A stretch of 64,000 nt of DNA, taken from a virus. Lineage: Duplodnaviria > Heunggongvirae > Uroviricota > Caudoviricetes. The stretch lies in IMG/VR virus record IMGVR_UViG_3300042914_002848; one strand, 5' to 3'. The first letter of the stretch is position 1. Each line of letters starts with the position of its first letter. Of the stretch, positions 1 to 64,000 are shown in pieces. The notes below the pieces were generated by a model. It worked only from the letters and a program-made list of their open reading frames with translations. It did no database searches and had not been told where the DNA came from. Both the position numbers and the translations under genes were made by a program.

Positions 1-703
1 AAGTTATATTCTGTAAATTAAAATATACTTTATTTCCAGCCAAATTAGAACCAAAGTTATATGATGATGTTGTTGGTAATCTTAAAAATACATTTTCACC
101 ACTAAAATCTGAAGAATATACGATGGTTTCATTTATAGATTCACTAACCAATAATAGCTGACCGTTTTCGTCTGCGAAATTTAAATAAGATGAAATAGAT
201 TCTGATATTGATATTGTAGGTAATTCATTATTGGAGAATAGAATAGGAGATTCCGACCTATAATTTCTAGTTATTGGTATTTTTCTTCTCCACCGTATGT
301 TTATAGTATTTTTAAACTCATCAGGTATTTCTTCACCATTTTCAGTTCTATCCGCAATACCACATATTATTACCTCACCAACCCCATTTGGGGTATTGTA
401 CATATCATTTCTTTGACCATACACCCACACCGAAATATAGCGTGATAAATCGCCCGGCTCATAATCAGGTATTTCATAATAAACCGATTGACCGTTTACA
501 TCTAAAATTTCAATAAATAGTTCAGAACCTGGCTGTAGTGTTACTCTGCTTGGTTTTACCCTAACGCCATTTTTTCCTCTACCAAAAAATTTAGGAAATT
601 CGGTTATACCAAAATATGCTTCAGAAGTTAATGAAGTATCTTCAATATAAACTGGTACTGATTCTAAATTTTGTTTAAACCGTCTTTTAAGTTCTAATGA
701 CAT
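1..703 (-). CDS. Probable virion structural protein (partial, runs off the window)
   Basis: ATG at 703 behind a GGGAG; manual translation MSLELKRRFKQNLESVPVYIEDTSLTSEAYFGITEFPKFFGRGKNG... stays open to position 1; not in the ORF track. Confidence 0.6.
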   Translation of the reverse strand, partial: MSLELKRRFKQNLESVPVYIEDTSLTSEAYFGITEFPKFFGRGKNGVRVKPSRVTLQPGSELFIEILDVNGQSVYYEIPDYEPGDLSRYISVWVYGQRNDMYNTPNGVGEVIICGIADRTENGEEIPDEFKNTINIRWRRKIPITRNYRSESPILFSNNELPTISISESISSYLNFADENGQLLLVSESINETIVYSSDFSGENVFLRLPTTSSYNFGSNLAGNKVYFNLQNIT

Positions 704-718
704 TCATTTCTCCCATAA

Positions 719-3700
719 CTATAAGTATTTTATTGAAGAAAAAGAGTTTATTTTATTTATATCAATTATCTGGTCTACCATATCCCTCGTTTTATCTATG
801 TGGGATATCGTAATAATAAAATCAAATTGAGTTTTTAAATAATCAAATAGCAAATACAAAGAATTAAAATTATCAGTATCCAGTGAACCAAACCCCTCAT
901 CAATAGCGATAAAGTTTGGACGGGGTAGGTTGGATATACTAATTAATGCGGTTCTGATTGCGATTGAACTCACAAACTTTTCCATACCACTTGTCAACTC
1001 TAATGGCCAATACTTATCATCTCCATAGCAAATATATGAGTTGATGTTTTTACCATCGGTATCTAATATGATTTGGAAATCCACTATAGGTTGAAGAATA
1101 TTGTTAATTTCAATCTCCAACGTTGGTAATATTTCTGCTATCAATCCATATGGAATACCATCCCGCTTAACTGCTGATAAGTAGTGTTCGTATCCATTAT
1201 ACTTTAATTCCATTTGATTTAATTTTTTTACAGATTCATTTACAGACTCAATTGTATTTTTTTGAACACGTAACTCACCCAACAAATCTATTAAATCGGT
1301 TGTAACCTTATTTAATTCGGATTGAGTTTCCAATCTTTTTTGTTTTAGTGAATTAATTTCTTCATTAAGTTTGATGTTGAATTCAACCGATTTTTCTTGC
1401 TTTTTGGCTTTTTCAATGTTCGCAGATATTTTTTCGTATTGAGATTCGTATTGGTTATAATCGGATTTAGAATCATTTAATTCAGATAAAAGATTGTAGT
1501 ATTTGCGGTTTACCTCTTGCTCTTTTTCTTTGACCTGATTTACCTTATCCAACTCCGTTTTTACATCACACCCCTTTTGTGTTTGAACTTTTTCTGATAG
1601 TTCGGTTTCTAATACGGATATCTTTTTAGTTAGTGTTACTATTTTAGTTTCCAATTCCAAACTTTGCTTTGCAAATGGAGTGTTTTTATTTTTAACACAA
1701 TGTTCACAATTATCATCGTATGTAAAAGAACCAATACCATCCAAATGCTTTTTGGTATGTGATAGTTCAATCTGATACTTTGATATGGTTTGTTTTATTA
1801 ATGCGATATCCCGCTCTAAAACACGCCATTCATTATCTTTTGCTTTTAATTCATCTAAATCATACTCTTTATAGAACTCGCCAATTCTTTCAAGCTTTTC
1901 CTCTAATGGTTTTACTTGGGATTGTAACTCCCTTATATTGGATGATATTGTTCCTATAGAATTCCTACAATCTTTTAATTCGGCATTTAATAACTCTAAG
2001 TTCAGATTACCATCCACCACAATTAACTTTGCAGACTTATCCTCAATTTGGTTGTGTATATTGTTAAGATTAGTTTCAAAATTTATTTTTTTGTTTTCCA
2101 AATCAGAAATAGAACCTGTTATAGATTGAGATACTAATTCGGCCTTAGCCAACTTTGTTGGAAAATCTTGCCCCTTATAATCTTTCAGTAAGGTTGATAA
2201 CTCCTTTATTTCTTCACTTGCTACTGAATACAATTGCTCAAACACATCCATATCCAAAAATTGAGCAAGTAACTCTTTTCGTTCTTTTTGTGATTTATCA
2301 ATAAAACCACTATTGTTAAATTGAGTTGAGAGAGCAGTCAATATGAAATCATCATATGTTCCTACATACTGCCTAATAACTGAATTTGTATCTCTTCTTT
2401 CATCACCATTCAAACTTTCAATATCACCCATATCATTGAATGTGTAAAATTGAGTATCAACTTTTACAGTTCCCTTTTTGGTGGATTTATTTGCGGTTCT
2501 CTCAATTACATAATCCCTGCCATTTAGTTCAAAGATAAACTTACAATAAAAATTGTTTTTAGAATAATTCATCACATCAACTGCTTTTGATGTTCGGGAG
2601 CACTTATCAAAAATACAAAAGGATAAAGCATCCCACAAAGAAGATTTACCACTTGCGTTGGGAGCAAATACACCATACGCCCCTTTCATATTTTGAAAGT
2701 TTATATAGTTATCTTCCCCATAAGAAAACATATTTGAGAATTGAAATTCTTTTGGAATCCAAACCGAACTCCGAATTGCATGAGGATTTACAATCTTTGA
2801 GTTTATATCAGCGTTTATACCTTTGACAACTTCTAAAGCTTCTGAATCAATACCAAACTTTTGGGTCAAATAATCTTCCAATAGTTTATTTTGAAATCCA
2901 ACATCCCTTACATTATGTAGAGTTATATGTTCTCGTTTTCCAACTTCGTTTGTAGATAAAACTTTCTGAATACTTAACTCTTCTATTTCATATTTCTTTT
3001 TTAAAGAAGATACAATTTTATTCAACTGTGATGTGGTTGTATCTTTAACCCTTAATCTTAATCTTGGCTTTGGGCAAATGTAATTATTTGATACGATTTT
3101 ACCATCTTCAATATCAATAGTTCCATACCCATACGCATTCTCAATATGAACGAATGTGGAGGACTTTGTTGGTACATCCCATACCAATATCCCATGCTCA
3201 GGATAAATTGATTCTGAGTGGTTCTGTGTAATCAGGGAGCCTGGGTACTTTATAGTATCCACACCTGATACTGAATTATTGGGAACATGGATATCTCCCA
3301 AAAGAACAATATCATATCCTTTAAAAGAATCCACCGTAACTTTTTTGTTATCAATCTTAAATCCATGCTCAGTTTGTATTCCATCAACGGGTCCGTGATA
3401 AAGAGCGATTTTAAAATCCCCATCAACGCCCGAACTATTTGTAAATCCATCCGATGAATCGAATACTGATTTGTGTGCGAATACGATGCCACCAAACTCA
3501 AAGGTTGTAGTGTTTTTGTAGTAATATAAGTTTGGGTGATTTAAAGCATCAACAATTGGTGATAACGCATCTAACCGAGAAGGGTTATTTAGATTTGCAT
3601 CGTGGTTGCCAGGAATTAAAATGGTGGGCATGATATCCGATAAATTTCTCAAAAAGTTTTGAGTCATATGTACCACCTCCGGCGTCATATCGGTTTTAGC

Positions 3701-3859
3701 GTGAACTATATCCCCAGCTAATACAATAGCAGAGTCTTCAGTTACAACTGATTTTAAGTAATCATATAAACGATTAAAAACTAAAGAATACTCTTTATGT
3801 CTTTTTAAGTTTCGTATATGAACATCAGCAATATGATAAATCTTATTTAACTTTTTCAT
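719..3859 (-). CDS. Fused SbcD/Mre11 nuclease - SbcC/Rad50 ATPase (T4 gp47-gp46-like)
   Basis: N-terminal metallophosphoesterase motifs DVH, GD, GNHD, GDIH; Walker A APNASGKSS; coiled coil with CEHC zinc hook; signature LTSGMEK; Walker B IAIDEGFGSLD. Confidence 0.92.
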   Translation of the reverse strand: MKKLNKIYHIADVHIRNLKRHKEYSLVFNRLYDYLKSVVTEDSAIVLAGDIVHAKTDMTPEVVHMTQNFLRNLSDIMPTILIPGNHDANLNNPSRLDALSPIVDALNHPNLYYYKNTTTFEFGGIVFAHKSVFDSSDGFTNSSGVDGDFKIALYHGPVDGIQTEHGFKIDNKKVTVDSFKGYDIVLLGDIHVPNNSVSGVDTIKYPGSLITQNHSESIYPEHGILVWDVPTKSSTFVHIENAYGYGTIDIEDGKIVSNNYICPKPRLRLRVKDTTTSQLNKIVSSLKKKYEIEELSIQKVLSTNEVGKREHITLHNVRDVGFQNKLLEDYLTQKFGIDSEALEVVKGINADINSKIVNPHAIRSSVWIPKEFQFSNMFSYGEDNYINFQNMKGAYGVFAPNASGKSSLWDALSFCIFDKCSRTSKAVDVMNYSKNNFYCKFIFELNGRDYVIERTANKSTKKGTVKVDTQFYTFNDMGDIESLNGDERRDTNSVIRQYVGTYDDFILTALSTQFNNSGFIDKSQKERKELLAQFLDMDVFEQLYSVASEEIKELSTLLKDYKGQDFPTKLAKAELVSQSITGSISDLENKKINFETNLNNIHNQIEDKSAKLIVVDGNLNLELLNAELKDCRNSIGTISSNIRELQSQVKPLEEKLERIGEFYKEYDLDELKAKDNEWRVLERDIALIKQTISKYQIELSHTKKHLDGIGSFTYDDNCEHCVKNKNTPFAKQSLELETKIVTLTKKISVLETELSEKVQTQKGCDVKTELDKVNQVKEKEQEVNRKYYNLLSELNDSKSDYNQYESQYEKISANIEKAKKQEKSVEFNIKLNEEINSLKQKRLETQSELNKVTTDLIDLLGELRVQKNTIESVNESVKKLNQMELKYNGYEHYLSAVKRDGIPYGLIAEILPTLEIEINNILQPIVDFQIILDTDGKNINSYICYGDDKYWPLELTSGMEKFVSSIAIRTALISISNLPRPNFIAIDEGFGSLDTDNFNSLYLLFDYLKTQFDFIITISHIDKTRDMVDQIIDINKINSFSSIKYL

Positions 3860-4800
3860 TTTCTCCTAAACATTTTATACTCCACTAAACTTAACAAATT
3901 CAATTCAGGTGTATTGTATATTTTTGTGTTTATCTTATCGTAACCTAATTCAGATGCGTCCTCCGAACCCAACTGAACTAAGTGAACTTTAATCCCCCAA
4001 CCCATTAGTTTTTCGCATAGTTGGATAGAGTTATTAATAGCATCGGAATCTAAGCAAACATAGATACGGGACACTTTTTTATCTAAAATTTTCTTTTCTA
4101 ATTTAGGTGGAATGGTTTTACCAAAAATAGGAATTGCGTTTCTACGAATTGCGATTGCATCAAAAACACCCTCACAAATAACAATTGGTTCATTCCAATT
4201 CACATACAAATCAAACCCAATAATATCTTTGGATACTTTTGGATTTTTATGCTTTTGTGGTGTATCATAAAAAGCCCTACTAACAAAGTAATTTAACATA
4301 CCATCTGAATCGTATGAGGGAATAATAATTTTATTACTATATTCACCCTCAACACAATACCCCATTCCATACTTAACAATATCACCAGGTCGGATTCCCC
4401 TACCTAAAATGTAATTTAAGGCGTGCGAATAAATAACGGACTTGGATGATTCCCAAAGAGGAGTAAACTCTTTTGGTAGTTGAACAAATGTTTGTTGTTG
4501 TGTTAATTGTTCAGTCGGTTGTGTGTATTTTCCAATGTTTCTGAAAATAGAATTGTATTCATCCCATATTTGCGAAGATACATTTAGTTTTTTAAAGAGA
4601 GAACGAATCGTTTTTCCCTTTTCATCCGATATCCAACAATGCCAAGGGTTATCACCAGCAGCCGTTGTTTTTATGTTTATTTCAAGCTTTGGTTTGTAAT
4701 GTTCGGCAAATGGTGAATAAAAAGCATAGTTATCCCCAGTGGTTTTTTTACTTTTACCCAAAACCCGTTCTAATAACTCAATCAATCTTTCTTCTACCAT
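3856..4800 (-). CDS. DNA primase (DnaG/Toprim type)
   Basis: ICEGVFDAI and CLDSDA Toprim motifs; N-terminal SPFAEH...WHCW degenerate Zn-binding region. Confidence 0.85.
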   Translation of the reverse strand: MVEERLIELLERVLGKSKKTTGDNYAFYSPFAEHYKPKLEINIKTTAAGDNPWHCWISDEKGKTIRSLFKKLNVSSQIWDEYNSIFRNIGKYTQPTEQLTQQQTFVQLPKEFTPLWESSKSVIYSHALNYILGRGIRPGDIVKYGMGYCVEGEYSNKIIIPSYDSDGMLNYFVSRAFYDTPQKHKNPKVSKDIIGFDLYVNWNEPIVICEGVFDAIAIRRNAIPIFGKTIPPKLEKKILDKKVSRIYVCLDSDAINNSIQLCEKLMGWGIKVHLVQLGSEDASELGYDKINTKIYNTPELNLLSLVEYKMFRRK

Positions 4801-5401
4801 TTCTTAAATCGTAAGTATAAATATACTTTGGTAAGTTAGTAATTATTTTTACATTCTCATCACCCGCTTTGTATCTCCTATTTATTTCAACCCCATAAGG
4901 TCTATCCAACATAGAAAGGGTTCTAATGTGAAATGATTTACCATCCACCTCCAATGATTTTGATGGAGATGTTTCACCTAAATAATTAAAATTAGAAGCA
5001 CGATAGATAACCCCCTTATGCCCCTGATTTTGGTCTGCGTAACTTATTATATATTCCCAATCGGTATTTTTTTGTAACCACTTGATTGTTTTAGATATAA
5101 AATAGGATTCAGCGTTTTTTGGTGTATCATCTACCAAACACAACCTCCGTAACTCCAAAACCTTATCGGGACGGGATGGGTGATATGTCTGCCCAGCAGA
5201 TGGACCTGCGGGGCGTGTGTAAATACAAACCCCAATTATTTGGGGCATACCAAAATTTCCTTCCCTAAGTAGAATAAATGCGTGTTTTGTTTGTATATTT
5301 ACATAATCAGAGTAGTGCCACTTTTTCAAAAAGGCACGAATGTTCTCATTAAATGTAGTATGTTCTACTGTGTATGTTTTTACTAAACCCATTCTACACA
5401 A
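4778..5401 (-). CDS. Mom-family (GNAT-fold) DNA adenine modification protein
   Basis: ELRRLCL..DTPKNAESYFIS...IISYADQNQGHKGVIYRASNF matches the Mu Mom-like family pattern. Confidence 0.8.
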   Translation of the reverse strand: MCRMGLVKTYTVEHTTFNENIRAFLKKWHYSDYVNIQTKHAFILLREGNFGMPQIIGVCIYTRPAGPSAGQTYHPSRPDKVLELRRLCLVDDTPKNAESYFISKTIKWLQKNTDWEYIISYADQNQGHKGVIYRASNFNYLGETSPSKSLEVDGKSFHIRTLSMLDRPYGVEINRRYKAGDENVKIITNLPKYIYTYDLRNGRRKID

Positions 5402-5420
5402 TATACAACATAAAAGTTAA

Positions 5421-5840
5421 TTATCCAAATAAAAATGTTTTGGGTTCTTCATTTACCCATTCTATTGGAACTTGCTTCGTAGCCCACTTAAAACCATTTT
5501 TATCTGCCCACATACCATATGTAGTTTTTGACCTTTTATTTAATTTTGCGTTTGGGTTCTGAAATACAATTCGTATATCCAAATCAGGCTTTTGGGCTTT
5601 TATTAGTAGATGTTTTTTTCTATCCTCTAAAGTAAACCTACCTTTTGTTTCTATGAAAATACCATTCGGTAATCTGAAATCAGGTTTGTATGTATGATTT
5701 GTTGCGGGTTTAGTGTATTGTATTTGGTGTTTTTCGTATTCACCATCAATACCTATTTGTTTTAATTCTTCCGAAACTTTATCCTCTAAACCCGAGCGAT
5801 GCCCTTTGGTTCTTTGGATGTGACCCCAATTTTTTGGCAT
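5421..5840 (-). CDS. T7 endonuclease I-like Holliday junction resolvase
   Basis: RSGLE, YKPDFRLPNGIFIETKGRF, DRKKHLLIK..PDLDIRIVF motifs of T7 gp3. Confidence 0.92.
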   Translation of the reverse strand: MPKNWGHIQRTKGHRSGLEDKVSEELKQIGIDGEYEKHQIQYTKPATNHTYKPDFRLPNGIFIETKGRFTLEDRKKHLLIKAQKPDLDIRIVFQNPNAKLNKRSKTTYGMWADKNGFKWATKQVPIEWVNEEPKTFLFG

Positions 5841-5842
5841 AA

Positions 5843-6727
5843 TTAATCTATATCAAATTTTACATTTATAAATAAATCCGTAATTGTACTTTTCTTTAAC
5901 GGAACTCCCAACTTTGCAACAGCCATCATTTCTTCATCATCATTATATAACCCAATGGTTGTTATGTAAGGTGAAAATGTAGAAGAGGTTGTAAATCCAG
6001 CTCTCGTTCCATATGAGCCGCTGATAATTGATGTTGGGTGGATAGATACATTAAATTCATCTTTTCCAATATGACAAAGTAAGCTAACTTCTTCTATTGC
6101 TTTAGTTGCTTTATAGTTTACAGTAAACCCTTTATTGGATGTATAATCCCAATTACCATTACCCAAAAAGGTGTGTTGATTATTAGAACCAGTATTTGTC
6201 ATAACAATCAACCCCTGTTTATAAAAAACATAACCATATGTCGCAGATGATGAAACTATAGTTCCCCATTCATCTTCTACTTTTACATCCGTATAGTATC
6301 TATAATTTGTAGTTGAGCCTGAATAGTTTGTTATGTTTACGGATGATGGTTTTATTTCAAACCCGTATCTATAAACAGGAATAGATAAAACTGATGCAGT
6401 ATCATATAATTTTATCCTAACATCATCTGCAAAGTACAATTGATTAAGGCTTTTCCATAAACTTTTTTGATAAACACCACTTAACCCATCGTATGTAGAA
6501 CTTTGTGTTAAATCGGTGGATGTAAATTCAAACGCGCCACTAACAGCAGGTTTTATCGCTCTTAATGTGGATACTCCAAATGATGTATAATGGTTTGAAT
6601 CCGTTACCTCATAGCTTTTATGGGTAATAAACTTACGTTCTTGTGAAAATAATTGGTCTATTCTTTTAAACCCAATACTAATAGTTTCGGAATCACCACC
6701 CCTTAATACAATTTTTTTTTCTGCCAT
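5843..6727 (-). CDS. Baseplate/tail structural protein
   Basis: S/T/G-rich; C-terminal PYITTIGLYND..AVAKL..P..K motif shared with the next gene. Confidence 0.6.
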   Translation of the reverse strand: MAEKKIVLRGGDSETISIGFKRIDQLFSQERKFITHKSYEVTDSNHYTSFGVSTLRAIKPAVSGAFEFTSTDLTQSSTYDGLSGVYQKSLWKSLNQLYFADDVRIKLYDTASVLSIPVYRYGFEIKPSSVNITNYSGSTTNYRYYTDVKVEDEWGTIVSSSATYGYVFYKQGLIVMTNTGSNNQHTFLGNGNWDYTSNKGFTVNYKATKAIEEVSLLCHIGKDEFNVSIHPTSIISGSYGTRAGFTTSSTFSPYITTIGLYNDDEEMMAVAKLGVPLKKSTITDLFINVKFDID

Positions 6728-6740
6728 TAATCATTACGAT

Positions 6741-7814
6741 TTAAAAATCTAATTTTACTTTTAAAAGAATCTCATTAGCAAACGATTTCAAAATAGGTTG
6801 CGATAGTTTTGCAACTGCTAATAATTCATTTGGGTCATTATATAATCCAATTGTAGTAATATATGATTTTGGGTCACTAACAAATGTTGGTTGAGATAAT
6901 GTGTAAACACCATTTGCCGAAGATGTTACATAAGATGGGTTGTTACTAAAGTTAAACTTACTGTTTCTAACTCTTAAAAAGTAATAAGTAGATTTAACTT
7001 CTTCTTCATTTCTGGCTTTAAATGCGTTATTGGTTGAATCAACTGCCGCTGACCTACTAATAGCAGAAAATAACTTAAATGAGTTGTTCCCATTTGCATT
7101 TGATGCAGTTGCGGTAGTCATTGATGCGGATACATCTAATGCGGTACCTGATAATACAATTACACCTCGTTGTGGGTAAACACGCCCATAAGTTAAAGTA
7201 GTAGAAGGAACACTTACACCAGATGATAATGAACCTGAAACAACATTATAGTATTCTTGTTCAGCGGAATTTAATTGTGCTGTATCATCGGAATCATCTA
7301 TTAATTTTATTTGCTTACCAGAACCACTCAATGTCAATTCCCAGTTTCCTCTATCTAATTTATCCTTTAATCTACTTCTTTTGAAATTGATAACATAAAT
7401 TGAGTTTTCTTCACCCACACCTGTGAAATTGAATTTTGTGGTTGATGATGGTAAAAGTGTTTGTTGATATTGTGCATAAATTGCACGAGATGGTGAATCG
7501 GCAAATCCAATACCCGCAGCAGTAGAACCAATAGAACCACTACCCAAAGCATGTCCATAGGCTACTGAAAACTGAACTTCTCTTGTTGAATCACTACCAA
7601 CTTTATCGTAAACATCATAATAATATTGACCCGATGAAGCGCTTTGTGCGGATGATGTAAAGAATGTAGCCAATGATGCGGCATTACCGCTAAATAAACC
7701 ACGTGTTATTCTTTGTGAACTAGATGCGGTATCATCGGTTGTTATTCGTTCAAATGTAAAAAGCGAACTTATTGGGACCACCCCACTTCCCAATTGTATT
7801 GTTTTAGTTGCCAT
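6741..7814 (-). CDS. Baseplate/tail structural protein
   Basis: C-terminal YITTIGLYNDPNELLAVAKLSQPILK...VKLDF, paralogous to 5843-6727. Confidence 0.6.
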   Translation of the reverse strand: MATKTIQLGSGVVPISSLFTFERITTDDTASSSQRITRGLFSGNAASLATFFTSSAQSASSGQYYYDVYDKVGSDSTREVQFSVAYGHALGSGSIGSTAAGIGFADSPSRAIYAQYQQTLLPSSTTKFNFTGVGEENSIYVINFKRSRLKDKLDRGNWELTLSGSGKQIKLIDDSDDTAQLNSAEQEYYNVVSGSLSSGVSVPSTTLTYGRVYPQRGVIVLSGTALDVSASMTTATASNANGNNSFKLFSAISRSAAVDSTNNAFKARNEEEVKSTYYFLRVRNSKFNFSNNPSYVTSSANGVYTLSQPTFVSDPKSYITTIGLYNDPNELLAVAKLSQPILKSFANEILLKVKLDF

Positions 7815-7840
7815 CTATTTTATTCCTATTTTTTTATGTA

Positions 7841-8443
7841 TTAAAAACCTCTTACTGTTGTAGCTTGTGTTGTTGTAGTGGTTACATTAGGTGTAACTGT
7901 TACATTGATATCTACTCTACCGCCAGTTGTATTACCAACCACAATTATTTTTGTAGATTGGGTTATTTCGGGAACTAACCCGGTTGTAGCCTCAAATTCA
8001 AAAGTGTTAGCATTGATTACATTGATTGTTCCCAATCTATCATCCAAAAGAGTTACAGTATATTGTTGTGTAGTATCACTAATTTTAAATATAACAGAAC
8101 CAGCGCCCGTAGGTAACACACTTCGTTGCGGAACACTAATACTTGCAGGAGTAACAGAGAAAATTGGAACTGATGTTGTGTTTTTAGGTAAGGTTAATAA
8201 TTTATACCTTAAAGCAAAATTTTCATCGGTAATAGCCTCTAAAACAGGCATATTTTCAATTATTTCACCATAATAATCTGAACCTAATGAGTGTGCTGTG
8301 TTCCAAAGTGTGTAATCCACCTCATCATCACCCAAAGCAAATTGAGTAATTTCAAAGTTACCACGACCTGATGCTAAATACTCTCTGCCTTTTTTGGTTA
8401 AAATAGCATCAACTGTAACAGATGTATTATCTAAATATCCCAT
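7841..8443 (-). CDS. Baseplate/tail-fibre attachment protein
   Basis: ILTKKGREYLA...ITQFALGD resembles N-termini of tail-fibre attachment domains. Confidence 0.55.
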   Translation of the reverse strand: MGYLDNTSVTVDAILTKKGREYLASGRGNFEITQFALGDDEVDYTLWNTAHSLGSDYYGEIIENMPVLEAITDENFALRYKLLTLPKNTTSVPIFSVTPASISVPQRSVLPTGAGSVIFKISDTTQQYTVTLLDDRLGTINVINANTFEFEATTGLVPEITQSTKIIVVGNTTGGRVDINVTVTPNVTTTTTQATTVRGF

Positions 8444-8493
8444 ATAATTTCCTAATTTTGTTTCTTATAAATATAGATTTTTAAAATTAAATT

Positions 8494-11400
8494 TTAAACC
8501 CGTAATCGTCCCGACGAAGCTGCCCCACTTCCAATTCGAGGAGATGTTGTTGGTGTTGATACTATTGTATCTTGAACGGATACATTTTGAGGTGCGACTC
8601 TTAATACAAATGGGTCTGCTACAAATGTTTCAACGCTTGGTAAACCATCAATTGATGTAACACCACTATTACAACCATTAAATCTCAAATTTGCTAAACT
8701 TAATGGTAATTCATCGGTTTGTGTTGCTACAGGTGTTAATGATGATGAATAGAATTTACCCAATGAAGCAGAGAGAGATGATGAATAAAAATAATTAACT
8801 ATGCTGGCATATGGTGAGAGTCTTTGACCCATAATAGAACTCGTTGGATTGTATTGCCATTGCGGGTTACTAACATTTGTGTATAACCCCGTACTCCCAC
8901 TTAAAATTGGGTAGGTATATTTGTAAATTGAACTCTCATGATAATCTTTTGTATCCACTGTAGCCAAGTAATCATTTTTTGTGGCCGTTACACTTTCGGG
9001 TAACATAGATATTGTAGTTAAATAATCCACTCTACTATAAGACCATTTATCACCCCGCTTGTATTTGTTTCTTTCCAAAATATGCGGTTCTAACAATACA
9101 CCACCAACATACTCACTTCTCGCAGGTATTAATTGTTTTACTTGTTGGAATATGCTATGGTCATACAATGATAACATATCCAATAAAAGTCCAATCGCAG
9201 TTCCACGCTTTTGAGCAGAACCAGAGGGGGCTGTTAAATTAACATACTTTTGAAAATATACATTTGCCCTATATCTTAATTTAGAATAATCTTCATTGAA
9301 TCTATCGTCCGGGTCGCCAATTAAATCATCAACTTCAAAGTATCCTTCTGAATTGTATATATCATTATTTACAACATCCGTTGGTGAGAAATACAATCCA
9401 ACTAAATTTGAATCGGTTTGGGTATAATCATATTGAGATACTTCAGCGGTTTTTTCAACATCCAATGAACCACTTAAAACTGAAGATTCTATTCTTACTT
9501 TATTGTTATTTAGGTTTAACGCGCCCACCGATGGAACTCTTATAAATTGAGTATCCACTTCACCAACCAAATCGGCCGATGTGTGGTTTGGTAATGATGC
9601 GGTTAATGGTGCTCCACCCAATGTGGTTTTGAAAAATTGGTTTGGGTGAGATGATGAAATAGCTGTTGATATGGTATTAAACCCACTATCAGGAAATATT
9701 CTATAAACCAAATCGGTATATGATGATATACTATTTAAATCAGTTGTGTTATCATCCGAAAAATACGCTTCAGTATTCAATGCGTGCTCTTTGAATATTT
9801 CTTCAGAAAGGGATGATGAATAATATCTAATCTCTTGAATTGATGCAGTTGATGAATAGTTACCAACACCATCACCAACAATGAATTGAGTTGAACTACC
9901 AAGTATACTATTTGGTGCGGAACTTTGAGCGGATAATGAAGATAGGATATTTCCAAAATCATCTTTGAATGCCGCTCTAATTGTGGTTGAACTACCAGAT
10001 ATAATACCAAACGCACCATCTCTTGCTACTAAGTAGCTCATATAAGATGAACTCATAACTGTTGTAGAACCTGTCTTTGCCAATATCCTAGCTTGTCCGC
10101 CTGAATAATTCCATTCAAAGTTTAAATCAGTTCCACCCCCCGTTAATCTACCAATAGTAAAATCACCCAATGGCATTTTACCAATTACCTCAATGGTGTT
10201 TGGCCTACTACCATTAATAGTTCCAAAAGGGTTTCTTATTGGTTTAGAATCCGTTGTTTCTACTTTATAGATAAATCTTTCATCTTCGTATTTGTTTGGT
10301 GAATCAACGATTGTAGGCCCGCCGTATTCTCTTATTTTTAAAAATGTTTCAGGTATACCATAACAAGCCAAAAGGGCTTTGATTGAACGAGGCGTACCTT
10401 TTGATTTATAGATATATGGTAAGTTGTTCAATACCCTACGCCAAACTTCGGCTCGTATTTTTTCTTTTGATTTAGTTTCTAATCCACCAGTTGTTACTGA
10501 CCTGTTTCCCAATGAATCAGTTCCTAAAACATACTCCCAAAGGTTTGATTCACCCCAACCATTGGATAAATTCCACCCCATTGATTTTGCTACATCGTAC
10601 AACAAATCATCCGACATACCATCTTCAGGATGCTCTTCTCTTTTATTTACATCTGTCAGCCCTTTTGTATAAGTCCACAAAATATCAAAATGATGTCCTA
10701 TCATATTAATGAATAATATGTAATCTTCATTAAGCGGGTCTTCTCTTAAAGCAAATGGGATTAGGTTAATTAAAGCTGATTGGTTTTGTGCATCATAAAG
10801 TGATGCCGAACTATAGACACCTTCATACCAACTTTCGGCTTGAGAGCTTGTTGTTGCATAAAATACTGTTGGATATGATGATATTTTTGGATATGGTACA
10901 ATTGGATTATCAGTTGTTGAGTAATGGGTATATAAAGAACCTGTTACTTTGTTATACATCCATTGTTCAAAACCATCAAACCCACCAATTAAGGTGTCTC
11001 TTCGTGTGATTGATTGTGATATGTTTGTAAGAGCGTGCGAACCTGAAACCTGTTGTAGGGTTGCTATTCTACTATTATACCCCTCAATTGTTTGTAATTT
11101 ACTAAAGAAATTATCAACTCTTTCAGTTGCGGATGAATAGTGAACAAAGTTACTAAAATCAGAATAATCAATGTTTAATTTTATATTTCCAAACGAACCG
11201 CTAAAATATTTATCTATAATTTGCTGAGAGGTAGATAGGTTTGCATCTAACAAATCGTTCCATGCTTTAAAATCAGTACCATCTGATTTACCATACTTAT
11301 CCAACTCAATATTAAAATTCGGCTCTAAAAGTTGTTTTGATGTAATCTCATCTAACTGATTATACGATACTATTTTTTCTATATACGATTTTTGCAATCT

Positions 11401-12456
11401 ACCATCAATTGATAAACTTTGCCCAACAGTCACACCACCATCTAAAGGTGATACTAATTTTATGTATAAATCAGTAATATCTACTAATGAACCATTAAGT
11501 TGATTTTGTAATCTAACATTTGTAAAGTTTACACCACTTATGGGTGTGGTTGATGTAGTATCAGTTTGCGCTGGTATATATACACCCGTTCTAGTGTTGG
11601 GTGGTTGTGTACCACCATTCCATAAATAAAATGGTGCTTCTAAAAGATATGATGGAAATGCTGATGTATAACCAATTGTAAAATCGGTTTCAGTATATTT
11701 TTCTTGAACCCATTGTGGTTGGTTATTTTCATTCAGTTCTAATTTAAAGAAAGCCAGTCTTCCTGTAGTAGTGGTTTGGTTACTTGTAAAAAATTCTCTG
11801 AATAAAACACCTCTATTTGATTCTGGAAAGTTTGTAGGTTTCCATATCGTAGATTGATTATTATAATTGCCTGTTGGTAATGAAATTGGTGTAATTCCCT
11901 CACCAACAAAATTTATATAAGATATATCGGAAATAGTATCATTCCCAAAATTTAATAAAAACTCAGGCTTATTATCTACAAATAAAGAACTGGTGTTAAA
12001 ATTAAACTCTTGAATACTTTTAATTAATTGTAAATTAAAATTATTTGGATTCTCGATTCGTACTTCAGTTCTATCCGAAGATATTTCCGATATTGTTAAG
12101 TCGTACCTCGTAGGTGATTCAATTTCAGTAGAGCCTGCAAAATTATATATAGGATTATATACCATTGTATATATCCCACTATCATAACCAAGTTGTCTTA
12201 AATCACTTTCAGGAGAAAATCCAAATTTTGTTTTTTGGTTTTGAATGAAAATTCTTTTATACGATGATTTTACTAAATTATTTTCAGAATCGTATATGTG
12301 TAATTCTAATAACGCAGGTCTAGATTTTATGGATATATCAGAATTTGATAGAGAGCCTGACTGAAATGTGTATCTATCTAATTCGGTAAAGGTTTCTCCA
12401 TACACAGGCTCTGTGCTTAGTACATCGGTTATATTTGTAAATCTATCTAATGACAT
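8494..12456 (-). CDS. Large baseplate wedge protein (gp7/P2 gpI-like region)
   Basis: 1320 aa; YIYKSKGTPRSIKALLACYG wedge motif; lies in the baseplate block. Confidence 0.65.
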   Translation of the reverse strand: MSLDRFTNITDVLSTEPVYGETFTELDRYTFQSGSLSNSDISIKSRPALLELHIYDSENNLVKSSYKRIFIQNQKTKFGFSPESDLRQLGYDSGIYTMVYNPIYNFAGSTEIESPTRYDLTISEISSDRTEVRIENPNNFNLQLIKSIQEFNFNTSSLFVDNKPEFLLNFGNDTISDISYINFVGEGITPISLPTGNYNNQSTIWKPTNFPESNRGVLFREFFTSNQTTTTGRLAFFKLELNENNQPQWVQEKYTETDFTIGYTSAFPSYLLEAPFYLWNGGTQPPNTRTGVYIPAQTDTTSTTPISGVNFTNVRLQNQLNGSLVDITDLYIKLVSPLDGGVTVGQSLSIDGRLQKSYIEKIVSYNQLDEITSKQLLEPNFNIELDKYGKSDGTDFKAWNDLLDANLSTSQQIIDKYFSGSFGNIKLNIDYSDFSNFVHYSSATERVDNFFSKLQTIEGYNSRIATLQQVSGSHALTNISQSITRRDTLIGGFDGFEQWMYNKVTGSLYTHYSTTDNPIVPYPKISSYPTVFYATTSSQAESWYEGVYSSASLYDAQNQSALINLIPFALREDPLNEDYILFINMIGHHFDILWTYTKGLTDVNKREEHPEDGMSDDLLYDVAKSMGWNLSNGWGESNLWEYVLGTDSLGNRSVTTGGLETKSKEKIRAEVWRRVLNNLPYIYKSKGTPRSIKALLACYGIPETFLKIREYGGPTIVDSPNKYEDERFIYKVETTDSKPIRNPFGTINGSRPNTIEVIGKMPLGDFTIGRLTGGGTDLNFEWNYSGGQARILAKTGSTTVMSSSYMSYLVARDGAFGIISGSSTTIRAAFKDDFGNILSSLSAQSSAPNSILGSSTQFIVGDGVGNYSSTASIQEIRYYSSSLSEEIFKEHALNTEAYFSDDNTTDLNSISSYTDLVYRIFPDSGFNTISTAISSSHPNQFFKTTLGGAPLTASLPNHTSADLVGEVDTQFIRVPSVGALNLNNNKVRIESSVLSGSLDVEKTAEVSQYDYTQTDSNLVGLYFSPTDVVNNDIYNSEGYFEVDDLIGDPDDRFNEDYSKLRYRANVYFQKYVNLTAPSGSAQKRGTAIGLLLDMLSLYDHSIFQQVKQLIPARSEYVGGVLLEPHILERNKYKRGDKWSYSRVDYLTTISMLPESVTATKNDYLATVDTKDYHESSIYKYTYPILSGSTGLYTNVSNPQWQYNPTSSIMGQRLSPYASIVNYFYSSSLSASLGKFYSSSLTPVATQTDELPLSLANLRFNGCNSGVTSIDGLPSVETFVADPFVLRVAPQNVSVQDTIVSTPTTSPRIGSGAASSGRLRV

Positions 12457-12462
12457 ACTATT

Positions 12463-12681
12463 TTATATTACGAACCTATTAACATCGTTACTGTAACCGA
12501 TTATGGTTGGTGCTTCAATTTCTAACTCAGTTATTTCGGCACTCTGATTTATATAAAAAGATTGCGATGTAAATAATTTTACATTTTTTTCCAACGCAAT
12601 TACACCATAAGTATCAGTTGAATTAACAATCTCATACGATAGTATTCTTCCCTGTCTATTTCTTTTTATTTCTCTTTCCAT
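12463..12681 (-). CDS. Hypothetical protein in baseplate block
   Basis: ORF coupled to neighbours. Confidence 0.5.
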   Translation of the reverse strand: MEREIKRNRQGRILSYEIVNSTDTYGVIALEKNVKLFTSQSFYINQSAEITELEIEAPTIIGYSNDVNRFVI

Positions 12682-13775
12682 TATCTAATCACCTTAAAGT
12701 AATATTCATTATCGTAATATTTTTCAAGCCCATCAGAATCAACTCTGAATACAAATCTATAATACCTTTCAGGTTGTAGTGTATTAAACCACATATCAAA
12801 ATAGTTTCCATTTGAATCACATTCTATCTTTGTATAAGTAGTGTTAAATGGTATAATTTCTAAATTAGTTTCAACATCTCTAACCGACCAATATGATGAT
12901 GTAGGTAAGTATTTAATGGTTGATAACGCCCCACTATTACTAAATGTTCTTTGCGGATATCGTTCCCTACCATACACTCTAACTCTATCCTTTGAATTTT
13001 GTTTGTATTCCGATTTAAGATTTTTGGTGTATATCAAAATATTTTCAACCGTTAGAGCTGATAACGAACCTGTCTGAAATTGCGAATCATCCCATCTAAC
13101 TTCAAAAGTTGGTACATAAATCGTATGAGTTTCTGTTGAAAAGTATTTTGAAACTCCAAATTTAACCGAAGATGTTTCATCGGTATTAGACCTTTTAATG
13201 ATAAATCCGTTATTTGTTCTATTACCACTAAAGATATCATTTACATATTGAGTTACTTCAATGTTTATATCAGAAACATTTCTACTGAAAGATTGTGAGT
13301 AGGATACACCACTAACAGATGATGTGAACCAAGTTCCACCACCCTGATTAACTGCCCAATATGAGCCTGAGTTTATAGGTGATGCTACACTCCAACTTAC
13401 ATTTGTACTTCTATAAACCCAATTTGAATCATTTTCATTATGAGGTGTATCGGGCAAAGAACCCAATCCTTCATTCCAACTTTGCGATATTGGGTAAACA
13501 TAAAGGTTGTATTCGGATGGAATTTCTCTTTCATCCGATGAAATAAGATTTAAATAGTATTTTACACTTCCTGATATTACTCCACTTGCAACCGATTGAG
13601 ATATAGCAGATAAATCAAACTGAATTAATATTCTACTATTACCAATCAATGTGGTATCATCGGTATCAAAAAACTTACCTACCTCCAATACTTCATCTTT
13701 TCCAACATTTTGAAATTTTCTTGTTGAATCTTCATATATGGTAGTATCTTTTTGAGGATATATTCTATAAATCAT
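12681..13775 (-). CDS. Virion structural protein (DNRLRE-like domain)
   Basis: DTTIYE, SRILIQFDL, WNEG, GGGTW, NNGFIIK, FSTETHTIYVP pattern. Confidence 0.55.
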   Translation of the reverse strand: MIYRIYPQKDTTIYEDSTRKFQNVGKDEVLEVGKFFDTDDTTLIGNSRILIQFDLSAISQSVASGVISGSVKYYLNLISSDEREIPSEYNLYVYPISQSWNEGLGSLPDTPHNENDSNWVYRSTNVSWSVASPINSGSYWAVNQGGGTWFTSSVSGVSYSQSFSRNVSDINIEVTQYVNDIFSGNRTNNGFIIKRSNTDETSSVKFGVSKYFSTETHTIYVPTFEVRWDDSQFQTGSLSALTVENILIYTKNLKSEYKQNSKDRVRVYGRERYPQRTFSNSGALSTIKYLPTSSYWSVRDVETNLEIIPFNTTYTKIECDSNGNYFDMWFNTLQPERYYRFVFRVDSDGLEKYYDNEYYFKVIR

Positions 13776-13784
13776 TTATTTCTC

Positions 13785-15692
13785 CTAAAATAACGGAACA
13801 ACCCTGCCTCTAATATCTAAATCAGGAAACTTAACCTCAAAAATAGATGGGTCTTTTGCTGGGTATATGATACCATTTCGTGTTGCTTTTTTTATATCAT
13901 AAACATTTGATGAGTATATACCATTATACTTATTAACTATTTGTAATCCACCCTTACCATTTAAATCGGGTCTAACAACAGTCTGAACACCATCTATTCT
14001 ATCTAATAAAACATATATATCCGATAATAATATAGGTCTATTTATTTGGCTGTTTTGTTTATTGAAATATGTTTTTAATTCATTTATACATTTTAATAAA
14101 ACTTCGTTTGAATTATAGTTTGGTAATACAACTATTTCAAAATCAATACCAATGTTTATAATATACGCATCTTTGATGTACACCGCATCGGTCAACATTC
14201 TATAATATGAAATGTAATTTTTAAGATTTTGTTTGGTTGCCGAATTTAATTGTGATATATTTCCACTACCATCATACCCAAGAACATATAAATTTATTGC
14301 GAGTGGATTTGGAACTTGGAGAGTTTCAGCCGATGAAGATTTTATTTGATAATCAGGCGCCACATATGCTTTTGCTACTGCACCAAATTGTGGTGGCATT
14401 GCGTACGCCCTTACAACATAATCTTCAGCAGTAACAGTTCGGTTTTGTGCTGCAAAAAATGCCATAGCACTATTTCTGATATCATCAACCTCTTCGTTTG
14501 ATTTACCACCCGATGCGGCCTCTTCATTCGTAACTGCAACAGAATTTCTGACTGTATTTAATTGTTGGGTATTAGACGGGGTTGTTTGATTTTCAAATTC
14601 TATATTTGTAATTTGAGTTAAGTCTTTAGATATTACATTATCAATCACACCCTGCCCAACTCTATAGGTTACAGTTAAGGTTGTATTTGCAGGCGCTACC
14701 CCATATGTTTTTGTATATAAAAAGTTTGAAGGGTCTATTGTTTGTGATAAATCACCTGTTGCTTTGTATAAATTAGAACCAACATTGTCTGGGTTGGGTA
14801 GTATCTCTTCATCAGCATTTGATGATACACCTGCTCCAAATTGAATTGTTATAGAACCATCTTCATCAGTTCGTGTAATATATCTTTTAGGAACTTTTTT
14901 TAATCTTAAAAGGTATGGTGTTTCCGAACCATATTGATTTAAGTTAAGTGTATAATCGGATGTATTTTGGATTTGTTCAAAAACAGTATCTTGTGCTAAA
15001 TAATCTACCTTTGTCCAAACATCTCCATCGGAATCAACTATTTTTACAACATCAATAATACCAACATCCTCAATCTTAATTTTATTGTATGGTGTTGGTG
15101 AACCAAATATAAATTCAGATGTTTTATCTTCACCACTAACCACAGGAACGCTCTTTTTGAAAAGATAATAAACAGGTTCATCGGTATTTTCGTTTATTTG
15201 ATATACTGATATTTCGGTGGGGTCAAAAGATGATGAATATGCAAAATCAACTTTTCTAGTTGTAGAAAATACCACATTTGGGTTTTGTGTTGATGATACC
15301 TGCATACCCTCTTTAATTTTTAGAGTGTAATCCAAGTCGGGTCTAACATTATTGCCGGAGCCAATAGCAGGGACTAATTGATATACTATTAAATTAGTTG
15401 TAGCCGGTGAGTATAATTTTGGGTTATATCCAAGCGATTGTGCTAACTGAAATAAGTTTGAATTTTCTTTTACTTGAGTAATAATTGATTCTCTTAACTG
15501 AGTATCCGTATAATAGGATAGAACATCCCCAACATACGATGCCATTTCTATAAACATCATTCCAGGAGATGATTCGTTAAAATCATTATAGGTATTTGGG
15601 TAATATTGTTTAGCAAAATCTACAAGATTTTTTCTGAAGCCAGAAAAATCTCTGCCAATTAAACTAACGTCTTTTTTTTCATCATTTAACAT
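13785..15692 (-). CDS. Baseplate wedge protein (T4 gp6/baseplate J-like)
   Basis: RDFSGFRKNL..YNDFNESSPGMMFIEMASYVGDVLSYY; GG...E; QNRTVTAEDY. Confidence 0.9.
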   Translation of the reverse strand: MLNDEKKDVSLIGRDFSGFRKNLVDFAKQYYPNTYNDFNESSPGMMFIEMASYVGDVLSYYTDTQLRESIITQVKENSNLFQLAQSLGYNPKLYSPATTNLIVYQLVPAIGSGNNVRPDLDYTLKIKEGMQVSSTQNPNVVFSTTRKVDFAYSSSFDPTEISVYQINENTDEPVYYLFKKSVPVVSGEDKTSEFIFGSPTPYNKIKIEDVGIIDVVKIVDSDGDVWTKVDYLAQDTVFEQIQNTSDYTLNLNQYGSETPYLLRLKKVPKRYITRTDEDGSITIQFGAGVSSNADEEILPNPDNVGSNLYKATGDLSQTIDPSNFLYTKTYGVAPANTTLTVTYRVGQGVIDNVISKDLTQITNIEFENQTTPSNTQQLNTVRNSVAVTNEEAASGGKSNEEVDDIRNSAMAFFAAQNRTVTAEDYVVRAYAMPPQFGAVAKAYVAPDYQIKSSSAETLQVPNPLAINLYVLGYDGSGNISQLNSATKQNLKNYISYYRMLTDAVYIKDAYIINIGIDFEIVVLPNYNSNEVLLKCINELKTYFNKQNSQINRPILLSDIYVLLDRIDGVQTVVRPDLNGKGGLQIVNKYNGIYSSNVYDIKKATRNGIIYPAKDPSIFEVKFPDLDIRGRVVPLF

Positions 15693-15701
15693 TTACTACT
15701 C

Positions 15702-16136
15702 CTAAACTATTGATAATCCACCCTGATTATCAACTTCTAAAATTATTGTTTGGTTAGCACCTTGAGATGTAACTCTAAAATTTATTTTTATACTAACTTT
15801 ATTAAAATCCGGCTCCGAATTGACTTCTATCGCATTTAATAAAATATAAGGTAGCCAAAAACTAATATCGTTTGTAAGGGATTCTTCCAATAAAGAATCT
15901 AACTCCGATTGAATATTTTCAAATAGTAATGAATAAATATCCGAACCAAAAAGTGGTTGAAAAGGCCTTTCACCTTTTGTTGTTAATAATAGGTTTTTAA
16001 GATTAGATATAGCCTGTTGTTCGGTTGTGTAACTTGATTTAAACATAGGACTACCACCCAATGGCAGCATTACACCAACCGCTTTATTTGGTTTTAAATC
16101 AATTGGATTAATCCTATATTGTAATCTCTGAGCCAT
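15702..16136 (-). CDS. Baseplate gp25/GPW-like protein
   Basis: NLKNLLLTTKGERPFQPLFGS motif. Confidence 0.9.
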   Translation of the reverse strand: MAQRLQYRINPIDLKPNKAVGVMLPLGGSPMFKSSYTTEQQAISNLKNLLLTTKGERPFQPLFGSDIYSLLFENIQSELDSLLEESLTNDISFWLPYILLNAIEVNSEPDFNKVSIKINFRVTSQGANQTIILEVDNQGGLSIV

Positions 16137-16139
16137 TCA

Positions 16140-16637
16140 TTACCTTTTCTTTTTATTATTCATTACCTGCATTAACGCAGAATAATCTTTTGTAAGTGCA
16201 TCTACAACTGCCGCACCTGCATCAGTTTTTGCTAAAGTTTCCATCGGTATTGCTCTGCCCTCTGAATCTTGAACAACGGATTCTTCCATCATTCCCATTC
16301 CCTTCATAGAACCAAATGATTGTGCCATATCAGATGTAAAAGACCTTCCACTATTTATATCTCTCCACTCACCGCTTTGATAAGTTTCATTAAGTATAGA
16401 AGATATTGGCGAACTATTGTTAAATAGTTTTTTTTGAGTCTGTGGTTTCTTTGTTTCAAATAAGTGTTCTACATCCAATGGGTCTTTTTCCATCAGTTTT
16501 GTAGATTGCTTTATTGGTTGTTGTTTTAGTTCTTTAATAATAGATTCTTTTAAAAACTTCTTTTCTTCAGCGAATTTTCTTTTAACCTCGCTTTCAACCA
16601 ACAGTTTAATAGCCTGAATTAGTTTTTTTGTATCCAT
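16140..16637 (-). CDS. Hypothetical virion-associated protein
   Basis: ORF preceded by TATTTAT late-type motif. Confidence 0.45.
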   Translation of the reverse strand: MDTKKLIQAIKLLVESEVKRKFAEEKKFLKESIIKELKQQPIKQSTKLMEKDPLDVEHLFETKKPQTQKKLFNNSSPISSILNETYQSGEWRDINSGRSFTSDMAQSFGSMKGMGMMEESVVQDSEGRAIPMETLAKTDAGAAVVDALTKDYSALMQVMNNKKKR

Positions 16638-16664
16638 AGTAATAAATATAATGTTTTGTAATAA

Positions 16665-17606
16665 TTAACCAATACCATTTTTAAGCTTTGATAGTATTGT
16701 AGCTAGTTGTGGATGTGGTCCGGTTGGCCCAACCGCAGTTGGAAATGTTCCCTGTGCTAAAGTTTCTATAGCAGAAATAATTAAATTAATTGTAGTTGTA
16801 TATTGTGATGTAGATATCGCTACATCCTTTTTTGATGATAGGATAATATTATCAGATTTACTATTAAATATTAACCTATCTGAGTTAATAATAACTTGTG
16901 GTTTATTAAATTGTGATATGTTAGGTATAGATACCCTATTTGCGGTTTTTAAAGATACCCGCTGTTTTGTAGTCATCCAAATAGATGAATCATCATCATT
17001 TACATTTTCAACTACAAATTTATCGTATCCCTTTTTATTAGTATCGTTTTGAGTATTTCTTATAATTGTTATTGGTGCGCCAGAATCAGATGCGTTCCAA
17101 GTTGGTAATTTCTGAGCATCGGTTTGTTTGGGTGTATAACCAAATCTAATAGATTGACCAAACCTACCTTCAAGTATTGTATCGCCAATATAAGGTTGTA
17201 ATTGTGATAAAGTGTTTACTTCAGAAAACCCTTTACCAAAATTATTGTTTTTATCATTTGTAGATGAAGCATTCGGTATTGGGTTCAAATAAGAACTTAC
17301 CTCAAATGATTGTGCAGTATTTGTAATTCCTTTTGGAAGGGGGTTGTTATTTAGCGACCTTTGTAAAAAAGTAGGTGAAATATAATAAAAAGAAAATCCG
17401 CCACCAAGAGGAGCGGATATAGAACTTAACGCACTAATTAAATAAACTTGCTCCCCAATAGTGGGGATTGATTTAATATACGGATTTAAGGGATACGCAA
17501 AATCATTTGATGCACCACCAGTAGAGCGTTTAACCGAAACCCCAATTTTGTAAATATCATTGGGATTACCATCTTTTAAAAATACTTCAGTTACCTCACC
17601 AAGCAT
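16665..17606 (-). CDS. Baseplate hub/central spike (gp5-like)
   Basis: IPTIGEQV OB-fold-like motif; GDTILEGRFGQSIRFG; beta-repeat region; TAVGPTGP tip. Confidence 0.65.
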   Translation of the reverse strand: MLGEVTEVFLKDGNPNDIYKIGVSVKRSTGGASNDFAYPLNPYIKSIPTIGEQVYLISALSSISAPLGGGFSFYYISPTFLQRSLNNNPLPKGITNTAQSFEVSSYLNPIPNASSTNDKNNNFGKGFSEVNTLSQLQPYIGDTILEGRFGQSIRFGYTPKQTDAQKLPTWNASDSGAPITIIRNTQNDTNKKGYDKFVVENVNDDDSSIWMTTKQRVSLKTANRVSIPNISQFNKPQVIINSDRLIFNSKSDNIILSSKKDVAISTSQYTTTINLIISAIETLAQGTFPTAVGPTGPHPQLATILSKLKNGIG

Positions 17607-17965
17607 TATTCATCCTCATCCTGTTTTAGGGATTCCAATTTTTCATCTACATCTCTACTAGCTTCTAACAACTGCTTCTTTTCTTCTTCTGATAATAACA
17701 ACCCATCATCAGAACCACCCTTATCTAAAAGTTTTTGTGCGATAGCAGCCAACCTTACCAATTGGTCATCATTCTTTACTGATACTTCTAAATATTCCTT
17801 AATCAAAGGAACTACTACAGATGCATCATTCAAATTTTTAACCAATGGTTCTAACTGAGCAATTAGTAATTTTATTTGTCGGTCTTTTTTACGGGAATTA
17901 TCATAAACATCTTTTAATAAAGATGAAAATGTCGTCCCTTTAAATATATCATCATCCTTCGTCAT
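17606..17965 (-). CDS. Conserved hypothetical helical protein
   Basis: Overlapping coupling with neighbours. Confidence 0.5.
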   Translation of the reverse strand: MTKDDDIFKGTTFSSLLKDVYDNSRKKDRQIKLLIAQLEPLVKNLNDASVVVPLIKEYLEVSVKNDDQLVRLAAIAQKLLDKGGSDDGLLLSEEEKKQLLEASRDVDEKLESLKQDEDE

Positions 17966-18683
17966 AATACCTCTCTATGTTATGATTTAATTTTAAAATA
18001 CCCTTTTTAGTATATTCAGTATTTAATTCTACAAATATTACTTTCATTTTTCCTATAACTCTTGTAATATATTGCGTATTTACTCCTGTCCTATCTCTAA
18101 TAAGTATATAAAGAGCCTTTTTATTGTAAGAGTATAAATCCTTCCGATTACGGAATAGTTCATTAACCGAATCAGCTATTCTTCTATCCCTTTCCTTTAC
18201 AAAAAGTTTATTTAAATTTGAATCTATATAATCCACAAAGAAATCCATAAAATCTGATTTTTCTTCTACTGCTTCATACTCCGCAACTTCGTTGGGAACA
18301 TTCCTACCAATATCAACAGCATCCAAATCTTCTTGGATTTTCATTTTTGCGTAATTGGCATTATTCTCATTAAATAAAAAATTTCTTGCAATTACAGTGA
18401 AATAAGAAAATGCTTTTCCTTTATCACCCTTAAACTTATGCATCTTTTCATTTAGAAACGCAACCACCGATGCTTTTACATCTTCATACGAATCATCAAA
18501 GTAATAGGTTTTATATGTATGTATTACATTTTCTGCTAACTTATCAAACGGATATTGTATAAATCTATTGTAGATACGATTTTTTTTATCAATATCATCC
18601 AAATTATTATATACATTTATAGCCATTTCAGTTATAGCTGTAAAATACCTATTGCTCTTCGGTGATTTCGCTTTTCTGCCCAT
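17952..18683 (-). CDS. Phage late sigma factor (T4 gp55-like)
   Basis: KGKAFSYFTVIARNFL region-2 motif. Confidence 0.75.
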   Translation of the reverse strand: MGRKAKSPKSNRYFTAITEMAINVYNNLDDIDKKNRIYNRFIQYPFDKLAENVIHTYKTYYFDDSYEDVKASVVAFLNEKMHKFKGDKGKAFSYFTVIARNFLFNENNANYAKMKIQEDLDAVDIGRNVPNEVAEYEAVEEKSDFMDFFVDYIDSNLNKLFVKERDRRIADSVNELFRNRKDLYSYNKKALYILIRDRTGVNTQYITRVIGKMKVIFVELNTEYTKKGILKLNHNIERYYDEG

Positions 18684-18963
18684 AATATCCGTCTAATTCT
18701 TCTATTATACTATACATTTCTCTAAATACATAACCCGTCTCATCATCGGCTTCAAACGAACCAATTCTATCTATGGATTTCATTCTATCCATTGCGTTTT
18801 GAATTCTCTCTTGCATTGAATCCAAAAGTGTATCTGCCTGAGTGTATTCTTTTTCTAACTCATCCAAATTTTCTTCAACTGCTTCTAACTTCCGTAATAG
18901 ATTCCATACAAAGAAACCTAACACTATATCAGTTAAAAACAATATTACTAAAAGCGTTACCAT
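18649..18963 (-). CDS. Single-TM coiled-coil protein
   Basis: N-terminal hydrophobic helix followed by coiled coil. Confidence 0.5.
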   Translation of the reverse strand: MVTLLVILFLTDIVLGFFVWNLLRKLEAVEENLDELEKEYTQADTLLDSMQERIQNAMDRMKSIDRIGSFEADDETGYVFREMYSIIEELDGYYGQKSEITEEQ

Positions 18964-18964
18964 A

Positions 18965-19771
18965 TTAATCCTCCATTATATCTTTAAACGCATCAAACAC
19001 CATATCAACTTTTGGTTTATCATCCTCTGATTTTTCAGACACAATTTTTTCAAATTTAGATAACCCCGATGGTTTTCCATTTGTACCAATAGTTCCTCTT
19101 GTACCTTTTAACTTTTTACCTTCAATTACCCAACGAGTGTATTCATACTTTGATGCCATAAAATCTGCCTGGTGTAGAATATGGGGTAAAAATGTTTTTA
19201 ATTGGTTTTCAGCCTGAAAAGTTTTATAGTAACTTTCGGTGGATGAATCATACAACCCATCTGTCAGTCGGATAGCAAGATATTCTTCTTCAGTACATTT
19301 TACGCCAAAATGATTTAGTAGAAAGAATGTACGGTCTTGAATTTCCATCCAATGTAAATTTGGGTTTGATTTATAAATCTTACCCTGATTCTTTACATGC
19401 CATTCCGAATCATTCTTTTTATACCAATCATCTTCAACCGAACCCACCTTACCTAAATCGTGATGTAGTGCTGCAAAGACAACCGATTCTCTTGTAATAT
19501 CATCAGTAACCATATCCAACTCTTTCCAAAGTTCAAATACCTTTAGAGCATTGCGAGTTACCCTCATTATATGGTCAATATATCCGCCGGGAAAAGCATT
19601 ATGAAAATGCTCAAAGGATGAGGCGGGTGTATAGATAATCCTTTCTTCAAAATGGTCATACATTTTGTTTAGGGCATCTAATCGTTCACCACTAAATTCT
19701 TGACTGATAAATTTTCTGAACTTTTTATAATTTTCCAGTAGTTCTTCTGGAGAGAAAAAATCAAAATACAT
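18965..19771 (-). CDS. HD-domain phosphohydrolase (YhaM-like)
   Basis: PAS...HNAFPGGYIDH; ALHHDLGKVG; LHQAD. Confidence 0.85.
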   Translation of the reverse strand: MYFDFFSPEELLENYKKFRKFISQEFSGERLDALNKMYDHFEERIIYTPASSFEHFHNAFPGGYIDHIMRVTRNALKVFELWKELDMVTDDITRESVVFAALHHDLGKVGSVEDDWYKKNDSEWHVKNQGKIYKSNPNLHWMEIQDRTFFLLNHFGVKCTEEEYLAIRLTDGLYDSSTESYYKTFQAENQLKTFLPHILHQADFMASKYEYTRWVIEGKKLKGTRGTIGTNGKPSGLSKFEKIVSEKSEDDKPKVDMVFDAFKDIMED

Positions 19772-19773
19772 AA

Positions 19774-20397
19774 TTAAATAATTTTATCAATAATACCCAA
19801 TTCAAGTGCTTCTGCAGCGGATAAAAATAAATCACTTTGTTGATTTGACTGCCACCACTCTTTTGGTTTATTTGTGAATTCAGCCATCATACTATTACAC
19901 TCATCTTCCAACCTATCCGCAAATTTGGCGTTTGATTTTACATCGCTTAATTTACCTGCTGCAAAGGTTGATAGTTGGTGAACCATAATCTTTGAATGCT
20001 TTGATGCTGCTCTAACCCCAGTACCTGCTGCGAGTAGAAGAGCCGCTGCTGACATTGCGATGCCCCTACAAATGATATTAAATTTCATATCTTTGTTTCC
20101 TCTGATATAATCAATAATACCAAGAGTTTCTACAACATCACCTCCGCCCGAATTTAATAGGATGTTGATTGTGGTTGTTTCGGTATTTACTTTTTTTAGT
20201 AGCCGTACTTTAGCAATAAATTCAGGCAGTAATCCCATCTGAATTTCATCGCAGATTACAATTACATTATCGGTTAAATCAATACCGTAATCAAACTCCC
20301 TAAAAAAATGTTTGTGCGGGTCAGTATCATCACCACTTTCATTTTTGTAATCAAATTTTACATTTGAAGGATTGGTATTATAAAGTTCATCTATCAT
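19774..20397 (-). CDS. clpP: ClpP-like protease
   Basis: NSGGGDV, GIAMSAA (Ser), IMVHQ (His), SDLFLSAAEALELGIID (Asp). Confidence 0.85.
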   Translation of the reverse strand: MIDELYNTNPSNVKFDYKNESGDDTDPHKHFFREFDYGIDLTDNVIVICDEIQMGLLPEFIAKVRLLKKVNTETTTINILLNSGGGDVVETLGIIDYIRGNKDMKFNIICRGIAMSAAALLLAAGTGVRAASKHSKIMVHQLSTFAAGKLSDVKSNAKFADRLEDECNSMMAEFTNKPKEWWQSNQQSDLFLSAAEALELGIIDKII

Positions 20398-20467
20398 AAA
20401 TTATCGTTTAAATTTTATACAATATACAACAAAAAATGTATATTACCAAATATATTTTTAATTATTT

Positions 20468-21475
20468 TTATCTATATCTATCAGCGCCGGTTTTTGCATA
20501 AGTGTGTGTTGGTGTTGGTGTTGGTGTTTTTGATTCTTCACTATATAGATTTAATGCTTCTTCAGTAGTTGGTTCAAATACTACATCAGGTCTTTCTTCT
20601 TTAGTTTCTACAACCGGTTCTTTAATTTCTTCTTTAGAATTGATAACTATTTCTTCTTTGATTGGTATTTCTTCAATAGGTTTAATTTCCACTATCTTAA
20701 CTTCTTTTATAAGTTTATTTAGGGCTATAACCATAGAAATTGCTAATGGGTCAAATACCAATACAATTAATAATGTAAACCAATTTACAATTCTATCCAT
20801 ACCCCACCCAGTTAATTTATCCAAGTATCTTAACGGACCTATTTCAGCAGCTACATCATTGTTTGACTCCTTATCTAATATTTGTAAATCCAAAGAAGTC
20901 AACGAATCATTCAATGATTCTATTTTTAAACTTAAAATATCTCTTTGCTGAACCGCCATTTTTAATTCACTACTTAAAACCTTTCGTTGGGAGGCAGCAC
21001 CCCTTTCAGTCTGAGAGTTATTGGTTGCTAACCCACCTCTTAATGATGATATGGATGTTTCCAATAATTTTTTTTCAGCGTTTAAATCCACCAATTGCTC
21101 TTTGAATCTATTTCGTTTTACATCAACAACACTAACCTCTTTATTAAGGATAGTAAACTTATCACTCGTTGTTTGGTATGCCGAAGTCAAAAAACCATAT
21201 ATACCCAAAGATGTAATCATCATTAGAATTACAACCGCTGAAACTAAATACCATTTTAACCACCCAATTACTTTCCAATAGTTATGAAGGTATGACGCAA
21301 GAATTATTTTTGCAAATTCTAATGCCCCCGCCATTATAATAACTTCAGTTCTTGCTCCAGCGAAAAGTGAACTAAGACCGAATACGGAATAGTATGCAGC
21401 TGAACCAGCAAGTGTAAATGTGGATAATATCATTAAGATTATGAAACCATTTTTTCTCGTAAAAAAATTTTTCAT
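20468..21475 (-). CDS. Multi-TM coiled-coil membrane protein
   Basis: SAAYYSVFGL, TSLGIYGFL, EIGPLRY, VFDPLA. Confidence 0.6.
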   Translation of the reverse strand: MKNFFTRKNGFIILMILSTFTLAGSAAYYSVFGLSSLFAGARTEVIIMAGALEFAKIILASYLHNYWKVIGWLKWYLVSAVVILMMITSLGIYGFLTSAYQTTSDKFTILNKEVSVVDVKRNRFKEQLVDLNAEKKLLETSISSLRGGLATNNSQTERGAASQRKVLSSELKMAVQQRDILSLKIESLNDSLTSLDLQILDKESNNDVAAEIGPLRYLDKLTGWGMDRIVNWFTLLIVLVFDPLAISMVIALNKLIKEVKIVEIKPIEEIPIKEEIVINSKEEIKEPVVETKEERPDVVFEPTTEEALNLYSEESKTPTPTPTHTYAKTGADRYR

Positions 21476-21629
21476 ATGTTATTCCATTTTTTTAACTTTA
21501 TTAACTTCCTCAGTTGTATTTATTATCAAATCTTTTGATATCAAGCTTGATTGTAAACAACAAGTAATAACAAGACAAACTTGAAAATATAAAATAAATA
21601 TCCAAAAATAGATAATAACCTTAAACAGG

Positions 21630-22523
21630 TTAATTCTGCCCATACTGATTTAAGTAATTAAGAACCGCTAATTCTTTCATTTTAGCTTCTACTTCAATAT
21701 CCAAATCGTAACCATAAGTTTCAATTTTGTTTGAAATAAAATCTGAATGTGCTTGAGGGATTTTACCTGGTGCTGATTCTGAATAGTGAACTACGGGTTT
21801 GATTCCATCGGGCCAAGTTGTCATTGCTAACTCCAAAGCTTCCTGCTCTGATAAACCACCTGTACAAAATTTGTGGTGGTGGTAATCAAATACAATTGGG
21901 ATACCAGTTCTTTGGTGGATATACATCAGGTCTTTTACTGAATACATACTTGCCTTATCATCGTTTTCTACCGTCAGCCTGGTTTTAACCGATTCAGGCA
22001 ACCTTTCAAAGTTCCGACAGAATCTATCCATCGCTGATTCTTTATCCCCATAGACACCATTACAATGGATATTAATGACATTGTAGGGGGTTCTACTCAA
22101 CCCCATCAGGTCAAAGACCTCCCCATGCAACGATAAATCGGTTATGGTGTTGTTTACCACCTTTTCATTGGGTGAAACGAGTACATTAAAGGGGCCAGGA
22201 TGAGATGTAATCCTTTGTCCATAGTTGGATACCAATACCCCAGCACCCTTCAGGAGATTGGATATATGAGCAAAATGAGGCATATCTGATAGTGGGTACT
22301 CAGATGACCAGGGGAATAGATTGGAGGTGATTCTAAAGAGTTTTATACCCATATTTTCATTCCATTTGATAATCTCTATCAGGTCACGAGTGTTTTGCAA
22401 CCCAAGCTCCGAAGCCCTGCTAATACCTTCCTTTAAAAAGGTTTTTCTAATCATACCCCTATTGGTGGTAATCTTTTTCTTGCCCAAAGTCATATTGATG
22501 CAAGCGTATCCTAAGTTTGACAT
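21630..22523 (-). CDS. uvsE: UV-damage endonuclease
   Basis: LGYACIN, HPGPF, VENDD, VFDYHHH, HYSES, AHSD, EAKMKE; start re-assigned to MSNLGY at 22523 because the upstream extension overlaps a terminator/promoter. Confidence 0.93.
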   Translation of the reverse strand: MSNLGYACINMTLGKKKITTNRGMIRKTFLKEGISRASELGLQNTRDLIEIIKWNENMGIKLFRITSNLFPWSSEYPLSDMPHFAHISNLLKGAGVLVSNYGQRITSHPGPFNVLVSPNEKVVNNTITDLSLHGEVFDLMGLSRTPYNVINIHCNGVYGDKESAMDRFCRNFERLPESVKTRLTVENDDKASMYSVKDLMYIHQRTGIPIVFDYHHHKFCTGGLSEQEALELAMTTWPDGIKPVVHYSESAPGKIPQAHSDFISNKIETYGYDLDIEVEAKMKELAVLNYLNQYGQN

Positions 22524-22553
22524 AGTTTTTGGTTTAGATACTACAAATATAAT

Positions 22554-22581
22554 AAAAAAGGGGGATTTTTCCAAACCCCCC
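22554..22581 (-). terminator. Intrinsic terminator overlapping a TAnnTTTG promoter
   Basis: GGGGGTTT-GGAA-AAATCCCCC-TTTTTT then TATATTTG on the minus strand. Confidence 0.7.
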
Positions 22582-22604
22582 ATATTAAATTTTCGTTAAT
22601 TTTT

Positions 22605-23606
22605 TTAAATTGAATGTGGTGAATAACTGAAAATAATATTTTGAACAGATTGACACTTCACTCTGATGATAGATTCTATCTCCGATTTAAATGAATCTGA
22701 ATTTTCAAAATACATTGGTTTACCATAGTAAATAAAACAAAGTGTACCTGCCTCTTCCAATACATCAATTTTGTTGAACACCATATCGGTTACACCATTT
22801 AAATTTATTGCTTTGATAAGTAAGTCCATATCCAACCAATTAACTTGTCTACTCCTACCAGTGGTAGCACCATATTCATTACCCAACAATCGAATCTTAC
22901 TAAAGATTTCATTATCCCCCTCAAATTGCTTTGCTCCTACATAGGTACGATATCCTTTTGCTACCCCATACACCTTTCGTATCTTTTGTGGTGGAACACC
23001 ATTCATAATAGCAGAACCAACTGTACAATGTGATGATGTTACATAAGGGTAATCACCCCAATCAATATCTAACTCAAATCCTTGAGCACCTTCAAATAAG
23101 ATTTTTACAGATGTACTACCATAAAACTCTTCGTAGATATCAATAATGTTTTTTAATTTGAATGTATCACCCACTCTAATACCTGTTCGGGCATACTTAT
23201 CCCGATACGCAGGCCCATTGCCTGTTTTGGTAGTTCCTATTTTTGTATCTTTGGAATCTTCCATCAAATGTTCGGACCTTATCATATGAACCCTCTTATC
23301 TATGAAAAGATAATCAGATACATTAATACCCTTATCCTCTAATTCTTTCCATTCCTTATAAAGGTCTGAAATGTTTACTACACATCCAGGCCCGATGATA
23401 GATTTAATACCATAGAATACACCAACGGGAATATAGTGGGTTACAAATTTTTCTCCATTGTGATAAACGGTATGGCCGGCATTTCCCCCTCCATTATAAC
23501 GAACCACATGAGTGTATTCTTTATCTTTGGATAGGAAATGCGCAACCTTACCTTTACCAGTATCACCGGCTTGTAAATCTACAATAATATCAGCGTACTG
23601 AATCAT
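22605..23606 (-). CDS. purA: Adenylosuccinate synthetase, short form
   Basis: GDTGKGK, GGGNAGHT, IGTT, EGAQG..D...YPYVTSS, GATTGRSR, NKID. Confidence 0.9.
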   Translation of the reverse strand: MIQYADIIVDLQAGDTGKGKVAHFLSKDKEYTHVVRYNGGGNAGHTVYHNGEKFVTHYIPVGVFYGIKSIIGPGCVVNISDLYKEWKELEDKGINVSDYLFIDKRVHMIRSEHLMEDSKDTKIGTTKTGNGPAYRDKYARTGIRVGDTFKLKNIIDIYEEFYGSTSVKILFEGAQGFELDIDWGDYPYVTSSHCTVGSAIMNGVPPQKIRKVYGVAKGYRTYVGAKQFEGDNEIFSKIRLLGNEYGATTGRSRQVNWLDMDLLIKAINLNGVTDMVFNKIDVLEEAGTLCFIYYGKPMYFENSDSFKSEIESIIRVKCQSVQNIIFSYSPHSI

Positions 23607-23654
23607 ACATAACTTTTTAAAAGATTATAACCCAAAGGCGCGGGTTTTATTTGA

Positions 23655-24071
23655 TTACTTAATTTTTAGTGATTTTGGTTTTGATTCTTCAGCAAATGGA
23701 ATACTGATTTTGAGTAAACCATCTTTCATAGATGCTTCTGCTGAATTCAAATCATATTTACGGGCAATCTTATATCCTAAATTAAAAGAGCGCTTTGCGA
23801 TTCCTTTGTGAATATAGTTTACACCTTCTTTGGTTTCATCTTTTTTGGTATAAGAAACCCTCAACAAATCGCCTTCAATATTGATATCAATATCTTCTTT
23901 GGTTAAACCGGTGCCAGCGATTTCAAAACATAACCCTTCTTTAGTTTCGTAGATATCTACGGGATGACCGATTTTTACATCCATCGCTGGTGCGAAAAAT
24001 GAATCGGTTGTGAAAAAGTTTTTCACCAAAATATCAAATGGTGAAGCAGGTAATTCTCTAATGTGTGTCAT
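23655..24071 (-). CDS. Small heat shock protein Hsp20
   Basis: HPVDIYE, YIHKGIAKRSF, ASMKDGLLKISIP. Confidence 0.93.
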   Translation of the reverse strand: MTHIRELPASPFDILVKNFFTTDSFFAPAMDVKIGHPVDIYETKEGLCFEIAGTGLTKEDIDINIEGDLLRVSYTKKDETKEGVNYIHKGIAKRSFNLGYKIARKYDLNSAEASMKDGLLKISIPFAEESKPKSLKIK

Positions 24072-24187
24072 AATAGTCCTTAAATCTATTTTAATTGTTA
24101 AACATAATTTTAATTTTGACCCCTTACGGTAGTCGGTTGCGCCCTTAGGTTATACTCTTTTAATATATATCAAAAATCATACCAAAG

Positions 24188-27100
24188 TTATTTGTGTCTT
24201 GAATTATGTAATTGGAACAAATAAGCCTTTGCTTCGGATTGAGTTGGTGTGGATGTTAAATAAACTTCTCTCCCATTTGATGAATTAACTAAATAGCATC
24301 TGAACTCATCTTCCATAAACAATTTATTGAAAAAAATTTTTGTATCTTTTTTATACCGAATCTGACCAAATATTCCATTATCAAAATCAAACTCATCAAG
24401 TATCATAAATTAATTTAATGATGTTGGTGGTACTTGTCCTATTACAATAAATCTATGCGTATCCCCATTTGGGGAACGAACTACATCAGATTTTTTAAGT
24501 ATAAATCCATCACAAATCAATTTAAGTAGTACGGGTGTAATATCTTCGTTTTGTAGACATTGAATTTTTATGAACTTTTTATTTTTATCTTCAGTATCAT
24601 AATCGGAAAATAAACTTTCCAATCTGTCCGCATCTAAACTATCCTCATCAGAAAATTCTATAATATCTTCTTCATCGCCCAGCTTTTCAAAAAAGCCTGA
24701 ATACATATCGGAAAAATATATCAACTTATCTCTTGGTGAGAGAGATTTATAGAAATCATACTCCTGCTCATTCCAGAAAACTTCCATATCCATAGTAATA
24801 AATAGTTAATCTTTTTTATATTGTTCGTTTAACCAAACTAAAATTTCTTTGGATAATGCGTAACCACTTTCAGCAATATACTCATCAATTATCCACACAA
24901 CCTCTTCCAATATTTCGTTTTTATTATAATATGTTTTATTCAAAATAAGTTGCAGTCTTTCCCGCATTTTAGTTTTATAAACATCATCTACCTCTACATC
25001 GGTAGAAAAGAAAACTGTTTTAAGATTATTTTTTACTAAAGTATAATATGGTTCTTTTTTCTTTTTTATTATATCAGCACAATTGGAAATATAATTATCA
25101 AAAGTTTCTTTGTTTAAAAGAATTGATTCTCTATCTGTTGCGTTATGTATATGCGTTATTGGCCCAGTAGTCGGTGCGTTTGAGCTAATAGCAAATGAAT
25201 GTGATGTGTGTGGGTCTGGCTTAAATCCATATCCACCAAACAAAGCATCTTTTAATTTTTCAAATTCAGTAGTGCTTTGATTGTTTGAACCCATTGTGTT
25301 TTATTAGTTAAATATATTTAACCTATACTTTTTTTCTACTGTTAGTAAAGCATCATTAAGAGTATCAATAATTCGTTCTGCTTCCGCTTTTGTAATTACC
25401 ATTTCATTATTCCCTATCTTTAAACTACCAATTTCGGTAAATGGTTTTACGGGATAATCGGATGGCTTTAGTTCGGGATTAATTTGTAAATCAATATCAG
25501 TATAGTTTTTTCCAGCGTATTTCTGAAACTTAGCTTCCTGTTTTTGAGTTATTCCAAACGAATTATTTACATAACTCTTAATCGGTGCGTTTTTATATTT
25601 ACTATTCATAACTTTTTTGTTTAATTGTTATACAATAATAAATATAGAAAAAGAATTAATTATTATCTATTTTTGACTTTTTGTTTTTCCTAAAATTACG
25701 GGATGATACCCTATTGAATTTTCTTTCATCAAAATCCATTATACTTTTATCGGGATGTGTGCGATTAATATTCTGAATCGTTTTCAAACATTCATTAGCC
25801 CAATACCAAGCATCCATAATAGTTGGTTGAGAGGGTAAATAAACCTCATCACCAATATACCCACCATATCCATTAGATACTTTGTATCTGCCCTCTGGAG
25901 TCATAGTGGTTTTAGCATCAGGAAACTTTTTAAGTACACGCCGTTTAATCCTATCAAACTGCGGATTCACCGATACTACCTTCGGCTGCGTCATTTTCTT
26001 TTTCATTGAATAATTGGGTTAATCGTTTATTGATTAAAAAGCCATTAGCTATTTCTTTATTAAGTGAACAATTTTCTATCAATCTACCATCTTCTAATTT
26101 TACATCGTAAGCATTGCTGTTTCTGATTTTTGTTTTTGAAACAACCTTACCCACCATAAAATTAGTATATACACTAACTACTACTCTGTCTCCTATGCTA
26201 TAAACCATACTTAATTTCCAATCACATTTAGAATTTTTGTTTGTGTAACGGAACTAACTTCAAACTCCAATGGAGAATTTTGTAGAAACGCGGTGATATG
26301 TGCTTCTGCATCTGTAACCGATACTGCTTTTATCAAATACTGTTCCGTGTTCTTTTTGATTTTACCATTACCATTATCGGTCTCAACTTTTACTTTTACT
26401 AAATAGTACATCATAATTTTTTTACTTTAATTTATTTTTAACGATTTCACAAGTTTTATGAAAATTTTCTTTACCCCATTTACCTAATTGTTCGTGATGA
26501 GAATGGGATATTACCTCACCACTAACAGCAGCAGTTCCATAAGCAAACCTCTTCAGTTTATAACCTGATAGTGGGGTTGAAAACCTTTTTAGGTATTCTG
26601 CTTTACTATCTAAATATTCAAAGAATTCATCTCTGGATAAAGATTCCAATTCTTCGTTACTCAATGGTTTGTTCGGGTCATACATCATATCAAATATACA
26701 AAAGAAATTTTAAATATCAAAATATTGGTGATACATTTTTTTGAGAATAACTATCTTTCTCACAAATTTCAAATCTATAATTACCATTACCATTATCCCA
26801 CATTGTAATAATGAATGTATCCGCCGTTCCAATTGCTTGACAGACTCCTCTGAAAGCAGGTGCTTCTTTAATAACAATACCGCCATGCCTGTTAAGCGCT
26901 TTAATCCTACCCAATGCTCTGATAGGTCCCACAAAATCGGATTGCTTATATCTAGTATAATGATTTTTTTTATACTCTTTTAATGCGTTTAAGGTTTTCA
27001 TCTTGGGTTTCATCTTCATTATTTATTAATTGATTTTTGATAGTAATAATTATATAACTCATCTAAATCCATTGGGGATTCATTCATCATTTCATCCCAC

Positions 27101-27438
27101 ACATCAATACCAAACTTTTTTTGTAGTTCACTCCGAAGCGAATTCAATATACGAATCTCATCTAACTCACCTTCAAATTCAAGCTTCAAAGCACGAACCC
27201 TATCCATCCTACTCGCATCCCGTGCAGATTCACACCTATCAAAGTCTGAACTGCCACCATACTTTTTATAGGCAAGTTCATATGCACGATTTGCTTTTTT
27301 CCTAGCCTCAAAAGCCTGTTTGAAAAAATCGGATAAATCAAAATCACCATTTACAATCTTATCATAAAGATGCGCATTAAAAGAAAGGGGCTCTTTACGA
27401 GCCCCATTTCTCCACCATTTGAACTTATTATACCCCAT
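24188..27438 (-). other. Cluster of about 10 small hypothetical ORFs (24188-24406, 24410-24793, 24806-25294, 25304-25609, 25656-26006, 25954-26208, 26211-26414, 26422-26688, 26717-27019, 27019-27438)
   Basis: Tightly packed co-oriented ORFs; 26211-26414 (EQYLIKAVSVTDAEA) resembles the Bacteroidota DUF4494 family. Confidence 0.6.
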
Positions 27439-27443
27439 ATAAA

Positions 27444-28730
27444 TTAAAACGGATTATTAACAGCAGTATCTTCGGTATTGAAGAGGTTTTCTTCACCAGT
27501 TTTTACAAACTTTTGAACGAACTGCTTCATAAACACACGCTCCGATTGAGCCCCACCACTACTATCAAAGAAGGGATAGATAGCAATCTCAGCGGCCTCA
27601 GTCAAACTAAATCCATCGTAGAGTAGCGAACCAATTTCCACCGCAGTACGAGTAGATAGCGAGTTAGTCAGTTTGGGTGATTCACTACGAATCTCATCAC
27701 GAGTCATCGCCGTAATTTCAGCCACATTGCCCAACAGTTCCGAAGATACTGAAGGATACATCATCCCAAGCAAAGTTGATTCTTCATCCTTAGTCAACGA
27801 ATCCATTTCAATAATCGTAAATCGGTCTAAGATAGCACGGTCAAGCATTCGGGTGGCGGTATATTCATTACCAATGTTAGCGGAAGCGATGAACGAAACA
27901 CCATCGGCCACATTGATAGTGGGAGCATCAGCGGCTTCATCCAAACGAAGGTAGCGTTGGCCAGGGTCAAGAACCGTCATCAAAATGTTCCACGCTTCAG
28001 GATGCGCCCTCGTAATCTCGTCCAACACAACCACAGTGTTTGGTGTTTGGATTGCCTTTACAAAAGGTGATTGATTAAACACAGTACCTTTGGCCGTGTC
28101 ATATTGAGTATTACCAATCAAAGTAGTTCGCGGGTCCTGCGTAGCACCCAAGTTGATGATGAAAGTAGAATACCCATCAATTGAAGAAGCCGCAGCTTTA
28201 GCAGCCATCGTCTTACCACATCCAGCCGCACCGGTCATCATAATGTTCTTACCACGAAGAATATTACGAATTAAATATTTCCATTTAAGTTCTGGCATAA
28301 ACAACATCTTCGGCTTCAACTCCGCAGCTTCGCAGTGAATAAAGTTCAAAACATTTTCAGGCATAACCACCGGAGCGGTGGTTTGAGCTGGGGTTGATAC
28401 CACAGTCACAGTAGGTTTGTGAACCGAATCCACAGCGTACTGCCCCAACCCACCATTTGGTTTATTGAAGTTCATAACAGGAGTGGTATCGGTTGCTTTA
28501 GAAGCGGGAACACGGCCAAAACAAAGTTCACCAGATGTGAACGAACCCTTTACCCTAATTTTGAATCGGAATTTATCAGGTCGCTTAGAAGCCTGAAGAG
28601 CCCTGCTGTAGAGGGAAGTCCCTTTCTCATTAAGAGCTGGGATGTTGAACATTGCTCCATTTGAATCTTGGAACATTAGTACGCCGTTACTTTGAACGAT
28701 AGTACCGAAAACGAATCTTTGGTTTTTCAT
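27444..28730 (-). CDS. MoxR/CobS/CbbQ-like AAA+ ATPase
   Basis: GAAGCGKT, VVLDEITRA, ASANIG, LDRAILDRF, LSTR. Confidence 0.9.
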   Translation of the reverse strand: MKNQRFVFGTIVQSNGVLMFQDSNGAMFNIPALNEKGTSLYSRALQASKRPDKFRFKIRVKGSFTSGELCFGRVPASKATDTTPVMNFNKPNGGLGQYAVDSVHKPTVTVVSTPAQTTAPVVMPENVLNFIHCEAAELKPKMLFMPELKWKYLIRNILRGKNIMMTGAAGCGKTMAAKAAASSIDGYSTFIINLGATQDPRTTLIGNTQYDTAKGTVFNQSPFVKAIQTPNTVVVLDEITRAHPEAWNILMTVLDPGQRYLRLDEAADAPTINVADGVSFIASANIGNEYTATRMLDRAILDRFTIIEMDSLTKDEESTLLGMMYPSVSSELLGNVAEITAMTRDEIRSESPKLTNSLSTRTAVEIGSLLYDGFSLTEAAEIAIYPFFDSSGGAQSERVFMKQFVQKFVKTGEENLFNTEDTAVNNPF

Positions 28731-28852
28731 ATATAGGGGTTTAACTTACAATATAAAGATACTACAAAAGTAGCAATTATCCAAACTTTTTATGTTAAAT
28801 TTGCGTTAAATTTATCCACAGCGTATCCACATTTGAGGGAAAAGTGTCCATT

Positions 28853-31027
28853 TTATTGGACACCCACCTCAAACTTACCATTTAATGTCTTAGCCAGGTC
28901 CATAACCTCTTTTACATTAATGAACCTCGCGTCCTTACCATACATCCGATTAAAATCATCGGCGTAGGAGGTATTATGCATTCGTTGCGAACTATATTCA
29001 CTAATAAAGTAAGATAGAACACTAACACCACCCATCCTCATTTTATTGACCTGGTCAGCGGTGTGTTTAATAGCAGAGTCGCCCTCATAACTCATTTCCT
29101 TATTTTCAAAGGTAGGCATACCATCCGAAAAGTTAATTAGGTATTTATCGGAATTATCTTTGGAATTCAAAATTTCTCCCATAATCGCCTCATAACACAA
29201 TCCTTCAGGTGTTGTACCATTTGGAATTAAATGTTTGAACATACTTTTAATCTTTGAGAAATTATCAACCCTACTATCATAAGCAATTACAATCATCGGA
29301 ACTGATGTGCCATTATCATATGTGCTTCGGTAACTAATAACCACATTGATATTTGATATCATTGAAGCGGCCTTAGCGATAGCAACCACAGCAGTTTGTG
29401 TGTTATCCCATTTCTTTCCACCCATTGAACCACTAGCATCAACTGAAATGTGAAGAGTAACCGGCTTTACCGAATTAGTTTGAATCTTTTCAAAGATATT
29501 GAAATTACCAAACCCAACCTCGTGTAACATTCGGGATGATATTTTACCCGATTTAAGACGGGGTGTAACCAAACTACGATTCTCATCACGCGTTTTCAGC
29601 TTCTTACCCAATAAAACACCTAATGCGATACCATTATCAATGTGGGTTTGATTATAATCAGTTCTACCATTGTAGTTTGTAGTAATACCAAATGCCTGAG
29701 ATTCAATCAGCGATTTAGTCAGCTTCCTAACTAAATAACACGATGTTTTCTGAACACCACGCCATTGAATTTCAGCGGATACATTCTTCAAATCTACATC
29801 AGATTCTTCTAAAGCGTTTACTACAGAGGATTCATTTTTACCAATCTTCCTTTTAGCAATATCACCATTCAAAAAATCTTTCTGCTTTTTTATAGCGTTA
29901 TTAAGTCTGTTTCTAAGAGAAGGTGAAAGTTTATCTCCAGAACCACCAGAACTATTGTTAGAAGAATCACCATCAGAAGAATCACCATCAGAAGAATCAC
30001 CATCAGAAGAATCACCATCAGAAGAATTACTCATATCCAAATTACCATCACCATTAGATTCCATAGAATCGTTACCTGTTTGGGGTGAATCAGTATCACC
30101 TGTCATTGGTGAATTACCGTTAGAATCACCTGAAGATGATTCATTACCATCACCATCAGATGAAGAAGATGATTCTTTACTTTGTGCGGGGTTATTAGTA
30201 TAAACTGCATCAAAGATAGTTAAGAAAATATTAGAAGCCAACTCCAAACTATCAGTAGTAGTTTTTAACCTACCAATGTTTTTTAAATCCATCAAAGCCC
30301 AAATCGTTGGAAAAGATTTTAGAGCACCCAACCTACGATTTTTGTTTGTAATGTTGATGAGTCGGAACATATAAGATTCCCAATCTTCGGTGGTATATTC
30401 ATCAGATACCAAAGCCTTATCAATAACACTATCATTAAAGTATTTATCATACATAGAGTGATAGTACCCACGATAACCAGGGGCTGTGTTATAAATGTAA
30501 TTATCAATTCGCCTATCCTCAACAATATTAAGGATATCTTTTAGATAAGTATATGCATCCTGCCTCAATGCACGAACAGCCAATATATCAGATTCAAATA
30601 CCGTCGGCATTTCAGCAATACGATTAGCAATAACGGGTGGTATCACTGTAGAGCTTGGTGCGAAATATTTTTGAAGAATACTAAATTCGGTAAGTTTAAT
30701 GTGCGAACCTTCGTGGAGAGCCAAACCTACCGTCGGGTCAAATTCAGCATCATCCAATTTTGAAGAAATTACCACAGTACTACCATCAGTATAAGATTGG
30801 TTGCCTGTAGAAAATTTGACAGGAATTTGTTTGTTTGTTACAATTCTAACAAAGTTAGAAATGGCCCGTTTATAAGAGGCCAACTTAATAAGGTCATTAG
30901 TTTTGACCTCATACGCATCAGTTTTAGTAGAACCACCAAAACCACCACGATATATGGTAGGGGTAAAGAGCGACTTATCCAACCAATAGTCGGAATAGTA
31001 GGACTTGCTTTTTTTGTATTTTTTCAT
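28853..31027 (-). CDS. CobT-like protein: N-terminal HExxH domain, acidic linker, C-terminal vWA
   Basis: LHEGSH, NIVEDRRID, MIDAS DASGS, FSDG. Confidence 0.85.
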   Translation of the reverse strand: MKKYKKSKSYYSDYWLDKSLFTPTIYRGGFGGSTKTDAYEVKTNDLIKLASYKRAISNFVRIVTNKQIPVKFSTGNQSYTDGSTVVISSKLDDAEFDPTVGLALHEGSHIKLTEFSILQKYFAPSSTVIPPVIANRIAEMPTVFESDILAVRALRQDAYTYLKDILNIVEDRRIDNYIYNTAPGYRGYYHSMYDKYFNDSVIDKALVSDEYTTEDWESYMFRLINITNKNRRLGALKSFPTIWALMDLKNIGRLKTTTDSLELASNIFLTIFDAVYTNNPAQSKESSSSSDGDGNESSSGDSNGNSPMTGDTDSPQTGNDSMESNGDGNLDMSNSSDGDSSDGDSSDGDSSDGDSSNNSSGGSGDKLSPSLRNRLNNAIKKQKDFLNGDIAKRKIGKNESSVVNALEESDVDLKNVSAEIQWRGVQKTSCYLVRKLTKSLIESQAFGITTNYNGRTDYNQTHIDNGIALGVLLGKKLKTRDENRSLVTPRLKSGKISSRMLHEVGFGNFNIFEKIQTNSVKPVTLHISVDASGSMGGKKWDNTQTAVVAIAKAASMISNINVVISYRSTYDNGTSVPMIVIAYDSRVDNFSKIKSMFKHLIPNGTTPEGLCYEAIMGEILNSKDNSDKYLINFSDGMPTFENKEMSYEGDSAIKHTADQVNKMRMGGVSVLSYFISEYSSQRMHNTSYADDFNRMYGKDARFINVKEVMDLAKTLNGKFEVGVQ
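29960..30026. repeat. 15-bp tandem repeat encoding (SSDGD)n linker
   Basis: agaagaatcaccatc repeated four times plus a partial copy. Confidence 0.9.
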
Positions 31028-31091
31028 ATAGGAGGAATTAACTTACAAAGTAAAGATAATACAGAAATAGGGAATATCCAAACTTTCAATA

Positions 31092-31259
31092 TTAAATTTG
31101 CGTTAAATCTTTTAACCAAGATTTGTTCTTTCTTGAATAAGATTTAGGTGACTTGACCACCTGTTCTGTCATTTTTTTACTGATATGGTGTGCAGCCTCT
31201 CCTGAACTCCAATTGCCGTTAAAATCAAGCAATTTCCTGTCTCTTTTGGTTTTACTCAT
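31092..31259 (-). CDS. 55-aa basic protein with ArfA-like C-terminal motif
   Basis: Manual translation MSKTKRDRKLLDFNGNWSSGEAAHHISKKMTEQVVKSPKSYSRKNKSWLKDLTQI; own promoter upstream; not in the ORF track. Confidence 0.55.
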   Translation of the reverse strand: MSKTKRDRKLLDFNGNWSSGEAAHHISKKMTEQVVKSPKSYSRKNKSWLKDLTQI

Positions 31260-31385
31260 ATCAATAACTATTTAATACCCAAAGATAAGTATAAAAGAGC
31301 AAAAATCCAAACTTTTGAGATTAAAATTCCATTAAAGTTATCCACATTCGTGTGGAAAAGTGTCCAATTTATTGGACAGTTGGTT

Positions 31386-31829
31386 TTAATTCGTAAATAG
31401 GGTATTATCCCTGTCAATCGGGTCAATTTTAAACCCATATTTTTTCTTAACCCGCTCTGAAATAGGAATCGGGTTTCCATCCTCATCAATTCTCACAAAG
31501 GTAATATAGGTAGATACAACGGTGGTTTGGTTGCCTGTATATACATTATGCGCTCTTGCTTCAATGTATAGTTTAACCGATGTATTTCCAATATGATTTA
31601 CACTACCATATACCTTTAATAGTTGCCCTTCTTTTGCGGGCTTCTTAAATAGACACTCATCTATTTTAATAGTTACTACACGGGGGGTATCACATACCTG
31701 CATTGCGTACGCAGCTGCGGAAGCATCAATCCACGCCAATGCTTTTCCTCCGAAAAGATTTCCGTGAAAACCTAAATCTGATTTTTTGACGGGATATGTA
31801 TTAATCAGTTCCATCAGTAATTTCTTCAA
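31386..31829 (-). CDS. Acyl-CoA thioesterase (hotdog fold, YciA-like)
   Basis: HGNLFGGKALAWID, FKKPAKEG, GNTS, TFVRID..G.P. Confidence 0.88.
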   Translation of the reverse strand: MKKLLMELINTYPVKKSDLGFHGNLFGGKALAWIDASAAAYAMQVCDTPRVVTIKIDECLFKKPAKEGQLLKVYGSVNHIGNTSVKLYIEARAHNVYTGNQTTVVSTYITFVRIDEDGNPIPISERVKKKYGFKIDPIDRDNTLFTN

Positions 31830-32018
31830 ATGGTATAGATACTATTTCTCTACAAAAAAATAACAAACCATCCTTTTTAAAGGTATGGCTACATTCCCAA
31901 TATTGTTTTATGAAATCTACATTTAGATTTGGTTCTTCTTTCATTGTACGATAGACTTGAAACATACCATCGTTTATATAAATAACCTGTCCTAAATAAC
32001 TCATAATTTATTTTGTTG

Positions 32019-32089
32019 AGCGGGTAGATGGAATCGAACCACCGTCATAGGCTTGGAAAGCGAATGTAATACCATTATACGATACCCGC
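32019..32089 (-). tRNA. tRNA-Gly(TCC) with two anticodon-stem mismatches
   Basis: GCGGGTA/TACCCGC acceptor, GGTTCGATTCC T arm, stem TTCGC/GCCTA. Confidence 0.75.
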
Positions 32090-32127
32090 AAGTATCCCCA
32101 CTAAGGGGGATGTAATCTGAAAAACTA

Positions 32128-32295
32128 TTATTGAGCAGCTGCTGTGCTATCTACAACAGGATACAACTCCTCAGTAGAATCTACAACAGCAGAATCAACT
32201 GGTTCGGCAACCAATTCAGTTTGTTCAGCGTTGTTGGTACAAGCCGTAAATGATACAGCCATAACTACCATTGCGATAAAAAAGATGTTTTTCAT
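32128..32295 (-). CDS. Small acidic lipoprotein (55 aa)
   Basis: MKNIFFIAMVVMAVSFTAC lipobox, then TNNAEQTELVAEPVDSAVVDSTEELYPVVDSTAAAQ; not in the ORF track. Confidence 0.7.
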   Translation of the reverse strand: MKNIFFIAMVVMAVSFTACTNNAEQTELVAEPVDSAVVDSTEELYPVVDSTAAAQ

Positions 32296-32371
32296 AATTA
32301 ATTTGTTTTAAATTTTACACAATATACAAAAGAAATTTCATATTTCCAAATTTTTTCTTAAATAAATACAA

Positions 32372-32755
32372 TTATTTTTTTGATAAAATATCATTAAGCA
32401 TGTTTATTTCAGTTTTAAACATTTCTTCTTCCATTTTCCCACGCTCTTTCTCAATTGCTTTTTGTACTAACCCAATCAATTCATTTGATAAGAATGAACT
32501 AATGGTAAACTCAAATGTATAGTAGTGGTTGGAAACTTTAACCATATTATTTTGCAATATCAAAGTGTATTGTTTATCATCTGTCTGAACATAGTATCTA
32601 CCCGATGGTGTCATCAAGTAGTGGGTTTTTGGATTTGACATCAATCGGATTAAAACCCTCTTTGTTAAAATCTCTCTTTCGGTATAGGGCTCGTGTCTAA
32701 CCAGCCCCTGCCTAAACCAAACCTGCAATTTTTTAAATTTGTATTTTATATTCAT
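32372..32755 (-). CDS. Hypothetical protein
   Basis: Co-oriented ORF between tRNAs. Confidence 0.55.
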   Translation of the reverse strand: MNIKYKFKKLQVWFRQGLVRHEPYTEREILTKRVLIRLMSNPKTHYLMTPSGRYYVQTDDKQYTLILQNNMVKVSNHYYTFEFTISSFLSNELIGLVQKAIEKERGKMEEEMFKTEINMLNDILSKK

Positions 32756-32772
32756 TATTTTTTATTTTTTTG

Positions 32773-32845
32773 TACGGTTAATAGGGTTCGAACCTATACG
32801 GAAACTTTAGAAGAGTTTAATGCTATCCAATTACATCATAACCGC
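32773..32845 (-). tRNA. tRNA-Arg(TCT)
   Basis: AAACT-CTTCTAA-AGTTT anticodon arm, cloverleaf. Confidence 0.9.
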
Positions 32846-32860
32846 AAATTATATAAATAT

Positions 32861-32889
32861 ACTACTCTATCCAACTGAGCTACGGGCGC
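32861..32889 (-). pseudogene. 5' fragment of a tRNA (Arg-like)
   Basis: GCGCCCGTAGCTCAGTTGGATAGAGT then abrupt AT-rich sequence. Confidence 0.7.
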
Positions 32890-32903
32890 ATATTCATTTT
32901 TTG

Positions 32904-32988
32904 TACCTCGGACCGGAATCGAACCGGTACAGCTTCATCAGCTACAGGATTTTAAGTCCTGCGTGGCTACCTATTTCACCACCGAGGC
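32904..32988 (-). tRNA. tRNA-Leu(TAA)
   Basis: CAGGA-CTTAAAA-TCCTG, long variable arm. Confidence 0.92.
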
Positions 32989-33219
32989 ATTATCATTATT
33001 TATCAACTACTTTTTTCCTCACCGCTTCAGATACACTAAACAGTTCACTAAATTGGTCTTTCTTCATTTTTTTTGTTTCACAAAATAACTCAATAGCATC
33101 TTCTAAAGAACTTGCTTTTGTTTTACTAAGTGCTTCTTTTGTAGTGTCCGATTTAAAATAAAAGTAGTATTCTTTCATGTTCTTTCCCATTTAACTTTAC
33201 ACAATATACAAATAATTAT

Positions 33220-33675
33220 TTAATTATCCAAACTTTTTGTGTAATAAAAAACACCTACCCCCGCTTCCTCAAACATTTTGATACTTCGTTCAGCGCTTTC
33301 TTCCCATTTGGGCCCTTTAGCTCCACTATTTGTTCTACATATTATTTCAGATATGCCGGAATTTATTATATTACGAGCACAATCCGCACAAGGTATTCCA
33401 CAAGTCATATACATTTTAGTATTTAGTGTAGATACTCCAATTCTTGCACAATTTATTATAGAATTAGTTTCCGCATGTGAGAACCAAAAGTATTTCTCTG
33501 GTCTTTCTTGTCTTTCATTAACATTATCATTAATCCCTCGTGGAAATGAGTTATAGCCGGTAGAAACAATTTCGTTATCTTTACCAACTATAACCACTCC
33601 GATTTGAGTTTTTTCATCTTTAGATTTTAACTTAACTTGTTCGGCTATGTTAATAAAATATTCATCCCATTTCAT
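33220..33675 (-). CDS. dCMP deaminase
   Basis: SKD..TQIG, STGYN, HAETN, PCADC. Confidence 0.92.
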   Translation of the reverse strand: MKWDEYFINIAEQVKLKSKDEKTQIGVVIVGKDNEIVSTGYNSFPRGINDNVNERQERPEKYFWFSHAETNSIINCARIGVSTLNTKMYMTCGIPCADCARNIINSGISEIICRTNSGAKGPKWEESAERSIKMFEEAGVGVFYYTKSLDN

Positions 33676-33988
33676 ATTTTATATATTTGATAGTAATTAT
33701 AAGTAAAGCGTCTATTTTCATCAAAATTTAAAAGATAGTTTGTATTCCTTATCACCTTCAGTTTTGAAATGAATATTTTTACCCTTCCAATTTACAATTT
33801 CGGTTATCTTATCAGAGCAAAAAGAATAGAATGAACCCATACCATCTGAATACTCAAAATCAAGAACAAGCATATTACCAACATGCGGTCCACCATCTTC
33901 CCAATTTTTGATTCCACCTCGTAAATCTCTTTGGGCCCATTTAACGGATTCGGCTTCCCAAATCCGTCCGCTGTTTACATCTTCTAAT

Positions 33989-34420
33989 TTATACATTTTC
34001 ATTTATATTAATTGCCATCATTCTTTTAATATGCCTATCTCCCTCAAAATCGGTTTCTAAAAAAGTGTTAAGGATATCAATTGCATCATCAATACAAAGA
34101 AACCTTGCGGGTAAACAAATAATATTTGCATTATTATGTGCCCTTGCTAATCGTGCTATATCAACATCCCAACAAAGTGCCGCACGAATACCTGGCCATT
34201 TGTTTGCTGTCATACACACCCCATTACCGCTACCGCATATAAGAATACCAAATTGCGATTTAAAGTTTGAACACATTTTGTGTGCGTAGTCCGGGTAATC
34301 AACGGACTCGGGAGTATTTGTTCCCAAGTCCGTTAATTCCATTCCACACTTATCCATATACTCAATCAGTTGAGTTTTTAATTCCCATCCTGCGTGGTCT
34401 GATGCGATTAGTATTGACAT
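33989..34420 (-). CDS. rpiB: Ribose-5-phosphate isomerase B
   Basis: ASDHAG, DYPD, ICGSGNG, ARAHNNAN, FEGDRH. Confidence 0.95.
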   Translation of the reverse strand: MSILIASDHAGWELKTQLIEYMDKCGMELTDLGTNTPESVDYPDYAHKMCSNFKSQFGILICGSGNGVCMTANKWPGIRAALCWDVDIARLARAHNNANIICLPARFLCIDDAIDILNTFLETDFEGDRHIKRMMAININENV

Positions 34421-34433
34421 TTTTTACCTTATC

Positions 34434-36002
34434 CTAATTTTTTATAATACGCGTTGTGTAATTTCCCGATGGTGTTGTGATATTAACAAAAAGAATACCA
34501 CTTACATTATCTACGATAGTAACCATTGAATGGTTTTCATTGTATGTAATATCCGATTGAACATTAGAACCCATAATATTAAATACTGAAATATTTGTAA
34601 TTCGTTCACCGCATTCTACCATAAATTCATTTTTAATTGGATTGGGATAAACATTCATTCGGTTTGAAATCTCCATATAACGAACCGATGTCCTAATTGT
34701 ATCTGGGTTGAAATTAGACCAACCACTCGTCCAGTCAGATTGACCAAACGCACCACGATGGGTAACGGGCGTAAAGAAATTATTTGAAATTCGGGGATTT
34801 GAAAAAGAAGCACCTGTTAATAGAATACTATTTTGTTGTGGTAATAGCTGTGGGTTTGTTAGGCTATTATAACCCGAAGATAATCCGATTTGGGATGTAC
34901 TATCAAATATCTCATTTCCTCTCAAAGTATCACCAAAATAATTCAACATCCCAGCCCAAGTATTCGTACCTTGTGTTTGTTCAAACTTATTAGTCATATT
35001 AGCAAATACCACTCTTTCAATTTGGAGTGAATCATTAGTCGCATTTAATTGAGCCGATGAACCATCAATATGCAATCCAGTCGGATATCCCATAAAAAGG
35101 GAATTGTAGACCGATGTACGGGTGTTCCTACGAAGATGTAACGCCCTACGATAAAGAGAAGCAGGTCCACCATTTTCTTTTGGGCCGATGATAGTTACAT
35201 TAGAAAATATCGGAGCAGTTTGTGGTGTGTTTGAAGTCCCTGTTCCATCGTTATCGGATTCAAATCCGTTTGATTGAGATTGGTCTGCAATCTGCGGGTC
35301 ACGCATTGAAAGAGCAAATTGAACTTTTCCTCTATAACCAAAATCAGTATCAAAATCATCATCCCATCCACGATGGGCAATCAAGTACTTACAATTGACT
35401 GTACCACCAAACCATTCATAGGAATCATCACCAGAATAGGATACTTGAACATTCTCAACCACAGTCTTACTACCAACCCCACCAAATGTCAATCCATTGA
35501 TTTCACTATTGGGTTGATATGCTATGCCGGGAAATTCAATGCGGACATATCTAAATACACCCGAACTATCTTCATCATCAGTTCCACCATAAGTAGCATC
35601 TTGTCCTAAGAGCCCACCTTCAATAATACCAACTCCACCAGGAATGTTTGTTGTAGCGTTTCCTAATATTACAACCCCACCCCAATCACCATAAGTACGC
35701 TGCCCTACAGTTTGATTGGATGTAAAGATAATTGGTTGAGCCGCCGTTCCGTTTGCATAGATGCGGCCGTTTTTTGTAATAATAAGCGTTCCCTTTGATG
35801 CTTTATCACCTCTGATAATTGTACCAGGTTCAATTGTTAGTGTTGCGCCATTCTTTACAAACCGATTACCTTCTAATAAATAAATTGTTCCACTATTCCA
35901 AGTGGTGTTTGTTGTAATATCTGTTCGGATGGTATCAACTGTAGTTTGCGCTTGTGCGAAACTAAACATGCTCAAAAGAGCGAGAATAAAACTTTTTTTC
36001 AT
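34434..36002 (-). CDS. Secreted beta-helix protein with T9SS type A C-terminal sorting domain
   Basis: Signal peptide ending AQA-Q; GDWGGVVILG, GDDSYEWFGG, DDDFDTD repeats; C-terminal VYPNP...G..F..I....G....RIIKN. Confidence 0.85.
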   Translation of the reverse strand: MKKSFILALLSMFSFAQAQTTVDTIRTDITTNTTWNSGTIYLLEGNRFVKNGATLTIEPGTIIRGDKASKGTLIITKNGRIYANGTAAQPIIFTSNQTVGQRTYGDWGGVVILGNATTNIPGGVGIIEGGLLGQDATYGGTDDEDSSGVFRYVRIEFPGIAYQPNSEINGLTFGGVGSKTVVENVQVSYSGDDSYEWFGGTVNCKYLIAHRGWDDDFDTDFGYRGKVQFALSMRDPQIADQSQSNGFESDNDGTGTSNTPQTAPIFSNVTIIGPKENGGPASLYRRALHLRRNTRTSVYNSLFMGYPTGLHIDGSSAQLNATNDSLQIERVVFANMTNKFEQTQGTNTWAGMLNYFGDTLRGNEIFDSTSQIGLSSGYNSLTNPQLLPQQNSILLTGASFSNPRISNNFFTPVTHRGAFGQSDWTSGWSNFNPDTIRTSVRYMEISNRMNVYPNPIKNEFMVECGERITNISVFNIMGSNVQSDITYNENHSMVTIVDNVSGILFVNITTPSGNYTTRIIKN

Positions 36003-36053
36003 AGATTGTTTTTTTAAATTGTTTAATTGTTTATATAAATAAATATTGATTTT

Positions 36054-36392
36054 TTACTTCCAAAATATTTGTATCAGTATAATAACTCCTGAAAGGATTA
36101 AACATACCATTGTTTTTGTGGTTAGGTTTTCTCCAAAAACTAATTGTGAAAGTATAGCAAAAACCACTACCCCAATACCAAACCCAATAAGACGAGATGG
36201 CCAAAGTAATCCACCATAATGAGTGATGATTTGACGAACCGATTCCATATACATCATTGATATAGGAATACCCATCAATACAATAACCCAATAGTTATCT
36301 TTGAACCATTGGTATTTTAACTGACCCTGGAGTTGATAGAAAGTAAGTATCTGCGCCAAAAGCATCAGTAACATTCCGATTAAAAGTGCCAT
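36054..36392 (-). CDS. Small four-TM membrane protein (SMR/EamA-like)
   Basis: Four hydrophobic segments, FGE motif. Confidence 0.55.
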   Translation of the reverse strand: MALLIGMLLMLLAQILTFYQLQGQLKYQWFKDNYWVIVLMGIPISMMYMESVRQIITHYGGLLWPSRLIGFGIGVVVFAILSQLVFGENLTTKTMVCLILSGVIILIQIFWK

Positions 36393-36411
36393 TTTTTATT
36401 TTTTAAGTTAG

Positions 36412-36485
36412 TAGGGGAAGCGGGACTCGAACCCACAACCTCGTGCTCCCAAAGCACGTAATCTAACCAATTGATATATTCCCCT
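36412..36485 (-). tRNA. tRNA-Pro(TGG)
   Basis: CGTGC-TTTGGGA-GCACG. Confidence 0.9.
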
Positions 36486-36491
36486 ATGTTT

Positions 36492-36697
36492 CCCCACCCT
36501 GAGATTTGGGGTGAGTAGTCATTCTGGTTTTTTCCTATTGATAAAACCTACAGGGCATCCCCTATTAAAACAGTCACACTACGAAGGAGGAGCTGTGAGT
36601 GGCACCTTTAACCCTAAGAACCGGCATTCCGCTGTCCGATTTAAGCGAGCCCATTGTTTAAGTCTTGAACTAAAGACTCTGAGTATCTCTTACTCAT
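36492..36697 (-). ncRNA. Structured ncRNA (about 205 nt) between tRNA-Asp and tRNA-Pro
   Basis: Several hairpins; terminal CUCACCC/GGGUGGG stem with AAUCUCA loop. Confidence 0.65.
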
Positions 36698-36699
36698 TG

Positions 36700-36770
36700 C
36701 GGTTCATAGGGGTTATGCTCCCCTGCCTCGGCAGTGACAGTGCCGTATTCTACTATTATACTAATGAACC
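36700..36770 (-). tRNA. tRNA-Asp(GTC), non-canonical T loop
   Basis: CGGCA-CTGTCAC-TGCCG; T arm AGGGG-AGCATAA-CCCCT. Confidence 0.85.
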
Positions 36771-36774
36771 ATTG

Positions 36775-36847
36775 AGCGGCAAACTGGATTCGAACCAGCG
36801 ACCCTAACCTTGGCAAGGTTATGCTCTACCAACTGAGCTACTGCCGC
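36775..36847 (-). tRNA. tRNA-Gly(GCC)
   Basis: TAACC-TTGCCAA-GGTTA. Confidence 0.95.
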
Positions 36848-36853
36848 AAAGTG

Positions 36854-36926
36854 AGCTTCTTATCGGATTCGAACCAATGACCATCCGCTTACAAGGCGGG
36901 AGCTCTACCAACTGAGCTAAAGAAGC
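36854..36926 (-). tRNA. tRNA-Thr(TGT)
   Basis: CCGC-CTTGTAA-GCGG. Confidence 0.92.
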
Positions 36927-36932
36927 ATTTTG

Positions 36933-37006
36933 TGGACCGTACCGGAGTCGAACCGATGACCTTCTGAATGCAAATCAGACGTTCTAGCCAACTGAACTAA
37001 CAGCCC
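36933..37006 (-). tRNA. tRNA-Ala(TGC)
   Basis: TCTGA-TTTGCAT-TCAGA; G3-U70. Confidence 0.93.
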
Positions 37007-37011
37007 TTTTG

Positions 37012-37085
37012 TAGCGGGTGAGGGATTCGAACCCCCGATTCCTGGCTTATGAGACCTGGCGGATAGACCACTTCCATAACCCGCA
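37012..37085 (-). tRNA. tRNA-Met(CAT), initiator-like acceptor
   Basis: TGCGGGT acceptor with 1-72 mismatch; CTCATAA loop; lacks the three G-C anticodon-stem pairs. Confidence 0.8.
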
Positions 37086-37098
37086 ATATATTTCAATT

Positions 37099-37521
37099 TT
37101 AAAAAATCCTTTTACCTTCAGGATTGAAATGCATAAATTGATGTGTTTCCATATCCGATTGCCATTTGTAGTGAACAACAAGCCCGTTATTATTTTTATA
37201 ATGATTATCACCTAAATTGTGGTGGGTTTCTATTATTCTTGTTAGCATTTCCCTTGCCACATCATCGGATTTAGTTGATTGGGCACACATAATATTTTCA
37301 GTTCCACCCCACTTAAAAAAGTACATAGTCATTAAATCAAATTTAGGATGGACTGTATATATAACCCAATAATCAGATTGATTTAATCTTTCCCAATTTG
37401 TTGTACCAAATTCAAGACGATTTCTTTCTTTGATTTCAGTAACAGTAAATCCAACCATTGGCTTTTGTGCAAACGCAGTTGAACTAAGTAATACAAATAG
37501 GGTAATAAGTAGTTTTTTCAT
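37099..37521 (-). CDS. Secreted hypothetical protein
   Basis: Signal peptide MKKLLITLFVLLSSTAFA-Q. Confidence 0.65.
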   Translation of the reverse strand: MKKLLITLFVLLSSTAFAQKPMVGFTVTEIKERNRLEFGTTNWERLNQSDYWVIYTVHPKFDLMTMYFFKWGGTENIMCAQSTKSDDVAREMLTRIIETHHNLGDNHYKNNNGLVVHYKWQSDMETHQFMHFNPEGKRIF

Positions 37522-37536
37522 AGTTTTTGTTTTTTG

Positions 37537-37610
37537 TACTCCGTACGGGACTCGAACCCGTAAGCTTTCCCGTGAAAGGGGAATGTCCTAACCAATTAGA
37601 CGAACGGAGC
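37537..37610 (-). tRNA. tRNA-Glu(TTC)
   Basis: TTCCC-CTTTCAC-GGGAA. Confidence 0.93.
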
Positions 37611-37620
37611 GTATTGATTG

Positions 37621-37692
37621 CGTCCTGAGTAGGAGTCGAACCTACGACCAACGGATTAACAGTCCGTCGCTCTACCTCTGAGCTATCAAGAC
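37621..37692 (-). tRNA. tRNA-Asn(GTT)
   Basis: ACGGA-CTGTTAA-TCCGT. Confidence 0.93.
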
Positions 37693-37697
37693 AATTG

Positions 37698-37780
37698 TAC
37701 CGAAGGCGAGACTCGAACTCGCAATGCTATAAAGCGCTGGTTTCTAAAACCAGTGTGACTGCCAATTCCACCACTTCGGT
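37698..37780 (-). tRNA. tRNA-Leu(TAG)
   Basis: CTGGT-TTTAGAA-ACCAG. Confidence 0.9.
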
Positions 37781-37824
37781 ATAAATATACAAAATAAATT
37801 TTAATTATCCAAATTTATTTTTTG

Positions 37825-37911
37825 CGGAAGATATTGGATTTGAACCAATGAACCAGTTACCCGATTAACACCTTAGCAGGGTGCCGCTTTAGACCACTCA
37901 GCCAATCTTCC
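37825..37911 (-). tRNA. tRNA-Ser(GCT)
   Basis: GCACC-CTGCTAA-GGTGT, long variable arm. Confidence 0.92.
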
Positions 37912-37916
37912 TTTGG

Positions 37917-37990
37917 GGCGACCGATGGGAATCGAACCCACCCGCACTAGAACCACAATCTAGCGCTCTACCAACTGAGCTACAGCCGCC
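37917..37990 (-). tRNA. tRNA-His(GTG)
   Basis: CTAGA-TTGTGGT-TCTAG; G-1/C73. Confidence 0.92.
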
Positions 37991-37992
37991 AT

Positions 37993-38442
37993 TTAACGGC
38001 AGTGATAATCTGCCGCTTTTGTAGCAATTTGAATATCAGGTTTGACATTCACTTTGTATCCCAACGATAAGGCCCAACCACGAGTTGCTCCTATAAGTTT
38101 GTGGCTAGGTGCAATTTCGTCTTGGTTATAGTCCATATCAATTTCAACATTTATGTTGATTTGTTGGGTAAACCATTCTGCCACTTCCAATGTACGAGCG
38201 CATTCATCAAATAATCTTGTGAACATATCACGCACCAATGGAACTTTTTCTTTTGTGTAAATATAGTGAACACCTCTGATACCAAAACGATATGCTATTG
38301 CAGTTACATACGATGTTTCCAATCCTACATTTTGAGAATCAGTACCAATATGAACTTTTAGATTAGGATACCGTTTCATTATATCCAAGGTATGTTCAAC
38401 AACATCTACCACTCTGTTGTCTACTGATTTAAACCTTTTCAT
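37993..38442 (-). CDS. RNase H-like YkuK/DUF458 protein
   Basis: HIGTDSQ, RLFDE, EIDMDYN, VKPD..IATKAAD. Confidence 0.85.
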   Translation of the reverse strand: MKRFKSVDNRVVDVVEHTLDIMKRYPNLKVHIGTDSQNVGLETSYVTAIAYRFGIRGVHYIYTKEKVPLVRDMFTRLFDECARTLEVAEWFTQQININVEIDMDYNQDEIAPSHKLIGATRGWALSLGYKVNVKPDIQIATKAADYHCR

Positions 38443-38460
38443 CTTCTTTCTTTTTTTTAG

Positions 38461-38534
38461 TAGCGAAAAGCAGAATCGAACTGCTAACCTCAGGATTATG
38501 AGACCTGCGCTCTAACCAATTGAGCTATTTCGCC
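38461..38534 (-). tRNA. tRNA-Met(CAT), elongator-like
   Basis: GGCGAAA acceptor; CTCATAA loop. Confidence 0.88.
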
Positions 38535-38541
38535 ATTCACG

Positions 38542-38614
38542 CACGGGTGGAGAGACTCGAACTCCCAGCCTATGATTTTGGAGATTATTGCTCTGCCAAT
38601 TGAGCTACACCCGT
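38542..38614 (-). tRNA. tRNA-Trp(CCA)
   Basis: CTCCAAA loop; one stem mismatch. Confidence 0.88.
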
Positions 38615-38622
38615 ATTTTTTG

Positions 38623-38693
38623 AGGTACTGATTGGAATTGAACCAATATAAAGGCTTTTGCAGAGCCCCACCTTGCCAGTCGGACACAGTACC
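38623..38693 (-). tRNA. tRNA-Cys(GCA)
   Basis: GGGCT-CTGCAAA-AGCCT; U73. Confidence 0.9.
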
Positions 38694-38699
38694 AAATTG

Positions 38700-38771
38700 T
38701 AGCTCCTAAACGATTCGAACGTTTAACACTTCGTCCGTAGCGAAGCAGTTTATCCATTAGCCTAAGGAGCC
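38700..38771 (-). tRNA. tRNA-Arg(ACG)
   Basis: CTTCG-CTACGGA-CGAAG. Confidence 0.9.
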
Positions 38772-38776
38772 TTGTG

Positions 38777-38850
38777 TTGGAATAGCCGGATTCGAACCAG
38801 CGACCTTTTGAATATCAGTCAAATGCTCTAACCAACTGAGCTATATTCCA
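38777..38850 (-). tRNA. tRNA-Ile(GAT)
   Basis: TTTGA-CTGATAT-TCAAA. Confidence 0.9.
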
Positions 38851-38855
38851 ATGTG

Positions 38856-38937
38856 TGCCTGCAGAAGGACTCGAACCTTCGGACTCAAACGAGAACTGAT
38901 TTACAGTCAGTTGCAATTGCCGCTATGCGATACAGGC
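38856..38937 (-). tRNA. tRNA-Tyr(GTA)
   Basis: ACTGA-CTGTAAA-TCAGT. Confidence 0.9.
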
Positions 38938-38946
38938 ATATTTGTG

Positions 38947-39020
38947 TGGTGAATGGTTGGATTCGAACCAACGACGCGAGGCTCTTCAGGCCTCCGCTCT
39001 ACCAACTGAGCTACATCACC
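38947..39020 (-). tRNA. tRNA-Phe(GAA)
   Basis: GAGGC-CTGAAGA-GCCTC; one-base acceptor bulge. Confidence 0.88.
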
Positions 39021-39025
39021 AAATG

Positions 39026-39159
39026 AACACAATGTTGGAGTACCCATCTCGCTCCAATCTTAACTGCTTATTCGTAGTTTTACGAGGCCTCGGCAGAGGG
39101 TGCTAACTCCATATAGAGACCTGCGCTGGTCTTTGTTCTATACTTCTGTTCATTGTGTT
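39026..39159 (-). ncRNA. Structured ncRNA (about 134 nt)
   Basis: Perfect closing helix AACACAAUG/CAUUGUGUU plus nested helices. Confidence 0.65.
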
Positions 39160-39162
39160 TTG

Positions 39163-39294
39163 TAGTCAGGACAGGATTCGAACCTGTATGTGGTAATCCT
39201 TCCAGATATTTCTCACTTACGTTTTTGCCGTATTAGCGTCTACCATATCCAGCACATACTATTACTCTTTGTGCTTTCATTCCGCCACCTGACT
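39163..39294 (-). ncRNA. tRNA-like RNA, AGUCAGG family, copy A
   Basis: AGTCAGG...ACAGGTTCGAATCCTGTCCTGACT with expanded D loop and no anticodon arm. Confidence 0.8.
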
Positions 39295-39300
39295 ATATTG

Positions 39301-39404
39301 TCCACTCTGTTGGATTCGAACCAACTTACTCGCTCTGTGTTCGGATACCGCAGTACCAGGCGACATAGAGGTCAAAGTGTTTTACCACATAACACTAAGA
39401 GTGA
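39301..39404 (-). ncRNA. tRNA-like RNA with anticodon arm replaced by a long hairpin
   Basis: TCACTCT/AGAGTGG acceptor, GTGT/ACAC D stem, GTTGG-TTCGAAT-CCAAC T arm. Confidence 0.7.
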
Positions 39405-39405
39405 G

Positions 39406-39480
39406 TACACCTTGCTAGATTCGAACTAGCGACCCTTTGCTTGTAAAACAAATGCTCTGAACCAACTGAGCTAAAGGTGT
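39406..39480 (-). tRNA. tRNA-Val(TAC)
   Basis: TTTGT-TTTACAA-GCAAA. Confidence 0.9.
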
Positions 39481-39485
39481 AAATG

Positions 39486-39558
39486 TGACCCCGAACGGAA
39501 TCGAACCGTTACTCCCCTGGTTAAAAGCCAGGTGCTTTACCAATTAAGCTACGAAGTC
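39486..39558 (-). tRNA. tRNA-Lys(TTT)
   Basis: CCTGG-CTTTTAA-CCAGG. Confidence 0.92.
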
Positions 39559-39563
39559 TTTTG

Positions 39564-39637
39564 TACTCCCGACAGGACTTGAACCTGTAACCTCGATGGT
39601 ATAAGCATCTTGCGCTAACCAATTGCGCCACGAGAGC
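39564..39637 (-). tRNA. tRNA-Ile(TAT)
   Basis: GATG-CTTATAC-CATC. Confidence 0.85.
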
Positions 39638-39646
39638 ATAATTATG

Positions 39647-39732
39647 AGGAAGAGGTGAGATTCGAACTCACGGAGCTTTAACACCCTCCGGTTTTCAAGA
39701 CCGGTGCAATAGACCAACTCTGCCACCCTTCC
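39647..39732 (-). tRNA. tRNA-Ser(TGA)
   Basis: CCGGT-CTTGAAA-ACCGG. Confidence 0.92.
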
Positions 39733-39738
39733 ATTATG

Positions 39739-39866
39739 TAGTCAGGACAGGATTCGAACCTGTACGCAGGGCTTTCTAAGTCTTTGCCTCCTGCATCCCT
39801 CTTGAGTGTCCTTCTGTATTGCTACATTTCCTCCGTTGGATTGCGTCTACATTCCGCCACCTGACT
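39739..39866 (-). ncRNA. tRNA-like RNA, AGUCAGG family, copy B
   Basis: Same acceptor/T arm as copy A; Leu-type D arm; enlarged anticodon loop and variable arm. Confidence 0.8.
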
Positions 39867-39873
39867 ATATTTA

Positions 39874-40023
39874 AAGTAACCCAACTCAGAAGGGTATTTG
39901 TTACATTATCACAGCTTTTGCAATGTACTCTGGTTAATTATTCCGTCTGTACCCAACCGCTTTATGTTGGCTTATAGCTGGCTATTTTAATGCAACTCAC
40001 AACTTTATTTGTTGGAATTACTT
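39874..40023 (-). ncRNA. Possible structured ncRNA (about 150 nt)
   Basis: Closing helix AAGUAAUUCCAAC/GUUGGGUUACUU. Confidence 0.5.
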
Positions 40024-40027
40024 TTTG

Positions 40028-40149
40028 CAGTCAGGACAGGATTCGAACCTGTGACATTGCAACCCTTATACTTCTCGCGTCCAAATGATTTTGAATCGTG
40101 GTGTTTTTGGGATGTGATAAACCTCTTTCACATTACGCAATACCTGACT
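40028..40149 (-). ncRNA. tRNA-like RNA, AGUCAGG family, copy C
   Basis: Same acceptor/T arm; interior unrelated to copies A and B. Confidence 0.8.
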
Positions 40150-40154
40150 ATATG

Positions 40155-40225
40155 TTGCCCCCCAAGGATTCGAACCTCGATAAACAGAATCAAAGTCTGC
40201 TGTCCTGCCGTTAGACGAGGGGGCA
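40155..40225 (-). tRNA. tRNA-Gln(TTG)
   Basis: GCAGA-CTTTGAT-TCTGT. Confidence 0.92.
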
Positions 40226-40239
40226 GTGGTTTTCCAAGA

Positions 40240-40250
40240 TGTCAAAGAAC
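40240..40250 (-). promoter_or_regulatory. boxA-like antitermination site
   Basis: GTTCTTTGACA between the promoter and the first tRNA. Confidence 0.6.
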
Positions 40251-40346
40251 GATGGTTTTTTAGTGAGAACCAACTCAAGAACTAAACAAATATACGAATA
40301 AATTTTTAAATTTCCAAGCTTTCAATATTAAATTTGCGTTAATAAT

Positions 40347-40376
40347 AAAAAAGCCCGAATTTTGTGGTTCGGGCTT
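40347..40376 (-). terminator. Intrinsic terminator (attenuator)
   Basis: AAGCCCGAA-CCACAAAA-TTCGGGCTT-TTTT. Confidence 0.9.
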
Positions 40377-40400
40377 GCTCTTTTAGATTTGTATTCTTTA

Positions 40401-40502
40401 TTAGATACACATCCACGGAACAACCCCATAGGTATAATCTACCTTAATGGCTGTAAACCAATGCTGATTTGAGAGATTACGTGGGTGTGTTATTGAATGC
40501 AT
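40401..40502 (-). CDS. Putative attenuator leader peptide (33 aa)
   Basis: MHSITHPRNLSNQHWFTAIKVDYTYGVVPWMCI; A-rich initiation region; overlaps the antiterminator. Confidence 0.7.
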   Translation of the reverse strand: MHSITHPRNLSNQHWFTAIKVDYTYGVVPWMCI

Positions 40503-40570
40503 GATATTTTTGTTTTTTCCGAATATAAATATACAAAAAATAAATAAAAACTATTAATTTAATTTTTTTG

Positions 40571-40644
40571 TGTTCCTGGTAGGGTTCGAACCTACGACCA
40601 CCTGATTATGAGTCAGACGCTCTAACCTGCTGAGCTACGGGAAC
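40571..40644 (-). tRNA. tRNA(CAT), Ile2 or Met
   Basis: TCTGA-CTCATAA-TCAGG. Confidence 0.85.
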
Positions 40645-40786
40645 GATTTTTTTAGATTAATGATGTTAAAATATTACCAACAATAGCAAAGGCCCAAGCT
40701 ATAATTACTAAAGTTGAAAAACCTACTGCTAAATAGTAAAATACATCATCCGGTGTGGTTTTTAGTTTCATACCTATTACTTTTTA

Positions 40787-43066
40787 TTAGCGATATAATG
40801 TAACAATACTACCAAACTCTTCATCAAAGATTTTAAGTAAGTTTTCATAATCACCACTCATCATCCTATTGGTAATTTCTTTTGAATCCTTACCAAGTTG
40901 TTTGGCCAAATTTCGTGCAGTTCCTATAAGAAAGAATGCGTTTCCTTGAGGACCAGTCAAATCAATTTCTAAATTGCGGTTGGTTGGTTTTTTCTTTATC
41001 ATAATTTTTATTTTAAATAATTTGGTCCGTATGGGGTATAATTACAACCTTCAATAACATTTCCACGACTAATTGCGGCGGGTTGACGGTGGGTTGCTGC
41101 TTTCAATAAATCACCTCTAAGATAAGGTTTACCTTTTAATACACCATTATTACGGGCGATAAATCCCCACGCACAATTGTTTACTGTGATTTTGTGAAAT
41201 TTACTTCCGGTGTTTAACTTTATATCAACTACCGCCCTACCGAATTGAGCATTGTAATACTCATTCAGTTGGGATGTTAATACATTCATAAAATCCTCAA
41301 TAGTGGAGCAGGGGGGGCAATTCAATTGTTTCATATAAAATTTAGGTTAAATCTTTAATTTATAAAATCTGATGTGTTGACAATAAAATCTTCTTCTTTG
41401 CCTGTATGAAAATTCTTAACAACTACAATGAATGAGTTTTCATTGAATTTACCGTGAACCATACCTTCACGAATAACTCCATTATCATTGAATTTACGAA
41501 TTTCTGAAATCTTTATTTTGTTCATAATATTAATTAAGCTGTGATACCACTCATATATGGTAATAACTCAACCTTAGCTTTTTCAGCTATCTTAGCATCT
41601 ACATACTTTACAGTATCGTTAAAGGTTCTCCCACTACGGACCTCATTCACAACCCACTCTACAGTACCAAAGCGGGGTTGGTTTTCAGTAAATGCGTATT
41701 TAACACCGGCCTCCAACTCCAATCCATTATCGGAAATAGTACCACTATTTTCATAACTTTCATACATATCAATCATTCCATTGAATTTACCATACTCCCA
41801 CATATCCACAAAATCAGAAATCGTTTTGAAGGATTGAGAGTCAATTGGAGCACCTAATTTGGTGGATACATACACACGGAGGGAGTTACCACCCGAAAAA
41901 GAATCGGATGCCACACGGCACAGCACATTTGGGAAATTTCGTTTAACAAACTGCTTCACCAAAAGACCGGCGGTGGGGGGATTCACATACACATACTTAC
42001 TACCCTTATTAGGGCCGTAGTTTTTAGTACGAATTGCTTTCAACGGGAGTTCGTAAGAAGAACCGTGGATACTAACTGAAAATTTTGTCATAATATAGGG
42101 GGTTTAATTTTTTTTAGGATGCTAATTCGGTATCAAATCTTTGAACAGGCTCTTTAAGCAGGTTTACCCTACAAGGTTCATCAACGATGAAAAGGTAAAC
42201 AAGCAATAAACTCATTAGGTTCGTTTTCATATCTCTCATTAACTTACAAAGTAAAGATACTACAGAAAACCTATATTTCCAAGCTTTCAATATTAAATTA
42301 TCGTTAAATTTATCCACATTTTGCTCTAAATCCACGAAATAGTGTCCACTAAATTGGACACTATTTTATATGGGTGGTTAATTCCACCTTTTTTCGTGCC
42401 GTTCCTTTAATTCATTTACCTCTGATTTAACTTCCGACCAATATGCATATCCTCTATCTGCCCCCATATCACCCAACACCTCATTACAGGTTATTAATGC
42501 GCATTGGATTGCTTCACTCCACCTGCTACTACAACAATTAATTCCTGTGTTTAGGCTACCATTGTTGGGGAATGAGTAATAAAATTTATCCACCAAAAAT
42601 TTTGCTTTTTCTTTTGCAGTCATCATAGCATTTACAATTTTTTATCATTATTCTTTTTATACAAATGCGTTGTAATGATGAATATCGCAAAAATAACCAT
42701 CATTATAAATGATAGTATTGTAAAATCTATTTTAATCATAACTTTATTTTTTTATTAATTTTATGATATCATCCAATTAATATCCTGTTTGTATGTAATA
42801 CTTTCATACCCATAATACTCATTAATTGTAAATTCGGTATCAACGGGTATTAAACATACTGATAAACCGGATATACCTCCAAGATGTATGCCTGGATAAG
42901 TTTTTTCTACATATGATATGGTGGCATCGTAATTACCTGATTCAACCAACTCAATTAATTTTGGGTCAAAAACTGCGTTTGGTGGTGCTCCATAGGTATA
43001 AAACCCTGAACCATACCCTTCAGATATTAAGACCTTGGTCATACCATCAACAACTACTTTTTCCAT
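40787..43066 (-). other. Small early hypothetical ORFs (40787-41002, 41008-41334, 41534-42091, 42378-42626, 42761-43066)
   Basis: Co-oriented short ORFs; 41534-42091 (DSFSGGNS...GKFNGMIDMYE) resembles LPD29. Confidence 0.6.
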
Positions 43067-43256
43067 AATGTATATTATTTAATTTAAGCCAAAATAATTA
43101 TCACCATCCGTAACACCATTATAATATTCTAAAAGAATAAGTTCTGCTGTTTCCTCGTCAACCCATTGGTGATATTGTGTAAATTCACCAACCCAAAATT
43201 TACCATATTGATAAGGTAAATCCCATACTGATAATTTTGTATTTTTCATATCTTAA

Positions 43257-43655
43257 TTAAAGTTTAATTTCAAAACGATTACGCATTTGTTCAATCTTTT
43301 CTTCGGGTACTCCATGCTCATTGACACCATTATGGCGATTTTCAACAATGATAGAAAATACTTGATATCCATATTTAGCAGCCAATTGATAGTATGCTTC
43401 CATCTCCCACTCTTGGGTGAAAGTGTTGGAAACCACAATCCGATTTACATTGATTTGTGGGTCATTACATCTCATCCATATTTGTGTTTGTGATTGGCAG
43501 TAATTATGTGCTAATTTAAGTTTAGAAGCATCAAAATTATATTTACCATCCACCATAAAGTATTGGTCGGCTTCAATATTAATACCACCAAGCGCTTTAG
43601 CAAGGGTTGATTTACCCGAACCTGGCAGGCCACGAACTAAAAATAACTTTTTCAT
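43257..43655 (-). CDS. P-loop kinase (polynucleotide kinase-like, AAA_33)
   Basis: RGLPGSGKST, EADQYF, VVSNTFT, HGVPEE. Confidence 0.85.
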   Translation of the reverse strand: MKKLFLVRGLPGSGKSTLAKALGGINIEADQYFMVDGKYNFDASKLKLAHNYCQSQTQIWMRCNDPQINVNRIVVSNTFTQEWEMEAYYQLAAKYGYQVFSIIVENRHNGVNEHGVPEEKIEQMRNRFEIKL

Positions 43656-43848
43656 TTTGTTAAACCTCTTTTTTTAAAGTAACCCAAAGTATTAGATATA
43701 TCCAAAATGCGTATGGGAATATAAATAAAAATCCTATTCTCCAAAGGATTGGTGGTATTCCACTCCATTTACCAAGTCCATCACATACCCCACCAATATA
43801 ACCACCATTACCTAAAAATAACTTATCCATTATTCTATATGCTTTCTA

Positions 43849-44307
43849 TTAGAATTCGCCATAATTTACCTGAAAGCATGCAATTCCCCTATCCCGCCAC
43901 ATCTTTACTACCTTATCCCTATCATCAAAAACGCAGAGGATTTTATTACCATCATTAAGTAATTCATCCAACCACCCGGATTTCAGTACATCATCGGGAG
44001 TGTAATCTTTTTGAGGTCGCATATGAAGAAAATCGTAATCTACTCCATTGGATTTCAACCAAGCTTCAGTTTCGGTTTTGGATATTGAATCCCTACCCGA
44101 AAAAATACCTACAGTATATCCGGCCGATTTCATTGCGGAAAAGGCCGAGATAACAGGCAGATTCGGTTTATCCAACTGAATGTTTTGTGGGTCAAAAAAT
44201 ACACCCCAATTTAATTTACCATTCTGCTTTGTTGCTTTTTCTCGCCTAGCATCAATTAAGGCAAGAGTACCATCCAAATCAAATATAACTATAGTTTTCA
44301 TATACAA
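43849..44307 (-). CDS. HAD phosphatase (T4 PNK 3'-phosphatase-like)
   Basis: FDLDGTL, SGR, MRP..D..PD...K, FDDRDKVV.MWR..G. Confidence 0.9.
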   Translation of the reverse strand: MYMKTIVIFDLDGTLALIDARREKATKQNGKLNWGVFFDPQNIQLDKPNLPVISAFSAMKSAGYTVGIFSGRDSISKTETEAWLKSNGVDYDFLHMRPQKDYTPDDVLKSGWLDELLNDGNKILCVFDDRDKVVKMWRDRGIACFQVNYGEF

Positions 44308-44336
44308 ATATACAAATTAAATTTTAAATATCCAAA

Positions 44337-45380
44337 TTAAAGTTTAGAAAATTTAGGTTGGATTATTTTCCATATCAACCTCGAATAATCTTTATAATCA
44401 TACATCTTAAATAAGATTGCCGGGTACTTATGCTTTTTAGCAAGTTCAGCGAACCTGGCACGATTTTCAAATTCATCGGATTTACTAAGAATCCTAAATA
44501 TCCAAATATATTCATCCTCTATTTTATTGTATTTATCCACCAACTTATTTGAGTATTGGCGAATCTTATCATAAAATTCATCGGGAACATCGGTTAGGGT
44601 TGATAGAATATCACCACCATTAGAAAGAACTTCCCATACTGCGGTAGTAGAAAGGTGGGTCATTATTCGGTGAAGTCTTAAATATTCTTCACCTTTTATT
44701 TTAACCCTATCACCATTTGAAAAACGAACTACGAATCCTTCCTGATTGTTTTTTACCATACCTTTTAATAGGTTGTAGTTAGATATAGTATCGTATTTCT
44801 TTACTAAATCCCAACCTTTAAAAGTAGCTGGTTCACCCCAATAAATTTCAAAAGTAGATGAATCATCTCGCAAAATTTCTTCACCGGTATCGGTTTTAAT
44901 AGCAGCAAGTAAAACAAGTCGGCTCACTCCACCATAATCAACAACTATCCTATTTTCGGGATAGATTATCTCAAACAGGTAGGTGTAACCATCTACTAAA
45001 ATTTCAGAAAAATTATACCTATCACCCCAATTAGCCATCCATATAGCTTGTTCGGATGTGAACGAACCACGAGTAGCATAAACAGCCCGGCCTTCCCACA
45101 TAAAAACGATTCCTAAAGAACCATCCATTTTTTCAAAAACCTCAAACTTTTGGGTTGGTGTATGCTTTTTCTCTTCAATATTAAAAAACTTTTGGAATGG
45201 ACGAGCAACTATTTGACCACTACCATCAGTAACAAGACCTCTACATTGTAAAGTAATCTCATCCCACAAACCTTCATATTGAACCTTTTCGGTATAGTTC
45301 CATATAGTAAGTGGTAAGGTTGGGTGAATCTGCGAATATAACAATCCCCTCTCCTTATAATCATTTAATATATCTAACAT
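44337..45380 (-). CDS. RNA ligase (T4 Rnl1/RnlA family)
   Basis: CRGL, ARPFQKFFN, EKMDGSLG, TRGSF, FEIIYPENRIVVDY, EGFVV, RVKIK. Confidence 0.92.
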   Translation of the reverse strand: MLDILNDYKERGLLYSQIHPTLPLTIWNYTEKVQYEGLWDEITLQCRGLVTDGSGQIVARPFQKFFNIEEKKHTPTQKFEVFEKMDGSLGIVFMWEGRAVYATRGSFTSEQAIWMANWGDRYNFSEILVDGYTYLFEIIYPENRIVVDYGGVSRLVLLAAIKTDTGEEILRDDSSTFEIYWGEPATFKGWDLVKKYDTISNYNLLKGMVKNNQEGFVVRFSNGDRVKIKGEEYLRLHRIMTHLSTTAVWEVLSNGGDILSTLTDVPDEFYDKIRQYSNKLVDKYNKIEDEYIWIFRILSKSDEFENRARFAELAKKHKYPAILFKMYDYKDYSRLIWKIIQPKFSKL

Positions 45381-45396
45381 ACTAAATTTTATCTTA

Positions 45397-46525
45397 CTAA
45401 TTATAGAATAATCCTTCAGATAACTTAATGCTTAATGTATGGTCCATATAATCCCACGCGTGCATTCCTGCTATTTCCCTTAGTTTACTATCTCTAGCTA
45501 ACCACATAACACTATCATATTGTAATTCCCCAATATAATTGGAGGATTTCATTTGTTCCAAAATTGCGGAAACCGATAAGGGATACTTATCAGCCTGTCC
45601 TTCAATTACTGCTTTAGCTTCCTGCTTCAATCGCTCAAATAGATTTTTCATAATTTTTATTTTTTAATTTACAATGTAAAGATATTACAGAAAGAGCAAT
45701 TTTCCAAGCTTTCAATATTAAATTATCGTTAAGTTTTTCTCAATAATGAGACGAACCCGTTCCCTATCAACGGAATCAAATTCAATGTCGCTTAATGGCA
45801 TGCTTTCCAAATACTCATTACAGGCGGCAATAATCCCCTTTTTTGTAGTAAGTGGGTAAATACCATTACGCAACTCATAAAAAGTTATACAATATTTGTA
45901 AAACTCTTTGATTAAAACTGAATATTTTTTCATATCTTTTTTTGTTACATAGTAAAGATACTACTAAAACCCCATATTTCCAAGCTTTTTTCCCAAAAGT
46001 TATCCACATTTTAGGGTTAAAAAGTGTCCAATATATTGGACAGTTCTTATTGACCTTGGGTCTGTGAATCTACAATCCCAAAAACCTCACTTATAACCGA
46101 AACAATTCGATATGGGATTATTTTATTTATTATCTACTCAAAAATGATAGTTGAACTTCTTTTAAAAGTTTCCTGCCCAATTTTTTATCAGTACGCAAGG
46201 TAGATTTGTTTTTTACACTCAATAATGTATTAGCCCTCACCAACTTTTCTATTTCAGTTTCGTTGTAACCCATACTTTTCCACGTCTCAATTAATTTACT
46301 TTCGATACCCCTAAGTTGTTCACTAATCTCATTTTCCATATGAGATTGGTTTATCTTAAAAAAGATATTACCACGCCTTATTTTATCCAAAAAAGAATAA
46401 CCCATACGGGACATGCAAAAGTGTTGGTAAATCTGCCTACGTTGGTTATAATCCATACCTACCATCTTTTTTTCCATAATTTCTACCGTTTCTTTGAAAC
46501 GGTACCTTTTATTATTTGCACACAT
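45397..46525 (-). other. Three small early ORFs, each with its own promoter (45397-45651, 45718-45933, 46130-46525)
   Basis: Promoter-like sequence immediately upstream of each. Confidence 0.6.
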
Positions 46526-46633
46526 AGTTTTATTGTTTAATATTTTTTATTTAGTTAGTTATTACAAATATACGAAGTAAATTTTAATTTTCCAAATCTC
46601 AATAGAAAAATTTACTACTCATATTTGAGGACG

Positions 46634-46795
46634 TTAGTGTTCAGTTTGTTTTCCGCCACATAATAAACATAATGATATTGCGTTATTACTACTTATATAA
46701 CCAGTTCCTTTACAATTAGGACAAACCGAAACACTAACAACAGATATATTCAATTGTTTTCGTCTTTTAAATAAGTTTTTAATAAATTTTATCAT
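46634..46795 (-). CDS. Cassette-encoded 53-aa Zn-finger-like peptide
   Basis: MIKFIKNLFKRRKQLNISVVSVSVCPNCKGTGYISSNNAISLCLLCGGKQTEH; not in the ORF track. Confidence 0.6.
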   Translation of the reverse strand: MIKFIKNLFKRRKQLNISVVSVSVCPNCKGTGYISSNNAISLCLLCGGKQTEH

Positions 46796-46860
46796 TTGTT
46801 TTTCATTTTTAAGTTTGTATTCAACTGAATATATCTGAAATATGTTAGTGATAATAAAAA

Positions 46861-47106
46861 TTAAATCAATCCTTGTTTCTTTAACATATTTACGATTGCC
46901 TCTGCTGCTGCCTTAACTGAATCAGGGTCTTTTTCCATATCACCATCTTTCATAGAATAAGGCACATATCGTAAATATACTTCATCATCAATTATATCTT
47001 TAATCATATCAATAAGTTCTTGCTCATTTTTACTATCACTAACATCAGATATATTCAAGTTTTCTTGATGTTCGTTGAAACTTTGTATGTGTCCTTTACC
47101 TTTCAT
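46861..47106 (-). CDS. Cassette-encoded hypothetical protein
   Basis: Starts in the attC loop; LNISDVSDS is encoded by the attC arm. Confidence 0.65.
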   Translation of the reverse strand: MKGKGHIQSFNEHQENLNISDVSDSKNEQELIDMIKDIIDDEVYLRYVPYSMKDGDMEKDPDSVKAAAEAIVNMLKKQGLI

Positions 47107-47177
47107 CTTCGTATTTTATTTTAGTGTATATATTAAAAAAGAAAACCTAAATATATCTGTGGTCGTTATACACAATA

Positions 47178-47393
47178 TTACTTGCTATTATTTATGTCGT
47201 CTAGGATTTTGTGAAGTCGCTCAACTTCTTCCTTTGTAAAAACAAGCATCCTAAGATTTGTCTTTTCACCATTTACATAAGTATCACAAAATCCATTTTC
47301 ATCTCGTTCACCGCAAGTAATACTATGTATAACAGCAGGTTTAGTTAATTGCTTATCTCTGCTTCTAAATAAGTTTTTAATCCAATTAATCAT
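47178..47393 (-). CDS. Cassette-encoded hypothetical protein
   Basis: Starts in the attC loop; QLTKPAVIHS is encoded by the attC arm. Confidence 0.65.
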   Translation of the reverse strand: MINWIKNLFRSRDKQLTKPAVIHSITCGERDENGFCDTYVNGEKTNLRMLVFTKEEVERLHKILDDINNSK

Positions 47394-47754
47394 TTGTATT
47401 TCAATTTAAGTTTTTTACTAATTTTACGCAACTAACCAAACCTGCGTAACGTTAGAAACAATTATGTCTAACTATTTCTAACAGCAAATATAAGTAATAA
47501 ATTTTGATTTTCCGAATCTCCAAAGAAAAATTTACCACTCATATTTGATGGCGTTATGTGTAATAAATTAAAACTTTAACAGCAGTGCCATTATAGTTAA
47601 ACTTATTACGCCAATTAATATCATTTTTTTGGCGTGTTTAGCACCAATCATTTTACTTTCAACAAAATCATCTGTTGTCCATAATACAAACCCTGCTGAT
47701 AAAAATAAACACCCAAAAACTAAAAAGAAATTTTGTATAAACATATCGTAAGTT

Positions 47755-48051
47755 TTAATTTAATCGTTCAAAGATATGACCTACAAATTCACCCCTCTGG
47801 TACTGATAGGTCCCAATGTATTTTCTTTCAATTCCCATATCCTCGTGAATAGTGTGTCCAGTTCCATAAAGCTCAAAGAATCGGTCCTCCATCTCAGCTT
47901 GTGGATTAACTAATGCCCAAATTGTCGGATGGTTATTTTTTTCGTCAGTCTGGATGGTTAAAATCTCTGCGCCCTTTGGCATTTGCAAAGTAAACTTTTC
48001 CTTGAACCCTTCTATAAGGGTTGAAAATTTCCAAATTGTTTTCATATTCAT
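47755..48051 (-). CDS. Conserved phage hypothetical protein
   Basis: MKTIWKF..LQMPKGAEIL..IWALV..GTGH..YIGT. Confidence 0.65.
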   Translation of the reverse strand: MNMKTIWKFSTLIEGFKEKFTLQMPKGAEILTIQTDEKNNHPTIWALVNPQAEMEDRFFELYGTGHTIHEDMGIERKYIGTYQYQRGEFVGHIFERLN

Positions 48052-48137
48052 TTTTTTAACTTACATAGTAAAGATACAACAGAAAACCCATATTTCCAAG
48101 CTTTCAATATTAAATTATCGTTAAGTTTAGGTTAAAG

Positions 48138-48635
48138 TTATTCACAAACAAGGTGATTTTTTACCCGTTTTTTAACCACACTACCTATCAGTATTTCACC
48201 CCGGTCCAACACCTGGTCTAACTCAATCGTTGTCGCATAATAGGATGTAGAACCTGAAGATACCCAGTCACCCTTCTTTAAATTCACAAAGAAAACAAAC
48301 CATTTCATATCCTCCCCACTATCATCATACGAAACTAATAAATAATCCGATTCCCTTTTGGAATATTCTCCCCCCCTCCATACCCCAACCGTCTTAGCTG
48401 TTTTAATCTCCAACGGAACATCCCCTACCCATAAATCAGGTTCACCATCCGTAAAAGGAGAACGGATATTTGGAACGATATCCGAAAATGTTGCCTCTAA
48501 AATATTTGATATGATTTCAGACCGTAATTTCGTAGATAAATGATTGTAATGAACTACGGACTTGAATACCTTTAACCGATTGTTCGCTTCGGTAAGTACG
48601 GCGGGCAGGTGAACCCTAATGTAATCTATTATCAT
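48138..48635 (-). CDS. PD-(D/E)XK endonuclease-like protein
   Basis: E...EPDLWVGDVPLEIKT. Confidence 0.65.
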   Translation of the reverse strand: MIIDYIRVHLPAVLTEANNRLKVFKSVVHYNHLSTKLRSEIISNILEATFSDIVPNIRSPFTDGEPDLWVGDVPLEIKTAKTVGVWRGGEYSKRESDYLLVSYDDSGEDMKWFVFFVNLKKGDWVSSGSTSYYATTIELDQVLDRGEILIGSVVKKRVKNHLVCE

Positions 48636-48872
48636 ATTGTTTTGTGTATTAATAGAACTATTAGTAAAAGGGCTGAGCTAAAAGGAAAGGAGCTGAGCTA
48701 AAAGGAAAAGAGCTGTATTGTATATTATACAAGCTTTTAGGGGAGTATTTCCACAGCCAAAAAAATGACCTCTGCATGAAAACAGGTACCCCAGCCTATA
48801 ACACATTAAATTTTTTTTGGGTTTACATTGAAATGCTACCCCCCCCCTGTCATAACACAGCGCTTCCTGCTC

Positions 48873-51800
48873 TTACCGCACTCGCTTGGATAGCGATTTC
48901 CAATCGAATGGTACACCATGAATGGATTCTTCAAAAAACCGTCTTGCTTTTTCTGCTTTTTCTTCATCAGAAAAATGAGTTACAGCGCTTAGTTTGCTAT
49001 CTACCACCATCAGTTCAGCAATGGATACTATCTCACCCCCATATTCTTGTTGGTGTTTTTTCTTAAAGTAGTTGATTTTATTAATCGCTTTAATCTGCTT
49101 TAATGGAGTGGATGCTTTAATCAGCTCACCTGTCCAGTATTGGATTTTAGGGATGTACCCTTCCTTATACTTAGTATTTTTCATTTCTGATATGTTTTTA
49201 AATTCCTTTCCACTTTTTTCCTACCATCGTATTAGCGAATCGTTTGTGTTCTTCTACACACCATTGGGTTGATGTGATAGGTGGTTCGGTAACAGATTTA
49301 ATGTTAGGGCTGTGTTCTAATCCTAATTTTTTTGGATTTGAGTTTATAGGGTTGTATTTAAAGTCCATTGGTCTTACTATAGTATTACTACTACTATATA
49401 CTCGTTTTCTATTGAATAGGGATTGGATTAGCTTTTTCATTGCTGTTTTTATTTTTGTTTAATTCACCTTTTTAGTTGGGATTAGTATCATAGCTGCGTC
49501 ATCTTTGACTAATTCCCAATTATAGTCATTATGAAGGTAGAATGAACGATCACTATTTTCTGTATCACAACCCCTAACTTGAATAAAATTCTTACATAAC
49601 CCAAGCGAAACAGCTACATTGTTTGAAACAATGCTATCACATCCATATTGGCGTGTATGCTTTGAGAAATCAAAGTACTTGCTTTCTTCCGGAAAGCATT
49701 CAGAGTGGTTTGCTTTGATTATTGATTTCCATTTATTACAAGCCAATTCATACAACCCACGAATTGCTTCATCGGTAGTTGTCCCATCCAACTTAAAGTG
49801 TTTGGTGAGATAGTCTTTTTGTGGTGTGGTGGCCGCCTCGTAATATTCATTGAGTAATGTACGATGGATTTGAATTGTTTTTACTTCGGGGTTTGACATA
49901 GGTTTTGTATTTGTAATTTGACGGAATTGTTCTAAGGTAATTTCTTGATAATTTTTGTAATTAGGGTCGTCCCTAACGGCGGCGGCATCATCGCTGTAAT
50001 AACAACTATTATCTGATTGATGCTCTGAGAGCAGCGTATGACCGACCGAGAAGTGGTATCTTAGAAGATATTGAGTAGCGTTTTTTAGCCTCCAAGCATT
50101 GAGTTCTTCGCGGTTTTCTTCGGTGGCTTGGATGTACCATTTTGTGGGGAGTGTGTTCATGTTTTTGGGGTTAGTGATTTGGCGGAATTGTTCGAGTGTG
50201 ATTGGTTGGTGATTAGGGTACTGTTCAATGCAGTCTTCTATGCAGTCTGAAAAGTAGTAACTGCCGTCTGGATGCGAGGACATTAGGGTAAATCCAATCG
50301 TGAATATCTTCCAAGATTTGTCCGCATTTGCCCTCCACCAAGGGTAGAGTTCTGCAAAGTTCTGTTCGGTGGCTTGGATGCACCAATGTTCGGGATGTGT
50401 GTTCATAAGTTTTATTTTGCAATTATTACCTGAAGTTTTTCAATACATTTAACACGTGTTGCAACATCGTCAAATTCTTTCACAGCTTTCTTGGCAGCCA
50501 TAACCCCACTTGCAACTACATGGTAATTACCGATTCCTCCTCCTGAGGAATTATATGCTTTTATAAGGTAAAGTTTCATAACCTTTTTATTTTTGTTTAA
50601 TTCTTCTCATGCGAATAGTAGTTATTTCTTTCTAAGAACTCCGACGGAAAATAATCAGACCATTTAAGTCCCATATAATCATACTTACTACAAGTATATT
50701 GTAGTTTAGGGCAGTGTTCCCCATTCGGGAAAATTATCATCTCTATAGGAACTTTATAAGTACGGGTTGAACCAATTGGACGAACCATAACTAATACCCG
50801 GCCCATCGCTCGTAGACGGGGTTTTTTAATAACCTCCAAATCTTGTCCAACCAACTTTGGTTCGGTACAAGTAACTATAGTACCCACTTTGAGGGTAAAT
50901 TCCTCACGCCTTTTTTCCATTTCTAGTTTGTATTTCATAGCTGAAATAGTTATATTATGCAAACTAAGAAGTTTATCACTTAAAAAATCAAGCTCTTCAG
51001 AATCCAGATATTTCAATTTTTCTACGGGTGGTTTATCAGACAGTATGTAATCATACAGAAAATTAGTCTCAGTTAGTACACTTACCATCAATGGGAATTT
51101 TTCGAATTTGTTCATAATTGTTTATTTTGTTACCATTAAAGTTGCTACTACACATTCCATATCGCGAAACATTTTTACGGGCATTATAGCCTTCAAATCG
51201 TTAGTATCGTAATAGCCCAAATAATTATGATAGTGGGTTGGGAGTTTGATATTTGCGTTCTTACCTGTAATGCGTTCTACATAATTTACCACCTCTTTGA
51301 TAATCATGTAATTTCCTTTTTTTAATAACATATCTTTTATTTTATTCTCCGAAAATTAGTAGTAAATAGTAAAACAAAGTGTACCCACCAAGCAGAAATA
51401 GGTAGCCATATATAACCTCTTTGGGTTCATTTTTCCACATATCCCTTATTTCTTTAAACATCTCTTTCATATCTCTCATTAACTCTTTCATATCTCTCAT
51501 TTAACTTACAAAGTAAAGATAGTACATAAAGGGTAAAGTTCCAAGCTTTCTATGTTAAATTTAGGTTAAATTTTTCCACATCCTCCAAAATAAGGCGTTC
51601 TAAGGGGTTGGTGTGGTATAATTGAGGGAATGGGATGTACCAATCAAAGTGCGTCCCATCATCATTCCAAAAAGTTATATAAAACTTACCATTTTTGGGG
51701 TTAAAACTGGGTTCTTTGGTGTGATGTTTGGTCTGTAAATTTTCAATAATCAGTTCCATACCACTTAACTAACCACAATCTTAATAGTATCCTTCTTTTT

Positions 51801-53376
51801 TCGGGACATGGTGTTGGCTAACGCTCGTACACCTGCAAGGGTTGATTTCAACCGATATTGCGAACATTTAAGGGATTTAACAACCTTACCATTCTGCATC
51901 AAATGAACCTCTATCATAATTATTTGGATAAAATTAACATACTCATAGGAACATTATAGCCGGAGAAAGCGCCGTCAGGCCTAACCGTTGCTTTGGTTCG
52001 GCTGATTTTAGTAACCCGCAGGGATTTCCCGGCCAACTTTGGGTGGTTACAAGTAACCATATCACCTACTTTCAACTGCGCACCAACCAACTTACTCTCT
52101 AGCGCTCGTTTGGATTTCAAAACTGAAATAACCATACTATTTAGGGAACGAAGCTCTTCAGAACTCAATTGGGGGAGGAGGGGGGTAATCGAACTTAATT
52201 TAGTCATTTTTTAGGGGGTTTATTTCTCAATCACTTACAAAGTAAAGATAGTACATAAAGGCTAATCTTCCAAGCTTTTTATGTTAAATTATCGTTAAAT
52301 TTATCATTTGAATAGGGGGGTCAAAAATTGAGCGATTCCCAAAGCGGAGAGGATATTGCCCGCTATGATTAGCAACCAACCGACAATCCGCCCAACGAAA
52401 AGCAGGATGTCAAAGAGGGATTCTCTGTTCATAACTTATTTTTAATCTTCCTCTTCGTCATCATACACTTCCGGAAAGAGTTCTCCGCAATTTGAACATT
52501 CTGTTTCTTCGTGCATACCATGACCGACATGGTCATCTACCATTCCAAATTTTACTTCTGCATCACAGCATTTGCTTAGTATCATAACTTTTACTTTAAG
52601 AATTTTAAAAATACCTGATTTCATAGGAATAAAGAGTTCCAAACTCATCATCCTCCATTGTATCCTCCACCACAACCATCGGTTTAGGTAGGATGTTTTG
52701 AAGCTCATACACATTAACCCTGTTCCAATACCCAAAACGGATATATAGGTTACCTTTCCAGTCCCTACAAAGGGCAAACTCACCGAATTTCTCTTCTATC
52801 TTACGGATATCTGATGATGTAATTCTCATATATAATAGGGGGGTTTAGTTTTCGCTGGTGTACCTTATCTGATACACTTGATTAAATTTACTGTCAAATG
52901 ACTTATATACATTGGCCACAGTTAATCCGTTGATTTTTGCTGTATATAGTAGGTTAGCGCAATCAGTTGCTTGAAAAAAATCTACTTTTTTGTTCAATTT
53001 TGTTTCAATAGTGCTCTTCAGGTCTTTCATACTTTGGGGTTTAGAAATTATAATCGTAGTACTTTCGGGGTGAATCACCGATTCTCCAACCCCTACCTTT
53101 AAGGGATGAATTAGATATGGCGGCTTCAAAGGGTTCACCCACTTCAGCGTAGTCATACTCCTGTTCATTCTGATTATAACAGTGTCCGACAAATCCGCCA
53201 GGGATGTACTCCATCTTAGCCTTATTAGGGCCGGCCTCCACAGGCTGAATAATCACTTTCGTTTTACCTTTAATACCGATAATCTTACCCACAGGGTTCA
53301 CATCCGTATAAAGGACCTGATTAATATACTTACCAATCAGAGCGGGGGTTACTTCAAATTTTTTCATATCTCTCAT
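48873..53376 (-). other. Early-gene module of small hypothetical ORFs (48873-49184, 49198-49440, 49459-50406, 50597-51115, 51122-51331, 51550-51759, 51920-52207, 52605-52829, 53041-53376 and shorter ones)
   Basis: Short co-oriented ORFs with repeated promoters. Confidence 0.6.
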
Positions 53377-53575
53377 TAACTTACAAAGTAAAGATAGTAC
53401 ATAAAGGGTAAAGTTCCAAGCTTTCTATGTTAAATTTAGGTTAAATTTATCCACATTCTACTGTCCAATTTATTGGACACTTTTTTTATATACACCCCCC
53501 CCCATAAAGATACAACAGAAAATCCATATTTCCAAACTTTTTTCAAAAAAAATTTGCCCCCCATTGGGGTACTCT

Positions 53576-54600
53576 ATCTCTTGTACTATATAGTACTAGT
53601 AGTAGTATATAGGAGATAGAACCCCCCACCCCTTTTTAGCGCCGGAGTTCTTATAGTATATACTATATAGTAGTAGTATATAGTAGTAGCGCTGGAGTTG
53701 ATTGGTTGATAATCATCGGATGTGGAGTTCTCTCTCTCTTGTACTATATAGTACTAGTAGTAGTATATAGACACACACACACACATACACATACTAAGCG
53801 CTCTCTTAAAGTTCTCTTAACCCTTCTCTTAACCCCTCTCTTATCTATATACTATATAGTAGTAGTATATAGTAGTAGTAGCGCTGAGAAATAAACCAAA
53901 AATAAATTCACCATTGTTATAACACCCCACAACTATATAATAACATTGTATAGTATATACTATATAGTAGTAGTAGTATATAGAGAGACAGAGTAATCGC
54001 TTCTCTATATAGGATACATCATAACAATTTTTTATATTCCCCCCTCGCCACGCCTTACATTGGTTGTGATATGTTAGGTATGATGTGTGATGTGTTAGCC
54101 CCAGCGCAAAATAATCGTGTGTTAGGAGCAATGAAATGAGTGTTATGGGAACGCTAAGGGGTGTTTTTTTGTTGTTATCATTTTTCCCCCAATATTTATG
54201 GAAGCTATATTTTCCGAAATTTGATACAGCTCTTCTAACTGATTTTTTGCTACACATTACCCTGTCATTATTGGGTATTTATTACCATTCTCCACCCTAT
54301 CACACCAGTCACATTCCCTATCCGGCTCTATTCCCATTTTTGATACCCCTTTTTTCTATCGGTTCTTTTAATGTTTTTACCCTACCATATACTATAAAGT
54401 GGGGGAAAGTGGGGAATTGTGGGAAATTTCTCTATATTATACTTACTTTACCTAGCTATTTTACTTTCTTTTGGGTGTTGTGGGTTAAGTGGGAATATTG
54501 TTAGTGTATTACTATAGTATATACTACTACTACTACTACTTGTTGTACTTATACTACTTGTCTTCTATATACTATTATTAGTATTACTATATAGTATTAT
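53576..54600. repeat. Low-complexity non-coding region with TACTATATAGTA(GTA)n repeats (origin/terminus-like)
   Basis: Five copies at 53584-53985, inverted copies near 54510-54600; CA, CT and CTCTTAA microrepeats. Confidence 0.8.
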
Positions 54601-54657
54601 TTTTTTTGTGTTTATTTCCCACTCATTCACTTCGTTCATTCGTTCGGTCCAGCGCAT

Positions 54658-54694
54658 AAAAAAACCCCGATGGTTTATCGGGGTTCTCTTTTTT
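54658..54694. terminator. Bidirectional intrinsic terminator
   Basis: AAAAAAACCCCGAT-GGTTT-ATCGGGGTT-CTCTTTTTTT. Confidence 0.85.
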
Positions 54695-54705
54695 TAGTTT
54701 TTAAC

Positions 54706-55095
54706 TTAGGACCTACCTAATAGTTTTGTGTAATTTGAATAAAGATATTTATCGATTAACTTATTCTCTAACTTTCTAAATTTGGCCAACTTATCCCTAT
54801 TACCAACATACGCATCACCTTCAGTTTCTAATTTTATTTGATGGGTTAATTCATGAATAATTGCGGTTTCTGGGTCATGTAATCTATTAACATCAAATGT
54901 TATATACAACCCCTTCATCGTTATCTTATTGTAAGTGGTCGCTGCTCCAGCACCACCAACCTTACCAAACTTTATAGGTAGAGGTTTAATAGCTTCAGAC
55001 TTACATAACGCTGTATAATAAGCCCTTATGTTTTCTTGTACTGTTAAATCCTTAATAGCTTCCGCAATCATTTGCCTTAATTGTGATAGCTTCAT
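54706..55095 (-). CDS. Leader-bearing HExxH zinc-peptidase-like protein
   Basis: MKLSQLRQMIAE leader; IIHELTHQ. Confidence 0.65.
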   Translation of the reverse strand: MKLSQLRQMIAEAIKDLTVQENIRAYYTALCKSEAIKPLPIKFGKVGGAGAATTYNKITMKGLYITFDVNRLHDPETAIIHELTHQIKLETEGDAYVGNRDKLAKFRKLENKLIDKYLYSNYTKLLGRS

Positions 55096-55138
55096 TGTTT
55101 GTTTCCTCTTTATGATTTAATTATCACCATACTCATTT

Positions 55139-57675
55139 TCAAGCATCATCATCCCTCACTATTTTAGTTCCATTCCAATCATCATATATTTCATATCCCC
55201 CACTTTTTATAACTGCTTTAAGAAATGGAATAATCTTTGTTAATTGATTGTCTGTTAAAGTTTCAAATTCGGGATGTTCTCCAAAAGTAAATTTATTACG
55301 CGGTTTTTTCTTTTGTTCGGGTGTATATCCTACCTTCTTAACGATACTTTCCATCTCATCATCTACTGCATCTGAATCTAAATCATATGAATCTAAAGTA
55401 TTCACCATTTTTTCGTATAAATCCGAAGCCTCTTTTGCAAGTTTAGAATAAGACGGGGTAGGTTTTGGTGTTTGAGTGGGTTGACTAACAACCTTTGGTG
55501 CTTCTGGTTCTACACTCCATATTGTATTAGTATTGGCGATATCTAATTTTGTGTTATCTGTAAAATCAACCGTAAATGAGTTGCTACCACTATTAACGCG
55601 TTTTATTGTTTTTCCTTTATATGCAGTTGGATTAGATATTTTAGATTCATTACCATCTATAAAAATTGTTGTTTTATCTGTAAAAACAACAGTATACCCA
55701 TATTTGGATTTATTATGTGTAAAGCTTTTTATTGTTTTTCCTTTAAGTTTATTTAAGTCACCCATAGGTCGGCGCATTTCCTTAGCTTCCACAATTACCT
55801 GTCTAATCTCTTCTCTGATTAGTTGTCTTAGTTGGTTTAGTTTCATTGTTTGTTTCCGTTTATTTTAATATAATTTAGATTCTTGTATATATGCTGAGTA
55901 ATTTGAACCCCCCATAGCCATATTATAACTTGCTATCTTTTGTGCTTCTTCTGCCAATTTTTTGTTTTTATAAATACCATAGATACCACCCTCTGCTCCT
56001 TTGATAACCACATAACAAGTTGCTCCTTTTAATTTACGATGTTTATCCATTAACGTACCAATCTCATCATGTATATTTTCAACAATCCCACTATTTAAAG
56101 CCTTTTTGGCTTCCTCTCTGATAATTTGTCTTAATTCATTTAGTTTCATTGTTTGTTTCCTCTTTAGTGTTATTTAATAATCAATTTTTAAGGGCATCTT
56201 TCACAATGAAATACTCATCATTTTTTAAATTATCTGAAAGAACACTTATAAAATCTGGCAAGTTTAGATTTGATTTTTTATATTTATCGGTAAAATATAG
56301 GGTAAGTTCCGTAATTGTTGGTGCGAGTTTAAAATTAGAATCACCATACTTTGAATATGTTTTTCCTGGCTCGTCATACTTACGACTATCAGGTTCAAGT
56401 TTTTTCATATACCCGGTATCGTAACCACTTACTAAAGGATTGTTATTTGCACTACTACTAGTTTTCAATTTACGATAATATACATCTCGTGCCTCTAACG
56501 CTAACGAATAATTAGAAATTCCGGCATCACGAGCGGCTGTAAATGAAATATCTCTAATTGCATCTTGATATTTTGCAATATTAAAGTCTTTTATGGAGGT
56601 TAAGGTGATTTTTATACCATTATCACCACCAGATTTTATAATTTGTACTTTTGCACCGGGCAGTTTTTTCTTAACTTCAATCTCAACACTCTTAATATCA
56701 TTATTAGTCGCATTAGCAATAACCACATCATATTTAGATTTTAATGAAAGAAGCTCTTCTTTAAATGGTTCTGTTTCTTTTTTATATTTATCCATTAAAT
56801 TTTTTGATACATCGGCAAATTTCTTCCCAGCGGTTATAATTTCTTTTTTTAAAATATTCGCATCGGTTGTGGATGATTCATTTAAAGCCTTTTTAGCTTC
56901 CTCTCTGATTAGTTGTCTTAACTCTGATAGTTTCATTATTTGATTCCTCTTTGATTTATATTATATAAATATTGTTCTTTAAGCTAATACATCTTCAAAT
57001 GGGTACTTATCCAAAAGCCCCTTTTCCTTACACCACTTCTTCCATTCGGATGTCTTAAATAACTTTTCTGTCAATTTATCCCATTCATCATTAATTTTGT
57101 GCATAGAGGGTCGTGACCAAAGTTGGTCCATACTTCTGGAGTTGTATAACATTTGTCTAGCACGATTTTCAATAAAGTATAACCTCTCCACATCCTTTAT
57201 GAACTTAGGTGAGTAGTTGGCTTTATCAGAAGCGGATATAGTAACTTCGTTTATTACTGTTACAATCTCTTCTCTTATTAACTGTCTTAACTCTGATAGT
57301 TTCATTGTTGGTATTTCGTTATTTCTTTTACTATGATTTTTTTATTGAGTTAATATATGTTCTATAAACTCCAGCCGCAGTTACCTTACCAGCAGCTTTT
57401 GCACGTTGTTCCATCGCTATAGCTGCTTGTATTTTATGTGCATGGGGTTTACCCGATTTCTTTATCTTACTAACACTAACAGTTGCATCTTTTACTGTAG
57501 CAAATTTTAATCCATGTATTGTTCCTTCAGGATTTTCATCAGTATATAAATCGGAGTGCTTGCTAGAATCTCTATGCTGACCGGGTTTCCGTACAATTCT
57601 ATTTTCTGCTTCGTTTATTACACCAGCAATCTCATCCCTAATCATCTGTCTTAACTCTGATAGTTTCATATACAT
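55139..57675 (-). other. Five leader-bearing putative internal head proteins (55139-55846, 55865-56149, 56181-56936, 56979-57305, 57331-57669)
   Basis: All begin MKL(S/N)(E/Q)LRQ(L/I/M)IR(E/D)E; bodies unrelated. Confidence 0.7.
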
Positions 57676-58488
57676 TTATACCTTAACAATTTCTATTTTT
57701 ATTTTTGGTTCATATCCGGCAGGTAATTTAGTTTTTATACCCCCAAAATGCTCAACCTTATCTGAAAAATATGTAAACTGAAATATTCTATCAGTTAAAT
57801 TCATCACCACCTGCGATGATGTAAACATCTTTTCAGTATCTCTCTTCATATTCAACATCGGTTTTGTTGGGAAAAACTCTTTACGCATCGCTGCCGAAAT
57901 CTCCCTCCAGTCATCAACACCATCAACTTGCTTTTCTGCCGTTATTTTCCGTATTTTTGAGGATAAGTATTTTTCACCTTCGGTATAACCCGCATCAGTA
58001 AATACATGCCCATGATTTGTTCTTACTATCGGAGATTCAATGTTCCTTAATTTAACTTCGGGTTTATGCTTTGAGGTAGTTTCAATACTTACCATATACT
58101 TTGGGGATGAAATAAAAGTATGCCCCTTTAAAGCCAATTTACTCTTACCCCTATATGTAAGAGCAGACCGGATAGCATCAATTAGTTTAGGTTGCTTTAT
58201 TATATTTCTGATTTTATTCCCATCAGGACCAGGCTTTCCACCCTTTTTAATAATTTTATGTTCACTTTCGTCCCGGCCAACCAAAAGAGCGGAGTTTACA
58301 ACACCAATTCCAAACTCATTCATACCCTCACTCCAATCAGTCGTCAAATCGTATAAATATACTACCTCAACACCATCAAATAATGTATGGATAATCTCTA
58401 ATTTGGGTTTATACGCTCTATCCCTATTTTTTGCGAGTATAAACTTATCGCCAACTTCTTTGGAAACAATTATACACTCTTTAATCAT
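57676..58488 (-). CDS. Ntn-hydrolase (C45/NRDE-like)
   Basis: CII....LAKNRD, EGMNEFGI, RTNH. Confidence 0.75.
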   Translation of the reverse strand: MIKECIIVSKEVGDKFILAKNRDRAYKPKLEIIHTLFDGVEVVYLYDLTTDWSEGMNEFGIGVVNSALLVGRDESEHKIIKKGGKPGPDGNKIRNIIKQPKLIDAIRSALTYRGKSKLALKGHTFISSPKYMVSIETTSKHKPEVKLRNIESPIVRTNHGHVFTDAGYTEGEKYLSSKIRKITAEKQVDGVDDWREISAAMRKEFFPTKPMLNMKRDTEKMFTSSQVVMNLTDRIFQFTYFSDKVEHFGGIKTKLPAGYEPKIKIEIVKV

Positions 58489-58502
58489 TGGTTGCTTAGT
58501 TT

Positions 58503-59375
58503 TTAGTATCTACTAACTTTGGCCATAAACTTAGCCCACTTATCAGGCTCAAATTGGTCCTTCATCTTAACTATTAGATTTGCTGCAGGAACTTTTAATG
58601 CGTTACTTGTCAATGATGATTTAACAACATAAGAACTACCTTCTTTTCTGTATATAGGTAAAACATCCTTAACATAGATAGGTTCTTTTTCTAATGAATC
58701 CAAATCTTTTACCAGTCCGCTCTTTTTTACTAATGCAGCTCCAATAAAGTTTTCAGTAGATTCTTTGATTACCGATTCATTCACCCCTTCAAGTAACCCA
58801 ATTGCAATTTCTCTATCGTTATTATAAGTACCTTCTAATATCTTTACACGTACGATGTCTTTTTTGGCAATACTATCTCCGTTAAAAACTAAATCATTAT
58901 ACATTTTACCAACAGAACCTTTAATTCCTTTTTTGGACTTTGTATCGATTGATAATACTTTATTAGTTCTGCTAAAATAATCTAACATATCGTAATCAAG
59001 ATCTTTAGCATCTACTGTTTCGCCAGGACCTGGAAAGTTTTTAGTATATTCTTTGATTACCGATTCATTCACCCCTTCAAGTAACCCAATTGCAATGTTG
59101 TTTACTTCTCTTTCTGCACCAGCTGCGTATTTCTTATTTACGATTGCGATTTTGTTACCCGATACTTTAACAGTATACATAGGTATCATACTCGTTGAAA
59201 AGTCATACTTAATTCCGGCCTTTTTTAATTCAGCCCCAACATTCATAAAGGAACTTGCGTTTTTAACTGCTGCTTCTATCTTATCTAAATCAGCATCGTA
59301 CTTACCTTCAGTTAGTGATTTTGTAATATTTTTAATCTCTTCTCTGATTAGTTGTTTTAGTTGTTGTGGTTTCAT
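58503..59375 (-). CDS. Leader-bearing modular protein with internal exact repeat
   Basis: MKPQQLKQLIREEI leader; IAIGLLEGVNESVIKE occurs twice. Confidence 0.7.
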   Translation of the reverse strand: MKPQQLKQLIREEIKNITKSLTEGKYDADLDKIEAAVKNASSFMNVGAELKKAGIKYDFSTSMIPMYTVKVSGNKIAIVNKKYAAGAEREVNNIAIGLLEGVNESVIKEYTKNFPGPGETVDAKDLDYDMLDYFSRTNKVLSIDTKSKKGIKGSVGKMYNDLVFNGDSIAKKDIVRVKILEGTYNNDREIAIGLLEGVNESVIKESTENFIGAALVKKSGLVKDLDSLEKEPIYVKDVLPIYRKEGSSYVVKSSLTSNALKVPAANLIVKMKDQFEPDKWAKFMAKVSRY

Positions 59376-59911
59376 TTTATCTCCGTTATATATTGATATA
59401 ATTTTTTTAATGTGTTACTAATATTATTATCTTTATGTAATATCCCAATACCCCCTGCGGCCTCCCACTTTGTTATAAAATCTTTTCTATCATCAATCAA
59501 TATTGATGTTGGGGTAGCCCACTTTTGTTTTTGATAGTTGATTATTGTGGGTGGGTTTCCTAAATACTTTTTCACCCATATCAACTTACCCTTTTTGGAT
59601 TCTGCTACATTGTATGATGGCGCTGATAGTATAATAGGGTCAAATCTCTTAATCTTTTTCCATAGTAATAAACCATTTTTCAATGGTGGTAATCCAGCCC
59701 AATATTGATGTTCCTTCATACCCTTTTGTTCAACGGTGTTGTTGAAATCATCCCAAAATTTCTTTCTTTCTTCAGGATTTTTATATATAGGTCCAGTGGG
59801 TTTTCCCATAAACTTTTCATACCCGGCCACAAAATCAACCAACACACCATCCATATCGCAATATATTTGGTATTGTTGTGATTCTTTTAGTAGGTTGGTT
59901 AGTTTAATCAT
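59372..59911 (-). CDS. 5'(3')-deoxyribonucleotidase (NT5C, HAD)
   Basis: CDMDGVLVDF, ILSAP, ILIDDR, WEAAGGIGILH. Confidence 0.9.
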   Translation of the reverse strand: MIKLTNLLKESQQYQIYCDMDGVLVDFVAGYEKFMGKPTGPIYKNPEERKKFWDDFNNTVEQKGMKEHQYWAGLPPLKNGLLLWKKIKRFDPIILSAPSYNVAESKKGKLIWVKKYLGNPPTIINYQKQKWATPTSILIDDRKDFITKWEAAGGIGILHKDNNISNTLKKLYQYITEIK

Positions 59912-60321
59912 TTTTTACCATCCGTCAATGGTCCCCCAACAACCCAAGCATCACAAGTTCGGGCTGAAGCACACTTAAACTTTAAAAATCTACAATACCC
60001 TAACTTTCCAGCATTAATAACATCATAAGAATCTTTTTCAGACCCTATCCCTTTAGCAATACAATCTAAAGTTTTTGTTGTTATATCAAATGCAGCGCAA
60101 TTACCACATACTGATTTTTTAGCATCATTTGGATTATCCAACTTCCACATATCAGCCTTATCCTGCCAAAATTTTTCATTTGGTTCATTTGGATTCAACG
60201 GCCCATACCCATATTCATTGATAGCTTTTTGCCTATTTTGCAAATTCAACTCTATGTTTTGAGTTGGAGCAGGGCATTTTTCAATCTCTGCTTCATTAAG
60301 TATTTTTCTTAGATTAATCAT
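59908..60321 (-). CDS. Cys-rich conserved phage protein
   Basis: CPAPTQ, YGPLNP, CGNCAAF, CASARTCDAW. Confidence 0.65.
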   Translation of the reverse strand: MINLRKILNEAEIEKCPAPTQNIELNLQNRQKAINEYGYGPLNPNEPNEKFWQDKADMWKLDNPNDAKKSVCGNCAAFDITTKTLDCIAKGIGSEKDSYDVINAGKLGYCRFLKFKCASARTCDAWVVGGPLTDGKK

Positions 60322-60345
60322 ACATATAAATATGATTTTTTTCTG

Positions 60346-61801
60346 TTATCCATTATATATGTTATGGTTTTTTTCTATTAAGATATATATCCCAGCTTTA
60401 CCAAACGATACTTGATAACCCCAAGACCTATTATCCAAAGTAATTCCATAATCTTTTAAACTCGCTATTATTTTTGATTCACCTTGCCCACGAAATATAG
60501 CATGAACAGTACAATCAGCGTAATCAATAGATACACCATCTATTTGAGATATCATCCATTTTGGGGTGATATATAGTTCGTCAACAGGTATTTGTATTAC
60601 CATTTTTCATCCTCATCATCAAACAAATCTAATCCTTTATAATCAGAATTGTTTTGTTTCATATTATCAACACCCCGTGCCCAACGAATGGACAGGGGTA
60701 TTGCAATAAGTAGTATAATTACAAATGCTATCATCGTAATTGTGGGGTAATTAAAAAATGAATAACTTTAAAAAGTGATGTTCTTGAATCCTTTCCTTGT
60801 TCAGTCCATACCCACCTGTTTTCTTGTGAATCATCAATATGGGTTCTACCATCTAACCAATTTATCACCTCTTCCATATTCATATTCTTACACACAACCC
60901 CCCATTGGTCTATAATATCAAATCCTTTGTTTAGAGTGTATTGATACCTTCTTATTTTGAGGTTTGCTCCCTCATTATTAATTAGTGTTAATTCGTTCAT
61001 AACTTATTTATTTAATTCTATCTGATGTTTTAATTCTTTGCAAATTTCAAATTGTTCTATCATTTCAAAATAAGGTAAAATATACTCTATCATTTCAATT
61101 TTTTGTTGATTAGAATATCCAGAAAATATAAAATCATCTGATTTGTATGTTTCATATATATTCCACATTGCTTTATCTAAAATCTCAATGTCTAAAACTT
61201 CGTTCATAACTTATATTTTTTTAATTGCTGGATGTGATTATAGTACCACATATCGTAATATACACCCCGTATATCCTATAGGTCTATACTCTTCAGGATT
61301 ATCTAATACTCTTTCTAACATATTACGAATCATTTGTTTATCATCTTCATATGTTCTTTTAGGCGCGTCAATATCTTGAGGAAACTCAGGTGACCAAGTT
61401 AATGTTATACTTTGTTTTGGTTCAAAGGTTTCTGAGTTATATGTTATAGGTGCAAACACACATCCATCTTTTACTGGCTTATACATCTCTCCTGGTTCGT
61501 ACATTTTTGGAGTAAATGATATAGTATAAACATATCCTACTTTATGTTTATAAGTTGGATTTTCGGAATCTGATATTTTAATAGATTTCGCAACAATGGG
61601 AGTTGTCTTGTCTTCAGTAAGACCTGAAGGTAATTCCATCCATATAATCTTATCAAACTCAAAATGTTTAATTAGTTCTGCTTCTATTTGAATACGTTGT
61701 TCTTCGGTTAATTTGGTTATTGATTCAATATCATTATAACCATAAGTTTTATCTGCACTTCCGCAGATTGATAGTAGTTTTTCTGTTAAATTTGATTTCA
61801 T
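60346..61801 (-). other. Small hypothetical ORFs (60346-60603, 60731-61000, 61004-61207, 61238-61801)
   Basis: Co-oriented packed ORFs. Confidence 0.55.
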
Positions 61802-61871
61802 AATTTATTTTTTTAATTTGATAAGGATGCTTTAATTGTTGTGGTTACTTCTTCTACCTGTTTTGATTTTT

Positions 61872-62879
61872 TCATCCTCGAACCTTTTTAATTACTTCTA
61901 TATTTTCTTTTGTTAATCCTTCCCAAACTGGGTCACCCGATGCTTTCTGTGCCCAGTATTGTTTAGCTAATTTATTCATTGTTGATTTATATTCTTTAAA
62001 CCGTCTATCTTCCTCTTTTTTATCATCAATCAGCTCAATATCCTCAGCATAGCTATTTACTTCATGGTTCATCTCATCTATTAGCTTCATATCAACAAAG
62101 TACACATCGCCTAATGGTTTAACGGCGTATATAGGACGACCCCCACCGTGTAGATATTCAACTGCATCATCAATAGTTTTGAATACATATGTGGTCTTTT
62201 CTCGAGATGGTGCTGATGATGGTCTATTTTCTTCTAAAAAAGATTCAATGAATTTGAAAGCCATTTCCATTTTATTACCCATTGAACTTCCACCAATCGT
62301 ACTTTTGACATATTTTTTTGAATCAAAATATGGTTTAATGATGTCTCCTGGTTTAAGGTTATCATTTGCCGATACGTGGTAGTAAGCACCTTTGACTTTG
62401 AGAGCTCCAAATTCTTTTTGTTTATTACTATTCCAAATGCTTTTAGTAACATCATTAAACTTAGAAAAATCAATACCATCTACTGTAGTTTTATACTTAT
62501 TATAGGCATTATTGTCTCTTAAAAATTTTGAAAATCTACCAAACTGTAAAAGCTTAGACCAGGGCTCCTTAACTAAAAAGGACTTAAATCTGTCTTGCAT
62601 CTTGCTGTTCTTTATAGCTGATACCACACGATTAAAATCAGATTTTTTTATAGCTATTAAATCATTAGCATCTCCACCACCTATAGAGTTGTTATATTTT
62701 TTAAAAGTATCACTTCTACTATCAAAGTTAGCTTCTTTCCAAGCAAATTCCCACAAATTAATACCTTGTAGTGCGTGTTTAATATCTTTACTAACAACTG
62801 TTGGAAATCTTAAAGCTACCTTATCATTAAAGAAGGCATCATCAGTCACTTCCTTTAATAAATCTATTAATCGTACCAT
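61872..62879 (-). CDS. Putative ADP-ribosyltransferase-fold protein (DUF2441/Arr-like) with short leader
   Basis: YYHVS...LKPGDII, E..RP..PSR...YVF, IYAV, YW.......WE. Confidence 0.55.
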   Translation of the reverse strand: MVRLIDLLKEVTDDAFFNDKVALRFPTVVSKDIKHALQGINLWEFAWKEANFDSRSDTFKKYNNSIGGGDANDLIAIKKSDFNRVVSAIKNSKMQDRFKSFLVKEPWSKLLQFGRFSKFLRDNNAYNKYKTTVDGIDFSKFNDVTKSIWNSNKQKEFGALKVKGAYYHVSANDNLKPGDIIKPYFDSKKYVKSTIGGSSMGNKMEMAFKFIESFLEENRPSSAPSREKTTYVFKTIDDAVEYLHGGGRPIYAVKPLGDVYFVDMKLIDEMNHEVNSYAEDIELIDDKKEEDRRFKEYKSTMNKLAKQYWAQKASGDPVWEGLTKENIEVIKKVRG

Positions 62880-62939
62880 ATTAATAAATATGTATCAATT
62901 TGATAAAGGTAATTTAATTGTTGAGTAATGATTGTGTCT

Positions 62940-63176
62940 TCATTTTATAATTTTTACTTCAGCTTCAGTTTCAATTATAACTCTTGCGCCACAAGAAATC
63001 AAGGGCTTGATTTCAGTCCCAGAACCACAATAGGTGATTTTACTTGGTCCTAAAATCTCAACCTCGTTACAATAGGTATTTTTTTTACCTTGTTTAACTG
63101 TAATAACTGGTAAATCCGTTCCTTTTGTTTTGTTGGAACGAATGTGATGTTGGTTGACGTGGATTTTAGTTTTCAA
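62940..63176 (-). CDS. Conserved phage hypothetical protein
   Basis: IHVNQH.IR.N, CGARVIIET. Confidence 0.6.
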   Translation of the reverse strand: MKTKIHVNQHHIRSNKTKGTDLPVITVKQGKKNTYCNEVEILGPSKITYCGSGTEIKPLISCGARVIIETEAEVKIIK

Positions 63177-63206
63177 AATTCAAGAGATTTAATTGATGGG
63201 TGTGAT

Positions 63207-63848
63207 TTAAGATAACTCAAATGCTTCAATAGTTAATTCAAACGGATTACCTTCTATGTTTTTTACTTCATCTAACATCATTTGAGCCAATTCTCTTACC
63301 TCTAACTGCGCATGTTCACTATTCCTCAACTTTTGGAAATGGTAAAATGAACGCCAATTAAACATAACATCCATACTAATTTGAGAGTTCATAGTTTTGA
63401 AAAACCTTGCACTCTCTTTTGCTCTTTTTCTACCTAATATGGGTGTAAGTTCTTCTAAACATTCATGATATAATCTATTACAATCATCGGTATTTTCTTT
63501 TAGTATCTTGGCCCAGTCTCTTACTACAGGGCTGTCGTGTGTAAACCAATCATCTGGAATGTAGGTTTTATCTTCTTTTAGTTCTTTGTAACGGGCACTC
63601 TCCCCATTAATTGAAACACCAATGCGATGCTTGAGTAAGTGGATATGAGTTGCCTGGTCTACTGTAACAAGAAAATGAAGAGACGATTTTTCAAATGGTG
63701 TATGGTGTCCTTCACTTGCGAGCATCTTTAACAACTTACCAACTCTACCGATTTTTTCTTCAGTTAAATCTCGTGATGTAGATGTCCATGCGGATTGGGC
63801 ATGAACTAAATCCGAACCATAATATCCTAATAATTCTATTTTATTCAT
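63207..63848 (-). CDS. thyX: FAD-dependent thymidylate synthase
   Basis: HHTPFE, LKHR..SINGESARY, KESARF, NWRS..F.KLR...HAQLEVR. Confidence 0.93.
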   Translation of the reverse strand: MNKIELLGYYGSDLVHAQSAWTSTSRDLTEEKIGRVGKLLKMLASEGHHTPFEKSSLHFLVTVDQATHIHLLKHRIGVSINGESARYKELKEDKTYIPDDWFTHDSPVVRDWAKILKENTDDCNRLYHECLEELTPILGRKRAKESARFFKTMNSQISMDVMFNWRSFYHFQKLRNSEHAQLEVRELAQMMLDEVKNIEGNPFELTIEAFELS

Positions 63849-64000
63849 AACTTTCTATTGTTTCGTTGTTATAAGTTATTGTGATTAGTTTGGTTGGGAT
63901 ACTAGGATCTTTAGATTTAACTGTACCAATACTATAATTAGTATCCACTTTACCCACACCCCTTCTTATATTATATAATATATTCAATTCACTTTTACTC

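Follow-up and report, generated by a model that had tools for sequence, protein, structure and literature searches.

A strong intrinsic terminator at the front of a tRNA gene array in an uncultured phage is preceded by a 33-codon open reading frame (ORF), the end of which can pair with the 5′ arm of the terminator in the manner of leader-peptide attenuators. We found that this attenuator geometry is real and quantitatively on par with that of proven attenuators. In the interpretation that we favour, though tentatively and with slightly less than an even chance of its being right, the terminator is gated by translation and works as a general sensor of decoding speed, giving the tRNA array a conditional second input. 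The element was noticed in a 64,000-nucleotide stretch of viral DNA (IMG/VR record IMGVR_UViG_3300042914_002848), called the window below, and all coordinates refer to it unless another record is named.

Results

The window is part of a large freshwater phage, the long ORFs of which are all on the minus strand; the sequencing runs that contain DNA of this phage come from lake, river and drinking-water samples. Most of its genes have no Shine-Dalgarno (SD) sequence, and A-rich stretches stand ahead of their ATG. ARAGORN finds 26 tRNAs in the window. A tRNA-Asp(GUC) at 36700-36770 (minus strand) has an aberrant T-loop and was missed by ARAGORN but found by Rfam with 47.8 bits, and with it the phage set covers 20 of 20 amino acids. 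The final backbone gene, tRNA-Met(CAU) (40570-40644, minus strand), is followed by a variable insert, the tRNA island (36409-40564), which opens with tRNA-Gln(UUG) (40154-40225, minus strand). From tRNA-Gln to tRNA-Asn at 37620 the island has 16 tRNAs, after which come tRNA-Glu and six more.

The island also contains further non-coding RNAs. Three of the RNAs in the region 39153-40150 share a tRNA-like acceptor and T-arm and form a repeat family (at 39153, 39729 and 40018). All three are missing between tRNA-Gln and tRNA-Ser of the related contig L006, and one is copied to a different site in another contig, L007 (641-774); the family thus behaves as mobile inserts. Elsewhere in the window, a 27-nt fragment resembling a tRNA 5′ acceptor and D-arm lies at 32863-32889 (minus strand), just upstream of tRNA-Arg(UCU), where relatives have only a 13-nt spacer.

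In the closest long contigs (L003-L005), the neighbouring genes are 90-98% identical to those of the window and tRNA-Met is present, but the homology stops at 40564, and tRNA-Met leads straight into tRNA-Glu or into DNA that matches the window at 36404. These contigs have neither the ORF nor the terminator, most of the tRNA island is missing from them, and they carry only 3-5 tRNAs in the 12.5-kb stretches examined, versus 27 in the window. The unit is carried by three short metagenome contigs, L006, L007 and L008, the last of which holds its 3′ part only. The ORF of L006 has three substitutions (two synonymous ones and His14Tyr), a divergence equal to the local background. L007, which has no tRNA-Met, carries the more distant allele: its 5′ UTR is ~90% identical, codons 5-14 of the ORF (40461-40490, minus strand) are ~50% diverged with no indel between flanks of 90-100% identity, and from codon 15 on the sequence is identical but for two substitutions. 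It is the L007 allele that was seen in all four of the sequencing runs compared, of which two are of RNA libraries and two of DNA. In every comparison the left edge of homology falls at 40553-40564, so the unit constitutes the leading end of the island and travels along with it.

A second diverged patch lies close by. In a gene for a 39-residue membrane-like protein, 36 nt (40667-40702) differ from L006 by 21 substitutions with no indel, in DNA that is otherwise 96-100% identical. Together with the patch at codons 5-14 in L007, this suggests that short patches may have been exchanged between phage lineages. In one contig from a DNA run (X13), 40417-40522, which is most of the ORF and its 5′ UTR, is replaced by letters that do not align, making a third allele. 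Some DNA-run contigs had joints apparently linking tRNA-Met directly to tRNA-Gln; their short sides are 20-24 nt long and may originate in other organisms. Searches for more distant homologues of the unit returned none: megablast and blastn of 40200-40700 against 50,697 phage records gave tRNA matches only, pattern scans of IMG/VR (for the terminator, the back-translated peptide, the 5′ UTR with the start, and the terminator with a free loop) gave nothing, and neither did a pattern scan of genome contigs.

We then considered the terminator and its alternative pairing. The terminator (40345-40376, minus strand), which the reading made from the sequence alone had already called strong, consists of a 5′ arm (40376-40368), an 8-nt loop (40367-40360), a 3′ arm (40359-40351) and a U-run to 40347. 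Its 9-bp stem with the U-run (-13.4 kcal/mol) stands between the ORF and the tRNA genes and is the same in L006, L007 and L008; only three coding-strand terminators of comparable strength occur in the ~46 kb scanned. The alternative structure described in the sequence-only reading was also found, with GGG at 40427-40425 pairing with CCC at 40373-40371 and 40423-40418 with 40380-40375, a G/G mismatch lying between the two. These two outer pairings enclose an inner hairpin (40415-40384), and the resulting candidate antiterminator (40371-40427, minus strand) occupies five of the nine bases of the terminator 5′ arm. The stop codon of the ORF lies in the loop of the inner hairpin, so that a ribosome completing the ORF would melt the antiterminator.

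The strength of this alternative was expressed as a gain, the free-energy advantage of pairing the terminator 5′ arm with its actual upstream sequence. For 50-70 nt of upstream sequence, the gain is -9.7 to -12.5 kcal/mol, as against -1.9±2.2 kcal/mol for random genomic upstream segments; 0 to 0.7% of such segments reached the observed gain (-9.7 to -10.8 kcal/mol), and 1.7% did so when the inner hairpin was held fixed and only its 5′ flank was replaced. The two other strong terminators of the window have gains of only -0.8 to -3.6 kcal/mol, which is the null level. One of them (22544-22581, minus strand) overlaps the -33 region of the next promoter and has no upstream alternative pairing.

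When 120 nt or more of the leader were left free, the gain dropped to -2.2 to -3.8 kcal/mol in all three alleles. The competing 5′ pairing gave p values of 0.002 and 0.07 against random genomic blocks, and of 0.10 and 0.085 against composition-matched shuffles, and these, like other p values for this locus, are somewhat optimistic because the locus was chosen by a reader seeking interesting features. A plain duplex test of the competing pairing failed for L007. The alternative fold has -21.6 kcal/mol when the terminator 3′ arm is withheld, versus -24.3 to -26.0 kcal/mol for the fold with the terminator; wherever the ribosome was placed in the simulation, the minimum-energy fold contained the terminator. 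The consensus fold of the three alleles, all of them near-identical, has 45 pairs, none with a double change; the helices are identical in all the alleles found, and hence no covariation is seen. The comparison with relatives that had been proposed along with the attenuator, for a conserved short ORF and a covarying antiterminator, therefore did not come out in its favour, the helices being invariant and the closest full-length relatives being without the element.

For comparison, the same script was applied to the trpL, hisL, thrL and leuL attenuators of E. coli (from NC_000913.3). Their gains were -8.3, -2.7, -9.0 and -7.6 kcal/mol, respectively, with 50-60% of the 5′ arm sequestered and with the terminator folds far more stable at equilibrium. 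Two objections to the phage element, namely that the terminator wins at equilibrium and that only a part of its arm is sequestered, were dropped, as both are true of trpL, thrL, leuL and hisL as well. Since these controls behave alike, of the arguments for a weak switch only the lower barrier still counts against the element: 5.3 kcal/mol was computed for the passage from antiterminator to terminator, versus 7.8-15.6 kcal/mol for thrL, leuL and hisL. The rise and fall of the gain with the length of free upstream sequence is common to the phage leader, trpL, thrL, leuL and a terminator (terminator 3) of the Caulobacter phage phiCbK.

The genome of phiCbK (JX100813) has annotated terminators just before tRNA blocks, at 49745-49769 and 51465-51502, and its record L014 contains units of a mini-ORF and a terminator at 4342-4503 and 2541-2770. 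A 32-codon ORF, with nine Phe, Val, Ile or Gln codons within 12, stands ahead of a Phe-Val-Ile-Ile-Val-Gln-Gln tRNA block, and the gain of this leader is -24 kcal/mol with 80 nt of upstream sequence and at the null level with 120 nt. Another phiCbK terminator, before the Pro-Pro block, has a strong gain too, and one more does not. These units indicate that the arrangement of mini-ORF, terminator and tRNA block exists in at least one well-studied phage. By the same measure, phiCbK shares with the leader described here both this order of parts and a strong antiterminator signal. The phiCbK leader, however, has a dense codon run and, within the ORF, a near-copy of the terminator 3′ arm, whereas ours has no run, at most three codons for any amino acid, an array for nearly all amino acids and an intervening promoter. 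A full-text literature search found no paper describing an attenuator arrangement for phage tRNA genes or the phiCbK units.

It is the gain above the random level, the match with E. coli and phiCbK and the loss of the advantage when the whole leader is free that make us regard the geometry as real. Of the trp/his-type attenuator claimed in the sequence-only reading, then, the geometry held, its gain being unusual and of the size seen in E. coli, and the sensing of almost all amino acids was not supported.

The ORF itself (40401-40502, minus strand) is as previously described, 33 codons long and containing 19 of the 20 amino acids, with only Glu missing. It starts with ATG in an A-rich context, with A at -3 and -6 and no SD sequence, like the real genes of this phage; this fits SD-less initiation in Bacteroidota, for which A at -3 and -6 has been reported (PMC6847099), and would be in keeping with translation of the ORF. 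The frame is open in three alleles despite the ~50% diverged patch, and between L007 and the window the 5′ UTR and the first four codons are ~90% conserved, compared with 78-82% for the neighbouring genes. The codon-usage score was 0.00 for the ORF and -0.17 for its L007 allele, versus 0.47±0.19 for windows of real genes and -0.16 to 0.00 for spurious ORFs; the ORF thus scores below 99% of real 33-codon gene windows and inside the range of spurious ORFs. A leader peptide, however, need not show normal codon usage.

Relatives of the peptide were sought with phmmer among 1.8 billion representative proteins, where only one near-identical protein (P0001) was found, the remaining matches being repetitive proteins. 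The peptide had no match in PHROGs and a low recognition score in a protein-atlas search, there was no match to the ORF in Rfam, and no called gene on record corresponds to the L007 peptide. The absence of indels from the diverged patch was dropped as evidence for coding, because a similar indel-free patch lies in the neighbouring 39-residue gene. We also rejected a type I toxin, the peptide having no hydrophobic span; a hypervariable target of the DGR type, the substitutions in the patch not being adenine-specific; and a degenerate tRNA or tRNA-scaffold RNA at the leader, to which no similarity was found.

Promoters were placed with the published consensus of Bacteroidota sigma-A, including the position of its -7 box at -12 to -5 (PMC9723704), and the recurrent promoters of the window have the TTG...TAnnTTTG form of this consensus. 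The TATTTAT motif noted earlier ahead of the ORF is present, as part of a -7-like box, TATATTTA (40533-40526), in a degenerate promoter-like element (40526-40557, minus strand) that has no -33 TTG. The box has a predicted transcription start near 40521, the ORF start lies 18-19 nt behind the box, and in L007 its TA reads CA. Promoters ahead of other tRNA sub-arrays (32317, 33199, 37780 and 44303) have a similar -7 region. The box may act as a weak promoter, and the ORF may be translated.

The host-type promoter between the terminator and tRNA-Gln, which had been given as a caveat to the attenuator, proved to be strong and a match to the consensus, with TTG at 40317-40315, TATATTTG at 40294-40287 and a predicted start near 40282. 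It is part of a conserved Bacteroidota-type phage promoter element (40274-40349, minus strand), 34 nt of which recur in the nearest virus record. It belongs to a family of seven copies, all on the minus strand (31072-31093, 40308-40329, 42273-42294, 45698-45719, 48090-48111, 51535-51556 and 53410-53431). Upstream of the core, the members share a conserved block of ~40 nt to which a phage regulator could bind, and this block occurs twice in the nearest virus record (L001, L002). With a consensus promoter of this family between the terminator and the first tRNA, the array is not dependent on read-through; genes controlled by a typical attenuator would lack a promoter of their own behind the terminator, and here there is one.

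Contigs from the RNA libraries of two studies carry the L007 allele, each spanning ORF, terminator and promoter without interruption. The first begins beyond 40540 and has its other end exactly at 40226, a single base short of the tRNA-Gln 5′ end, and the second extends from 40525 through tRNA-Gln. They fit read-through transcripts cut by RNase P, a weak hint given their depths of 2.7 and 5.4, the fact that contigs cannot prove RNA ends and the possible carry-over of DNA. Stretches without cover in the RNA runs are evidence of nothing.

Discussion

Our preferred explanation is that 40557-40345 would be a short transcription unit that leads into the mobile tRNA island at its 5′ edge, composed of a weak promoter, the 33-codon ORF and a switchable intrinsic terminator. 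It would be transcribed both from the weak -7 box (40533-40526) and by polymerases arriving from the upstream operon. A ribosome that reaches the stop codon would unwind the 5′ strand of the hairpin 40427-40371, the terminator would fold and transcription would stop. If, instead, the ribosome lags or stalls in about codons 2-20, this hairpin would form first and occupy five of the nine bases of the terminator arm, and some polymerases would continue past the island promoter to transcribe tRNA-Gln and the array. In the absence of any ribosome, the 5′ portion of the leader would compete for the same strand and cancel most of the advantage of the antiterminator. The leader would thereby add a conditional input atop the strong promoter of the array, and would not be a device for checking all 20 amino acids one by one. 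The translation of the ORF, the activity of the -7 box, the control of read-through and any link to the depletion of tRNAs are inferences from the sequence.

In the translation-gated model, the element would have much in common with enterobacterial attenuators such as trpL, thrL, leuL, hisL and those of the ilvL type, all of which have a leader ORF, a terminator, a strand at the end of the ORF that competes for the 5′ arm and a further upstream strand that cancels this competition. ilvL and thrL are multivalent attenuators. Unlike in the enterobacterial systems, there is no run of regulatory codons in the phage leader, tRNA genes rather than those of biosynthetic enzymes lie behind it, a strong promoter intervenes, the host is an SD-less member of the Bacteroidota and the barrier is lower. 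Leader-peptide attenuation is used by Flavobacteria (PMC9723704).

Switches that respond to translation stress in general offer another parallel. The upstream ORFs of whiB7 in mycobacteria and of topAI-yjhQ in E. coli (toiL) reportedly contain no run of regulatory codons, and slowed ribosomes are said to raise the expression downstream of them, in the case of toiL via Rho. These general switches reportedly (bioRxiv 10.1101/2023.06.02.543512 and PMC12121999) control bacterial protein-coding stress genes, whereas the phage element stands before tRNA genes and has an intrinsic terminator. The supposed purpose of the phage leader, the opening of a terminator when the charging of tRNA fails, is that of T-box riboswitches too; the proposed phage mechanism, however, needs a ribosome and not an RNA that binds tRNA. 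T-box riboswitches sense uncharged tRNA directly. Neither a T-box nor any other Rfam family was found at 40345-40560, a permissive Rfam scan of 31500-41500 giving only tRNAs and matches at chance level.

The most serious rival, which we consider less likely, is a constitutive terminator that ends the upstream operon (a promoter near 42.3 kb, five small genes and tRNA-Met) and insulates the island, the ORF being a product of chance and the pairing having no regulatory role. This would explain the strong independent promoter directly behind the terminator, a terminator-then-promoter layout that is found at 22581-22544 as well, and it agrees with the spurious-like codon usage of the ORF, the lack of a protein or RNA family match and the apparent freedom of codons 5-14 from constraint. 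Nor is the diversity of the peptide an obstacle to it, as 2-30% of chance ORFs with this composition attain 17 to 19 distinct amino acids; and the relatives that have no island run from tRNA-Met into the next genes without a terminator. What speaks against simple punctuation is that it needs three coincidences at once, none of which is seen at the other two strong terminators. The alternative pairing would have arisen by chance, which happens in at most 1% of random upstream segments; an open frame with a good start context would by chance extend from a -7 box to a stop codon inside the alternative hairpin; and the pairing would by chance be neutralised by the 5′ leader in all alleles.

The amino-acid content of the ORF bears on a different rival, the full claim of the sequence-only reading, according to which the leader is a roster of nearly all amino acids and tRNAs, and the loss of almost any charged tRNA, for example to host anticodon nucleases, opens the terminator. 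Among stop-free shuffles of the bases of the ORF, 1.9% had at least 19 distinct amino acids, as did 0.5% of ORFs generated from the phage codon usage and two of the 63 ATG ORFs of 30-36 codons in the window. The 16 tRNAs that come next serve 14 amino acids, every one of which is represented in the ORF of the window (as in 2.4% of composition-matched shuffles and in 0.17% under the codon usage of the phage), and under strict decoding both alleles sample 17 of the 22 island anticodons (null 13.0-13.5±1.8, with 2.5-5% reaching 17). The one missing amino acid, Glu, is that whose tRNA belongs to the backbone common to the relatives without the island, a coincidence noticed post hoc; tRNA-Glu is, however, in the array while Glu is not in the leader. 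Since the phage tRNAs cover all 20 amino acids, the matching of codons to anticodons has little power here.

The L007 allele weakens the roster considerably. Its peptide has 17 of the 20 amino acids, Lys, Arg and Glu being missing, and 30% of composition-matched chance ORFs reach 17; it covers 12 of the 14 island amino acids, as do 45% of shuffles. The L007 array carries tRNA-Lys and tRNA-Arg, though its leader has neither Lys nor Arg, and so with the same array behind it the full roster has not been maintained. There is, then, a mild excess of diversity in the ORF, which is not kept as a full amino-acid roster. Moreover, a stall would favour the antiterminator only in about codons 2-20, and in each of the two alleles this stretch contains 13 amino acids. 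Each amino acid is used three times at most, Val-Val is the sole tandem run, and no codon is enriched as a regulatory codon would be. In theory, a regulatory codon that makes up a small fraction of the control region confers low sensitivity to partial starvation (PMC1183508), as would be the case for the single codons of this leader; if one tRNA were lost completely, a single codon could nonetheless be enough to stall a ribosome. The ORF therefore does not appear to be built to sense nearly any charged tRNA, and we think this explanation improbable. We see as little likelihood in a version of it in which the leader is a test strip read by the ribosome, sampling the codons of the island tRNAs so that the loss of any of many charged tRNAs, by starvation or anticodon nucleases, would boost their replacements. 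Feedback control of a viral tRNA supply by such a leader was not found described in the literature.

A still smaller probability attaches to an ordinary phage gene for a 33-residue protein with its own weak promoter and terminator, the N-terminal part of which evolves fast as in an arms race. The 90% conservation of the 5′ UTR and the first four codons, the open frame and the good start context are all compatible with such a gene, and among the 19 C-terminal residues the alleles differ only by the change of Lys20 to Thr. The codon usage, however, is in the lowest 1% of real gene windows, a single near-identical copy was found among 1.8 billion proteins, and the conservation of the C-terminal part has another cause, the identity of the DNA there being due to the recent sharing of the island. 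Least probable of all is a non-coding small RNA of ~175 nt (~40521 to ~40347) that acts in trans or in tRNA processing: a promoter-like box and a terminator do bracket a unit of that size in an island that has other non-coding RNAs, and with the terminator the unit folds better than shuffles (z of -3.3 and -2.8), but without it z is only -2.0 and -1.3, the predicted folds differ between alleles, and neither compensatory changes nor an Rfam match were found.

The tRNA arrays of phages are seen as counter-measures to host defences that cleave tRNAs and as aids to codon usage, and to our knowledge almost nothing is known of how their expression is controlled. If the element is only a terminator with a chance ORF, it calls for caution, the amino-acid diversity of a 33-codon frame being weak evidence. 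If, on the other hand, the terminator is gated by the ribosome, the phage would gauge the speed of decoding directly and tune the transcription of its tRNA genes accordingly. This would extend trp-type attenuation from the supply of amino acids to the supply of tRNAs, in the form of a switch that can move about at the head of a mobile tRNA cassette.

Follow-up and report, generated by a model that had tools for sequence, protein, structure and literature searches.

A probable orphan array of four cassettes from an integron-like system in a large Bacteroidota phage

In the window, i.e. the whole analysed stretch of 64,000 nucleotides from a large Bacteroidota phage, four cassettes joined by hairpin sites are located in a stretch of about 1 kb. 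The array spans positions 46565-47563 and consists of four hairpin sites with two cores each and a fifth module at the low-coordinate end, which has no left core. The following features were assigned, with the paired repeats being those returned by an inverted-repeat search.

46565-46632, minus strand: A1, promoter-type hairpin module at the array end; inverted repeat 46565-46585 / 46607-46627
46634-46844, plus strand: cassette 1, 211 bp, starting at the TT of G|TTAGTGTT and ending with the next G
46633-46641 with 46731-46739: stem of cassette 1, GTTAGTGTT / AACACTAAC
46634-46795, minus strand: ORF1, 53 aa, with CxxC...CxxC
46731-46850, plus strand: site 1, attC-like; AACACTAAC, AA, 16-nt arm, 65-nt loop, arm', AAATAT, GTTAGTG
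46741-46756 / 46822-46837: inverted repeat, 16 nt, 94% complementary
46845-47165, plus strand: cassette 2, 321 bp, ends pairing over 20 of 21 nt
46842-46861 / 47026-47045: chained pair, 20 nt, 95%
46861-47106, minus strand: ORF2, 81 aa; 25-aa leader MKGKGHIQSFNEHQENLNISDVSDS, followed by a variable domain
47033-47172, plus strand: site 2, attC-like; TATCACTAAC, AT, 21-nt arm, 72-nt loop, arm', TGGTC, GTTATACA
47046-47066 / 47139-47159: inverted repeat, 21 nt, 90%
47166-47451, plus strand: cassette 3, 286 bp, ends pairing over 23 of 24 nt
47165-47185 / 47313-47333: chained pair, 21 nt, 90%
47178-47393, minus strand: ORF3, 71 aa; leader MINWIKNLFRSRDKQLTKPA, similar to the ORF1 leader
47327-47459, plus strand: site 3, attC-like; TGTATAAC, A, 20-nt arm, loop, arm', GTAAC, GTTAGAAA
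47335-47355 / 47425-47445: inverted repeat, 21 nt, 86%
47452-47553, plus strand: cassette 4, 102 bp, ORF-less, nearly all site
47476-47559, plus strand: site 4, attC-like, promoter type; TTTCTAAC, AG, 21-nt arm, loop, arm', ATGGC, GTTATGT
47482-47510 / 47522-47550: inverted repeat
47553-47563, plus strand: last core, at the high-coordinate array end, GTTATGTGTAA

On the plus strand, the sites are laid out as nnnTAAC, 2 nt, arm, loop, arm', 5-6 nt and GTTAnnn. The spacer asymmetry is uniform at all four sites with TAAC and GTTA cores (2 nt on the left, 5-6 nt on the right), with arms of 16-21 nt and a length of 78-129 nt from TAAC to GTTA. The hairpin and core sequences quoted in the original prediction, made from the sequence alone, could be located at their positions. 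Of the five hairpins with both cores that it proposed, four were recovered as such, while the module at 46565-46641 carries the GTTA side only, the TAAC core being absent at its low-coordinate side; the pairs listed in the prediction already imply this. The bases following each G|TT complement the left core of the next site, as had been claimed, and do so over 11-24 nt compared to the 8-10 nt originally noticed; on the gene-sense strand, with G.T pairs allowed, 11 of 12, 20 of 21, 23 of 24 and 14 of 14 positions of these chained stems are paired. Cassette sizes of about 210, 320, 285 and 100 bp had been given, in agreement with the 211, 321, 286 and 102 bp measured from G|TT to G.

All four sites are packed within 830 bp. 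A search for core-flanked hairpins of at least 14 pairs returned four in the 64-kb window, every one within the array, and none on the opposite strand, while 200 shuffles of the 64 kb yielded 15 such hairpins in total; chance could therefore be excluded. When the junctions of circularised cassettes were folded as single-stranded DNA, an R stem, an internal loop and an L stem were obtained on both strands, the sense strand being the more stable for all four cassettes. An Rfam scan of 46000-48200 gave matches at chance level only.

All genes of the array are antisense to the G|TT strand, and their start codons, leaders or promoters are situated inside the sites. ORF1 starts in the hairpin loop, and the TAA of the TAAC core serves as its stop codon; the leader of ORF2 is encoded by the loop and arm of the site. 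Comparison of ORF1-3 with Pfam and PHROG assigned no family to them beyond a zinc-ribbon hint for ORF1, a weak DnaJ CXXCXGXG match below the cut-off. The homologues of ORF1 are all distant and carry no information on boundaries. Sites 1-3 bear leaders and not promoters, and the stems of the array are not G+C-rich terminators. On its minus strand, A1 contains TTTG-N19-TATATTTG, a Bacteroidota -33/-7 promoter which drives the ORF at 46130-46525, and cassette 4 contains on the same strand a Bacteroidota-type promoter (TTCG...TATATTTG) aimed into cassettes 3 to 1. The promoter-type site of cassette 4 also follows TAAC in other arrays. A1 and site 4 form direct repeats of 72 nt (86%) flanking the array. 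For the last core, GTTATGTGTAA, the partner ACACATAAC was found nowhere in the window.

The site family is widespread among large phage contigs, and a search of the GenBank phage collection gave a single match, of 61 nt, to a 642-kb uncultured phage. Among 199 distinct hairpin sites, ranging from 48 to 229 nt (median 122), the left spacer on the sense strand is 5 nt in 153, a G follows TAAC in 191 and a T precedes GTTA in 197. Their stems, read on the sense strand, comprise 3588 Watson-Crick, 344 G.T and 37 A.C pairs, i.e. an excess of G.T over A.C of about 9:1. Hairpins of 48 nt without a start codon exist in the family as well. In a first set of loci, the ORF2-type leader was joined to at least 12 unrelated C-terminal parts; overall, 47 distinct variable parts were found after the leader pattern, all of them behind one leader type. 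In 42 of these 47, the first codons pair with the 3' end of the same variable part over 13-26 nt. Beyond the core, these stems contain 582 Watson-Crick, 52 G.T, 1 A.C and 11 other pairs, and position 11 is a G.T pair in all stems listed, the 5' arm contributing the G and the 3' arm the T. One locus, L108, encodes a single YopX domain among ten cassette proteins.

The comparison of loci is in favour of cassette exchange. A single 392-nt cassette distinguishes L056 from L096, two contigs with 99.9-100% identity across 1948 and 726 nt; the indel junctions are CCTAAC|GGTTGG and TTATAAC|GGCTGC. Cassette 3 recurs as a discrete unit in L044 (90.7%, window positions 47164-47463) and L043 (89.9%), phage contigs that are otherwise unrelated and have different flanks; this stretch is the sole match of a 6.2-kb foreign locus to the window, and at either end the sharing stops no more than 12 nt from the G|TT site. 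The proposal of serial cassettes bounded at G|TT is thereby supported, both by the one-cassette indel at TAAC|G(G) and by cassette 3 being shared as a unit. The lack of such indels in relatives had been named as the observation that would speak against it, and near-identical relatives do differ by a whole cassette in the core. Cassette 2 is 94.6% identical to relative G002 from exactly 46844, compared to about 79% for the core genes, and the variable part of this cassette recurs with 98.2% identity in L204, where another leader stands in front and about 25 nt are shared. Site 1 is 94.5% identical to a site of L195. Between unrelated contigs, the left ends of similarity fall at TAAC in 457 of 1577 cases, against about 1.3% expected. 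A definition of the cassette unit as variable part plus downstream hairpin was rejected, as the shared parts reach the upstream hairpin and end at TAAC, and never the reverse.

The locus is hypervariable, and relatives 99.5-99.7% identical in the flank hold different cassettes there. Breakpoints in relatives had been expected at G|TT, which is true for the core indel and not for some others: these same relatives break at 46597, inside promoter module A1, G002 breaks at 47122, upstream of ORF2 and not at G|TT, and exchanges were also found at the junction of leader and variable part. The exchange inside a promoter-type module indicates that ordinary homologous recombination between conserved modules also contributes.

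Of 56 short loci, 18 encode a Xer-like tyrosine recombinase of 266-270 aa at the downstream array end, the gene being co-oriented with and downstream of the sites in every one of the 18. Arrays reaching about 20 hairpins terminate at this gene, and matches to PF00589 were present 1-3.5 kb from leader sites in four of five site-bearing contigs. In 12 loci an attI-like motif, TAAC-TATnATATATnnACA, occurs once per locus, immediately 5' of the recombinase gene. The recombinase places in the Xer/IntI clade and possesses the catalytic motifs, falls below the cut-off of every NCBIfam model and aligns end to end with the XerA-like protein 4a8e. In the alignment to IntI4 (2a3v), residues 18-172 correspond to 17-175 and residues 214-262 to 265-313, so that the recombinase is about 48 residues short where the I2 insert sits. 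A candidate for the tyrosine recombinase that had been predicted to be encoded elsewhere is found at array ends of related loci and not in the window, and it is not an IntI, having no I2 region. Homologues that are 40-53% identical occur in Bacteroidota genomes and MAGs; the site detector used found no arrays in their flanks, and the short-type site is absent from five such genomes. In Flavobacteriaceae, a lone short-type hairpin occurs in four of 401 genomes, and neither an array nor a recombinase lies within 1.5 kb of it.

In the window itself, tblastn with the Xer-like protein of the relatives detected no tyrosine recombinase, and the TAAC-TATnATATATnnACA motif is absent at up to two mismatches. 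Its relatives G001-G005 gave no match to PF00589, G002 being 84% and G004 100% complete, and tblastn of G002 with the Xer-like protein was also without a match. Having neither recombinase nor motif in the window or the nearest relatives, the array can be regarded as an orphan, comparable to a CALIN, i.e. at least two attC sites in a row without a nearby integron integrase. HUH Y1 transposases (PF01797) and serine recombinases (PF00239) were searched for in five large site-bearing or related contigs, with no match.

Integrons are composed of an IntI integrase with an additional I2 alpha-helix domain, an attI site and cassettes bounded by attC sites. An attC site of 57-141 bp has an inverse core and a core (..AAC / GTT..) around a second imperfect inverted repeat, and marks the recombined strand by extrahelical bases and an unpaired central spacer. 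The cassettes are mostly promoterless and depend on a common Pc promoter, and their genes are co-oriented with the attC top strand. A Xer enzyme without I2 is also known to act on a hairpin of single-stranded phage DNA, namely XerCD on attP of the CTX phage; that reaction integrates one genome at dif and forms no cassette arrays, and a dif-like sequence was not identified at the phage array. The array described here shares with integrons and CALINs the imperfect hairpins with inverse cores (nnnTAAC / GTTAnnn, versus RYYYAAC / GTTRRRY), the second arm pair, an asymmetric, apparently unpaired spacer, the variable loop, cassettes whose first bases pair with the inverse core belonging to their own site, indels of cassette size located at the core, and ORF-less cassettes. 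In the relatives, one array end is occupied by a Xer/IntI-clade recombinase together with a distinct conserved site, and by site orientation the geometry there is intI-attI-cassettes. With CALINs it shares the array without an enzyme. Unlike in integrons, the R stems measure 11-26 nt with a G.T pair at position 11 (A.C on the other strand), compared to 7 bp and extrahelical bases, and the spacers of 5 versus 1-2 nt and the G.T/A.C mismatch of the phage family do not appear to be canonical extrahelical bases. The genes are antisense to the integron 'top' strand, the promoter, or the start codon and leader peptide, is supplied by the site itself, and the carriers are large phages. The enzyme of the relatives, with 266-270 aa, has no IntI-specific insert; this I2 region is described as the innovation that permitted single-strand recombination (PMC7790495). 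Because the enzyme has no I2-helix region, the system is termed integron-like and not an integron.

Qi et al. (2023, PMC9892861) described CALINs in virulent phages, among them Polaribacter phage P12002L; the two to three sites were identified by IntegronFinder or HattCI and assayed with IntI1. As here, attC-like sites are present in lytic phages with no integrase nearby, in one case with a Bacteroidota host, while no linked Xer-like recombinase, attI-like motif, leader-encoding sites or long arrays are described there (PMC9892861). These reports, in which IntI1 recombined such sites, together with the AAC/GTT cores, the two arm pairs, the lengths in the attC range and the chained complementarity, could suggest that the array is a true CALIN, its sites being genuine attC sites from a bacterial integron used by a classical host IntI. 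We regard this as extremely improbable: the enzyme linked in relatives is Xer-like without the IntI insert, the R stems are longer than 7 nt, the genes are reversed and start within the site, IntI searches of window and relatives were negative and the flanks of the closest bacterial recombinase homologues showed no arrays with the site detector used. In T4-type phages, PeSL modules, each a promoter with a stem-loop, flank small ORFans in hyperplastic regions and mediate their shuffling (PMC2839356, PMC4122927). Such shuffling on its own, with conserved regulatory modules between which genes are swapped by general phage homologous recombination and no site-specific enzyme, would be in line with a mechanism already published, with the promoter-bearing direct repeats A1 and site 4, which could excise a circle, with the breakpoint at 46597 inside such a module, with the cassette 2 variable part behind another leader in L204 and with the recombinase being absent from this lineage. 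It is nevertheless unlikely to be the whole explanation. It leaves unexplained why every variable segment has its own covarying inverted repeat of 13-26 nt with a fixed G.T at position 11, as well as the invariant TAAC-G / T-GTTA cores and spacer asymmetry, the tight linkage to a Xer-like recombinase and attI-like motif, and a one-cassette indel cut within the core; PeSLs have no conserved cleavage core, cassette-specific inverted repeats or linked recombinase, and their stem-loops are terminators.

The stems may also serve mainly the mRNA: hairpins would expose the start codon within an open loop rich in A/U, long-range stems would insulate the cistrons, and the signatures of recombination would be secondary. 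The more stable fold of the sense strand, the loops containing start codons and leaders, and the single orientation of the sites relative to transcription are consistent with this role, and the G.T bias would fit selection on mRNA structure. However, the sense strand is the 'bottom' strand by integron convention, and the bias is therefore equally compatible with DNA folding. Linkage to a recombinase and attI-like motif is not predicted by an mRNA role, nor are core-located indels of cassettes, 'empty' segments without an ORF (e.g. 47452-47483) or 48-nt hairpins lacking a start codon, which makes it a very doubtful primary function. Inverted repeats of 16-24 nt around segments of 65-170 nt recall an inverton or shufflon, in which each pair of repeats would flip its segment and switch a gene on or off; flipped cassette 2 would read leader-VSDNKN-stop. 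This reading was ruled out, with next to no probability left to it: all sites keep one orientation, and the flipped state, which would place G and T of position 11 in the opposite arms, is absent among the listed stems.

The reading preferred here, with a probability of roughly 0.78, is that the region is an orphan four-cassette array of an integron-like system widespread in large Bacteroidota phages. It draws on the observed architecture and covariation, on cassettes shared as discrete units, on the one-cassette core indel and on the linkage of recombinase and array; the catalysis, the folding of single strands and the strand used are what we infer. Each cassette combines a hairpin module with a segment whose ends are joined by an inverted repeat of its own. 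Along the gene-sense (minus) strand, the order in the module is TAAC, G and 4 nt, arm, loop, arm', 1-2 nt and GTTA, and the loop gives a promoter, or a translation start and a leader of about 20-25 aa, to the next gene. Cutting and joining would take place at the TAAC|G core (G|TTA when read on the plus strand of the window). In a circularised cassette the ends and the hairpin would together form a long imperfect hairpin of R stem, internal loop of 5 by 1-2 nt and L stem, following the logic of an attC site. The Xer-like tyrosine recombinase encoded in related phages beside the attI-like motif is the probable enzyme. For the array in the window it would have to act in trans, from the rest of the phage genome, a co-infecting phage or the host; alternatively, without such an enzyme, the array may change only via homologous recombination between conserved modules.

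More generally, large Bacteroidota phages may run their own integron analogue, a proposal to which we give even odds. A short Xer-type enzyme without I2 would recombine single-stranded DNA hairpins at TAAC|G, and the sites would act as portable promoters or start-codon-plus-leader modules, by which fragments lacking a start are expressed on insertion. Orphan arrays would be serviced in trans, and phages would thereby share a pool of cassettes with small early genes, possibly for host takeover or counter-defence. That the cassettes feed the early region of the phage, as the original prediction had it, is plausible.

Small CALINs in virulent phages were already known (PMC9892861), and a Xer-linked cassette system was not found in the literature searched. 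The value of the window itself lies in its clean, small and intact orphan array, for which metagenomes contain relatives that are near-identical and polymorphic. Its sites are portable expression modules too, an unusual fusion of recombination site and translation signal. The system would offer a concrete mechanism for the fast turnover of small ORFans in hypervariable regions of phages. If the Xer-like enzyme does recombine the hairpins, capture of the integron type is not bound to the IntI lineage or the I2 helix, which bears on the origin of integrons.

Inverted repeats chain without gap around three small ORFs in the window, between the ORFs at 46130-46525 and 47568-47744. On the + strand, four units consist of nnnTAAC, 2 nt, a hairpin arm, a loop of 65-72 nt, the opposite arm, 5-6 nt and GTTAnnn, with up to 16-21 pairs in the arms. 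Five hairpins had been predicted; four have both cores, while in the fifth module (46565-46632) the arms and the GTTA side are present and TAAC is missing. The predicted complementarity of successive cores was borne out, since the bases after each GTTA complement those before the next TAAC, with stems of 11/12, 20/21, 23/24 and 14/14 pairs (G.T allowed, gene-sense strand). Counted from G|TT, the cassettes measure 211, 321, 286 and 102 bp, in agreement with the estimated ~210, 320, 285 and 100 bp. Hairpins of 14 or more pairs flanked by cores occur four times in the window, all inside the array, against a total of 15 over 200 shuffles of the window and none on its other strand, and the observation is therefore confirmed. 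The small genes are:

46634-46795, minus strand, ORF1, small ORF in the array
46861-47106, minus strand, ORF2, small ORF in the array
47178-47393, minus strand, ORF3, small ORF in the array

Gene orientation is minus throughout the 64 kb. Each array ORF starts inside a hairpin loop, keeps one fixed frame across the 3' arm and the GTTA core, with GTT as Val, and ends at the next TAAC or just before it; the TAA of the core doubles as the stop codon of ORF1. Cassette 4, the 102-bp unit, contains no ORF. Its minus strand carries a Bacteroidota-type promoter, TTCG...TATATTTG, and the unit repeats, in direct orientation over 72 nt (86%), the module preceding ORF 46130-46525, which bears TTTG-N19-TATATTTG. 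The promoter half of these modules recurs in partial copies (88-91%) before other genes at 37783-37814, 40286-40317 and 44303-44337, so that an ordinary phage promoter underlies the promoter-type site.

The context genes (Rnl1-like ligase, Pnk phosphatase, fused Mre11/Rad50, Mom, ThyX, dCMP deaminase and a T9SS sorting-domain protein) fit a large virulent-type phage of Bacteroidota. An Mre11-like phosphoesterase fused to a Rad50/SMC-like protein (1046 aa) is encoded at 719-3859 and a Mom-family protein at 4778-5401. The 522-aa protein of 34434-36002 ends in a T9SS C-terminal sorting domain, which supports a Bacteroidota host. Long inverted repeats are concentrated at just one other place in the window, 53580-53973, where a 16-22 nt unit (CTTGTACTATATAGTACTAG and relatives) recurs densely in direct and inverted orientation. 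A second intergenic repeat family of ~95 nt lies upstream of small genes at 48035-48131, 45925-46045 and 45644-45739, and has at least seven copies in the hypervariable region of the related contig G002; a 91.5% block common to the window and G002 begins at the copy at 45644.

The ends of each cassette were joined in silico and folded as single-stranded DNA. On either strand, an R stem (18-22 pairs) and an L stem formed, separated by an asymmetric internal loop, together with a large loop, and the gene-sense strand, which is the bottom strand by integron convention, was the more stable in all four cassettes.

Folding energies of the joined cassettes (kcal/mol)
Cassette 1: gene-sense strand -21.3; other strand -18.4
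Cassette 2: gene-sense strand -22.3; other strand -19.3
Cassette 3: gene-sense strand -29.2; other strand -20.0
Cassette 4: gene-sense strand -15.0; other strand -12.8

Family statistics were based on 199 distinct hairpin sites from fetched loci, 48-229 nt long (median 122) and of three types: leader-bearing, promoter-bearing and a bare 48-nt hairpin. TAAC is followed by G in 191 sites and GTTA preceded by T in 197, and the spacers are asymmetric, with 5 nt on one side in 153 of the 199 and 1-2 nt on the other. On the sense strand, the sites contain 3588 Watson-Crick pairs, 344 G.T and 37 A.C. A 23-base pattern from the ORF2 leader region matched 56 IMG/VR contigs, the largest of them 318 kb; the leader and 5' region of ORF2 recur in many contigs, where unrelated C-terminal parts are attached at the GTTA core. 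Of 47 distinct variable parts following this leader pattern, 42 form a stem of 13-26 nt between their first codons and their 3' end. Beyond the core these stems hold 582 Watson-Crick pairs, 52 G.T, 1 A.C and 11 other, and position 11 is G.T in all stems listed. Such a G.T excess would be consistent with folding of bottom-strand DNA and, equally, with selection on mRNA. Four Flavobacteriaceae genomes (G333, G288, G132 and G247; loci L191-L194) have solitary hairpins of the short type that share the TCGTTTTAATG loop, two of them with mutually pairing flanking cores, e.g. AAGGCTAAC...GTTAGCCTT; these could be insertion targets or relics. In limited tests, chromosomes of Bacteroidota did not prove to be filled with such sites.

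Comparisons also support mobility of the cassettes. Loci L056 and L096, from different metagenomes, match at 99.9-100% over 1948 and 726 nt, and the difference between them is one 392-nt unit, made up of a hairpin and its closed segment; the junctions CCTAAC|GGTTGG and TTATAAC|GGCTGC therefore place the cut inside the shared TAACGG. Cassette 3 is 90.7% identical to locus L044 over 47164-47463, with no other match between the window and the rest of that 6.2-kb locus, and L043 carries the unit in a third context. The nearest IMG/VR relative, G002 (161 kb), is syntenic with core genes ~79% identical, and its sites of the same kind are confined to one strand of a 14-kb hypervariable stretch; it holds cassette 2 at another genomic position (94.6% identical), the match beginning exactly at 46844. 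Between unrelated contigs, left ends of similarity fall at TAAC in 457 of 1577 cases (~1.3% expected) and right ends at GTTA. Matches of shared variable parts extend into the upstream hairpin and stop at TAAC, never the reverse, so that the cassette unit is the one originally drawn.

Within the window's own lineage the locus is hypervariable: L214 is 100% identical across the array, while L204 and L205, which carry other cassettes, match the window at 99.5-99.7% downstream of 46597. At the array-adjacent position, the ORFs of the window (47568-47744, 58 aa) and of the 99.5% identical L205 (722-910, 62 aa) differ, yet both are small, hydrophobic and alike in character.

Breakpoints at G|TT, as predicted, hold for the one-cassette indel of L056/L096, but others lie elsewhere: 46597 is within the promoter module, the match of cassette 2 to its copy in G002 breaks off at 47122, and in L204 a different leader precedes the variable part of cassette 2 (98.2%). 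Promoter-early stem-loop (PeSL) cassettes of T4-type phages are shuffled by homologous recombination between conserved modules, and from these breakpoints such recombination is evidently also active at the array.

A tyrosine recombinase from the host or from elsewhere in the genome had been proposed. No tyrosine recombinase was found in the 64-kb window or in the related contigs G001-G005, but one is linked to arrays of other contigs: 18 of 56 short loci have the gene, in every case beyond the downstream end of the sites and in the orientation of the cassette genes, and four of five large site-bearing contigs have one PF00589 gene each, 1-3.5 kb from a leader site. In locus L108, ~20 hairpins and 14 closed segments alternate as far as this gene. 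In 12 loci a conserved motif, TAAC-TATnATATATnnACA, lies once per locus between the last TAAC and the recombinase gene; the window lacks this motif. The protein (266-270 aa) has the R, HxxR, H and Y motifs and best matches XerA/XerC-like proteins, with integron integrases matching in two pieces; it scores under every NCBIfam cut-off and is ~48 residues shorter where IntI4 carries its insert. HUH and serine recombinases were not found in five large site-bearing or related contigs. In L099, L109, L067 and L057, the match of the Xer-like gene begins only at about residue 104-112, and in at least L099 a leader site lies ~190 nt upstream of the gene, which may be truncated or be a catalytic half fused to a preceding cassette leader. 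In L106, L088 and L091 (IMGVR_UViG_3300027793_000052 and a relative), the match is split over two frames at residue 133/134, which points to a frameshift in the gene, next to an array that is otherwise intact.

On the G|TT strand, recombinase (reverse), special site and cassettes follow one another in the geometry of an integron. The system operates similarly, but it departs from integrons in its integrase and, in this window, also in attI; other differences are the orientation of the genes and the presence of promoters and leaders within the sites. Small clusters of attC sites without integrase (CALINs) have been published for virulent phages, including a Polaribacter phage (PMC9892861). No description of Xer-linked cassette arrays was found in the literature searched. 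The original prediction of serial cassettes at G|TT is supported, and the recombination mechanism is inferred from architecture, covariation, indels and gene linkage. The array is real and intact, an orphan with four cassettes that belongs to an integron-like system.
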